Below, one piece after another: positions 1 through 64,000 of a stretch of DNA of 64,000 nucleotides (positions are counted from its first letter, which is position 1; each line of letters opens with the position of its first letter). Source of the DNA: Squalus acanthias (Eukaryota); NCBI GenBank assembly GCA_030390025.1, contig CM059437.1:53134001-53198000 (forward strand). The letters are read 5' to 3'. Position numbers and translations under genes: made by a program. The notes under the pieces are model-generated. The model was not told where the DNA came from. It did not search any database and saw only the letters and a program-made list of their open reading frames with translations.

Positions 1-3000
1 TGGCACAATATCATCCCCTGGTGTCCCTCTATGTTTCGGCGGGCAGGGAGCCAGATCCCGCAATGACACGGTAGATTCCCGACCGTCAGGATACCGAATA
101 TAGGCGTAGGTAGGGTTGACATCAGTGAGCTCAACCTCATCTACCAGGGGGTCATTCTTAGACGCCCGGACATATCTTCGGAGTAGCACTGGTCCCGGTG
201 CAGTCAGCCACGACGGGAGAGATATCCCATAGGATGAGCGACGCTGAAATCGGAAGAACCGTTCATGAGGCGTCGTATTTGTGGCGGTCGAAAGGAGGGA
301 CCGTGTGGAGTGTAATGCGTCTGGAAGTACTGCTTCCCATTGCTGGTTGGGTAGGCCCCGAGATCTCAAAGCCAGACGTACCGCATTCCAGATGATAGCG
401 TTAAAACGCTCGACTTGCCCATTCCCGACCGGATGATAAGGCGTCGTTCTGCTGGCAGCAATACCCCGTTCCGAGAGATAGGCCTTGAGTTCTCCTGACA
501 TAAAAGAAGGGCCCCGATCCGAATGAACATAGGATGCCATGCCACAGAAAGCAAATACCTGCTCAAGGCAGCTGATAACCGTGGTCGTCAGCATATTGGG
601 GCAGGGAAAGGCAAACGGAAAACGGGAATACTCATCGACCATGGTCAATAGATAAGTGTTGCGAGTTGAAGAGGGCAACGGCCCCTTAAAATCGATGCTA
701 AGCCGTTGCATTGGCTGGGTCGCATGTATGAGTATACCACCCGAGGGGCGGAAAAACTGAGGTTTCAATTCCGCACAGACTCTGCAGTCCGAGCACATCT
801 TCTTTACATCCCCGATAGAGAATGGGAGATTTCGGGACCGCACGAAGTGTAGCATGCGAGTAACGCCCGGATGACGCAACCCATCATGGATGTCTACAAG
901 CATAGAGGGTGCCATGGCGGAGCAGAATGCTCGCGTGAGGGTATCCGGAGCCACATTCTCCTTGCCAGGTCGATAGTGGATGGTGTAACCGAAAGAGGCC
1001 AATTCCAGCCGCCAAAGCTGGATTTTATTATTTTTAATTTTGGTCCGTTTTCGATTATCGGCATGAAGGCGACCGACCGCTGGTCCGTGATTCAGGTAAA
1101 GTGCTGGCGAGCTAGGAGATGAGTCCACTTCCGTACTGCCTCTATGATGGCTGTAGCTTCTTTCTCGACTGGAGGATAATGTAGCTCAGCCCCTTGAAAA
1201 GTCCTGGACAAAAATGCCACCGGACGACCTTCCTGATTCAGAGTGGCCGAGATCGCCACCTCCGAGGCATCACACTCAACAACAAAAGGAAGACTCTCAT
1301 CGATGGAGTGAAGAGCCGCTTTCTCCAACTGTTTTTTCAGGAGGTTAAAGGCTGCAACAGCCGCTGTGTCTAGTGGGAATGTGCTGGCCTTCAGTAGAGG
1401 TTGGATTCGGTCCGAGAAGTTAGGAATCCATTTAGCATAGTATGCAAACAGGCCGAGGGCCCGGCGCAAGGAGGCCGGATTCTTAGGTGGCAGGAGTTCT
1501 TGGAGTGGGCGAAGCCTTTCAGGGTCAGGTTTAATGATGCCATTGCCCACACAATAGCCAAGGATGTTAATGGTTGGTTGTGACTCAATGGATTTAGCCG
1601 CATTTAATGTCAAATTACGGTGCTGGAGTGCATCCCAAAATCGTTGGAGATTGGCGTCATGTTCCCGCTGATTGCGACCTGCGACAGTAATATTGTCCAG
1701 ATAAGGAAACGTATCCTTCAAGTCTTCCTGTTTGACCAGGTCATCCATTGCTCGCTGGAAGACAGCCACTCCATTAGTGTCCCCAAAGGGGAGGCGACGA
1801 AATTGATACAGCCGTCCATTGGCTTCAAAGGCCGTATACTGCTTGTCTGAGACCTTCAAGGGTACCTGATGATAGGCACTTTTCAGATCATATGTTGAGA
1901 ACACCGTGTACTCAGCCAGTTTATTAACCATATCATCGATGCGCGGCAATGGGTATGCGTCCAAGTCCGTATATTGATTGATGGTCTGTGAATAGTCAAT
2001 GCACAGCCGTTTCTTGTGAGGTTGTAGAGGGTTCTTAACAATAACGACCTGGGCGCGCCATGGCGACGAACAAGGCTCGATGATATCCTCTGCTAAAAGC
2101 CGAGAAATCTCAGCCGCAATAAAAGACTGGTCTTCCTGACTGAAACGTCGTGACTTTGTTATAATTGGTTTGCATCGAGGAGGGATACTGGTAAACAGTG
2201 AGGGTTCATCCAGTGAAGCTGCTGACAATGCACAGAACGGTAATCGAGGTCGTATATTAGAAATAGTGAGTTCAGGTTTGGATCCGCCGAACTCAATGGT
2301 GAGCTTCTTATGCTGCTTTTGAAAATCCAGCCCTAAGATAAGATCACTACATAAGTCCTTGAGCACCGAAAGCCGGGTGGAGGGATACCTGTGACCATTA
2401 AGTGTTATTTCAACCATACAAAAGCCAGAAATTCTGGTATTAAGTGATGACTGAGCCATCGCAATTGCCAGGTCCGATGGGAAAACATGTAGCTTTAACT
2501 CTGCAACAACCTGTTCCCTAATGAAACTATCAGTGCTACCTGAGTCAATTAAGGCATCTAAAGTATGTTCATTAATTGATGCTTTTGTAGCTGCATGGAA
2601 TAGGTTCTGAGGACAAGCAGCTGTAATTGGTGTCGTTGCACAAAGAGTGGCTGAAACTCTAGGTGTGTTTCTTCGAGAGAAAACCCGAGAGGAAGCACGA
2701 TAGATTTTAGCCGGAACATCTTGATAGGCCCTTACCGGGGCAGTTCGGTAGGACTTAGCTTGATAAGCCCTCGTAGAGGCTCTTGATAGGCAAACCTTTG
2801 CAAAATGACCCTTTTTGTTGCAATGACTGCAAAACGCATTGCGAGCAGGGCAGAATTTCCGAGGGTGAAACTCATCACCACAAAAGAAGCATTTCTTAGA
2901 TTGCCAAGAGGCTGCCACAGTGGGGTCATCATCCTCTTCATCAGTGAAGTCATCAGATTGATCGTCAGGGATAAAGTCCTCCATAATAGAGTTCACCTGT

Positions 3001-3581
3001 GGCCTCTTAAATTGCCTGACTGTAGTTAAGGCAGCAGACCGAGGTCTGGGCACTGTATAAAGGTCTGCATTTCTTTTTGCCAGATCTAGAGAGCAAGCCA
3101 TGTCATAAGCTCTCTGAAGCTCAAGTGTCTTACTTTCCAGCAGACGCTGGCGTATAAATGGGGAGGCAAGCCCGCAGATGAAAGCATCACGGATCATTTC
3201 TTCACGGAACAGCTCAGCTGAGGCCGCCTGAAAGTTACAGTCCATACTAAGTCTGCGAAGCTCTTGGAGGAATTTATCAATGGATTCCTCCGGCCCTTGT
3301 TGGGCTGTAGCTAGTAGATGTCTGGCATAGACCTCATTCGGTGTCTTAGTATATAGTCTTTTAAGCGTCCGAATTGCCTCCTCGTAACTGCCCCATTCCT
3401 CGACATACTGAAATACATTCGGGGTGACACAGTTGATGAGTATCCGCAACTTTGATTCATCATCAGCCTTGCAATATTCGAGAAAATTGTCAAACGTGCG
3501 ATACCAGTGTTTCCACACCTTACCGGCTGCTGGGGTGTTTGGGTCCAAGTCAAGACGCGATGGTTTAAGGATGTTTTCCAT
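1..3581 (-). pseudogene. gag-pol of Gypsy copy A (Gag, 2x CCHC, protease, RT, RNase H, integrase), disrupted
   Basis: ORF 3581-1092 has CFFCG..H..C/CSHCNKKGHFAKVC, LIDSGS, YLDN and ECDAS. There is an in-frame TGA at 1092-1094 where copy B has TTA, and a 1-nt deletion near 1060 relative to copy B. Integrase homology continues to the window edge. Confidence 0.9.
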
Positions 3582-3853
3582 GATGGGTGATTCCCTGGAT
3601 CCTTAGTTCTGAGTTCGTCCAAAAAGTTTGAGTGCGAAGTTTTTCAAAGTTGATTAAATTGTCGTAAGAATGAGCCTTACACGTGGTGAACTTAAAGTAA
3701 GCTTTAATCAACTAAAAAGGTGCTACATACAAAAGAGGTCTTACTCTATGCCTCTCCAGGATCCAACTGATCAGTTCAGTATTTATCCTGGACTAATCAC
3801 AGGAAGTGATGCAATAAAGTTCGAGTCACAGGAAGCTGTATTGTGTTACCACA
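1..3853 (-). mobile_element. Ty3/Gypsy LTR retrotransposon, copy A (5' LTR 3660-3853; 3' part runs off the window)
   Basis: The 194-bp LTR TGTGGTAAC...TTACGACA (minus strand) differs at about 2 sites from the LTRs at 49662 and 53908. The internal region is the reverse complement of about 49856-53520. It is inserted in the 3' part of a LINE, and the flank TGTAC (3854-3858) is the predicted TSD. Confidence 0.95.
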
Positions 3854-4217
3854 TGTACCATCTACAAGATGCACTGCAGCAACTTGCCAAGGCTTCTTTG
3901 TCAGCACCTCCCAAACCCAAGACATGTACCACCTAGAAGGACAAGGGCAGAAGACGCATAGCAGCACCACGATCTCCAAGTTCTCCTCCAAGTTACACAC
4001 CATCCAGACGTGGAATTATATCGCCGTTCCTTCATCGTCGCTGGGTCAAAATCCTGGAACTCCCTCCCTAACAGCACTGTGGGAGTACCTTGACCACATG
4101 GACTGCAGAGGTTCATGAAGGCGGCTCACCACCACCTTTTCAAGGGCAAGTAGCGATGGGGGCAATAAATGCTGGCCTTGCCAGCGACGCCCACATCGCA
4201 GGAACGAATAAAAAAAT
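3854..4217 (+). mobile_element. 3' end of a CR1-group LINE (tRNA-headed family)
   Basis: Matches the 3' end of the RT-bearing LINE at 41115-42528 and ends in AATAAATGCTGGCCTTGCC...AAAAAAA. Confidence 0.7.
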
Positions 4218-4344
4218 TGAAGTCTAAAAGGACGCAGCATCAATTAGGCTGTTTATATCGTTTGTCCATATTTAATCCCTAGAGTCAGAGTTGCTCTTTT
4301 TAAGAGGGGTCAGATAACTGAATGTTGCGCTAAATACAATAAAA

Positions 4345-4738
4345 AAGAAAGTTCTTACACTTATATACCACCTTCCACAACCCCGGAAATGTTAAAGTGC
4401 TTCACAGGCATAAAGTACTTTAGAAATGTAATCACTAAAGTAGGGAAATGCTGCAGCCAAGTTGCACACAGTAAGGCCCCACTAACTGCAAGGAAATAAA
4501 TAATCTCTTTTTCGTCCTGTTGGTTGAGGGATAAAGATTCGCCAGGATACCAGAAAAATCACCCGACGCTTCTTCAAGAAGTGTCCCGTGAGAGGGCAGA
4601 TGGGGCATCGGTTTGACCCCATCCAAAACACTAAGCCTCTGACAATACAGCACTCTCTTAGTACTGCACTGAGGCGTTTGAACACACAACCTCCCAGTTC
4701 AGAGGTCAGAATCCTACTACTGAACCAAGGTTGCCACT
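4345..4738 (-). mobile_element. Deu-domain tRNA SINE (SacSINE1-like), degenerate
   Basis: The reverse complement resembles the SINE at 30740-31185 (tRNA head, central domain, L2-like tail). Its paralog is at about 42655-43050. Confidence 0.55.
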
Positions 4739-5289
4739 ATGGGGTAGATCTTGCCTTTGTGCAATAGTGTGAGAAGAGCAATAGCAAATCGGGAGCCAGT
4801 TTTAGGTCTCTCACGACTTTTATTTCAATTTAAGTTAATTGAAATAAAAATCAGGAGCGATGTAGCAAGGTCGGCCGACTCGCTGTTGCTCGAATTACCC
4901 CTCAGTCTTTATACGTTCCTCCTTGTATTAAGGCCCTAAAACAATGATTGATGAGGTGGACACAGACAGTAAGGGCGTGAGTTAAGGTGATGCCGTATTA
5001 TTAAGAGGATGAAAGACAGCTTGCATTAAGTGTTACTCCACCGGGATGTCAGTGGTAGAATTTAGCGATAGGAACGCCAAATTACCTGGAATTTTAGGAA
5101 CATCGGAATGAATGTCAGAAAGTAAATGATCTCCACAAAGTCATTAATGTTTCAGCGAGAGATTATTCGTTTTTTTCGTGATTGCTTTTATTAACAGGTC
5201 GTTCCGTCATTTTATTGAGCCATTTTATAGGAGCAAGACAAATGCCCTGTGAACACAGTGGGAGTGTGTGCTGGATTATTTAATTTCCT

Positions 5290-6235
5290 TACAGCCTCAA
5301 TGGACTTCGTCTCCACAATGACTATGCGCTGGTCACTGCTACACAATGCTGTCATGGAGAGATGCATCTGCGACAGGTAGATTGGTGAGGACGAGGTCAA
5401 TTCGGTTTTTCCATCATGTTGGTTCTCTCACCACCTGTCGCAGGCCTAGACTGGCAGTTATGTCCTTCAGGACTCGGCCAGCTCGGTCAGTAGTGGTGCT
5501 ACCAAGCCACTCTTGGTGATGGACATTGAAGTCCCCCAGAAGTATATTCTGTGCCCTTGCTACTCTCAGTGCTTCTTCAAGTGGTGTTCAACATGGAGGA
5601 CTACTGATTCATCAGCGGAGGGAGGGTGGTAGGTAGAAATCAGCAGGTTTACTTGCCCATGCTTGACCTGAAGCCATGAGACTTCATGGGGTCTGGAGTC
5701 CATGTTGAGGACTCCCAGGGCCACTCCTTCCCGAATGTAAACCACTGTTGCTTGAATAGTCTGTGGGACAGCTCTCCCAATTTTGGCACAAGTCCCCAGA
5801 TATTGGTGAGGAGGACTTTGCACGGTCGACTGGGCTGGGTGTGCCGTTGCCGTTTCAGTAGCCGGTGCCGAGGTCGATGCTGGGTGGTCCATCCGGTTTC
5901 ATTCTTATTGTGTTTCGTAGCAGTTAGTTACAACTGAGTGGCTTGCTAGGCCATTTCAGAGAGCATTTAAGAGTCAACCACATTGCTGTGGGTCTGGAGT
6001 CACATATAGGCCAGACCAGGTAAGGACGGCGGATTTCCTTCCTTAAAGGACATTAGTGAACCAGATGGATTTTTACGACAATCCAATAGTTTCATGGTTA
6101 CCATTACTGATACTAACTTTTTATTCCATATTTATTTAATTAACTGAATTTAAATTCCCCAGCTGCCATCTCTGGATCATTAGTCCAGGCCTCTGGATTA
6201 CTAACCCAGTGACATTACCACTATGCTACCGTTCC
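5290..6235 (-). mobile_element. 5' portion of a LINE with tRNA-like head and APE endonuclease fragment
   Basis: Peptides HEVSWLQVKHG..TYHPPS and GDFNVHH, plus a head GGTAGCATAGTGGTAATG. The paralog at about 43600-44537 gives a 204-aa APE fragment (TYCPP, GDFNVH, EPTRGKNLLDLVLTN). Confidence 0.75.
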
Positions 6236-6564
6236 TCTCTGTGAGAGAGCATAATAGAGGAGATCACTGATGCCTTGGAAGCCCCCAATCTACTCTGTGT
6301 ACGATTTTGTTGAAATCGGTCAAGACGCTCGAGGCAACAATTGGATGGATAGATGTATAAAGTTGGATTGGAAAGATTGCTTTGTGGTGGCTTTTATTGC
6401 AGCATTGTGGCCAAGAGAACGCTGTGATGGTCAGTAACAGAGGTAAGGTAAGGTGTGGCACGAATGTTGAGAGGTGAATTGGGGTTGTGGCCACTGGTAC
6501 CGCAGGCGGATGATTCCATCTCAGTTATCCCAGCCAGAAAGGGGCTGTCTGGGTTGCATCCTTC

Positions 6565-6672
6565 CTTCTGCTTCCTCCTCTTCTGCGTCCTCCTCTTATG
6601 CTTCCTCCTCTTCTGCTTCCTCCTCTTCTGCTTCCTCTTTTTCTGCTCCTTCCTCTTCTGTGTCTTCCTCTT
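6565..6672 (+). repeat. 15-bp-period minisatellite (TCTTCTGCTTCCTCC)n
   Basis: About 7 degenerate units; the paralog at about 44866-44985 has a different unit number. Confidence 0.85.
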
Positions 6673-7401
6673 CCCTCTCTGAGTGGATGCTATAAATCTG
6701 AAATGACATCATAAAATGCTGGAAATACTCAGCAGGTCAGACAGCATCTTGACCTGAGATGTGAACTCTGTTTCTCTCTCCACGGATGTTGCAAGACTTA
6801 CTGAGTATTTGCAGCATTTTCTGTCTTCTCAGAGGTATCCGTTTACCACCCGAGACCTTGCAAGCTTCCAGCAGCATGGCCTACACACTTAAAAAAAACT
6901 TTTAACATCTATTGCAGCAAGCCACTACTTCAGTAAAATCAAAAAACCCCAGTCCAAAAGCTCAAATGCAAACATACCTGAAAGATGGGTGTGTCCTTTT
7001 AAGAGGTGCTGTTAGCACCTCTGTTAGTCTGTTAGCTCGCTGCGTTTACCTGGTTTGTTTAGAACCCAGCGATGAACTCAGCGCTAGGTTCGAAGTTCAC
7101 TGTGGTGACATTAAGTCGGCATTGCACGCCAACTGATGTCACCACACCGCCATTGTTCTTTGCAGGGTGATAACTCTTAAAAGCAGTGCTATCGGGCCCA
7201 CGAAAACCACCCGAATTTCATTGCTGCAGAGTCTAAACCAAGAAGTATAAATTAGAATATTCATTGTAAAATAATGTACAGAATGCAAAATAAAAACAAA
7301 AAGGAAGATGGGATTTAGAGAGAGAGAGATAAAAGAGACAGAAAAAAAAAGTATTGGCCTGGAATTTGTAGTGGGTACTAACAATAAACGAATGGCATTC
7401 G

Positions 7402-10400
7402 GACGGCGAACAGCCAGTTGTCGTGGTGCACATAGCCACCAACGATATAGGTAAAAAAGGGGATGAGGTCCTAAAAGCAGAATATCGGGAGTTAGGAGTT
7501 AAATTAAAAAATAGGACCTCAAAGGTTGTAATCTCAGGATTGCTACCAGTGCCACGTGCTAGTCAGAGTAGAAATAGGAGGATATTTCAAATGAATATGT
7601 CGCTAGAGGAATGGTGCAAGGGGGAGGAATTCAAATTCCTGGGACATTGGAACCGGTTCTGGGGGAGGTCGGACCAGTACAAACCGGACGGTCTGCACCT
7701 GGGCAGGGCCGGGACCGCTGTCCTAAGGGGAGTGTTTGCTAGTGCTGTTGGGGAGGGTTTAAACTAAAGTGGCAGGGGGTTGGGCACCTGAGCAGGGAGA
7801 CAGAGGAAAGCGTGTCAGGAAGGGACAGAAGGTATGGAGTAAAAGGTAAAGTGTTAAAAAAGGAAAAAGCAGGAACTAAGTGTCACAAAACATATTTGAA
7901 AGTTCTTTATCTGAATGCACATAGCATTCATAACAAAATGGACGAGTTAATGGCACAAATGACTACGTATGGGTATGATCTTGTGACCATTACAGAAACA
8001 TGGCTGCAGGGTGACAATGACTGGGAATTAAATATGCCAGGGTATTTAACAATCAGCAAGGACAGGCAGGAAGGAAGGGGAGGTGGGGTGTTTATGTTAA
8101 TAAAGGAAGGAATCACTGTAATACAGAGAAATTATATTGGGGTCAAAGGATCAGTATAATGAAACAGTTTGGGTGGAGATAAGGAATAATAAGGGTGAAA
8201 AACACTAGTGGGAGTAGTATATAGGCCTCCTGATAGTTGCAACTCTGCTGGAAGAAGTATTAATCAGGAAATAGTTGGGGCATGTAATAAGGGAACAGCT
8301 ATAATTATGGGGGATTTTAACTATCATATTAACTGGACAAATCAAATTGGGCAGGGCAGCCTTGAGGAAGAGTTTATTGAGTGTATTAGGGATGGATTTC
8401 TTGAGCAGTATGTAACTGATCCTACAAGGGGGCAAGCAACCTTGGACCTGGTCCTGTATAATGAGTCAGGATTAATTAATAATGTCCTAGTTAAGGATCC
8501 CCTTGGAATGAGTGACCATAATATGGTTGAATTCCATATCCAATTAGAGGGTGAGAAGGTTGGTTCTCAAACAAGCGTACTGAGCTTGAATAAAGGAGAC
8601 TATGATGGTATGAGAGCGGAATTGATTAAAGTGGACAGGGAAAATAGATTAAAGGGTAAGACGGTACATGAGCAGTGGTGTTCATTTAAGGAGTTATTTT
8701 ACAACTTTCAAAAAATATATATTCCACTGAGGAAAAAAGGGTGTAAAAGAAATGACAGCCATCCGTGGCTAAGTAAAGAAATTAAGGATAGTATCCGACT
8801 AAAAACAAGGACGTATAAGGTAGCCAAACTTAGTGGGAGGATAGAAGATTGGGAAGTCTTCAAAAGACAGCAAAAAGTAACTAAAGGATTGATTAAGAAA
8901 GGGAAGTTAGATTATGAAAATAAATTAGCAAAAAAATATAAAACAGATAGCAAGAGTTTCTATAGTTATATAAAAAGAAAAAGGGTGGTTAAGGCAAACG
9001 TAGGTCCCTTAGAGGATGAGACCGGAAAATTAATGGTGGGATACATGGAGATGGCAAAAACGCTGAACAAATATTTTGTTTCAATCTTTACGGTGGAGGA
9101 CACTAAGAATATCCCAACACTGGACAAACAGGGGGCTCTAGGGGGGGAGGAGCTAAATACGATTAAAATCACTAAGGAATTGGTACTCAGTAAAATAATG
9201 GGACTCAAGGTGGATAAATCCCCTGGACCTGATGGCTTACATCCTAGGGTCTTGAGGGAAGTGGCAGTAGGGATTGTGGATGCTTTGGTAATATTTTCAA
9301 AAATTCCCTGGACTTAGCAAAGGTCCCGGCAGATTGGAAAACTGCTAATGTAACACCCTTATTTAAAAAGGGTAGTAGGCAGAAGGCTGGATATTATAGA
9401 CCAGTTAGCCTAACATCTGTGGTGGGTAACATTTTGGAGTCTATTATTAAGGAGACAGTAACGGAACATTTAGATAAACATAATTTAATAGGACAAAGTC
9501 AGCATGGCTTTATGAAGGGGAAGTCATGTCTGACAAATTTGCTTGAGTTCTTTGAGGACATAACGTAGAGGCTGGATAAAGGGGAACCAGTGGACGTAGT
9601 GTATTTAGACTTCCAGAAGGCATTCGACAAGGTGCCACATAAAAGATTATTGCTCAAGATAAAAAATCACTGGATTGGGGGTAATATTCTGGCATGGGTG
9701 GAGGATTGGTTATCTAACAGGAAGCAGAGAGTTGGGATAAATGGTTCATTCTCGGACTGGCAACCAGTAGCCAGTGGTGTTCCGCAGGGGTCGGTGCTGG
9801 GTCCCCAACTCTTTACAATCTATATTAATGATTTGGAGGAGGTGACCGCGTGTAACATATCAAAGTTTGCAGATGATACAAAGATGGGAGGGAAAGTAGA
9901 AAGTGAGGAGGACATAAAAAACCTACAAGGGGATATAGACAGGCTGGGTGAGTGGGCGGAGATTTGGCAGATGCAATACAATATTGGAAAATGTGAGGCT
10001 ATGCACTTTGGCAGGAAAAATCAGAGAGCAAGTTATTATCTTAATGGCGAGAAACTGGAAAGTACTGCAGTACAAAGGGATCTGGGGGTCCTAGTGCAAG
10101 AAAATCAAAAAGTTAGTATGCAGGTGCAGCAGGTGATCAAGAAGGCCAACGGAATGTTGGCTTTTATTGCTAGGGGGATAGATTATAAAAACAGGGAGGT
10201 ATTGCTGCAGTTATATAAGGTATTGGTGAGACCGCACCTGGAATACTGCATACAGTTTTGGTGTCCATACTTAAGAAAAGACATACTTGCTCTCGAGGCA
10301 GTACAAAGAAGGTTCACTCGGTTAATCCCGGGGATGAGGGGGTGGACATATGAAGAGAGGTTGAGTAGATTGGGACTCTACTCATTGGAGTTCAGAAGAA

Positions 10401-10906
10401 TGAAAGGCGATCTTATTGAAACATATAAGATTGTGAAGGGGCTTGTTCGGGTTGATGCGGTAAGGATGTTCCCAAGGATGGGTGAAACTAGAACTAGGGG
10501 GCATAATCTTAGAATAAGGGGCTGCTCTTTCAAAACTGAGATGAGGAGAAACGTCTTCACTCAGAGGGTAGTAGGTCTGTGGAATTTGCTGCCCCAGCAC
10601 GCTGTGGAAGCTACATCATTAAATAAATTTAAAACAGAAATAGACAGTTTCCTAGAAGTAAAGGGAATTAGGGGTTACGGGGAGCGGCCAGGAAATTGGA
10701 CATGAGTCTGAGTTCGGATCGGTCAAGGCCCTGTGGGTGGCGGAGCGGGCCCAGGGGCTGAGTGGCCGGGTCCTGCTCCTACTTCTTGTGTTCTTTAGAT
10801 TTGAGATTAGGATCAGATCAGCCATGATCTTATTGAATGGCGGAGCAGGCTCGAGGGCCGATTGGCCTACTCCTGCTCCTATTTCTTATGTTCTTATGTT
10901 CTTATG
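7402..10906 (+). mobile_element. Young 5'-truncated CR1 LINE (ORF1 SGNH-esterase part, ORF2 APE-RT with few lesions), specific to copy A
   Basis: ORF1 motifs HIATNDIG, VISGLLP and DGLHL. ORF2 motifs YLNA, TETW, GDFN, KSPGPDG, LDFQKAFDKV, GVPQGSVLGP and FADD. The tail is (TTCTTATG)n. The empty site is at about 45810 in copy B (GCATTCG/CTGTTATTA). Confidence 0.95.
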
Positions 10907-11856
10907 TTATTAACCCTTTGAAACTGAACGCAAATTCTGGATTTAGTGGCTGCGCATCCTAATGTGGAAATCCTGAAGTAGCGGTCAGTTATTCACGGCT
11001 CCGACAGCCTCCCGCCCCCGCCAAACCCACCCCCCCCCCCCCCGCCCCCACCCCCCCCTCCACGCCCCCCCTCCCCTCCCCACTATAGGCAACAATAAGG
11101 GAAATCAGTGAAACTGATGAAAACGTGGGCTTTTCCATGATAATATTAATTTCATTAATAATGGGAAACATGGAAATGGCCGAGACATTGAACAAATATT
11201 TTGTAATGGTCTTCACGGTAGAAGACACTAAAAGCATCCCAGTAATAATTGATAATCAAGGGGCTATAGGGAGGGAGGAACTTGAAACAACGACTATCTC
11301 TAGAGAAAAAGTACTTGGCAACCTAATGGAAATAAAGGCTGACAAGTCCCCCTGGACCTGATGGCCTACATCCTAGGGTCTTAAAAGAAGTGGCTGCAGA
11401 GATAGTGGATGCGTTGGTTGTAATCTACCAAAATTCCCTGGATTCTGGAGAGGTCCCAGCGGATTGGAAAACCGCAAATGTAATTCCCCTATTCAAGAAA
11501 GGAGGGAGGCAAAAAGCAGGAAACTATAGGCCAGTTAGCCTAACATCTGTCATTGGGAATATCCTGGAATCCATTATTAAGGAAGTAATAGCAGGACATT
11601 TAGAAAATCATAATATAATCAAGCAGAGTCAACACGGTTTATGAAAGGAAAATCGTGTTTTTCAAATTTACTAGAGTTCTTTGAGGATGTAACGAGCAGC
11701 GTGGTTAAAGGGGAAACGGTAGATGTAGTGTATTTGGATTTCCAGAAACCATTTGATTAGGTGCCACAAAAAAGGTTACTGCACAAGATAAGAGCTCACG
11801 GGGTTGGGGTAATATATTAGCACGGATAAAGAATTGGCTAACTAACAGAAAACAAA

Positions 11857-12513
11857 AGGCTGGATTTTCATTGTCCCGTGGAGGCGAGTTTGGAGGCGTG
11901 TGGGGGGTTAAAATTGCGAAAACTGGCGGGCGGGCACAAGTCCGCCTCCATCCCGCCTCCACGCAATTTTCATTAAATCGTGTCTGCTGGTCCCGACTCC
12001 ATCCCACCTCTAAGAGGCGGGATAGGCTGTTAAGGCCGTTAACAAGCACTAAATTGCCTCTATAATGCCATTTTGAAAGGCCTTTGTGATTTTAACCCTT
12101 GTTCTACGTGAAGCACGCCTGTTCTGAACCACGATTGTGAAACCTGGCGGGGAGCATATTTGGCTGGCTGGCTGTGGAGATGTATATATGGATGGAGAGG
12201 AGACATATCTGGGAGTGGTGGTGTAAAAATATCTGGGAGCAGACTTAGGACTGCTGCTGCTCATTTTGCAGGTCCTCTCACAGCAAAGGCCAGGCAGTCT
12301 TTGAAGACCTTCAATGCAGCAGCAATGATGACATCATTAAAGGCGACATTCAGACTGAAAACACTAATTGGTTCATGGGTTTCCACATGCTGGAACTCAA
12401 TTGCCCAATTAGGTGAAAATTGCATCAATCTCCTACATCCAATTGCAGTCGGGTGGATAACCCGAAAAGTGGATGACACGACCCCAACACACCCCAGTGT
12501 CAAAATCCAGCCC
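11857..12513. mobile_element. Harbinger-type MITE with AAA TSD, specific to copy A
   Basis: Termini AGGCTGGATTTT...AAAATCCAGCCC flanked by AAA on both sides. The empty site ACAAAGAATCGGG is at about 46716. Confidence 0.85.
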
Positions 12514-12706
12514 AAAGAGTCGGGATAAATGGGTCATTTTCCAGGTGGCAAACTGTAACTAGTGGGGTGCCACAGGGATCAGTGCTGGAGCCTCAACTAT
12601 TTACAATCTATATTAATGACTTTGAAGAAGGGACCGTCTGTACTGTCACCAAATTTGTTGATGATACAAAGATAGGTGAGAAAGCAAGTTGTGAGGACGA
12701 CACAAA

Positions 12707-13559
12707 GGGGGGAATTTTGCCAGCGCTCAGTGAGCGGGTTTGGAAGTGCGACTGCTGGCAAAATTACAAAGATTGACAGCGGGTCCCGAACCAACTGCCA
12801 ACCCGCCTCCATACAATCTTCCCAAGTGTCGGGTCACCGATTTGCACAGGGACCCGACACCTAGCGGCGGTAAGAGGATTATAGGTAGTTAACAGGCAGT
12901 TAAGAGGCTTTTTTCAATTTTGCCAGGTCGACTGCGGGCTTCCCGACGTCCAGACACCACGCCAGGGTAAGTGTGACGTGTGGTGGGTCTACTGTAAGGT
13001 TTGTGCATTGATGACGGCTGCAGAAGTGGTGTGAAGGATCCAATGGTACACTGGTGAATTTCAGAGGTAAGAAAATGTTGGGGAAATCATTTTTAATCTA
13101 TTTAGACTTTTCTGTAGGTAATAAGATTTGAAGTTTTTGTGTAGTCCCACCTCATTGGGAGAACCTCTCTCAAAGTGACAGATCGCTTCTGTAAACTCAC
13201 CTGCAGCTGCCATCTGTTTTATCCTAAGGAGAGAGTCTCTGGAGAGGCTGGGTGCAAGGGCTCACCTTTGTACAGTGAATGGCAGTGTTTGCAGCACCTC
13301 AATGCTGTCAAACACTGAAAAATCATCTGTCAATAGAATGAGCAAGTCCCCTTTAAGAAAACCGGCAGATGCCGCGTCATCAAGTGACGTCATCTGACAC
13401 CGGCTTCCTCTGAATTGGCCGGCAAGCCCACAGGGCGGGCTTAACAAGCACAATTGAAGTAAAATTACGTCGGTGCGTCGGGCGTCGTTGGGGGCGGGAT
13501 CAGAACCCGCAAGTCAGCTGACCCACTCCCAACTCGCACTGAAAGGTAAGATCCCGCCC
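12707..13559. mobile_element. Harbinger-type MITE with AAA TSD (shared by both duplication copies)
   Basis: Termini GGGGGGAATTTTGCC...GGTAAGATCCCGCCC with an AAA duplication. It interrupts the CR1 RT, and its paralog is at 46910-47778. Confidence 0.8.
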
Positions 13560-15679
13560 AAAGAGTCTGCAAAGGGATGTAGATTGGTTAAGTGAGTGGG
13601 CAAAAATTTGGCAGATGGAGTATAATGTGGGTAAATGTGAGGTTATCCACTTTGGTAGGAAAAATAAAAGAGTAAATTATTATTTAAATGGAGAGAGACT
13701 ACACAATGCTGTGGTACAGAGGGATCTGGGGGTCCTCGTCGATGACATACAAAGAGTTAGCATGCAGGTACAGCAAGTAATTAGGAAGGCAAATGGAATG
13801 TTGGCCTTTATTGCAAGGGGGATGGTATATAAAAGTTGGGAAGTCTTGCTACAATGGTACAGGGCGCTGGTGAGACCATACCTGGAGTACTGCGTGCAGA
13901 TTTGGTCTCCTAATTTAAGGAGGGATATACTTGCATTGGATGCAGTTCAGAGAAGGTTCACTAGGTTAATTCCTGAGATGAAGGGGTTGTCTTATGAAGA
14001 AAGGTTGAGCAGGTTGAGCCTATACTCATTGGAGTTTAGAAGAATGAGAGGTGATCTTCTTGAAACATATAAGTTTCTGAGGGGGCTTGACAGGGTAGAT
14101 GCAGGGAGGATGTTTCCCCTCGTTGGGAAATCTAGAACTAGGGGGCACACTTTCAGGATAAGGGGTCACCCATTCAAAACTGAGATGAGGAGGAATTTCT
14201 TCTCTCAGATGGTCGTGAATCTTTGGAATTCTCTACCCCAGAGAGCTGCGAAGGCGGTGTCATTGAATATATTCAAGGTGGAGATAGACATATATTTGAG
14301 CTACAGGGGAGTCAAGGGTTATGGGGAGCGGCTGGGAATGTAGAGTTGAGGCCAAGATCTGATCAGCCATGATATTATTGAATAGCGGGGCAGGCCCGAA
14401 GGGCCGAATGGCCTACTCCTACTCTTACTTCTTATGTTCTTATGTAATATCGCTGTTAAATACCCCATTAGAAGTTAGACCTTGTTGGATTAGGTTAACT
14501 GGGGTTTTAAAATCATATTGACTTCTAAACATACATTATGGCCCATAAAAACCTTTTCCTCCATTATATTAAAAATTACAACTTTTAAGATACTTCAAAA
14601 AAATTATATTTTTTAATGCTTGTTGATATTTATTTCAGGTTTAACTTTTCCAATGTGAGAGCCCCAATCTTTGCTTTACACACTGTAACATTTTAAAATA
14701 GTCAGAATAAAAGGAGCTCCTTCACTTCCTGGTTCCCTGTCTGTGTAATTCTGCCTTGTGAGTGGCTGCTTAGAGACCTTGTTGACGTCACAGCAGCTGG
14801 CCTTCGGAATTCCTCACTATACTGCAATGATCTCAATTGCAAGCCGAAAAAGCCAAACTTCTCGAAACAGAGATTGCGTGATCTTTGTGAGCAGCTTTCT
14901 TCGGGGCCAACGCCGAATGACTTTGCTTCACCGCTTACCACAAATTATGGGACAGATTTTTTTTTAATACGTAAGAAATCTACAACAATAATTAAAATCT
15001 GAAGGAATGAGATGTCACACTTGTAAAAATAAATTTTCAATGCTAGGGAGTATGTGTAGCAGTATCACACCATTAGAAAAACCCACTTATAAATGAATGC
15101 ACCAGTCCTAACATTTTCTGGCTGCTTAATGGGTAGCTTCACGCCCTCACATGGATTTCAATGCCGAGTCTATCGGCGAGGTACCGTTGTAACAAAGCTT
15201 GAGGAGGAGCAGGGCATATTCGACAGCAACTGCCGGATTTCCACTTTTAATTGCGTTTTTGCGGACTCCAGAAGTTGCTGTCCAAATTACTCCATAATAG
15301 CTGTGAGCGCTGTCAGCCTCACTGTTATTCTTAACACAAAATCCGGGCCATTGCGTATAAACTGGACTTAAAGCATAGAATGTTACAACGTTACTCGCAG
15401 CGGGACTGGACACCCTCAGGTGCTTGCAAAGCACATCGAGTTTGATCAACTTATTAATGTTAATCAGGTTGTATCTCAATGTCTTATGTACTGTGTTATG
15501 ACTGTTCCCTTTGTACCTTAACATATTTTCTTCTTCTTTTGTAGCTTCTTTTATAACTGTAATAAAACATATATACGTTGAACCAAAGCTTACTCTAGTC
15601 TTTGAGTACCAAAGACCCAATCTAATATAAGTTTCCCATAAGTGGCAGGTGTAAGAGGCCAGATTTAGGATCATAGCAG

Positions 15680-17217
15680 CATAGGAACAAAATAGGCCAT
15701 TCAGCCCCTCCAGCCTGTTCTGTCATTCAGTGAGATCATGTCCGGCCTGTAGCTTAACTCCATCCACTTGCCTTGGCTCAATATCCTACACGGTGGCATA
15801 GTGGTTAGCACTGGTGCCTCACAGCGCCAGGGACCCGGGTTCGAATCTGACCTCGGGTGACTGTCTGTGTGGAGTTTGCACATTCTCCCCGTGTCTGCGT
15901 GGGTTTCCTCCGGGTGCTCCGGTTTCCTCCCACAGTCCAAAAATGTGCGGGTTAGGTTGATTTGGCTATGATAAATTGACCCTTAGTGTTAGGGGGGGAT
16001 TAAATATGTGGGGTTATGGGGATAGGATGGGATATGTTAGGGGGAATTAAATACGTGGGGTTACGGGGGTAGGGTGGGATATGTGTACTGTGGGGATTAA
16101 AGCAGGGACAGGGTACTGGATTTGGATGATCAGCCATGATCGTATTGAATGGTGGAGCAGGCTCGACGGGCCGAATGGCCTACTCCTGCTCCTAGATTCT
16201 ATGTTTCTATGTTTCTATGTTTACTATACCCTTGTCCAGCAAAAATCTATCGAATTCCAATTTAAAATTATTAATTGAGCTAGTACCTACTGCTTTTTGT
16301 TCGAGAGAGTTTCACACTTCTGCCACCTTTGCGTGAAGAATTGTTTCCTAACTTCTCTCCTGAATGGCCTGGCTCTGTTTTTTAAGACTATGTTCCCTTG
16401 TCCCAGATTCCCACACAAGTGAAAAAACTTTTTCTCTACCTACCCTAACAATTCCTTTCAAAATCCTAAAAACCTCAATCAAATCACCCCTGAACCTTTT
16501 ATTTTCCATGGAATATAAGCCTAATGTATGTAATCTCTCCTCATAATCTAACCCTTGCAGCCCTGTTAACATTGTGGAGAATACGTGCTGCAATCCTTCC
16601 ATGGCCAAAATTTGCAAGGCAACGGGGAAAGGGCGGGGGTGTGGGACTAGCTGAAGTGCTCTTGCAGAGAGCTGGCACGGGCTCGTCTCATGGCCTCCTT
16701 CTGTGCTGTAACCATTCCATCATTCTATGATATCCGTCATAAGGTGCGGTGCCCAGAAATGTCTACTACTTTAGATACTTCCTAAAATTTCTCTAGGTGC
16801 TGAATCTCTCTGTCCTTAATTATAGAGTCCAATAACTTCCCCACAACAGATGTTAGACTAACATGTCTTTAATTTCCCTATTTCTCTCTCAGATTTCTTA
16901 AATAATGGAGTTACATTTGCAATTTTTCAATCTAAAGTGACAATTCCGGAATCGAGAGAGCTTTGGAGATTATGGCGAAAGCATCTGCAATTTCCTCACA
17001 TTCTTCATTTGAAACGTTTGGGTGGAAAATATCAGGACCTGTAATTTGTCAGTCTTTTGTGCTCTTATTTTTTCTCATACTGTTTTCTTGCTCACGTTAA
17101 CTTTAGTGAGGTCCAGTCCTTAATTCATTATTAATTTCCCTGTAATGCCAGCCATATTATTCTCTTCCAGTACGGTGAAGATAAGTCTGCCATTTCCTTA
17201 TTTTCATTTGATATATT
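15680..17217 (-). mobile_element. Degenerate CR1 fragments
   Basis: Peptide YEERLHTLGLYS...RGDLIEVFRILKG. The paralog at about 54335-56480 is longer. Confidence 0.75.
15787..16220 (+). mobile_element. HE1-type V-SINE (tRNA head, V-domain, CR1 3' tail), specific to copy A
   Basis: A box TGGCATAGTGG, B box GGTTCGAATC, core GTGTGGAGTTTGCACATTCTCCCCGTGTCTGCGTGGGTTTCCTCCGGGTGCTCCGGTTTCCTCCCACAGTCCAAA and tail (TCTATGTT)n. It is absent at about 54443 in copy B. Confidence 0.9.
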
Positions 17218-17681
17218 GGCCAGGATATTCCGCTCGGAGGCTTCCCGCCGGCGAAAGCCCCCGACCTGCAAAAAACAACCGCACCGACCATAATGCTCTG
17301 GGCCCACGTAAACTTCTGATGTAATCCTGAGGATTTCTGGGCAGCATATGACGTCACGCCGCCCAGGACCGCAGCGTGCGCGGGACCTCGGGCGTCGAGC
17401 GTAGGGGAGTCCCGCCCTCAGAAGTCGTATTTCCATAGGCCACGCCCCCGATTTTTTCAACTCTTCAGAAGCATTGGAAACTGAAAGTAGCTGGAAAACT
17501 GCATGGTAAGTTGCTTCTTTACAGTTTTTTGAATCTTTTGCAAACTTTTAGAAACTTTTAAAGACTTTTACATGGATTTGAAGAATCTTAAATAGTTTTA
17601 AAGAGATTTGAAGCAATTTAAAGAGTTTTAAAAGACCTGAAAACACTTTTTTCATTCATTTCAATTAATCAGCAAAGTGAA

Positions 17682-19482
17682 ATGGAAGGACTGAGCACAA
17701 TCAACATCATTAAGAGAGCTCAGTATTTCAGTGACGATGACATCAGCACACACCTCAATGAGGTTGAGCCGAAGCGCCCATGGATCCTTGGGAATGAGAA
17801 GTCCAGGGTGCCACGCAAAGGACAGATGACACCTTGGTCAGAAGTTGCCCAGGCTGTCAGCGCGAACTCCACCATTCCACAGACAGCGGAACAAAGCCGC
17901 AAAAAAATTAATGATTTAATGCGATCTGCCAAGGTTTGTACAGTTATTAGAAAAGTCAACTGTAATATTTCTTTAAATTTAACAGAACTAGTTTTAAAAA
18001 GCTCTTAGATACACGTGTGTTGTCAAGTGACTTAATTATCCAAGCATGTGAGCTTGCCATAAAAGTTTATGGCTTTGGGGCTAGCTCAGCGTCATCCATT
18101 GTGCTCTTATCTTGATTCCACAGGTTTCAGTTGTAAAATTTCAATTAGTGAGTGAAAAAAAACCCTGTCTCCAAAGCAGGTTGTGTCCCTGTCTCAAAGG
18201 CACGTGGGTGGTCTCTGCAGCAAAAACTGCAGTTTCATGACATTTCATATTTTCTGTTTTCATTTTAAAGTAAAATTGTTAACAATGCCAGGGAACGTGC
18301 ACTGACAGGCGGTGGTGTTGTCACTCTAAGGGATTTATCCGAGTGTGAGGAAGGGGTCGAGCAGCTGCTTGGAATTAGTAGCGGCCGTACAGTGCCTGCT
18401 GCCAAATCAGACATTGGGATAAGGAAAGGTGAGTTGGTCTGGCCGCTATATGTTTAAAAATGTTAGGTGTGTGTCGAATATCAGCTTCTGTGATGTGGCA
18501 GGTCATGCTTTACCTTTGCAAATGTTTACTGTTTCCTTTCCACAGGCGGACAGCATACTTCTCACACACGGGATGAACAGTGTGTTGAGTCTGCGGCCAC
18601 AGAGGGCATTGGGGAAGGGGTTACAGATACAATGGGAGCAGTAAGTGAGGTGGTGGAGGAGGAGGAGGACGATTTTGCGCTTTGTCAGCTAGTGGAAGAT
18701 GAGGGTATGGACCCTGGGTGGCTGCACAGTACCTCTCCATCTCCTGGCCCCCCCTGGCTCTGTGCGAGGCACAGATGACTGTCGTTCCACATCCAGACAC
18801 CAACCTGATACTGCAGAGCAGGTGGGAGAAGCAGAAAGACGTTCAACGCTACGGAATGACATAGAAGCTCAGGTGGAACAGATTGAAGAGTTGAGGCAAG
18901 AGATGTGTACTCTTCATGGGAAGAAAGTTGACTCTCTTGCCTCCATCAGGCAGGGAATTGATGTTCTTGGTAAAGATGTTACTATGTCGCTTAATCAGAT
19001 ACTATTGCAGTTGCAAAAAGCAGATCATGTTACTATGGCACTTAATCAGATACTATTGCAGTTGCAAAAAGCAGATCATGTTACGATGGTGCTTAATCAG
19101 CTAAATGAGTCTCTCGTTCGACTCTTACAGTTGCTTGAAACAGTTTCTGCTGCCATTACTTTGACTCCCGCAGAACCGCCCTTACCTGCTCCCAGTGCAG
19201 AAACAGTGCAGGCCCACGAGACAACAGCTCCGACAGTCCTGATGTCAGCAAACGTTGCCTTTCAGCAGCAGCGGTAGCAGCGGCAGCAGCAGCAGCAACC
19301 CTGTCAGGAGGCAATTGCTGAAGGGCAAGAGATGGCACACAGAGACCTTTCAATTGGCAGCAGAGGGCTCCAGTCATGGGGAAGGGAAAAGCGCAGGAGA
19401 CAGTAGGTTGTCACCTTTTGCACAATCCACCTCCTTTGACCCTCAGGCACAGATGCGAAGGGGCAAATCGTCAATTCTTTAA
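17682..19482 (+). pseudogene. Harbinger Myb/SANT-like DNA-binding protein, about 3 exons (17682-17933, about 18269-18428, about 18546-19482), disrupted
   Basis: Motifs FSDDDI..L..EV, W.EVAQAVSA, RKKINDL and RERALTGGG, with an acidic tract and a coiled-coil-like repeat. The exon 2 acceptor AG is AA here (AG in copy B), and exon 3 has frameshifts. Confidence 0.75.
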
Positions 19483-19938
19483 TGTTTTGTTTTATTTAAA
19501 TGTTAAATGTTGTCGTTGCTTTTTTTATTGAAATATAAATTTGTGACTGAACGTGTATGTAACCTTTTCGTTTAAAAAGTAAAGCCTCTAGTCACTTTGA
19601 AAAAAAATTCAACTTTTTTATTTGCAAAATTATTTAAAATTACAACTGTTTGAAAATTAGAAAATAGCTAGTTTCCATCTTGAATGTCTTTATTGCATTA
19701 AAAACCGAAAAAAGTCACTTTAACCTTTTTACAAATCTTATTCAAAAAAATTATGTTTGCGAATGTTTGAAAAGTAGAAAATAGTTAGTTAACATTTAAA
19801 AGTTAAAAATTAAGAACATCAAAACTGAACCTCAAAAGTCTTTGATGCTGCAATAACATTTCACTGTTCCACTTTAAATTGTGTCTGTTCCTTTCTTTGC
19901 CTTGCTGGGGGAGGGGGAGGTACAAGGTGACACTATCA

Positions 19939-21066
19939 TCACCTCGTGAAGGTGTTGGCTTCTAGCAGTTCCCGAGCAGCCACACCTCCCCATCAGGCCT
20001 GGCCACAGGCACATTGGCATCGTCTATGTCCTTCATTTCAGCAGGGAGCTCCTCTGCAGGGTTAAGGGTCAGTCCTTCCCGCAGGGCAAAATTATGCAAA
20101 GCACAACAGGCAACCACAATCCTTGCCACTTTCAGAGGAGAATACTGCAAAGTCCCCCCTGATCTACCAGGCACCGGAACCGTGATTTCAGAACCCCGAT
20201 TCTCCTCTCCACCACTTGCCGTTTGGACACGTGTGCCTGGTTGTATCTCTCCTGAGCCTCATTATTGGTCTTGCGGTAGGAAGTCATTAGCCATCGTCTT
20301 AGCGGGTAGCCCTTGTCGCCCAATATCCATGCAGATCCTGGAAGCAATGTGCTGAGGGTGCCATATAAGTCCGAGTTACGGAGGACGAAGGAGTCATGAG
20401 CACTTCCCCGGTGATCTGCATTCACGGTTAGGATCCTGAAGTGCACATTATAGACTATCATGACATTCAATGAACGAAACCCTTTCCTGTTGATGTATGT
20501 CACAGGTGCATCCAGTGGTGCCTTCAATTCAACATGGGTTTCATTGACGGCCCCAATGACTTTGGGGAATCCAGAAGTGCTATAAAATGCAAGGGCCATC
20601 TCCTTTTGATGACGAGTGACAAGTCAAAGTCTATGAACTCTGAAGCCCTACGGAAAATGGCATCTGTGTCCTGGTGAATGCAGGCCAATGCAGCACTCTG
20701 GTAGATTTTGGAAATGTCACCGGTGCCTGCCTGAAATGACCCACTTGCAAAGAAGGTCAATGCTGTGGTTCCCTTCAAGTTCACTGACGAGGCAGTGCTG
20801 GTCTTCGAATGTGTTTGAAGGTCCTCCTTTAACAAGTCATATAGTCGGCTGATTGCCTCTTTACTGAAGCGCAGCTTCCTCACACACAACTCCTCCGACA
20901 GCATCTCAAATGATAGCCTCTCCCTGTACACGGTCTGGGGTGGGTAGTAGTTCCTCCTGATCAGGAGACGGTGATGGTTCCTCAGTCTTCTTTGTTGATC
21001 CCTGGCGTTTCCAATTCTCTGATACCCAATCGCACCGAGGATCAGGGCAACATCGTCAAAGGGCAT
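19939..21066 (-). pseudogene. Harbinger (HARBI1-family) DDE transposase, frameshifted
   Basis: Motifs FFASGSFQ, GFPKVIGAV(D>N)..HV, YINRKGF, GSAHDSFV, LGDKGYP, VERRIGVLKSRFRCL and ACCALHN are spread over three frames. Confidence 0.9.
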
Positions 21067-21893
21067 GTTTCTCCCTCACAGGCTTCATCTTTAAACAGAT
21101 GAAGTACTTGTAAGGAAAAAATGGAAAGAGTTGTAAAAGTAATTTTAATAAAGTGAGTGGCTAGAAAATCACGTCGGGCTATGGTGGGAAACGTGCGGTA
21201 TCGGATTGGGAACACGTCATACCCGCCTGATGAATATCACAGCCCGAGATGATTTTCTAAGAGCTTTAACATTTTCACAAAGTCATACATACAATTTTTA
21301 AAGGGCATGGAAAAGTTAACATATAACTAATTGATATTTTCTGGCATAATTTTTTAAAACTTTAGTAAATGTTAAATAATTCATTTTTAAACAGACATTT
21401 TCACATTTAAGAAAATGAAATCTAATTCAATAGACCTTGCACACAGCAAGAGTTGCTCTTTATAAGTATACTACCCAAAACAAGATCCAAAACCGTTTTT
21501 AACAAATTAAAGTTGATAAAAACTTACCTCAGGCTTTCTACAAAGAACTTTGCTCACTTTCACAATTAAAAATGTTCCATTTCCAAGCCCACTGCTGAAA
21601 GAGTTCTTCTTCCTGCAGCTTCTTCCGGTGGAATGCAGGCTATACGCCTGCTTTTACTAGGCGCAGCTGTTTCGGACGTACCTGCACTGAAGCATTTGAG
21701 AAAAAATCGGAACTTTTATCCGGTAGCGCTGCCTATACTGCGCATGCGTTTGATCTCTCAATCCCTTTCTTGACAGATCGGAAATGCCGGTTTCCAGCGC
21801 ATGCGCTGTGCATGCCTAAAATCGGCATTTCCGATGTCCCTACGGGTGAGTGCACAGCGAGTACCCACCCGTAGGGATCGGAATATCCGGGCC

Positions 21894-22136
21894 AATAAGA
21901 ATGAAATCGGACGGTCCACCCGGCATTGACCTCGGCGCCGGCTATGAACACTGCAATGGCACACCCAGCCCAGTCAACCCTGCAAAGTAACAGCACTGTG
22001 GGAGTCCCTTCACCACACGGATTGCAGCGGTTCAAGAAGGCGGCTCACCACCACCTTCTCAAGGGCAACTAGTGATGGGCAAGAAGTGCTGGCCTTGCCA
22101 GCGACGCCCAGATCCCATAATCGAATTTTTAAAAAA
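21894..22136 (+). mobile_element. 3' half of a short bipartite derivative of the tRNA-headed LINE
   Basis: LINE 5' UTR sequence is joined directly to the LINE 3' tail at about 21988. In copy B the 5' half is at 57241-57568 and the 3' half at 62942-63185. Confidence 0.7.
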
Positions 22137-22874
22137 GGGAGGAAGCAGAAGAAGAAGGAAGGATGCAACCGAGACAGCCCCTTTCTGGCCAGGATATCTG
22201 AGATCGAATTAAGTGCCTGCGGTACAAGTGACCACAACCCCAATTCCCCTTTCAACATTAGCGACACACCTTACCTTCGCTCTGGTACAGACCATCACAG
22301 TGTCCTCTTGGTCACAATGCTGCAATAAAAGCCACCACAAAGTAGTCTTTTCAATTCAACTTTATACATCTATCCATCCAATATGACAGCAAGAAATCAA
22401 CTCATCACCTATATGCATTCTCTTTTTGACTGTCTATTTGACTGCCTTTGCCTATCCTACTGATGTCACGCAGTGCCACCCAGTGGCTGCAGCATGACTA
22501 ATGTGAGGCTGCTGAATTTCAATGGGGGGACACTGCAAATGTCCTTGATGGTCGACCTTGAGGAGCTGGTGGCTGGGTGTGTCACTTGGAGTAATGCAGT
22601 TTCTTCTTCCTCTTCTTCTTGTTCTTCTTCACTATCCTTTCCCTCTTCTTTGCCAACCATTGGCTGTCAGGCTGGATTTCTTGGGGTGTGAAATGAGGAA
22701 GGCACAAGGGTGGAGTTGTGGTGAGGGGAGGGCGGGAAAGCAAGGGGTGCATGCCAGAAGTAGGTAACATACTTCTGGCATACCATAATCTTGTATCCTT
22801 TCCGCAGTTGCTTGACCTGTTCACACACGCAACAGCTCCCCTGCAGAAGGCACTGCGCTGGACCAGGTGTCCGA

Positions 22875-23752
22875 TGCAGGAAGATATCAATAAATTAGTC
22901 AGGTGGGCAGAACAGTGGCAAATGGAATTCAATCCGGAAAATTGTGAGGTAATGCATTTGGGGAGGGCTAACAAGGAAAGGGAATACACGTTAAATGGTA
23001 GGATACTTGGTAGTGTCGAGGAACAAAGTGACCTTGGAGTGCATGTCCACAGATCCCTGAAGGTAGCAGGCCAGGTAGATAAGGTGGTTAAGAAGGCATA
23101 CGGAATGCTTGCCTTTATTAGCCGTGGCATAGAATACAAGAGCAGGGGGGGGGGGGTATGCTTCAACTGTATAAAACACTAGTTAGGTTCAGCTAGAGTA
23201 CTGCGTGCAGTTCTGGTCACCACATTACAGGGAAGATGTGATTGCACTAGAGAGGGTACCGAGGAGATTTACAAGGATGTTACCAGGAGTAGAGAATATT
23301 AGCTATGAGGAAACACTGGATAGGCTGGGTCTGTTTTCCTTGGAACAGAGGAGGCTCAGGGGAGACCTTATTGAGGTGTATAAAATTATGAGGGGCATAG
23401 ATAAAGTGGATAGAAAGGAGCTATTTCCCTTAGCAGAGGGGTCAAATTCCAAGAGGGCACAGATTTAAAGTAATTGGTGGAAGGTTTAGAGGGGATTTGA
23501 GGGGAATTTTCTTCACCCAGAGGGTTGTGGGGGTCTGGAACTCACTGCCTGCAAGGGTGGTACAGGCAGGAACCCTAATCACATTTAATAAGTACTTGGA
23601 TGTGCACTTCGGATGCTCTAACCTGCAGGGCTGCGGACCAAGAACTGTGAAGTGGGATTAGGCTGGATAGCTCTTTGTTGGCCGGAGCAGACACGATGGG
23701 CCGAAATGGCCTCCTTCCGTGCTGTACCTTTCTATGATTCTATGATTCTATG
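22875..23752 (+). mobile_element. CR1 LINE 3' fragment inserted in a ~200-bp tandem duplication
   Basis: Peptides WQMEFNPENCEVMHLG and LFSLEQRRLRGDLIE, with a (TTCTATGA)n tail. The flanks 22715-22875 and 23797-23958 are copies of each other. Confidence 0.85.
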
Positions 23753-24689
23753 AACAATTTGCCACGCAAAAGCCCGCAAAAGGTCTGTGGGCGTCTGTTG
23801 TGGTGAGGGGAGGGCGGGTAAGCAAGGGGTGCATGCCAGAAGTAGAATAACATACTCTGGCATGCCATCATCTTGTATCCTTTTCGCTGTTGCTTGACCT
23901 GCTCACACACGCAATAGTTCCCCTGCAGAAGGCACTGTGCTGGACCAGACGCCCGATGACATCAATTTGCCACTCAAAAACCCGCAAAAAGTCTGTGGGC
24001 ATCTGAAAGAATGATGAAAGGCGAGTGTTGTTCCTTCGTCATTAACTTCAAAATCTGGGCCATTAATAATTCATTACATTAAAGAACCTTGAGGCTGCTT
24101 TTGGGCCAGCATGTCAATCAATCTCAATGTCTCCAGCCAAGCGGCCATCTGACAACTTCCACAATAGGCAGAAACAGCCAACTAACGGTTTTCCCATGCA
24201 ATAAACACATAAACATAGATAACCAATGGAGAAAGTCTACCTTCCCACTTGAGTTTACCAAGGAGAGTTCAAAAACTGCTGATAATAACAACTTTGAATC
24301 AAAAGACCTATTCTACAGAAAAGCCTAAATTAAGTTATTTTCTTTTACCACTTCCTTCGCTCCACCACTGGCGTCCGTGCCTTCAGCCATACAGGCCTAT
24401 GTTCTGTAATTCCATCGCCCACCTCCCCCCAAAACCTCTTTCCATCTACAACTCACTCTACTCCTTGAAGGCCCTGCTTAAAACCTACCTCTTTGATCAA
24501 ATGTTTGGTCGTCTGTCCTAAAGCATCCTTCTCTGGTCTGGTGTCAATGTTTGACTGATTGCCCTCTCGTGGCGCTTTTTTTTTGGAAATTTTACTACAT
24601 TAAAGGATCTAATTAAATGCAAATTGTTCTTGTTATCTTGTGCTATGTTATGTTATATCTTAATTCTAGCCTTTTGTGGCAAATGATTC

Positions 24690-27600
24690 TATCTAAAGCA
24701 TGAGGGGGTTTGTGGAGAGCAGCATTAGCCCAGGCAACCACATCTGCAGTAAGTGTCTGCAACTCGAGGAACATCACTTCAGAGTTGTTGAGCTGGAGTC
24801 CCAGATACAGACATTCCGATGAATCAGGGAGGGGAGGAAGATACCTGAACATTTTGACCCAGGAGGCAGTCACACCCCTTCGGTTCGGTAGTGATTTAGA
24901 TTTGGTTAGTGGTCAACAGGAGGATGTGACTGCGAATCAGGCAGGAAATGGGACCTCAGATGCAGTGGGGGAGGACTGTCAGCCTTTGCACTTGTCCAAC
25001 AGGTACGAGGTACTGGTGTGGATGAGCACAAAGACTGCAGGGAGGATGGTCAATTGACCACAGCACTGTGGTACAGGAGGCCATTCAATTAGGGGGAGCG
25101 AAAAGGAACGTGGTCGTCGATACTATATTCAGGGGGACAGATACTGTTCTCTGCAGCCATGACCGGGAGTCTCGAAGGCTATGTTGCCTGTCTGGTGTCA
25201 GGGTTCATGTCAACTCCTCGCAGCTGGAGAACAGCTTGGAGCAGGAGGGGGAGGATCCTGTTGTTGTGGTCCATGTAGGAACCAACGACACAGCTAGAAC
25301 TAGGAATGACGTTCTGCTGAGGGAGTTTGAGGAGCAAAACATCTAAGGTACTAAGTAATCTCTGGATTACTGCGGGAGCAAATTCGCATAGGGAGAAACA
25401 GAAGAGAGGTTTAATGCGTGGCTGAAAGATGGTGTGGGTGACAGAGGGTTCAATTCATGGGGCAGTGGCACCAGTACTGTGGAAAGAGGGAGTGGTTCCG
25501 TTGGAACTGACTACACTTAAACTGGGCGGGGAACAGTGTCCTGACAAATCGAATAACTAAGGTGCCAGATAGGGCTTTAAACGAATAAGGGGGAGTGCGT
25601 GGGGGCGTTCAGGTAAGGATAAATTTATAAATCTAAAGAGAAAAGTCAAGGCTGTAGAGTAGAGTAGCGATTTGGGTAAAATCAAGCAGAGTGTGTCAGG
25701 AAGGGACAGAGAGTTTAACAACGGTAATAGGGCATTAGCGACTGAGGCCACATCAGGGGAAAATAGTAAAAAGTTAAAATTAAAGGTGCTATATCTGAAT
25801 GCACGAAGCATTCATAACAAGATAGATGAATTAATGGCACATATAGAGTTAATTTGGTTTGATCTAATAGCCATTATTGAGACGTGGTTCCAGGGAGACC
25901 AATGCTGGGAACTAAATATTCCAGCGTATTTGAATTTTAGAAAATATAGGCAAAATGGAAAAGCAGACGGATAGCAATGATAATAAATGAAGAGATAAAA
26001 ACAGTAGTGAGAAAGAATCTTAGCGCAGAAAATCAGGATGTAAAACCACTATGGATGGAGCTAAGAAATATCAAAGGGCAAAAAACACTGTTGGGACTAG
26101 ATTATAGACCCCATCAGATTAGTTATTGTGTTGGACAGAGTAGGTCCCTTAGGGGCACAGACAGAAGAAATTACAATGGGGAATAAGGAAATAGCAGAGA
26201 CATTAAACAAATATTTTGTGTCTGTCTCACGGTATAAGACACACAAATATAATGGAAATTGTGGAGAACCAAAGTAATGATGAGAGTGAGGAACTTCAAG
26301 TAATTAATATTTGTGAAGAAAAAGTACTGGAGTAATTAATGGGATTAAAAGTCGACAAGTCTCCTGATGGCCTTCATCATAGGATTTCAAAAGAGGTGGC
26401 AGCAGAGATGCTGGATGCCTGGTTTTGTTCTTCCAGATTTCCCTCGATTCTTGACCAGTCCCCATGGACTGGAAGGTAGGAAATATAACCCCACTATTCA
26501 AGAAAGGAGGGAGAGAGAAAACAGGGAACTATAGGCCAGTTAGCCTGACATCAGTAGTAGGGAAAATGCTAGAATCTATTACAAGGGACGGGGTAACAGG
26601 GCACTTAGCAAATCATAATATGATTAGGCAGAGTCAACACAATTTAATGAAAGGGAAATCGTGTTGGACAAATCAATCAGAGTTTTTTGAGGGTGTAACC
26701 GACAGGGCAGATAAGGGGGAACCAGTGGTTGTAGTATATTTGGATTTTGAGACGGCATTTGATAAGCTGCCACACAAGAGGTTGTTACACAAGATTATAG
26801 CTCATGGGATTAGGAGTAATATATTAGCATGGATTGAGGATTGGTTAGTGGGGAGAAAAAAAAGAGTGGGAATAATTTTGGGGTTGGCAGGTTGTAACTA
26901 AGTGTGTGCCGCAAGGATCAGTGCTTGGATCTCAGCTATTTACAGTCTATATCCATGATTTAGCTGAGGCGACCGAGTGTAATGTGTCCAAGTTTGCTGA
27001 TGACGTAAAGCTAGGCGGGAAAATAAGCTGGAAGGGGCATGCAATTAGGCTACAAAGGGATATAAACCAGTTAGTAATTGGGCAAGAAGGTGGCAGATGA
27101 AACATAATGAGGGGAAATGTGAAATTATCCACTTTGGTAAGAATAGAAAAGTTGAATATATTTTAAAAGTTGAGAGACTAGTTAATGTTGGTATTCAGAA
27201 GGATTTGTGTGTTCTTGTACACGTCTCACAGAAAGTCAACATGCAGGTACAGCAAACAATTAGGAAGGCAAATGGCATGATAGCCTTTATTGCAAGGGGT
27301 TGGAGTATAAGAGTAAGGAAGTCATGCTGCAATTATATAGGTCTTTGGTGAAACAGCACCTGGAGTACTGTGCACACTTTTTTCCCTTTACCTAAGGAAT
27401 TATATACTTGACTTAGAGGGGTTGCGCCGAAGGTTCACTAGGTTGATTTCTGGGATGAGAGGGCTGTCCAATGAGGAGAGATTGAGTAGAATATATTCTC
27501 TGCAGTTTAGAAGAATGAGAGGTGATCTCATTGAAAATATATAATTCTTAAAGGGCATGACAGGGTAGATGCTGAGAGGTTCTTTCCCCTGGCTGGAGAG

Positions 27601-27910
27601 TGTAGAACTTGTGGTCATAGTCTCCTCGTATGGGGTCGGCCATTTAGGACTGAGATGAGGAGAAATTTCTTCACTCAGACGGTTGTGAATCTTTGGAATT
27701 CTCTAACCCCCGAGGGTTGTGGATGCTCAGTCGTTGAGTATATTCAAGGCTGAGATCAATAGATTTTTGGGCACTGATACAATCAAGGGATATTGGGATA
27801 GGGCGGGAAAGTGGAGTGAACTAGAAGATCTTCCATGATCTTATTGATTGGCGGAGCAAGCTGGAGGAGCAGCATGGCCTACTCGTGCTCTTCTTTCTTA
27901 TGTTCTTATG
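24690..27910 (+). mobile_element. Old, heavily deleted CR1 LINE (ORF1 and ORF2 remnants)
   Basis: Motifs LSNRYEVL, VVVHVGTND, YLNARSI, NYRPVSLTSV, VPQGSVLG and FADD, with a TTCTTATG tail. Confidence 0.85.
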
Positions 27911-29246
27911 TATATTAGATGACCTTACCAAGATGATGGAAGACATGGAGCCGGGAATAAACGAGTATTAAGGGACGCTCTGTGTTCCTCCAAATCTGGA
28001 CACTTGTGCATCGCCCACTTCATTCACTCCACCATTGACGGTCCCGTTTTGAGCCGTATAGACTCTAAGCTTTGAATTTCCGTCCCTATATGTCTCCACC
28101 TCTCCGTGCCTTTCTCCTGCCTGAAAACAGAGCCTCGCGCACAGTGGGGAAGCCTATCAAACATCGCGGGAAAGGCACAGCGATTTTCTGATATGACACC
28201 TGTTATCTGGTAGACACCATTGATGGTGACGACTAACGAGCCCGATATTTAATACAGAACTGCCTGCCGTTTGGGTGGAAGGCTTGAAGCTACACAGCGA
28301 AGAAAAGTCCCACAGTATGCCAATCTGAAAGGTGAAATGGAATACGGATATGAGGAATATCAGGTGCTGTAGTTGAAAATACGATGAAGTATTTTTTTCC
28401 ACGCCTTGCTTACACTTTTCCTTCAGTAGTTTGGAGTCATGGTTAAGAATGCAGGGCGTGCTGTATAAATGAGAAGCTGTATTGTTTTGGGCATCAATGT
28501 AACATAGGAGGTAAGGCAGGCAACCTCACGTCCTAACAAGGGACCCACTTCTGGGACAAGTGGTCTACTGCTGGTGATTTCGGCGAGGGAGAGTTGAGCA
28601 CGTGAGATGCTGGAGTTACTACCATGTGAGAACAGACAGTAATTTCGATACAATTTATACACAGATGGGCAGTCAGCTGACATTTCTATAAATGTAAGTT
28701 ACTTCTTGCTTTCTTTGAAGACTTCAACCACCACTGAAATATTTCAACTTTCTGCTTTTTGAGCTAATCCCACCATTAAATTAAATTACACAAATATTTC
28801 CAACACAATCTGGCAGTTAGATTGTGATTAATAGTATTTTTAACACCAGATCATCAAATATGAGTGTTGACATATACACCAATTGTACTCTCACTGTCTA
28901 TACATTTAAGTCTAGATTTTCTAAATCCTGCTTTAATCCATGTTGGAATTAACTCAAAAGTGTTAAATGCAAATTCATTGTGAAGTAAAAAAAAAAATTG
29001 ACGTTACATGTGTGAAGAAGGTGAGGATTAAATTATTTCGATGTTCGATTTCTGCGTGTGCTAGTTATTTTCCGAAATGTAATAACGATTATACATCAAG
29101 TCAAATAGGATGCAAAAGATGGGGTCATGAACGCAATGCATTTACAAAGCTATTATTGTTATCAATGGCTTTCAGTGCTAAATTGAATCGCTTATCCCCA
29201 ACACTCACTCACAAAACACACCGCAGCTAACACATGTATATAATTC

Positions 29247-29252
29247 TTTATT
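29247..29252 (-). terminator. AATAAA polyadenylation signal of the IgL gene
   Basis: TTTATT on the + strand, about 185 nt 3' of the C-exon stop codon. Confidence 0.75.
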
Positions 29253-29437
29253 AAACAAATGTTTCTACGTCACAATTGCAAAGTTAAAGGTTTCTGCCAC
29301 AATGTGAATAGATTTAAATCACTATAATAGGGCATGAGCATGAAAATAGAAAGAAATGCATTGTCAATAACTAAACCCCGTCTTCGAGCATGAACGCTAT
29401 GAATAACAGTTTGCACCGAGTGGGCGGGTTTTCTCTT

Positions 29438-29766
29438 TCATTCGCAGCCTGATCTCTTGATGCTTTGCTTGAGTTGAGACCCGAGAGACTCATGTGTAAC
29501 CCCGCAGGTATACAATTCGTGTGAGTTCCACTCGGTGGCGGACAGGGTCAGATAACTGCTCACACTGTACGTCTGGTCGGTGTCCCGTACGGTCCGAGTT
29601 GTCTGGACACCAGTGTCCGTGATCTGGCCGTCTACGCTCCACGAAATTTCAACTGACCCCGGAAAAAAGTTATTCACCAAACACACCAGGGTCGCCGCCT
29701 TTGCTGCAGAGATCTGATCGGACGCTGGCGGGAGAAGCGACACCGAAGGGCTGGACGACTCTCTGG
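29438..29766 (-). CDS. IGLC: Immunoglobulin light chain constant exon (lambda-class)
   Basis: Acceptor CTTTTCATTACAG| in phase 1. C1-set motifs PSVSLLPP, ATLVCLV, ISWSVDG, YSVSSYLTL, WNSHELYTCGVTHE, and a penultimate Cys (SGCE*) for the H-L disulfide. Confidence 0.97.
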
Positions 29767-29839
29767 CTGTAATGAAAAGGATTGTGTTTATTAAAGAACG
29801 ATACTGCAATCATGTAATATATACTACACATGTACAACA

Positions 29840-30720
29840 TCAACAACATCTTTATTTATATAGCGCGTTTAACGTAGTAAAACGTCCCAAAGCGCTTCAC
29901 AGGAGCCTTATAAGACAACAAATTGACACCAAGCCACAAAAGAAGAAATTAGGGCAGATGACCAAAAGCTTGGTCCAAGATGTAGGTTTTAAGGAGGGCA
30001 GCCAGGGGTGCGTTGGAACAGTCAAGTCTAGAGTTAACAAAGGCATGGATGAGGGTTTCAGCAGCAGATGAGCTGAGGCAGGTGCAGAGACGGGCGATGT
30101 TACGGAGGTGGAAATAGGCCGTCTTAGTTATGCTGTGGCTATGTGGTCGGAAGCTCATTTCAGGGTCAAATATGGCACCAATGCTGTGATCAGTCTGCTT
30201 CAGCCTCAGACAGATGCTCGGGAGAGGGATGGAGTCAATGCCTAGGGAACGGAGATTGTGGCGAGGACTGAAGACAATGGCTTCGGTCATTCAAATATTT
30301 AATTGGAAAAAATGTCTGCTCATCCTGTACTGGATATCGGACAACCGCTGCAGATGATTTTCTGGCTATGATTAGATAGACCAGGCAAGTGCAGTCCCAC
30401 CCAGCTGGACGATGGTGGAGAGGCGTTGGAGGAGGATGGAGTGTTCAACCGTGTCAAAGGCTACAGCCAGGTGGAGAAGGACGAGGAGGGAACAGTTACC
30501 TTTGTCACAGTCACAAAGGATGTCATTTGTGACTTTAATGAGAGCCATTTCGGTATTGTGGCAGGGGCAGAAATTGTATTGGAGGGATTCAAACATGGAG
30601 TTCTGGGAAAGATGGGCTCGGAATTGAGAGGCGACAACAGGTTCAAGGACTTTGGAGAAGAAAGGGAGGTTGGAGATGGGGCATTTGTTTGCAAGGACGG
30701 AGGGGTTAAGGATAGTTTTT
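29840..30720 (-). mobile_element. L2 LINE fragments in the J-C intron
   Basis: Peptides TEMALIKVTNDIL..LLVLLHLAVAFDTV and TAYFHLRNIARL...AETLIHAFVNSRLDCSNA, with an L2-type tail. Confidence 0.85.
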
Positions 30721-30739
30721 TCAGGAGTAAAGAAACTCC

Positions 30740-31185
30740 TTGCTCAGTGGTTGCACTCTCGGTCTCTGAGTCAGAAGGTTGTGGGCTCAAGCCCCACGCC
30801 AAAGACTTGAGCAGAAAATGTAGGCTGACACTCCAGTGCAGTAATGAGGGAGTGCTGCACTGGCCGAGGTGCAGTCTTTAAGATGAGACGTAAAACTGTC
30901 GTTAGGCAGCCATCTCAGGTGACTGTAAAAGATCCCATGGCATTTGTTGAAAAAGAGCAGGGGAGTTCTCTCTCATGTCCTAGCCAATATTATTACTCAA
31001 CCAACATCAGTAAAACAGATTATCTGGTCATTATCACATTGCAAATTGTGGGACCTTGCTGTGCCCAAATCTGCTGCAACAATTCCAAATTATAACAGTG
31101 ACTACAATGCAAAAGTACTTCATTTGCCGTAAAGCATTTCCCTGAGGTCGTGAAAGGCGCTATATAAATGCAAGTTCTTTATTTC
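30740..31185 (+). mobile_element. Deu-domain tRNA SINE (SacSINE1-like)
   Basis: Head GCTCAGTGG...GAGTCAGAAGGTTGTGGGCTCAAGCCCCAC, centre AAAGATCCCATGGCA..TTATCTGGTCATTATCACATTG, and L2-like tail GGCGCTATATAAATGCAAG. Confidence 0.75.
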
Positions 31186-31640
31186 ATTTTCTTCCTAAAT
31201 CACAGCAATGTAATCTAAAACTAAACACATCGTTTGACTCGAATGGCCAGACCCTTTACCGTCAATTTGACGTCTTTCTATGGAACAAACCGAAAATCTC
31301 TATTCCCAGTATCAAACTGGGTAAAACCTCTCTTTACAAAGGGATTTACTATTTCATTACATTTAGTACACCGAGGTAATGTTCTCACATCGGGAGCAAA
31401 TTAACGTTTAAATTCTGAAGAATAATAATCTTTAAATATTGACTAACATGTGGTTGTAAAATAACTCGAGGATGGTGTTCACATGCCGAGCAGTAAAATG
31501 CTTCCTACCTTTAAGAATATTACATTAACAATATGTAAATCTGGAAAAATATCCTTTACGCTGTTTCTGCCAATGGTCCCTCAAGAAATTCGGGGGGAAA
31601 TTCAGTTTAAATCCTATCCCTTTGTGTTTACCATGCTAAG

Positions 31641-31648
31641 ATTTGCAT
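31641..31648 (+). promoter_or_regulatory. Perfect octamer ATTTGCAT in the unique part of the J-C intron
   Basis: Exact motif in the sequence; any function is inferred only. Confidence 0.3.
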
Positions 31649-32169
31649 ACAGACCTGTAACTTTTGGTTGAAATCAAAATTATTTTGTGACACCGAAGGC
31701 AAAGGCAGAAAACAGATGTTTCCAGCAGTATTCTAGTTAATAGCTTTACGGTATGAATGGGCGTCAATCCAGCCTCTCCATATCAGGTATTGCATGTACC
31801 TGTGCATACTTGCACTCAAATTATATATAAATTCGCAACCGTAAAATCTCAGCAGACAATTGTATATCGAAATATCAACTAGCAAAAAAACAACGGAAAG
31901 TTGCCGACTTCAGATTAACGTATAAAAGAGTTTTCTCTCTGAGCTCTAGATGTAATGAAATCACAACCCTCTGTTTACAAAAGAAATTCGTTGCACATAG
32001 CGAACCTTTCACGGTGAGAAATAGTACCTGTTATCGAAAGTGTGTCTTGAGCTCGGTGTTATTTTGGGATATTGGACAAGCTTCTGGTGATTATTACCCT
32101 CCTCATACGAAATTAACATCTGTTAAAATTTTTCAGTGCACCAGAAATTAAGGGAGGCACCGATATGCT

Positions 32170-32285
32170 TTCTCTCTCTCGCACTCTATCTATCTACCCA
32201 TCTCTATTTCTCTTTGTCTTTATCGCTGTCTCTATCTATCTATCTATCTACCTATCTCTCTGGCTGTCTCTTTGACTCGCTCTCT
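32170..32285 (+). repeat. (TC)n/(TCTA)n microsatellite
   Basis: Seen directly in the sequence. Confidence 0.8.
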
Positions 32286-32627
32286 TTTTGCATATTTGCT
32301 ATTAGTGCGACACTTTAAATGATGTTTTTTAACACCGATTTTTACAATCTATGAAGTGTTTCTATTGTTCACTATCTCGGCTCCAAGGGTGAAACTAATC
32401 ATACAATAAATGTCATTGTTTCCTTTATGGTTTGAAAATGTGATTGTTTTATGTCCCTAATAAACCAATCACCCGTTTCAACCTTGGTTGTAACCTACAG
32501 CACCAATTGTTTCATCTACCTCATATTATAGTAATCATCCAATTGAGAATGCATTTGACTATTTGTTGCATAAAAGAAGAAAAGAAAATTTCCATTGTAC
32601 AGAATAACTCTAGTAAAAGTTACTTAC

Positions 32628-32969
32628 TCAGAACAGTCAGCTTGGTGCCTCCACCGAAGCCGTTGGTCCCCCAACCACAATAATAATCGGCGTCGTCCTC
32701 GGGTTGAACACCGCTGATGGTTAAATATGCGGCGTTGGTTGACGATTGACTCCTTCCAGAGAATCGATCAGGAATCCCGGAACCCTTGGTTTCACCGTTA
32801 AGATCATGATAGAGTAGAAATCGAGGAGCATTCCCGGGTTTCTGCTGGTACCATCCTACGTCAGCGTTTCCCAAACTACCCCCAGACACGCTGCAGCTTA
32901 TTTTCACCGTTCCTTGCGGCGCGATGGATAACGACTGCGGTTGAGTTAATGTAATCAGCGCGTTTGAAC
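32628..32969 (-). CDS. IGLV: Germline-joined Ig light-chain V-J exon (lambda-class)
   Basis: Acceptor TCTTTTTATAG| and donor |GTAAGT. The peptide LTQP...KISC...WYQQKPG...IPDRFSG...[24 protein letters not shown] is contiguous and in frame, with no RSS or spacer between V and J. Confidence 0.97.
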
Positions 32970-33091
32970 CTATAAAAAGATGGAGCAATATTAGAGGCTG
33001 GGCTTCATATGATTAATATCGTCACTTTATATCTCTATACAACAAAAGATTATTCACAATGAATCCAACGAAAAGCTTGCTGAATACTTAC

Positions 33092-33140
33092 AGACTGCGC
33101 AAATTATCAGCGTTGTGATGACACGCACCCACTCGGACAT
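33092..33140 (-). CDS. Ig light-chain leader exon (MSEWVRVITTLIICAV)
   Basis: ATG at 33140, a hydrophobic signal peptide and a phase-1 donor GTAAGT. It splices in frame to give ...CAVCSNA|LITLTQP. The total CDS is 49+342+329=720 nt. Confidence 0.9.
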
Positions 33141-33185
33141 CGTGAATTCAGTTAGTCTCAGAAACCTCGGCAGTTTGCAGCAGAA

Positions 33186-33325
33186 GATTTTAATGTTTAC
33201 TAGGCTCGCCTTCTCTTATCAATGTTATGAATGAGGGCGTATTACAACGTGTTCCTTAATTATTCAAATGACCGTGACGTTACGAATCCTAATTGAACAT
33301 CTATGATCAGGCCTCCACGTCACAA
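33186..33325 (-). promoter_or_regulatory. Putative IgL promoter: TTAAAA TATA-like box, variant octamer ATTTGAAT, CRE-like sites
   Basis: TTAAAA at 33193-33188, ATTTGAAT at 33269-33262 (1 mismatch to ATTTGCAT), TGACGT at 33275-33280 and ACGTCA at 33317-33322. Confidence 0.5.
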
Positions 33326-33974
33326 GACTTTCAAACAGAAGGGGACATTGGAAAACAGAACCGAACTATAGTGTGATGTTGCACATCACGCGCATGACTT
33401 ATTGATAAGTACAGTAACGTGTTGAAATTTATAATTGTGCAAACAGCATAAAGAAGTCATTATTTTTGACAAATTCACTAAGGTATATATTTTAATCTTT
33501 CCTTTTACGCGTGTCAGAAGTACGCATTAGGAAGCAACTTTAATCGATATTTGCGCCCCTGTAAAGGCAGTGCTGTTCTAACTGTGCAATGTATAACTAC
33601 AATCTTCGAACACTTAGGGATCGTTCCATAGAAATTCAGATACAACTCTACAAAGTATAGCTTGATGATATATAATCTTTAAAATGAATTAACTTCTTAT
33701 GAATAACTCAAAGATGTTAGCACACTGCGGTTTATTTGAGCCTTCTCTACCAGGTGCACTTACGCGAGAATATCTTAAAGTGAAAGCTTTAATCTAATTT
33801 ATACCACATATTAATAACTGTTTTCTTAAATACAAACATCAGATAATTTAGCAGGAAAAAAATATATTTTGACACTGACGTTATTTTTCTTTTAAATATT
33901 CTAATAATTGGCTTATTTTTGAGATTGTTATACTTTGTGCGATTTGAAATTACATCGAAATGAAATCATTCGTA

Positions 33975-34720
33975 TTAGGATAGAGAAATGGGCAGATACA
34001 TGGCAGATTACATTTAGCGCAGCCAAGTGTGAAGTTATTCATTTATGTAGGAAGAATAAGGAGACGCAATGGAAACTAAATGGTACAAATTTAAAGCGGG
34101 TGCAGGAACAGAGAGAGCTGGGGATGTATTTATACAAGTCTTTGAAGGTGGCGGTACAAGTTGAAAAGGCTATTAAAAAGGCATACGGGATCATTGGCTT
34201 CAGAAATAGAGGCATAGAGTACAAAATCAAGGGAGTATAAAACACTGGTTAGACCCCAGCTGGAATATTGTGGCCAATTCTGGGCACCACACTTTAGCAA
34301 AAATGTCAAGGCCTTAGAGTAGGTGCAGTGGAGGCTTAATAGAATGGCGCTAGGGATGAAAGACTTCAATTACGTGGAGTGCCTTGAGAACCCGGTTTTG
34401 TTCTCCTTAGAGCAGAGAAGGTTAAGCGGGATTTGCTAGAAGTGTTCAAAATCATGAAGGGTATTTATACAGTAATTAAGGAGAAACTGTTTCCAGTGGC
34501 AGAAGGGTCGGTAACCAGAGGACTCAAATTTAAAGTAATTGGCAAAAGAACTAGAGGTGACATGAGAAAGAAAAATCACGTAGCAAGCTGTTATAATCTG
34601 GAATGCACTGCCTGAAAGGGTGGTGGAAGCAGATTCAATAGTAACTTTCAAGATGGAATTAGACAAAAACTTGAAGTGGGAAATCTGCAGGACTATGGCC
34701 TCCTTCTTTGCTGTATCATT
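33975..34720 (+). mobile_element. CR1 3' fragment
   Basis: Peptides WADTWQITF..KCEVIH and VFKIMKG..EKLFP. Confidence 0.8.
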
Positions 34721-35669
34721 CTGTAATCGTCTAAAACCACAGCCTTCTTTACATAACGGCTTCATTCAACTCATTCGAGTCCCCTGGTTACAGAATTGGT
34801 CACACAAGTATCTTTGCCTTTATTAGTTGATTCGCACATAAGGCGGAAGGTTCCATGCCAATCAACCGGCTGAAAGCAAAAAAAAGCATTATTCAATTCA
34901 CACTGCCGGTTCTTCTTATTAGCACCTGTTCACATCTTTACAGTTTATTTAAATATTCATATCACAAATATATCTGAATCTGCAGAGAATTGCACATTGA
35001 AAATGCAGATCTGAGGTATACGTTTGTTGCAGCAGGATTAAAAAACAATGATAATAATGTACACATCCTGCGAATACTTACCAGATTTAGACTCTATGGT
35101 ATTTTGCTTCTACGTCATTTGTTATACCAGAAATGTAACCTCACACAGACCCGCTTTATACAAAAAGTATCAGCAGCTACAACTATGTCCACCGACCATT
35201 AATAAAGCAGTACCTCGCATGGGTATCACCATTCGAAACTTTATGTGAGGCATGAGAGGTTCATAGGTCTTTCTTTAACAACTGTGAATTATCCTATGAA
35301 CACCTGGAACTACAGTTATCATTGCCGATCGGTTAACAATTGGATGAGGATGAATTAGAAATTCGCTTTTACCTTTAATTTATCATGAATTGGGTAACTA
35401 ATCAATATGGGAAGTACCTTTCAGGTTTTAATTTCAGCCAATTTTACACAGAAAGGATTCAATATCTAAAGCCAAGTGTAGCCATACAAGTTTAATAAAA
35501 GAGGGATGGTAATCGATATGATAATATCTAGTCTTTAAGATTGCATTCCCCAAAGATCATAGACAACAAACAATTCTTTAGCCTATATTTGCAATCAATA
35601 CAAACCTCACACCCACTGTGTTGGGAAATCTGGATATGGCCATCGCTGGCAAGGCTAGCATTTATTGCC

Positions 35670-37860
35670 AAACAACAACAACTTGCAATTATATAGCGCC
35701 TTTAACGTAGTAAAACGTCAAAAGACGCTTCACAAGAGCTTATGAAACAAGATTTGACACCGAGCCACATAAGGAGAAATTAGGACAACTGACCAAAAGC
35801 TTGGTCAAAGATGATGATTTTAAAGGAGGAGAGAGAGGGGGAGTGGTTTCGGGAGGGAATTCCAGTGTTTGGGGCCTAGGCAGCTGGAGGTATGGCTGGC
35901 AGTGGTGGGGCGATGGAAATCGTGGATGCACAAGAGGCCTGAATTGGGGAGTGTAGAGATCTCGGATGATTGTAGGGCTGGAGGAGGTTACAGAGATTGG
36001 GAGGGTGAGGCCATGGAGGGATTTGGAAACAAGAATCAGAATTTTAAAATAAAGGCGTTGTCACACCGGGAGCCAATGTAAGTCAGCAAGCACAAAGGTA
36101 ATGCATGAATGGGACTTTGTGCAAGTTAGGATATGAGCAGCAGAGCTTCGGATGAGCTCAAGTATATGGATGGTGGAAGATGGGAAGCCAACCAGAAGAG
36201 CATTGGAAAAGTCAAGTAGAGTGGTAACAAAGGCAAGGATGACAGTTTAGCAGCAGATGAACTGAGGTGAGGTGGAGTCAGGCAATGTTACGGAGGTGGA
36301 AGTAGGCGGTTTTTGTGATGGAGTGGATATGTGGTCATCTCACGGTCAACTGATACACCAAGGATACGAATGGTCTGGTTTAACCTCAGACAGTTGCCAG
36401 GGAGAGTGCTGGAGTCGGTGGCTAGGGAATGGAGTTTGTGGCGGGGATCGAAGACAATCTTTTTGAGTCTGCCAAATTTTTAGTTGGAGGAAATTTCTGT
36501 TCCTCCACTACTAGATGGCGGACAAGCAGTGCGATAACTTAGAGACAGTGGAGGGGTCGAGAGAGCTGGTGGTGAGGTAGAGCTGGCTGTCATCAGTGTA
36601 CATGTGGAACCTGACATTGGCCCATATTTTCCGATGCCTACGATGTACGAGCTGTGTACACACCCTTATAATCCTCTTGACAGATCGCACGCCTGCCCTG
36701 GAGAAGGGGATCTGCGGGTGGATTTTTCCGCTTTCTGCAGAACCTCCGCCCGCTGAAATCCCTTAAAAAACTTACGCCTGCTAAAAGCTTTTACCAGCAA
36801 AAGAGTTTAAAAAGTAAAAAAAAAATCCACGCATTTATAATGTAAAAATACTTTAAAAAAAGGTAAGTTTCTTTTTAGCCCGGTAAAAAACTTGAATTAT
36901 ATTTTTCAATAAATTAAATTTTTGTTCAAAATATTTAATTTAATGTAATTTTAACTCATTTTAAAAACATCATTTTTTTTTTATTTATTTAATGTTGTAG
37001 TGTCTTTTTTCAGTGATCCCCATTCATACTTTTGACAGGTCATACCATGGACTCACATGACTCAGGTGATCCCAGGGACGCTTGCGAACTGCCTGCGCCC
37101 CTGGGATCCCTGGGCATTGGTGCATGCGCACCACGAGAGGCCCAGGAGCGGAAGAGTCCAGACCTCGGGAGCCCTCAGGTAAGGGCGTAGATTTTTTCCC
37201 GATTGGAGGCATCCGCACGCAGGATGCTTCCTATCGGAAATTACGGGCCAATTTTCGTATGATGTTGCCAAGGGGCAGCATGTGGATGAGAAATGGTAGG
37301 GAACCAAGCATAGACCTTTGGGGGACTCAAGAGGTAACGGTGCAGGCCCAGGAAAAGAAGCCATTGCAGGTGATTCTCTGGCTACCAATTGATAGATAAG
37401 AATGGAACCAGGCGAGGGCAGCTCGACGATGGAGGAGAGGTATTGGAGGAGGATGGTGTGGTCAATCATGTCAAAAACTGCAGAAAGATCGAGAACGATG
37501 AGGAGGGATAGGTTAACATGATCACAATCATATAGGCAGTAATTTATAACTTTCATAAGGTTCTGTTTCAGTACGGTGGCGGGGCGGAAACCTGATTGGA
37601 GGGATTCAAACATACATAATCGGGAAAGATGGGCACAGATTTGCGAGGTAAAAAGAGAGATTGGAGATGGGGGTGGTAGTTTGAAAGGACAGAGGGATTC
37701 AGGATGGGGTTTTTTTAAGGTGAGGGGAGTTGACGGCAGATTTGAAGGGGGGAGGACAGTAGCTGAGGAGAGGAAACTTTTAACAATGTTTAGCTAATAT
37801 GGGGGCCAGAAAGGGAAGTTTGATAGGAATAGAGACCAGGGAGCAGGAGGTGAGTCTCAT
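35670..37860 (-). mobile_element. L2 LINE fragments interrupted by a MITE
   Basis: Peptide FESLQSGFRP..LLIVLDLSAVFD, with an L2 tail near 35670-35720. Confidence 0.75.
36619..37249. mobile_element. Harbinger-type MITE
   Basis: Termini GGCCCATATTTTCCGAT...ATCGGAAATTACGGGCC around an AT-rich centre. Confidence 0.7.
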
Positions 37861-37869
37861 GAAATATGA

Positions 37870-40555
37870 TAGGGCATAGAATTGAATGGTTACAGCACAG
37901 AAGGAGGCAATTCGGCCCGTCGAGCCCATGCCAGCTCTCTACAAGAGCACTTTAGCTAGTCCCACTCCCCCGCCCTTTCCTCGTACCACTGCAAACATTT
38001 TTCCTTCAGTTATTTATGCAAGTCCCTTTTGCAAGCCACGATTGAATCTGCCTCCACCACCCTCTCAGGCAGTGCATTCCACATCATAACCATTCGCTGT
38101 GTAAAAAAGTTTTTCTTCATGTCGCTTTTGGTTCTTCTGCTAATCACCTTAAATCTGTGTCCTCTGGTTCTTGACCCTTTTGACAATGGGAACAGTTTCT
38201 CTCTATCTACTCTGTCTAAACCACTCATGATTTTGAACCACACTCCTCTCAACCTTCTCTGCTCGAGGAAGAAAAACCCCAGCTTCTCCAGTCTATCCAC
38301 ATAACTGAAGTCCCACATCCCTGGAACCATTCTTGCACATCTTTTCTGCATCCTCTCCAAAGCTTTCACATCCTTCCTAAAGTGCGTTGCCCAGAATTGG
38401 ACACAATACCCCAGTTGAGGCCGAGCCAGTGTTTTAGAAATGTTCCACATAAATTCCTTGCTTTTGTACTCTGTGACTCTATTTATGAAGCCCAGGGTCC
38501 TGTATGATTTTTAATTGCTTTCTCAAACTGCATTGCCACCTTTAACGATATGTGCACATATACCCGCAGGTCGCTCTGTTCATGCAGCCCCTTTAGAATT
38601 GTATCCTTCAGTTTATATTGCCTCTCCTCATTCTTCCTAACAGAATGCATCACTTTGCACTTTTCTGCGTTAAATTTAATCTGGCACGTGTCTGCACATT
38701 CCACCAACCTGTCTATGTCCTCTTGAAGTCTATCACTATGCTCCTCACTGTTCACTGTACTTCCAAGCTTTGTGTCATCTGCAAATTTTGAAATTCTGCC
38801 CTGTACACCCAATTCCAGGTCATTAATATATGTCAAGAAAAGCGGTGGTACTAGTACCGTCCCCTGGGGAACACCACTGCCTACCTTCCTCCAGTCCGAT
38901 AAACAGCCGTTCAACACTACTCTCTGTTTCCTGTCACTTGCACAATTTTGTATCCATACTGCCACTGTCCCTTTTATTCCATGGGCTTCAAATTTGCTGG
39001 CAAACCTATTATGTGGCACTTTATCAAACGCCTTTTGGAAGCTCATGTACACCACATCAACCGCATTACCCTCATCAACCCTCTGTTACCGCATCAAAAA
39101 TCTCAATCAATTTAGTTAAACACGATTTGCCTTTAACAAATCTGTGCTGACTTTCCTTAATTAATCCATCCTTGTCCTAATGACTGTTAATGTTGTCCCT
39201 GATTATCGTTTCTAAAAGCTTCCCCACTACGAGGTTAAACTGACTGTAGTTGCTGGGTTTATCCTTGCACCCTTTTTTGAACAAAGGTGTAACATTTGCA
39301 ATTCTCCAGTCCTCTGGCACCACTCCCGTATCTAAGGAGGATTGGAAGATTATCGCCAGTATCTCCACAATTTCCATTTTTACTTCCCTCAGCATCCTTG
39401 GATGCATCCCATCCGGTCCTGGTGACTTATCTGCTTTAAGTACAGTCGGTATTTCCAGTGCCTCCTCTTTATCAATATTTATCCTGTCCAGGATCTTAAC
39501 TACCTCCTCTTTCACGATGACTTTGGCAGCATCCTATTCCTTGGTAAAGACTGGTGCAAAGTGTTCATTTATTACCTCAGCCATGCCCTCGGCCTCCATG
39601 TGTAGGTCTCCATTTGGTCACTAATTGGCCCCACCCCTCCTCTTACTACCCGTTTATTATTTCTTTGCCTATAGAAGACTTTTGGAATACCTTTTATGTT
39701 AGCTGCCAATCTATTTGCATACTCTCTCTTTGCCCATGGTATTTCCTTTTTCACTTCCCCTCTGAACTTTCTATATTCAACCTGCTTCTCACTTGTATTC
39801 TCAACCTGACATCTGTCATTCCGCCCCTTTTTCCACTTCATCATACTCTATCTCTTTCGTCATCCAGGGAGCTCTGACTTTGGTTGCTCTAACTTACCCC
39901 TTGTGGGAATGTACCTCGATGATACCCAAACTATCTCCTCTTGAAAGGAAGCCCTTTGTTCGATTACAGATTTGCCTGCTAATTTTTGATTCCGATTTAC
40001 CCAAGCCAGATCCATTCTCAACACTCTGAAATTTGTCGTCCTCCAGTTAAGTAGTTTTACTCTAGATTGCTCCCTGTCCTTTTCCATAGCTAATCTAAAC
40101 GTTATGATACTATGATAACTGCTCCCTAAATGTTCCCCTACTGACACTTGCTCCACTTGACCCACCTCATGCCCCAGAAACAGTTACAGCAATGCCTCCT
40201 TCCGCATTCGGCTGGAAACGTACTGACCAAGAAAGTGCTCCTGAACACATTTCAGAAATTCGTCCCCCTCTCTGCCCTTTACACTATTACTATTCCAGTC
40301 TATATTAGGATAGTTGAACTCTCCCATTAACTCTACTCTATAGTTCTTACACCTCTCTGATATTTCCCAGCAAATTTGCTCCTCTATATCCTTCCCACTA
40401 GTTGGTGGCCTATAGAATACACATAGTAGTGTAATGCCACCTCTATTGTTTCTTAACTCTAACCAAATAGATTCATTCCTTGACCCCTCCAGGATATCCG
40501 CTCTCTCCAGCACTGTAATACTCTCCTTAATCAATACTGCCACCCCACATCCTTT
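37870..40555 (-). mobile_element. Degenerate CR1 ORF2
   Basis: Motifs VFYRPP, KSPGPDG, FQKAFDKV, GVPQG, FADD and LEQRRLRG. Confidence 0.9.
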
Positions 40556-41114
40556 CTTTCATGCGGGAGGATAGTAGAGCAACTAGTAAAATATGCGAGT
40601 TCAGGGGGAAGGCAGGGCGGAACCTAAGAGGAAGTTTGGCCCGGTGGGCTAGGGGAGGGCAGGGAAGCGGCAGAGGCATCTGAATGGATGGTCTCAATCT
40701 TAGTGACTAAGAAGTCAATGAGCTCCTCGCTCTTGTCGTTGAAGATGAGGGTAGAGGAGGCAGAGGAGTGTGGTTTCAGAAGACACGTAGAGTGTAGGAT
40801 GGGGCAATTTTTGTTGCTGCTCATAACGAGACAACGAAGAGTGCCTCGATAGGCTCTTCAGAGGGTGCCAAGAGAGGCACAGAGAATACCTGTAGGCTTA
40901 TCTAAAAGGCTGTCAAGGCTGGGTTGTCGGCAGGAGAGTAGCAAGTTCGTGGAGTCCTGAAGGGTTGGGTAGGCATTTGGGAGGACAGATTATCCGAGAA
41001 GGGAGGAATTAAGGAAGGCACGATGACAGGAAAAAGGGGCCTAAGAGGGGTAAACAGAAAAGATGTAAAAGGGGGAGAAAAAAGGGGAAATATAAGTGAT
41101 GGGCTCGGGACCGG

Positions 41115-42528
41115 AGCAGCAGCCCATCGACAAAAGTCAGGACAAATCCAATCCAGCCAATTACCAGCCCAGGAGTCTACTCTCAATCATCAGCAAAGTG
41201 GTGCAAGGTGTCATTGACTGTGCTACCAAGCGACACTTACTCACCAAAGACCTGCTCACTGATGCTCTGTATGGTGCTGCCAGGACCACTCTTCTCCCGA
41301 CCTCAGTACAGCCTTCGTCCAAACATGGGCAAAAAAGCTGACTTTCAGGGGTGAGGTTCGAGTGACTGGACTTACATCAAGGCAGCATTTGACCGAGTGT
41401 GGCATCAAGGAGTCCTAGTAAAATTGAAGTCAATGGGAATCAGGGGGATTGTTCTCCACTGGCTGGAGTCATATCTAGCACAAAGGAAGATGGTTGTGTT
41501 TCTTGAAGGCCAGCAGCCCCAGGAAATCGCTGCAGGAGTTCCTCAGGGCAGTGTCCTAGGCCCAACCATCTTCAGCTGCTTCATCAATTACCTTCCTTCC
41601 ATTATAACATCAGCCATGGGGATGTTCGCGGATGATTGCACAGTGTTCAGGCACAGTGTTCAGTTCCATTCACAACTCCTCAGATAATGAAGCAGTTCAT
41701 GCCCGCATTCAACAAGACCTGGACGGCATTCAGGCTTGGGCTGATAAGTGGCTAGTAACATTCGTGCCACACAAGTGCTAGGCAATGACTATCTCCAGCA
41801 AGAAAACGTCTAACCACCCCCCTTGACATTCAACGGAATTACCATCGCTGAATCCCCCACCATCAATACCCTGGGTTTCACCGTTGACCAGAAACTTAAC
41901 TGGACCATTCAAATATCTACTGTAGCTACAAGAGCAGGTCAGAGGCTGGGAATTCTGCGATGAGTGTCTCACATCCTGATTCACCAAAGACTTTCCACCA
42001 TCTACAAGGCACAAGTCAGGAGTGTGTTGGAATACTCTTCACTTGCCTGGATGAGTGCAGCTCCAACAACACTCAAGCAGCTCGACACCATCCAGGACAA
42101 AGCAGCCCACTTGATTGGCACCCAATTCACCACCTTAAACATTCACTCCCTCCACCACCACCGCACCGTGTCTACTGTGTGAACCATTTACAGGAACTTG
42201 CCAAGGCTTCTTTGACAGCACCTCCAAAACCCACGACATCTACCACCTAGAAAGACAAGGGCAGAAGACGCTTGGGAGCACCACGACCTCCATGTTATCC
42301 TCCAAGTTACACACCATCCAGACGTGGAAGTATATCGCCGTTCCTTCATCGTCGCTGGGTCAAAATCCAGGAACTCCCTCCCTAACAGCACTGTGGGAGT
42401 ACCTTCACCGCACGGACTGCAGCGGTTCAGGAAGGCAGCTCACCACCACCATCTCAATGGCAATTAGGGATGGCCAATAAATGCTAGCTTTGCCAGAGAC
42501 GCCCACATCGCGGAACGAATTTAAAAAA
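41115..42528 (+). mobile_element. RT/3' portion of the tRNA-headed CR1-group LINE
   Basis: Motifs GVPQGSVLGP, FADD and YKAQVRSVLEYS; the tail matches 3854-4217. Confidence 0.8.
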
Positions 42529-45500
42529 TCGAAGTCTGAAAGGACGCACCATCAATTAGGCTGTTTATATCGTTCGTCCATATTTAATCCCTACAGTCAG
42601 AGTTGCTCTTTTTAAGAGGGGTCAGATAACTGAATGTTGCGCTAAATATAATAAAAAAGAAAGCTCTTACACTTATATAGCACCTTCCACACCCCCGGAA
42701 ATGTTAAAGTGCTTCACAGGCAAAAAGTAGTTTAGAAATGTAATCGCTAAAGTAGGGAAATACTGCAGCCAAGTTGCCCACAGTAAGGCCCCACTAACTG
42801 CAAGGAAATAAAAAATCTATTTTTCGTCCTGTTGGCTGAGAGATAAAGATTCGCCAGGACTCCTGGAAAATCACCCTACGCTTCTTCAAGAAGTGTCCCG
42901 TGAGAGGGCAGATAGGGCATTCGTTTGACCCCATCCAAAAGACTAAGCCTCTGACAAAAGAGCACTCTCTTAGGACTGCACTGAGGCATTTGAACCCAAA
43001 ACCTCCCGGTTCAGAGGTCAGAATCCTACTACTGAACCAAGGTTGACACTAAGGGGTAGATCTTGCCTTTGTGCAATAGTGTAAAAAGGGCAATAGCAAA
43101 TCGGGAGCCAGTTTTAAGGTCTCTCAAGACTTTTATTTCAATTGCACTTAATTGAAATTAAAAAAGGAGAGATGCAAAACGGTCGGCCGACTCGCTATTG
43201 CTCGAATTACCCCTCAGTCTGTATACGTTCCTCCTTCTATTAAGGCCCTCAAACAATGATTAGTGAGCACAGACACAGACAGTGAGTTAAAGTGATGCCG
43301 TATAATTCAGCGGATGAAAGACAGCTTGCATTAAGTGTTATTCCACCGGGTTGTCAGTGGTAGAATTTAGCGATAGGAACGCCAAATTACCTGGAATTTT
43401 AGGAAGATCGGAATAAATGGCAGAAGTAAAGGATCTCCACAAAGTGAGTAATGTTTCAGCGAGAGTTTATTCGTTTTTTTCGTGATTGCTTTGATAACAG
43501 GTCGTTTCCTCATTTTATTGAGCCATTTTATCGGAGCAAGTCAAATGCCCTGTGAACACAGTGGGAGTGTGTGCTGGATTATTTCATTTACTTATAGCCT
43601 CAATGGACTCCGTCTCCACAATGACTGTGCGGTGGTCACTGCTACAAATGCTGTCATGGAGAGATGCATCTGCGACAGGTAGATTGGTGAGGACGAGGTC
43701 AAGTAGGTTTTTCCCTCGTGTTGGTTCTCTCACCACCTGTCGCAGGCCCAGACTGGCAGTTATGTCCTTCAGGACTCGGCCAGCTCGGTCAGTAGTGGTG
43801 CTACCAAGCCATTCTTGGTGATGGACATTGAAGTCCCCCAGAAGTAAATTCTGTGCCCTTGCTACTCTCAGTGCTTCTTCCAAGTGGTGTTCAACATGGA
43901 GGAGTACTAATTCATCAGCTGAGGGAGGGCAGTAGGTAGTAATCAGCAGGAGGTTTCCTTGCCCATGCTTGACCTGAAGCCATGAGACTTCATGGGGTCC
44001 TGAGTCAATGTTGAGGATTCCCAGGGCCACTCCTTTCCGAATGTAAACCACTGTTGCTTGACTGGTCTGTGGGACAGCTCTCCCAATTTTGGCACAAGTC
44101 CTCAGATGTTGGTGAGGAGGATTTTGCAGGATCGACTGGGCTGGGTGTGCTGTTGCTGTGCCCATAGCCGGTGCTGAGGTCGATGCCGGGTGGTCCATCT
44201 GGTTTCATTCTTATTACGTTTCATACCGGTTAGTTACAGCTGAGTGACTTGCTCGGCCATTACAGAGGGCAGTTAAGAGTTAACAACATTGATGTGGGCC
44301 TGGAGTCACATATAGGCCAGACGGCAGATTTACTTCACTACTTCACTAAAGGACATTAGTGAACCAGATGGATTTTTATGACAATCCGATAGTTTCATAG
44401 TTACCTTTACTGATACTAACTTTTTATTCCAGATGTATTTAATTATCTCAATTTAAATTCCCCAGCTGCCATCTCTGGATCATTAGTCCAGGCCTCCGGA
44501 TTACTAACCCAGTGACATTACCACTATGCTACCGTTACCCTCTGTGAGAGAGCATAATAGAGGAGATCACTGATGCCTTGGAAGCCCCCGATCTACTCTG
44601 TGTACGTTTTGTTGAAATTGGTCGAGACACTCACGGCAAGAATTGGATGGATAGATGTATAAAGTTGGATTGGAAAGATTGCTTTGTGGTGGCTTTTATT
44701 GCAGCATTGTGGTCAAGAGGACGCTGTGATGGTCAGTAACAGAGGGAAGGTAAGGTGTGGCACAAATGTTGAGAAGTGAATTGGGGTTGTGATCACTGGT
44801 ACCACGGGCGGATGATTCCATCTCAGTTATCCCAGCCAGAAAGGGGCTGTCTGGGTTGCATCCTTCCTTCTGCTTCCTCCTCTTCTGCTTCCTCCTCTTC
44901 TGCTTCCTCCTCTTATACTTCCTTCTCTTCTGCTTCCTCTTCTTCTGTTTCTTCCTCTTCTGCGTCTTCCTCTTCTGCATCTTTCGCTTCCCTCTGTGAG
45001 TGGATGCTATAAATCTGAAATGACATCATAAAACGCTGGAAATACTCAGCAGGTCAGACAGCATCTTGACCTGAGACGTGGACTCTGTTTCTCGCTCCAC
45101 GGATGCTGCAAGACCTGCTGAGTATTTGTAGCATTTTCTGTCTTCTCAGAGGCCTCCCTTTACAACCCGAGGCCTTGCAAGCATCCAGCAGCATGGCCTA
45201 CACACTTAAAAAAACTTTTAACATCGATTGCAGCAAGCCACTACTTCAGTAAAATCAAAAACCCCAGTCCAAAAGCTTAAATGCCAACATACCTGAAAGA
45301 TATGTGTGTCCATTTAAGAGGTGCTGTCAGCACCTCTGTTAGTCTGCTTGCTCGTTGCGTTTACCTGGTTTGTTTAGAGCCCAGCGATGAACTCAGCGCT
45401 AGGATCGAAGTTCACTGTGGTGACATTAAGTCGGCATTGCACGCCGACTGATGTCAACACACTGCCATTTTTCTTTGCAGGGTGATAACTCTTAACGGCA

Positions 45501-46019
45501 GTGCTATCGGGCCCACGAAAATGCAGGATGCCTTGGGACTGGTCATCAGCTGGTGGAACAGTGGCTGCCGCTGCTTTCTCAACATTATGCTATGCTGACA
45601 GGTGTCGAAAACCACACGAATTTCATTGCTGCCGAGTCTAAACCAGGAAGTATAAATTGGAATATTTAATTCACTAAAATAATGTACAGAATGCAAAATA
45701 AAAAAGGGAAATAAAGATAGGATTTAGAGAGAGAGAGATAAAAGAGACATAACGAAAATGTATTGGCCTAGAATTTGTAGTGGGTAGTAACAGTGAATGA
45801 ACAGCATTCGCTGTTATTACCCCTTTGAAACTGAACGCAAACTCAGGAGTTAGTGCCTGCGCATCCTAATGTGGAAATCCTGAAGTTGCAGTTAGTTATT
45901 CACTGCTCCGACACTGGCTGCGCTGTGCTCTCCACCCCTCCCCCAATCCCCCGACCCCAGAGCCAACAATAAGGGAAATCAGTGAAACTTGGACTTTTCA
46001 ATGGTAATATTAATTCCAT

Positions 46020-48650
46020 TAATAATGGAAAACAGGGAAATGGCAGAAACTTTGAACAAATATTTTGTATTGGTCTTCATGGTAGAAGACACTAAAAGCA
46101 TCCCAATAATAGTTGATAATCAGGGGGCAATAGGGAGGGAGAAACTTAAAACAATGACTATCACTAGAGTAAAAGTACTAGGCAAACTAATGGAACTACA
46201 GACTGATAAGTCCCCTGGACCTGATGGCCTACATCCTAGGGTCTTCAAAGAAGTGGCTGCAGAGATAGTGGTTGCGTTGCTTGTAATCTACCAAAATTCC
46301 CTGGATTTTGGAGAGGTCCCAGCAGATTGGAAAACCGTAAATGTAACGCCCCTATTCAAAAAAGGAGGGAGGCAAAAAGCAGGAAACTATAGGCCAGTTA
46401 GCCTAACATCTGTCATTGGGAAAATGCTGGAATCCATTATTAAGAAAGTAATAGCAGGACATTTAGAAAATCATAATACAATCAAGCAGAGTCAACACGG
46501 TTTATGAAAGGGAAATCGTGTTTGATTAATTTATTAGAGTTCTTTGAGGATGTAACGAGTAGGGTGGATAAAGGGGTACCAGTAGATGTAGTGTATCTGG
46601 ATTTCCAGAAACCATTTCATAAGATGCCACGTAAAAGGTTACTGCACAAGATAAGAGCTCACGGGGTTGGGGGTAATATATTAGCATGGATAGAGGAGTG
46701 GCTAACTAATAGAAAACAAAGAATCGGGATAAATGGGTCATTTTCCGGTTGGCAAACTGTAACTAGTGGGGTGCCACAGGGATCAGTGCAGCAGCCTCAA
46801 CTATTTACAATCTATATTAATGACTTTGATGAAGGGACCGTGTGTACTGTCACCAAATTTGCTGATATTACAAAATAGGTGGGGAAGCAAGTTTTGAGGA
46901 GGACACAAAGGGGGGAATTTTGCCAGAGCTCAGTGGGCGGATTTGGAGGTGGGGCTGCTGGTAAAATTACAAAGATTGACAGCGGGTCCCGAACCCACTG
47001 TCAGCCCGCCTCCAGACAATCTTCCCAAGTGTCGGGTCCCTGATTTGCACAGTGACCCGACACCTAGGGGCGGGAAGATGATTATAGGCAGTTTACTGCC
47101 TGTTAACAGGTAGTTAACAGGCAGTTAAGAGGCTTTTCTCAATTTTGCCAGGTCGACTGCGGGCTTCCCGACGTCCAGACACCACGCCAGGGTAAGTGTG
47201 GCGTGCTGTGAGTCTACTGTAAGATTTGTGCATTGATGACAGAAGTGGTGTGAAGGATCCAATGGTACACTGGTGAGTTTCAGAGGTAAGAAATTGTTGG
47301 GGAAATCATTTTTAATCTATTTAGACTTTTCTGTAGGTAATAAGGTTTGAAGTGTTTGTGTAGTCTCACCCCATTGGGCGAACCTCTCTCACCAGTGACA
47401 GATCGCTTCTGTAAACTCACCTGCAGCTGTCATCTGTTTTATCCGAAGGAGAGACTCTCTGGAGCGCCTGCGTGCAAGGGCTCACCTTTGTACAGTGAGT
47501 GGCAGTGTTTACGGCACCTCAATGCTGTCAAACACTGAAAAGCCATGTCAAAAAAAAATGAGCATGTCCCCTTTAAGAAAACCGGCAGTGACGCGTCATC
47601 AACTGATGTCATCTGACACCGGCTTTCTCTGAATTGGCCGGAAAACGCACAGAGCGGGCTCAACAAGGCCAATTGACGAAAAATTATGTCGGTGCGTCGG
47701 GCGTCGTTGGGGTCGGGATCAGAACCCGCAAGTCAGCTGACCCACTCCCAACTCGCACTGAATGGTAAGATCGTGCCCAAAGAGTCTGCAAAGGGATGTA
47801 AATAGGTTAATAGAGTGGGCAAAAATTTGGCAGATGGAGTATAATGTGGGAAAATGTGAGGTTATCCACTTTGGTAGGAAAAATTAAAAAGCAAATTATT
47901 ATTTAAATGGAGAGAGTCTACACAATGCTGCGGTACAGAGGTATCTGGGGGTCCTCGTACATGAAACACAAAAAGTTAGCATGCAGGTACAGCAAGTAAT
48001 TAGGAAGGCAAATGGAATGTTGGCCTTTATTGCAAGGGGGATGGTATATAAAAGTATGGAAGTCTTGCTACAACGGTACAGGGCGCTGGTGAGACCATAC
48101 CTGGAGTACTGCGTGCAGATTTGGTCTCCTTATTTAAGGAGGGTTATACTTGCATTGGATGCAGTTCAGAAAAGGTTGGCTAGGTTAATTGCTGACATAA
48201 AGGGGTTGTCTTATGAAGAAAGGTTGAGCAGGTTGGGCCTGTACTCATTGGAGTTTAGAAGAATGAAAGGTGATCTTCTTGAAACATATAAGTTTCTGAG
48301 GGGGCTTGACAGGGTAGATGCAGGGAGGATGTTTCCTCTCGTGGGGGAATCTAGAACTAGTGGGCACAGTTTCAGGATAAGGGGCCACCCATTTAAAACG
48401 GAGATGAGGAGGAATTTCTTCTCTCGGAGGGTCGTGAATCTTTGGAATTCCCTACCCCAGCGAGCTGTGGAGGTGGAGTCATTGAATATATTCAAGGCGG
48501 AGATAGACATATATTTGAGCTATAAGGGAGTCAAGGGTTATGGGGAGCGGGCGGGAAAGTGGCGTTGAGGCCAAGTTCAGATCAGCCTTGATTTTATAGA
48601 ATGGCGGGGCCGAATGGCCTACTCCTGCTCTTACTTCTTATATTCTTATG
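46020..48650 (+). mobile_element. CR1 ORF2 3' half with MITE 46910-47778 (paralog of 11152-14446)
   Basis: RT ORFs at 45989-46878 and 47981-48568. Confidence 0.9.
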
Positions 48651-49661
48651 TAATATCGCTGTTAAATACCCCATTAAAAGTTACACCTTGTTGGATTAGG
48701 TGTAACTGGGGTTTTAAAAGCATACTGACTTCTAAACATACGTTATGGCCCATAAAAACTTTTTTCTCTATTATATTAAAAATTACAATTTTTAAGAAAC
48801 TTTAAAAACGTTATATTTTTCAAAGTTTGCTTATATTTATTTCAGGTATACCTTTTTCCCATGTGAGAGCCCCAATCTGTGCTTTACACGCTGTAACATT
48901 TTTTAATAATCAGGATAAAAGGAGCTTCTTCCTGGTTCCCTGTCTGTGAGAATTCTGCCTTGTGAGTGGCTGCTTAGAGAGCTTGTTGACGTCACAGCAG
49001 CTGGCCTTAGGAATTCCTCACTATACTGCACTGATCTCAATTGCAAGCCGAAAAAGCCAAAGTTCTCGCAACAGAGATTGCGTGATCTTTGTGAGCAGCT
49101 TTCTTCGGGTCCAATGCGGAATGACTTTGCTTCACCTCTGACCACAAATTATGGGGCAGATTTTTTTTAATATGTAAGAAATCTCCAACAATAATTAAAA
49201 TCTGAAGGAATGAGATGTCACACTTGTAAAATTAAATTTTCAGTGCTAGGGAGGTTGTTTAGCAGTATCACACAATTAAAAAAAACACTTATAAATGAAT
49301 GCCCCAGTCCTAATATTTTCTGGCGTGCTTAGTGGGAAAGTGCAGCAGCTTCACGCCCTCACATGGATTTCAATGCCGAGTCTATCGGCGAGGTACCGTT
49401 GTAGCAAAGCTTGAAGAGAAGCAGGGCATATTCGACAGCAACTGCCGGATTTGCACTTTTAATTGCGTTTTTGCGGACTCCAGAAGTTGCTGGCCAGTTT
49501 ACTCCATAATAGCGGTGAGCGCTGTCAGCCTCACTGTTATTCTTAACACAAAATCCGGGCTATTGCGTATAAGCTGGACTTAAAGCATAGAATGTTACAA
49601 CGTCACTCGCAGCGGGACTGGACACACTCAGGTGATTGCAAGGCACATCGAGTTTGATCAC

Positions 49662-52600
49662 TGTGGTAACACAATACAGCTTCCTGTGACTCGAACTTTA
49701 TTGCATCACTTCCTGTGATTAGTCCAGGATAAATACTGGACTGATCAGTTGGATCCTGGAGAGGCATAGAGTAAGACCTCTTTTGTATGTAGCACCTTTT
49801 TAGTTGATTAAAGCTTACTTTAAGTTCACCACGCGTAAGGCTCATTCTTACGACAATTTAATCAACTTTGGAAAACTTCGCACTCAAACTTTTTGGACGA
49901 ACTCGGAACTAAGGATCCAGGGAATCACCCATCATGGAAAACATCCTTAAACCATCGTGTCTTGACTTGGACCCAAACACCCCAGCAGCCGGTAAGGTGT
50001 GGAAACACTGGTATCGCACATTTGACAATTTTCTGGAATATTGCAAGGCTGATGATGACTCAAAGTTGCGGATACTCATCAACTGTGTCACCCCGAATGT
50101 ATTTCAGTATGTGGAGGAATGGGGCAGTTACGAGGAGGCAATTCGGACGCTTAAGAGACTATATACTAAGACACCGAATGAGGTCTATGCCAGACATCTA
50201 CTAGCTACAGCCCAACAAGGGCCGGAGGAATCCATTGATAAATTCCTCCAAGAGCTTCGCAGACTTAGTATGGACTGTAACTTTCAGGCGGCCTCAGCTG
50301 AGCTGTACCGTGAAGAAATGATCCGTGATGCTTTCATCTGCGGGCTTGCCTCCCCATTTATACGCCAGCGTCTACTGGAAAGTAAGACACTTGAGCTTCA
50401 GAGAGCTTATGACATGGCTTGCTCTCTAGATCTGGCAAAAAGAAATGCAGACCTTTATACAGTGCCCAGACCTCGGTCTACTGCCTTAACTACAGTCAGG
50501 CAATTTAAGAGGCCACAGGTGAACTCTACTAGGGAGGTCTTTATCCCTGACGATCAATCTGATGACTTCACTGATGAAGAGGATGATGACCCCACTGTGG
50601 CAGCCTCTTGGCAATCTAAGAAATGCTTCTTTTGTGGTGATGAGTTTCACCCTCGGAAATTCTGCCCTGCTCGCAATGCGTTTTGCAGTCATTGCAACAA
50701 AAAGGGTCAATTTGCAAAGGTTTGCCTATCAAGAGCCTCTACGAGGGCTTATCAAGCTAAGTCCTACCGAACTGCCCCGGTAAGGGCCTATCAAGATGTT
50801 CCGGCTAACATCTATCATGCTTCCTCTCGGGTTTCCTCTCGAAGAAACACACCTAGAGTTTCAGCCACTCTTTGTGCAACGACACCAATTACAGCTGCTT
50901 GTCCTCAGAACCTATTCCATGTAGCTACAAAAGCATCAATTAATGGACATACTTTAGATGCCTTAATTGACTCATGTAGCACTGATAGTTTCATTGGGGA
51001 ACAGATTGTTGCAGAGTTAAAGCTACATGTTTTCCCATCGGACCAGGCAATTGCGATGGCTCAGTCATCACTTAATACCAGAATTTCTGGCTTTTGTATG
51101 GTTGAAATAACACTTAATGGTCACAGGTATCCCTCCACCCGGCTTTCGGTGCTCAAGGATTTATGTAGTGATCTTATCTTAGGGCTGGATTTTCAAAAGC
51201 AGCATAAGAAGCTCACCATTGAGTTCGGCGGATCCAAACCTGAACTCACTATTTCTAATATACGACCTCGATTACCGTTCTGTGCATTGTCAGCAGCTTC
51301 ACTGGATGAACCCTCACTGTTTACCAGTATCCCTCCTCGATGCAAACCGATTATAACAAAGTCACGACGTTTCAGTCAGGAAGACCAGTCTTTTATTGCG
51401 GCTGAGATTTCTCAGCTTTTAGCAGAGGATATCATCGAGCCTTGTTCATCGCCATGGCGCGCCCAGGTCGTTATTGTTAAGAACCCTCTACAACCTCACA
51501 AGAAACGGCTGTGCATTGACTATTCACAGACCATCAATCAATATACGGACTTGGACGCATACCCATTGCCGCGCATCGATGATATGGTTAATAAACTGGC
51601 TGAGTACACGGTGTTCTCAACATATGATCTGAAAAGTGCCTATCATCAGGTACCCTTGAAAGTCTCAGAAAAGCAGTATACGGCCTTTGAAGCCAATGGA
51701 TGGCTGTATCAATTTCGTCGCCTCCCCTTTGGGGTCACTAATGGAGTGGCTGTCTTCCAGCGAGCAATGGATGACCTGGTCAAACAGGAAGACTCGAAGG
51801 ATACGTTTCCTTATCTGGACAATATTACTGTCGCAGGTCGCAATCAGCGGGAACATGACGCCAATCTCCAACGATTTTGGGATGCACTCCAGCACCGTAA
51901 TTTGACATTAAATGCGGCTAAATCCATTGAGTCACAACCAACCATCAACATCCTTGGCTATTGTGTGGGCAATGGCATCATTAAACCTGACCCTGAAAGG
52001 CTTCGCCCACTCCAAGAACTCCCGCCACCTAAGAATCCGGCCTCCTTGCACCGGGCCCTCGGCCTGTTTGCATACTATGCTAAATGGATTCCTAACTTCT
52101 CGGACCGAATCCAACCTCGACTGAAGGCCAGCACATTCCCACTAGACACAGCGGCTGTTGCAGCCTTTAACCTCCTGAAAAAACAGTTGGAGAAAGCGGC
52201 TCTTCACTCCATCGATGAGAGTCTTCCTTTTGTTGTTGAGTGTGATGCCTCGGATGTGGCGATCTCGGCCACTCTGAATCAGGAAGGTCGTCCAGTGGCA
52301 TTTTTGTCCAGGACTTTTCAAGGGGCTGAGCTACATTATCCTCCAGTCGAGAAAGAAGCTACAGCCATCATAGAGGCAGTATGGAAGTGGAGTCATCTCC
52401 TAGCTCGCCAGCACTTTACCTTACTCACGGACCAGCGATCGGTCGCCTTCATGCTCGATAATCGAAAACGGACCAAAATTAAAAATAATAAAATCCAGTT
52501 TTGGTGGCTGGAATTGGCCTCTTTTGGTTACACCATCCACTATCGACCTGGCAAGGAGAATGTGGCTCCGGATACCCTCTCACGAGCATTCTGCTCCGCC

Positions 52601-54101
52601 ATGGCACCCTCTACGCTCGTAGACATCCATGATGGGTTGTGTCATCCGGGCGTTACTCGCATGCTACACTTCGTGCGGTCCCGAAATCTCCCATTCTCTA
52701 CCGGGGATGTAAAGAAGATGTGCTCGGACTGCAGAATCTGTGCGGAATTGAAACCTCCGTTTTTCCGCCCCTCGGGTGGTATACTCATACATGCGACCCA
52801 GCCAATGCAACGGCTTAGCATCGATTTTAAGGGGCCGTTGCCCTCTTCAACTCGCAACACTTATCTGTTGACCATGGTCGATGAGTATTCCCGTTTTCCG
52901 TTTGCCTTTCCCTGCCCCAATATGCTGACGACCACGGTTATCAGCTGCCTTGAGCAGGTATTTGCTTTCTGTGGCATGGCATCCTATGTTCATTCGGATC
53001 GGGGCCCTTCTTTTATGTCAGGAGAACTCAAGGCCTATCTCTCGGAACGGGGTATTGCTGCCAGCAGAATGACGCCTTATCATCCGGTCGGGAATGGGCA
53101 AGTCGAGCATTTTAACGCTATCATCTGGAATGCGGTATGTCTGGCTTTGAGATCTCGGGGCCTACCCAACCAGCAATGGGAAGCAGTACTTCCAGACGCA
53201 TTACACTCCACACGGTCCCTCCTTTCGACCGCCACAAATACGACGCCTCATGAACGGTTCTTCCGATTTCAGCGTCGCTCATCCTATGGGATATCTCTCC
53301 CGTCGTGGCTGACTACACCGGCACCAGTGCTACTCCGAAGATATGTCCGGGCGTCTAAGAATGACCCCCTGGTAGATGAAGTTGAGCTCACTGACGTCAA
53401 CCCTACCTACGCCTATATTCGGTATCCTGACGGTCGGGAATCTACCGTGTCATTGCGGGATCTGGCTCCCTGCCCGCCGAAACATAGAGGGACACCAGGG
53501 GATGATATTGTACCAGGCACATCTCTGGGCTCGCCAGGTGCCTCTCATCACGATCTGGATCTGACGCCGGCTGGTACCTCACTCCAGCGTGCCGACCTGG
53601 GGCAGACTGACTATGAGCCCGTCGGGGCTCGCACGCGCAGCCACGATCCACCCCATACCGTACGCTCGGAAACGGATCTGCCACAGCCCTGCCCGACACC
53701 CGTTCGGGCACCAGTACACAGTCAGGATCGTCCTGACCCCTCACAGAGCGGGCTGGATCACTCGGACTGTGGTCCACGGCCCGCGGTGGGTAAACGGGCT
53801 AGGGGCCCTCTACCGCTACGAGAACCCAAACGGGTGCGGCTCTCCCTCGTCCAGCGGCTACGAAATGGAGGGAGCATCCCGGCCTCCTAATCTTTTGGGG
53901 GGGAGAATGTGGTAACACAATACAGCTTCCTGTGACTCGAACTTTATTGCATCACTTCCTGTGATTAGTCCAGGATAAATACTGGACTGATCAGTTGGAT
54001 CCTGGAGAGGCATAGAGTAAGACCTCTTTTGTATGTAGCACCTTTTTAGTTGATTAAAGCTTACTTAAAGTTCACCACGCGTAAGGCTCATTCTTACGAC
54101 A
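49662..54101 (+). mobile_element. Full-length Ty3/Gypsy LTR retrotransposon copy B
   Basis: LTRs 49662-49855 and 53908-54101 (194 bp, TG...CA, 1 mismatch). The 5-bp TSD ATCAC is at 49657-49661 and 54102-54106, and the PPT GGGGGGGAGAA at 53897-53907. The empty site is at 15445-15449 in copy A. Confidence 0.98.
49934..53890 (+). CDS. Gypsy gag-pol polyprotein (Gag-ZnF-PR-RT-RNaseH-IN), single open frame
   Basis: 1318 aa in PR-RT-RH-IN order, with HHCC (HDGLCH..CSDCRIC) and D-D-E (SIDF, HSDRG, QVE). Relative to copy A the protease DSG is DSC and a knuckle His is Gln. Confidence 0.95.
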   Translation: MENILKPSCLDLDPNTPAAGKVWKHWYRTFDNFLEYCKADDDSKLRILINCVTPNVFQYVEEWGSYEEAIRTLKRLYTKTPNEVYARHLLATAQQGPEESIDKFLQELRRLSMDCNFQAASAELYREEMIRDAFICGLASPFIRQRLLESKTLELQRAYDMACSLDLAKRNADLYTVPRPRSTALTTVRQFKRPQVNSTREVFIPDDQSDDFTDEEDDDPTVAASWQSKKCFFCGDEFHPRKFCPARNAFCSHCNKKGQFAKVCLSRASTRAYQAKSYRTAPVRAYQDVPANIYHASSRVSSRRNTPRVSATLCATTPITAACPQNLFHVATKASINGHTLDALIDSCSTDSFIGEQIVAELKLHVFPSDQAIAMAQSSLNTRISGFCMVEITLNGHRYPSTRLSVLKDLCSDLILGLDFQKQHKKLTIEFGGSKPELTISNIRPRLPFCALSAASLDEPSLFTSIPPRCKPIITKSRRFSQEDQSFIAAEISQLLAEDIIEPCSSPWRAQVVIVKNPLQPHKKRLCIDYSQTINQYTDLDAYPLPRIDDMVNKLAEYTVFSTYDLKSAYHQVPLKVSEKQYTAFEANGWLYQFRRLPFGVTNGVAVFQRAMDDLVKQEDSKDTFPYLDNITVAGRNQREHDANLQRFWDALQHRNLTLNAAKSIESQPTINILGYCVGNGIIKPDPERLRPLQELPPPKNPASLHRALGLFAYYAKWIPNFSDRIQPRLKASTFPLDTAAVAAFNLLKKQLEKAALHSIDESLPFVVECDASDVAISATLNQEGRPVAFLSRTFQGAELHYPPVEKEATAIIEAVWKWSHLLARQHFTLLTDQRSVAFMLDNRKRTKIKNNKIQFWWLELASFGYTIHYRPGKENVAPDTLSRAFCSAMAPSTLVDIHDGLCHPGVTRMLHFVRSRNLPFSTGDVKKMCSDCRICAELKPPFFRPSGGILIHATQPMQRLSIDFKGPLPSSTRNTYLLTMVDEYSRFPFAFPCPNMLTTTVISCLEQVFAFCGMASYVHSDRGPSFMSGELKAYLSERGIAASRMTPYHPVGNGQVEHFNAIIWNAVCLALRSRGLPNQQWEAVLPDALHSTRSLLSTATNTTPHERFFRFQRRSSYGISLPSWLTTPAPVLLRRYVRASKNDPLVDEVELTDVNPTYAYIRYPDGRESTVSLRDLAPCPPKHRGTPGDDIVPGTSLGSPGASHHDLDLTPAGTSLQRADLGQTDYEPVGARTRSHDPPHTVRSETDLPQPCPTPVRAPVHSQDRPDPSQSGLDHSDCGPRPAVGKRARGPLPLREPKRVRLSLVQRLRNGGSIPAS

Positions 54102-55427
54102 ATCACCTTGTTAATGTTGATCAGGTTTTATCTCAATGTTTTATGTACTATGTTATGACTGTTCCCTTTGTACCTTAACATATTTTCTTCTTGTATTGTA
54201 GCTTCTTTTATAACTGTAATAAAACATATATACGTTGGACCAAAGCTAACTCTAGTCTTTGAGTACCAAAGACCCAATCTAATATAAGTTTCACACAAGT
54301 GCCAGGTGCAAGAGGCCAGATTTAGGATCATAGCTGCATGGGAATAAAGTAGGCCATTCAGCCTGTCCAGCCTGTTCTGTCATTCAGTGAGATTATGTCT
54401 GATCTGTAGCTTAACTCCATCCACCTTCCTTGGCTCAATATCCGATTATAACCTTGACTCGCAAAAATCTATCGAACTCCGATTTAAAATTAATAATTGA
54501 GCTAGCACCTAATGCTTTTTGTTCGATACAGTTTCACACTTCTGCCACCTTTGCGTGAAGAATTGTTTCCTAACTTCGCTCCTGAATGGCCTGGCTCTGT
54601 TTTTTAAGACTATCTTCCCTTGTCCTAGATTCCCACACAAGTGAAAAAACTTTTTCGCTACCTACCCTATCAATTCCTTTCAAAATCCTAAAAACCTCAA
54701 TCAAATCACCCCGAAACCTTTTATTTTCCAGGGAATACAAGCCTATCTCCTCATAATCTAACCCTTGCAGCCCTGGTAACATTGTGGAGAATACGTGCTG
54801 CAATCCTTCCATGGCCAAAATTTGCAGGGCTACAGGGAAAGGGCGGGGGAGTGGGACTAGCTGAAGTGCTCTTGCAGAGATCCGGTACAGGCTCGCCACA
54901 TGGCCTCCTTCTGTGCTAAAACCATTCTATCATTCTATGATATCCGTCCTAAGATGCGGTGCCCAGAAATGTCTACTACTTTAGATACTTCCAAAAATTT
55001 CTCTAGGTGCTGAATCTGTCTGTCCTTAATTATAGAGTCCAATAACTTCCCCACAACAGATGTTAGACTAACATGTCTTTAATTTCCCTATTTCTCTCTC
55101 ATATTTCTTAAATAATGGAGTTACACTTGCAATTTTTCATTCTAAAGTGACAATTCCGGAATCGAGAGAGCTTTGGAGATTATGGCTAAATCATCTGCAA
55201 TTTCCTCACATTCTTCATTTGAAACGTTTGGATGGAAAATATCAGGAATTGTAATTTGTCCGTCTTTTGTTCTCTTATTTTTTCTCATACTGTTTTCTTG
55301 CTTACGTTAACTTTAGTGAGGTCCAGTCCTTAATTCATTATTAATTTCCCTGTAATGCCAGCCATATTATTCTCTTCCAGTACAGTGAAGATAAGTCTGC
55401 CATTTCCTTATTTTCATTTGATATATT

Positions 55428-55885
55428 GGCACCGAAATTAGACTTCGATGGTTGCCATGGGGGTAAGGATCCGACGCGATCTTACCTACCGTGCCTGTCT
55501 TTATGGTTCAGGCCCACACGAACTTCTGGTCCTGGGCCTCTCCCTGGTGCCGGCGCGCAGTGTGTGCATGTCCCAGAGGCGCAGTTAGTTCGATGCGACC
55601 TCTGGGATCACGTGGGCCAGTTAGAGCCAATGGTAGCACACCATTTTTCATTCATAGTTTTGACAGGAGAACTCTCGCGTTCAAACCTGAAAAAAAACCT
55701 AAGTGTGCTGCGTGCGCACAGCCTGTAGTGCGCACGCGGTTCACTTAGGAACCGCCCCCTTCGCAATATCGGAAGTGCCGGTTTGCCACGCATGCCGCAG
55801 TGCATGCAGGAAACCGGCACTTCGGGACCGAATACGGGTGAGTACACAGTGCGTACTCTCCCGTATTCGGCCGAATTTCTGGGCC
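55428..55885 (+). mobile_element. Harbinger-type MITE, ATT TSD
   Basis: GGCACCGAAATT...GAATTTCTGGGCC flanked by ATT. Its subterminal palindrome resembles the Harbinger right end. Confidence 0.85.
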
Positions 55886-57240
55886 ATTATCCTCGTCTGT
55901 TTTAAAGGGCGCACAGTGCCCTTGCCTTGACTACCTTTATTTTCTAAAATAATTGTAAAATCATTTTGTGCTAATCTTGATGTCCCACGGAAGTTTCTTT
56001 TTGCATTCCTTTTTGCAGCTGTTACTATCTTTTTTGTATTCATTTGCTGTTCCTTACATCTCTTCAAAATCCCCTGAATTTCACTATTCTTTGCACATTT
56101 ATATGCTCTTTCCTTCAGATTTATGATATCTCTCACCTGTCTTGCGACCATGGCTGTTTTATTTGGTCAGTAGAGCTCTTTCTCCCTTGGGCTATATATT
56201 GGACCTGTATTAAGTTAAATTCATTGTGGAATGTTCATCTGTAGTTTGACCCAATAACAGTTTTGAACAGTTTGCTGTCGTCAATCTCTGTCTCAGCCCA
56301 TAAAAGTTAGCCCTATCGAAATATAAAATCTGAGTAATTGTGTTAAGTCTCCCCTTCTCAAACCTAACATTGAATTCGATCATATTATGATCATTGTTAG
56401 ATAAGTGCTCCCTTACTGTTAGATTATTAACTAATTCTGGTTCACTACTCATTACTAAATCTAGTGTGGCCTGCTCTCTCAACGTTAACCTTTCATACCT
56501 GCATCTCCCACAAAGTAACTTCAGCTTCAGTGGACCTCAGAGCAATGATAACTCTTATGTAGTGTATCATGTGCAGCTCCACATTCTCAAAATGCCATCA
56601 CTTAATATTTGTCTCTCCTCCAGGGCCACCACATAAAGATCAAGAGCAGCTGATGGGAAAGGACAAAAACTCCTCAGAGGAACTGTTACCTACTGAGGAT
56701 GGACCGTCATGTGACACAAGTGTTGACGGGACCAGCACAGATAACAGTACCTTGGTTGGTCCTCACAGACAGGTAGATTATACTGCACTTGATTACTCTC
56801 ATAGCATTAGTGAGCAAGAGCAGAGAACAGTGGAAGGGACACTTGGTGAGATTATGTGACAGACGTCGCCATCCTCTCGAAGGTCTGCTGATCAGGACAG
56901 CGATGCAGAACCCTTCAGGCCAGCACTGAAAAGGAGAATGCTGGAGGCACGGCAGTATCTGTCTGAGGCATTGGAAGGCCTGCCAGGCACACTGTCCACT
57001 GTGGCAGAGAAGATGGAGCAGTCGAATTCAATCACATGTGGAGCGATGTCGCGCGGCTTTTAATCTTTTTGATCTGCCATGATCAATGCTGACAGGCAAC
57101 ATGTCCTGCATGTAGGCTCCGACTGCAGGGCTGCAGATTCTGGCCGCAAGCGTCTCCACCGATTTTGACAGTATTGTATACAGATTAGATCGGCGCTTCC
57201 AAGGCATCAGTGATCTCCTCTATTATGCTCTCTCGCAGAG

Positions 57241-57568
57241 GGGAATGGTAGCATAGTTGTAATGTCACTGGGCTTGTAATTCTGAGGCCTGGACTAATGA
57301 TCCAGAGACAGCAGTGCAGAATTTAAATTCAGTTAATTAAATAAATCTGGAATAAAAAGCTAGTATCAGTAATGGTAACCATTAAACTATCGGATTGTCG
57401 TAAAAATCCATCTGGTTCACTAATGTCCTTTAGGGAAGGAAATCTGCCGTCCTTACCTGGTCTGGCCTATATATGACTCCAGACCCACAGCAATGTGGTT
57501 GACTCTTAACTGTCCTCTGAAATGGCCCAGCAAGTCACTCAGTTGTAAATAACGCAACGAAACATAAT
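57241..57568 (+). mobile_element. 5' half (tRNA-like head) of the bipartite LINE derivative, split by the Harbinger insertion
   Basis: Reverse complement of about 5905-6235. It resumes at 62942 after the AAT duplication. Confidence 0.75.
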
Positions 57569-58316
57569 GGCCCAAAAAGTCGGCTGAATACGGGAGAGTA
57601 CAAACTGTGCACTCTCGCGTATTCAGTCCCGAAGTGCCGGTTTCCTGCATGCACTGTGCATGCACGGGAAACCGGCACTTCAGGTATGGCGAAGGGGGCG
57701 GTTCCTAAGTGAACCGCATGCGCACTATAGGCTGTGCGCACGCAGCACACTTAGGTTTTTTTTTCAGGTTTCAACGCGAAGGTAAGTATGGAAGATTTTA
57801 CACATGAAGAAAGGCCACCTTTTAACAAGGTAAGCAGTTAATTAAGTATTATTTTAAATTTTTTTCAGCAGGTTTATCTTTTTTAGAGACTTTAAAGAAA
57901 GGAAAGTTTATTTTTATAACTTTTAAAAAGAATTTAAATCTTTTCAAAAATTTAAATTTTTGTTTAAAGTGGTTAATTTATTTAACTATAGTTATTTTAT
58001 TAATGTGATGTTTTTTTTTATTTGAGGTTTAGCTGTTCTTTTGGGGGCAATTTGTATTCATAGTTTTGACAGTTCTCCTGTCAACGCTTTGAATGAAAGA
58101 TGGTGTGCTGCCATTGGCTCTCCATGCCCCACGTGATCCCAGAAGTCGCATCGAACTAACTGAGCCTCAGGGACACGCACACACTGCGCGCCGGCACCAG
58201 GGAGAGGACCAGGAGCTGAAGTTCGTGTGGGCCCGAAACACAACGGCCGGCGCGGAGTGTGATGTAGCGGGGGATCCTTACCCCCGCGGCAAGACGACGA
58301 GTCAAATTTCTGGGCC
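57569..58316 (-). mobile_element. Harbinger-type MITE, same family as 55428-55885, inverted, AAT TSD
   Basis: GGCCCAAAAAGTCGG...AAATTTCTGGGCC flanked by AAT, with reverse-complement similarity to 55428-55885. Confidence 0.85.
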
Positions 58317-58779
58317 AATCCAGATATTCCGCTCCGAGGCTTCCCGCCGGCGAAAGCCCCCGACCTGCAAAAAACAACCGCACCGACCTTAATGCTCTGG
58401 GCCCACGTAAACTTCCGATGTCATCCTGAGGACTCCTGGGCAGCGTATGACGTCACGCCGCCCAGGAGCGATGCTGCGCGGAGCCGAGGGCGTCGAGCGT
58501 AGCCGAGACCCGCCCACAAAAGTGGTATTTGCATAGGCCACGCCCCTGAATTTTTTCTACTTTCAGAAGCATTTGAACCTGAAAGTAGCTGGAAAACTGC
58601 ATGGTAAGTTGTTTCTTTATAGTTTTTTGAATCTTTTGCAAACTTTTAGAAACTTTTAAAGACTTTTACATGGATTTGAAGAATCTTAAATAGTTTTAAA
58701 GAGATTTGAAGCAATTTAAAGAGTTTTAAAAGCCCTGAAAACACTTTTTTCATTCATTTTAATTAATCAGCAAAGTGAA

Positions 58780-60518
58780 ATGGAAGGAATGAGCAAAATT
58801 CACATCATTAAGAGAGCTCAGAATTTCAGTGATGATGACATCAGCACACTCCTCAATGAGATTGAGGCGAAGAGCCCGCGAATCCTTGGGAATGAGAAGT
58901 CGAGGGCACCGCGCAAAGGACAGATGACAGCTTGGTCAGTAGTTGCCCAGGCTGTCAGCGCGAACTCCACCATTCCATGGACAGCGGAACTATGCCACAA
59001 AAAATGTAATGATTTAATGCGATCTGCCAAGGTTTGTACAGTTATTAGAAAAGTCAACTGTAATATTTCTTTAAATTTAACTGAACTAGTTTTAAAAAGC
59101 TCTTAGATACACATGTGTTGTCAAGTGACTTCATTATCCAAGCATGTGAGCTTGCCATAAAAGTTTATGGCTTTGGGGCCAGCTCAGGGTCATCCATTGT
59201 GCTCTTATCTTGATTCCACAGGTTTGAGTTGTAAAATTTCAATTAGTGAGTGAAAAAAAATCCTGTCTCCAAAGCAGGTTGTGTCCCTGTCTCAAAGGCA
59301 CGTGGGTGGTCTCTGCAGAAAAAACTGCAGTTTCATGACGTTTCATATTTTCTGTTTTCATTTTAGAGTAAAATTATTAACAATGCCAGAGAACATGCAC
59401 TGACAAGTGGTGGTGTTGTCACACTAAGGGATTTATCCGAGCATGAGGAAAGGGTCGAGCAGCTGCTTGGAATTAGTAGCGGCCGTACAGTGCCTGCTGC
59501 CAAATCAGACATTGGGATAAGGAAAGATGAGTTGGTCTGGCCAGCTATATGTTTAAAAATGTTAGGTGTGTGTTGAATATCAGCTTCTGTGATGTGGCAG
59601 GTCATGCTTTACCTTTGCAAATGTTTAGTGTTTCCTTTCCACAGGTGGACAGCATACTTCTCACACACGGGATGAACAGTGTGTTGAGTCTGCGGCCACA
59701 GAGGACATTGGGGAAGGGGTTACAGATGCAATGGGAGCAGTAAGTGAGGTGGTGGAGGAGGAGGAGGAGGAATTTGCGCTTTGTAAGCTAGTGGAAGAGG
59801 AGGGTATGGACCCTGGGTGGCTGCACAGTACCTTTCCATCTCCTGGCCCCCCTGGCTCTGTGCGAGGCACAGATGACTGTCGTTCCACAGCCAGACACCA
59901 ATCTGATACTGCAGAGCAGGAGGGAGAAGCAGAAAGACGTTCAACGCTACGGAATGACAGAAGCTCAGGTGCAACAGATTGAAGGGTTGAGGCAAGAGAT
60001 GTGTACTCTTCATGGGAAGAAAGTTGACTCTCTTGCCTCCATCAGGTAGGGAATTGATGTTCTTGGTAAAGATGTTACTATGTCGCTTAATCAGATACTA
60101 TTGCAGTTGCAAAAAACAGATCATGTTACTATGGTGCTTAATCAGATAAATGAGTCTCTCATTCGACTCTTGCAGTTGCTTGAAACAGTTTCTGCTGCCA
60201 TTACTTTGACTCCTGCAGAACCGCCCTCACCTGCTCCCAGCGCAGAAACAGTGCAGGCCCACGCAACAACAGCTCCACCAGTCCTGATGCCAGCAAACGT
60301 TGCCTTTCAGCAGCAGCGACAGCAGCAGCAGCAACCCTATCAGGAGGCAATTGTTGAAGGGCAAGAGATGGCACACAGGGGCCTTTCAATTGGCAGCAGA
60401 GGGCTCCAGTTATGGGGAAGGGGAAAGCGCAGGAGACAGTAGGTTGTCACCTTTTGCACAATCCACCTCCTTTGACCCTCAGGCACAGATGCGAGGGGGC
60501 AAATCGTCAATTCTTTAA
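58780..60518 (+). pseudogene. Harbinger Myb/SANT-like gene copy B, disrupted
   Basis: Same motifs as 17682-19482. The exon 2 donor GT is AT at about 59527, and exon 3 has a frameshift and a stop. Confidence 0.75.
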
Positions 60519-60967
60519 TGTTTTGTTTTATTTAAATGTTAAATGTTATCGTTGCTTTTTTTATTGTAATATATATTTGTGACTGAAAGTGTATGTAACC
60601 TTTTCGTTTAAAAAGTACAGCCTCTAGTCACTTTGAAGAAAAGTCAACTTTTTTATTTGCAAAAATATTTAAAATTACAACTGTTTGAAAATTAGAAAAT
60701 AGCTCGTTTCCATCTTGAATGTCTTTACTGCACTAAGAAGCCAAAAAAGTCACTTTAACCTGTTTACAAATTTTATTCAACAAAATTATGCTTGCGAATG
60801 TTTGAAAAGTAGAAAATAGCTAGTTAACATTTAAAAGTTAAAAATTAAGAACATCAAAACTGAACCTCAAAAGTCTTTGATGCTGCAATAAAATTTCACT
60901 GTTTCATTTTAAATTGTGTCTGTTCCTTTCTTTGCGTTGCTGGGGGAGGGGGAGGTACAAGGCGACA

Positions 60968-62115
60968 CTACCTCGTGAAGGTGTTGGCTACTAGCATTTC
61001 CCGAGCAGCCTTCCTTCCGGCAGCACTTGGCTCCTCCCCATCAGGCCTGGCCACAGGCACATTGGCATCGTCCATGTCCTTCATTTCAGCAGGGAGCTCC
61101 TCTGCAGGGTTAAGGGTCAGTACTTCCCGCAGGGTAAAGTTATGCAAAGCACAACAGGCCACCACAATCCTTGCCACTTTCAGAGGAGAATACTGCAAAG
61201 TCCCCCCTGACCTGTCCAGGCACCGGAACCGTGATTTCAGAACCCCGATTGTCCTTTCCATCACTTGCCATGTGGATACGTGTGCCTAGTTGTATCTCTC
61301 CTGAGCCTCATTATTGGTCTTGCGGTATGGAGTCATTAGCCATGGTCTTGGCGGGTAGCCCTTGTCGCCCAATATCCATGCAGATCCTGGAAGCAATGTG
61401 CTGAGGGTGCCATATAAGTCCGAGTTACGGAGGACGAAGGAGTCATGAGCACTTCCCCGGTGATCTGCATTCACGGTTAGGAACCTGAAGTGCACATCAT
61501 AGACTATCATGACATTCAATGAATGAAAACCTTTCCTGTTCATGTATGTCACAGATGAATCTAGTGGTGCCTTCAATGCAGCATGGGTTCCATCGACGGC
61601 CCCAATCACTTTGGGGAATCCAGAAATGCTATAAAATGCAAGGGCAATCTCCTTTTGATGACGAGTGACAAATCTAAGTCTATGAACTCTGAAGCCCTAC
61701 GGAAAATGGCATCTGTGACCTGGTGAATGCAGGCCAATGCAGCACTCTGGTAGATTTTGGAAATGTCACCGGTGCCTGCCTGAAATGACCCACTTGCAAA
61801 GAAGTTCAATGCTGTGGTTCCCTTCAAGTTCACTGACAAGGCAGTGCGGGTCTTCGAATGTGTTTGAAGTTCCTCCTTTAACATGTCACATAGTCGGCTG
61901 ATTGCCTCTTTACTGAAGCGCAGCTTCCTCACACACAACTCCTCCGACAGCATCTCAAATGACAGCCTCTCCCTGTACACTCTCTGGGGTGGGCAGTAGT
62001 TCCTCCTGATCAGGAGACGGTGATGGTTCCTCAGTCTTCTTTGTTGTTCCCTGGCGTTTCCAATTCTCTGATACCCAATAGCACCGAGGATCAGGGCAAC
62101 ATCGTCAAAGGGCAT
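60968..62115 (-). pseudogene. Harbinger DDE transposase copy B, disrupted
   Basis: Motifs GAVDGTH, NRKGFHS, LGDKGY and ERTIGVLKSRFRCLD. There is a frameshift near 61640 and a TAG at 61286-61288. Confidence 0.9.
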
Positions 62116-64000
62116 GTTTCTCCCTCACAGGCTTCATCTTTAAACAGATGAAGTACTTGTAAGGAAAAATTGGAAAGAGTTGTAAAAGTAATTTTAATAA
62201 AGTGAGTGGCTGGAAAATCACGTCGGGCTATGGTGGGAAACGTGCGGTATCGGATTGGGAACACGTCATACCCGCCTAATGAATATCACGGCCCGAGATG
62301 ATTTTCTAAGAGCTTAAACATTTTCACAAAGTCATACATGCAATTTTTAAAGGGCATGGAAAAGTTAACATGTAATTAATTGATAGTTTCTGGCATAATT
62401 TTTTAAAACTTTAGTAAATGTTAAATAATTCATTTTTAAACAGACATTTTCACATTTAAGAAAATGAAATCTAATTCAATAGACCTTGCACACAGCAAGA
62501 GTTGCTCTTTATAAGTACAATACTCAAAACAAGATTCAAAACCGTTTTTAACAAATTAAAGTTGATAAAAACTTACCTCAGGCTTTGTACAAAGAACTTT
62601 GCTCACTTTCACAATTAAAAATGTTCCATTTCCAAGCCCACTGCTGAAAGAGTTCTTCTTCCTGCAGCTTCTTCAGGTAGAATGCAAGCTGTACGTCTGC
62701 TTTTACTAGGCGCAGCTGTTTCGGACGTACCTGCACTGAAGCATTTGAGAAAAAATGGAACTTTTATCCAGTAGCGCTGCCTATACTGCGCATGCGTTTG
62801 ATCTCTCAATCCCTTTCTTGACAGAACGGAAATGACGGTGTCCAGCGCATGCGCTGTGCATGCCTGAAACCGGCATTTCCGATGTCGCTGCGGGTGAGTA
62901 CACAGTGAGCACCCACCCGTAGGGATCGGAATTTCCGGGCCAATAAGAATGAAGCCGGACGGTCCACCCGGCATTGACCTCGGCACCGGCTATGAACACT
63001 GCAATGGCACACCCAGCCCAGTCAACCCTGCAAAGTAACAGCACTGTGAGAGTACCTTCACCACACAGATTGCAGCGGTTCAAGAAGGCAGCTCACCACC
63101 ACCTTCTCAAGGGCAACTAGTGATGGGCAATAAATGCTGGCCTTGCCAGCGACGCCCAGATCCCATAATCGAATTTTTAAAAAAGGGAGGAAGCAGAAGG
63201 AGAAGGACGGATGCAACCGAGACAGCCCCTTTCTGGCCAGGATATCTGAAGATCGAATTAACTGCCTGCGGTACAAGTGACCACAACCCCAATTCCCCTT
63301 TCAACATTAGCGACACACCTTACCTTCCCTCTGGTACAGACCATCACAGCGTCCTCTTGGTCACAATGCTGCAATAAAAGCCACCACAAAGCAATCTTTT
63401 CAATTCAACTTTATACATCTATTCATCCAATATGACAGCAAGAAATCAACTCATCACCTATATGCATTCTCTTTTTGACTGTCTATTTGACTGCCTTTGC
63501 CTATCCTACTGATGTCACGCAGTGCTACCCCAGTGGCTGCAGCATGACTGGTGGAAGGCTGCTGAATTTCAATGGGGGGACATTGCAAATGTCCTTGCTG
63601 GTCGACCTTGAGGAGCTGGTGGCTGGGTGTGTCACTTTGAGTGTTGCAGTTTCTTCTTCCTCTTCTTCTTGTTCTTCTTCACTATCCTTTCCCTCTTAAT
63701 GGCCAACCATTGGCTGTCAGGCTGGATTTCTTGGGGGTGTGAAATGAGGAAGGCACAAGGGTGGAGTTGTGGTGAGGGGAGGGCGGGAAAGCAAGGGGTG
63801 CATGCCAGAAGTAGGTAACATACTTCTGTCATATCATAATCTTGTATCCTTTCCGCAGTTGCTTGACCTGTTCACACATGCAACAGCTCCCCTGCAGAAG
63901 GCACTATGCTGGACCAGGTGTCCGATGCAGGAAGATATCAATAAATTGGTCAGGTGGGCAGAACAGTGGCAAATGTAATTCAATCCGGAAAATTGTGAGG

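Follow-up and report, generated by a model that had tools for sequence, protein, structure and literature searches.

The window considered here, a 64,000-nucleotide stretch of contig CM059437.1 from Squalus acanthias (assembly GCA_030390025.1), carries at 49662-54101 a Ty3/Gypsy LTR retrotransposon, as evidenced by TG..CA long terminal repeats (LTRs), a target-site duplication (TSD), a polypurine tract (PPT), and the order protease-RT-RNase H-integrase (Table 1). The 3' LTR differs from the 5' LTR at 1 of 194 positions. The single gag-pol reading frame encodes Gag with CCHC knuckles, protease, reverse transcriptase (RT) with a YLDN motif, RNase H, and integrase, in that order. A second copy, copy A, is inverted at the window start and runs off the window edge; it is flanked by the TSD GTACA, and its LTRs differ at 2/194 positions. 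An earlier note on this DNA described twin CCHC knuckles and no recognizable chromodomain. The second point is borne out, as the gag-pol protein has no Pfam match to a chromodomain at an E value of ≤0.1. The first holds for copy A and for 16/16 other copies, in which both knuckles are present, but in the copy at 49662-54101 only the first knuckle fits C-X2-C-X4-H-X4-C.

Table 1. Features of the retrotransposon at 49662-54101 and of copy A (window positions)
Feature	Position	Strand	Remark
Left target-site duplication, ATCAC	49657..49661	+	TSD
5' LTR, 194 nt, TG..CA	49662..49855	+	
12-bp inverted repeat; the 8-nt loop is the TATA-like box GATAAATA (49728-49735)	49716..49747	+	
Candidate upstream transcription start, inferred (TATA+30, T/G step)	49758..49758	+	
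Self-primer site AGTTGATTAAA; Inr-like TTAGTT at start, ATTAAA poly(A)-type hexamer at end	49802..49812	+	
End of minus-strand strong-stop DNA, taken as the inferred RNA cut (49812/49813)	49812..49814	+	Breakpoint common to 8 aberrant insertions
Short predicted hairpin directly 3' of the cut	49813..49825	+	Predicted fold
Predicted U5 hairpin, GCGTAAG/CTTACGA	49834..49852	+	Predicted fold
One-base spacer after the LTR's CA, unpaired	49856..49856	+	Watson-Crick at +1 in 0/26
Primer-binding site TTTAATCAACT, without TGG	49857..49867	+	
gag-pol, single ORF, 1325 codons stop to stop, first ATG at 49934	49913..53890	+	
Polypurine tract plus AA before the 3' LTR	53897..53907	+	
3' LTR	53908..54101	+	
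3' copy of the self-primer site	54048..54058	+	
Right target-site duplication, ATCAC	54102..54106	+	
Copy A 5' LTR, with self-primer site at 3703-3713	3660..3853	-	
Copy A primer-binding site, next after its 5' LTR	3648-3658	-	

The element belongs to a young, large Gypsy family (family 1): a 31-nt LTR word has 3,787 exact matches in the host genome, which sets a minimum for the number of LTRs and is equivalent to ~1,900 elements, and a 5-bp TSD flanks 14/16 other full-length copies. The host also harbors a sister subfamily (398 matches) and a second family (family 2) whose RT is ~80% identical to that of family 1. A search of the host genome for an AATAAA-type sister family gave 0 matches. 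In another subfamily (L233 and L234, at G000:C1:12120100-12125000 and 14301400-14306300), the true PPT is immediately preceded by an additional PPT-like run and a repeat of the initial 37 to 40 LTR bases. Many retrovirus-like loci with a YVDD RT and long LTRs (L151-L187) are present in the same genome. Elsewhere in the window lie LINE endonuclease and RT fragments (8199-10705, 37062-39085, and 43584-46507), as well as a repeat (20132-20623) that contains a DDE_Tnp_4 transposase fragment and has a 94 to 97% copy near 59500-63000.

The earlier note had proposed that this element primes reverse transcription from its own RNA, and, the second knuckle of the copy at 49662-54101 aside, the sequence features on which it built are found as described. 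AGTTGATTAAA within the LTR and TTTAATCAACT, which starts at +2 after the LTR's CA and lacks the TGG of a tRNA-CCA-type site, are exact reverse complements with clean limits; G49813 and A49856 are unpaired at the inner edge, and two T-T mismatches followed by two G-U wobbles lie at the outer edge. Copy A preserves the pair. The CGTAAG/CTTACG hairpin between the two sites appears in the predicted fold of the leader (z-score of -3.6), and the TATA-like GATAAATA starts 74 nt upstream of the self-primer site. Within family 1, the pair is exact in 30/30 top-scoring loci (the window itself included) and in 16/16 full-length copies. Moreover, pairing spans 12 nt in 12/12 viewed copies of the sister subfamily and 13 nt in 19/20 loci of family 2. 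As a control served a young Gypsy family of the same genome (L169-L171), which by its motifs we take to be Mag-like and which has a 1,335-codon ORF and the tRNA-type, TGG-containing site TGGCGACGAG; its own-LTR match is only 4 nt (P = 0.43).

To place the pair in a wider context, 125 homologues were gathered, of which the named ones come from cnidarians, crustaceans, a nematode, a tunicate, a catshark, and a ray. A YLDN or YxDN variant replaces YxDD in the RT of 93/125 homologues and likewise in 16/16 recent host copies. The loci sampled for covariation comprised 80 from metagenomes and 10 from metagenome-assembled genomes (MAGs), with the Gag start covered in 41. Loci L032, L060, L061, and L062 (no LTR upstream), L064 (without the CA-N-TTY motif), and L110 (a duplicate of L108) were left out; with the two host families added, 37 elements yielded 26 representatives at 85% RT identity. 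The LTR end was fixed by an LTR pair in 14 representatives and by the CA-N-TTY motif in 12, a choice that is partly circular, and the 26 are not fully independent, as some share ancestry (L196/L198 and L199/L031). Clade members on contigs binned into bacterial MAGs (L193-L202) probably reflect host contamination. Two loci have unusual leaders: L063 carries two binding sites, 56 nt apart, after two CA ends (L063:138-246), and L193 has a similar short duplicated LTR end. By eye, polypyrimidine runs ending in CAG, which resemble splice or trans-splice acceptors, are seen at, or up to ~65 nt before, the paired site in L039, L064, L075, L079, L083, L195, and L199.

Across the clade, the site at +2 pairs with an LTR segment ending in a poly(A)-type hexamer, and both covary. 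The covariation of the two 11-mers that the earlier note had suggested looking for is evident among the 26 representatives, which have 19 distinct 11-mers and changes on both sides in 8 of the first 11 columns. Watson-Crick pairs are found at +1 in 0/26 representatives but at each of +2 to +11 in 25 to 26; farther out, they number 24 at +12, 22 at +13, 13 at +16 and at +17, and 6 at +18, with paired lengths ranging from 10 to 19 nt. On a scale of 12, a site scores 11.6 against its own LTR versus 8.1 across families, and own-LTR pairing exceeds cross-family pairing as far as +17, with no excess beyond. All 26 representatives pass a selection-corrected null at P values of ≤0.013. Among the elements defined by an LTR pair, 17/21 have an exact match of at least 11 nt from +2, three have 7 to 8 nt before a mismatch, and one is mismatched at +3; 20/21 do better than shuffles (P ≤ 0.021). 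Chance complementarity has in its favor the AT-rich motif and two other, unrelated exact inverted repeats of 11 to 12 nt within the 4.4 kb of the window element. It is nevertheless refuted by the fixed position, the covariation, and the shuffle nulls, and we assign it next to no probability; for the window element itself, base composition predicts 1.1e-4 chance matches to the 11-mer within the LTR, and an 11-nt match was reached in 1/1000 dinucleotide shuffles.

The same comparison bears on whether a host tRNA, a half-tRNA, or another fixed small RNA primes, with the LTR match being secondary. Among the 26 representatives, columns +2 to +4 and +11 hardly vary, as a fixed primer might require, and half-tRNA priming is known in Copia elements (PMC6317226). 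However, the sites lack TGG, the 19 different 11-mers each match their own LTR, and an exact-pattern search for the 11-mer before a T-loop motif gave 8 candidate loci, of which 0/8 were a tRNA. A fixed small RNA thus appears extremely improbable as the primer.

If the self-primer is released by a cut after A49812, strong-stop DNA should end at LTR nt 152, and errors during first-strand transfer should leave breakpoints at that position. Among family-1 LTRs whose ends are intact and that lack 35 to 158 nt, an untargeted census revealed one and the same 134-nt deletion in 7 LTRs. There were no deletions of 66 to 127 nt, the class with 35 to 65 nt missing consisted of two artifacts and three singletons, and no other junction in the census was recurrent. 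The 134-nt deletion joins AGCTT (nt 17-21) to AGCTT (nt 151-155) and occurs in both LTRs of four insertions, which have the TSDs CTCAC, GTACC, ATATC, and CAACA and differ in their internal deletions. A 40-nt marker that is also present in intact copies is found in three of these insertions and absent from the fourth, so the four need not descend from one ancestor. Two longer microhomologies (6 nt) elsewhere in the LTR went unused. Of the singletons, one with the TSD CCCAC joins LTR nt 194-151 to AA plus the LTR start, and two solo LTRs have deletions that break elsewhere, at ~nt 144 and ~nt 104.

Deletions shorter than 35 nt were searched at the predicted cut site only. This targeted search returned 25 matches (12 point changes and 13 junctions) and added two insertions in which each LTR is missing 21 nt, as well as a second end-joined copy (nt 194-151 to AA-TG), which is without a clean TSD; AA-TG is accordingly present as a joined cDNA end in two aberrant copies. 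In total, eight aberrant insertions fall into three junction types (four with the 134-nt deletion, two with the 21-nt deletion, and two end joined), and all eight break within LTR nt 151-153 (49812-49814) or within a microhomology that includes this position. From these breakpoints we strongly infer that the 5' end of the template lay at 49812-49814 during strong-stop synthesis and that the RNA would have been cut there. The cut was mapped in one family, family 1. Family 2 has no LTR deletions of 41 to 164 nt and is without a 5-nt microhomology starting at its cut. The predicted hairpin 3' of the cut recurs in 5/26 families, a weak enrichment over a null with a mean of 1.35 and a maximum of 5. 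A reading of L216 as a loop inversion was rejected; its 40-nt duplication is the subfamily marker, which intact copies have too.

A rival reading gives the duplex another role. The HIV-1 poly(A) hairpin hides the poly(A) signal of the 5' LTR, and the pairing described here could serve the same end, with another RNA or a protein as the primer. Consistent with this idea, AATAAA or ATTAAA forms the end of the site in 17/26 families, and most of the remaining families have a near variant there. Nevertheless, the start of pairing is fixed at +2, with +1 never paired, as the end of a primer would be placed; at least one family (L081) pairs without such a hexamer; and strong-stop DNA ends at the duplex edge. 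We consider hiding of the poly(A) signal very unlikely to be what the pairing is for.

With an LTR segment as the primer, plus-strand synthesis could continue into that segment, and four read-through events, all with TSDs, have this appearance (reversed-pattern controls, 0). In family 1, two copies have a binding site that runs on as exact LTR complement, for 56 nt in one and 117 nt in the other. In family 2, extensions of 297 and 1,625 nt run across the PPT at three loci, two of which are tandem duplicates (L220 and L221, at G000:C36:26986 and 33029, where the aberrant copy was duplicated with its flanks at a spacing of 6,043 bp). The events show that the site is accessible but are silent on which copy of it normally primes. 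Read-through can also arise from plus-strand strong-stop DNA annealing to co-packaged RNA, for which complementarity suffices, and the family-2 events are likewise compatible with a second-strand transfer misdirected to a partner RNA.

These copies raise the question of whether priming normally uses the site's 3' copy. On that account, the RNA 3' end is cut or trimmed to ATTAAA and anneals to the binding site, either on its own RNA or on the partner RNA, to give a long primer that is eliminated at a later stage. The two family-2 events cross the PPT, so their template was the 3' copy of the site; one family-1 event extends to U3 nt 35-40; and three of the four events depend on sequence that lies upstream of the PPT or of the TATA-like box and hence show the 3' copy rather than the 5' copy used in our main model. 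The LTR deletion to be expected from a missing 3' repeat is likewise present in the two family-1 read-through copies, and in most families pairing extends upstream of the Inr-like A. Against this, four events are few beside ~1,900 family-1 elements plus family 2. The strong-stop end at 49812-49814 needs a 5' cut or a start there, where there is no initiator, and under the established scheme of LTR replication a cut 3' copy loses the strand-transfer repeat. Routine priming from the RNA tail is therefore unlikely in our estimation, and the family-2 events fit occasional priming by a cut 3' end.

Where the RNA starts would determine the length of a primer taken from its 5' end. An Inr-like A-G is kept across the clade (A at -11 from the cut in 19/26 families, G at -10 in 24/26), with a pyrimidine-rich run before it. 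Paired lengths of at least 13 nt in 21/26 families count against a start at A49802, as does the outer pairing boundary, which has a YR step in only 6/26. The TATA-like boxes of the two host families, which lie 74 and 90 nt upstream of the site, speak against it as well; in the window element, the box would place the start near 49758. The 56-nt read-through (L215) ends at 49757-49759, that is, at TATA+30, as predicted beforehand. This end is one of four events, involves 3 nt of microhomology, and coincides with an inverted-repeat arm at LTR nt 92-99, where two other aberrant copies fold back; it lends weak support to an upstream start, and the inverted repeat can explain it instead. Both A49802 (an 11-nt primer) and a position near 49758 (a ~55-nt primer) are candidate starts on the sequence evidence. 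A primer spanning a splice junction was rejected, as the donor-like GTAAG and the acceptor-like TTTTTAG are only 32 nt apart and the unspliced LTR gives the full match. Two CTTCCTG words, presumably ETS-like motifs, lie upstream of the TATA-like box in U3.

In a quick RT tree, from which L199 and L083 were dropped for their short RT segments and which holds no named references, the clade forms one group (SH-aLRT of 98) on a long branch, separate from the retrovirus-like outgroups and from a single Mag-like row; the two host families are placed among invertebrate elements. RT-RNase H scores are 176 bits against Ty3 and 175 bits (33% identity) against the host Mag-like family. A Chromo search of the host gave host-gene-like matches, with no RT nearby at 4/4 loci examined, and a DUF4939 search for chromovirus references gave none. 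Searches with SH3_Tf2-1 and Integrase_H2C2 returned mostly retrovirus-like YVDD loci and one Mag-like family. A viral contig search with three queries had no matches.

The closest mechanistic parallel is Tf1. In the model for Tf1, as given in PMC5341516, PMC4600332, and bioRxiv 10.1101/2022.12.06.519325, the primer is released by a cut at the duplex edge. The shark element resembles Tf1/Tf2 of Schizosaccharomyces pombe, Tj1, Tosmo1-3, and the Tf1/sushi group in its Ty3/Gypsy domain order, in a binding site by the 5' LTR that is complementary to an LTR segment and takes the place of a tRNA site, and, judging from the breakpoints of the eight aberrant insertions, in a probable RNA cut at the inner duplex edge. 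In contrast to Tf1/sushi, however, a chromodomain is absent from the shark element and from 125/125 homologues, for which neither Chromo (PF00385) nor SH3_Tf2-1 (PF24626) is listed, and the three-duplex pretzel structure was not found, as a duplex pairing the loop with the 12 nt 3' of the site did better than shuffles in 0/26 representatives. The shark element further differs in its two CCHC knuckles and in a primer site ending in a poly(A)-type hexamer, as does its clade in the YLDN of 80/125 homologues and in the range of paired lengths. The RNA 5' end, which is the primer in Tf1, is a candidate primer here. Thus, the shark element probably works like Tf1 but, with its YLDN RT and with neither chromodomain nor pretzel, is not a member of Tf1/sushi.

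Other predicted self-primers are plant elements, namely, the Gypsy element Tcn1 and the Copia elements TAR, Houba, and Osr-1, according to PMC6317226. The same paper calls self-primers by a signature of at least 10 nt, starting 0 to 5 nt after the LTR and complementary to the LTR, which the shark element shares, and it already proposes self-priming outside Tf1/sushi for TAR. Unlike the shark element, Tcn1 is a chromovirus and TAR is a Copia element. Among animal elements, the Mag lineage and Cigr-1 are likewise compact, single-ORF Gypsy elements. Cigr-1 is described from a tunicate, molluscs, and annelids in PMC6238403 and PMC8556966, and the clade of the shark element also includes a tunicate protein; Cigr-1 was compared by description only. 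The host Mag-like family has a TGG site and YLDD, whereas the shark element has neither. Twin Gag knuckles are a Mag-like trait. Self-primed Gypsy families have reportedly been entered in Repbase Reports from lancelet, and these may belong to the clade of the shark element. A description of the clade as self-primed was not found in the open literature, the range of the search being short of subscription journals and Repbase; specifically, the available portions of PMC6317226, PMC3601003, PMC6238403, PMC5341516, PMC4600332, PMC11042837, PMC5006619, PMC8556966, and bioRxiv 10.1101/2022.12.06.519325 do not describe it as such.

Taken together, we propose that elements of a widespread animal Ty3/Gypsy clade probably prime reverse transcription from their own RNA, cut just behind the ATTAAA of the LTR. 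The earlier note's central idea, that elements other than the chromodomain-bearing Tf1/sushi group self-prime, has good support in the covariation, the lack of a tRNA candidate, and the strong-stop ends. By analogy with Tf1, the cutter would be the element's own RNase H, and the piece upstream of the cut would be the primer. The repeat used in first-strand transfer would then extend from 49813 to a poly(A) site ~15 to 30 nt after the hexamer, and the cDNA ends AA-TG and CA-AT would leave a 2-nt overhang for integrase. Copying of the primer during plus-strand synthesis would rewrite the binding site, which would keep the pair matched, and the 3' copy of the site may sometimes be used or copied by mistake. 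The pairing is also predicted to mask the 5' poly(A) signal. A bolder reading, which we offer tentatively as a possibility, is that this metazoan-wide, YLDN-type clade acquired self-priming independently of Tf1 and carries it out differently, with a primer that is longer than the first bases of the RNA and ends in the poly(A) signal, this primer being either a ~55-nt capped leader from near 49758 or the RNA 3' end. If so, polyadenylation and priming would both be under the control of a single hexamer-containing duplex.

In the literature cited above, self-primed reverse transcription is associated with Tf1/sushi chromoviruses and with a Copia lineage of plants. A clade without chromodomain or pretzel would widen it to a large group of animal elements, from cnidarians, crustaceans, a nematode, and a tunicate to cartilaginous fishes, and would suggest that self-priming has more than one origin. 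Aberrant copies can also be read as replication intermediates from an assembly alone, which here placed the strong-stop end within three bases, and this approach is applicable to other elements for which a primer is merely predicted. Finally, a primer end that overlaps a poly(A) signal would provide a direct, testable link between the control of RNA 3' ends and the priming of reverse transcription.
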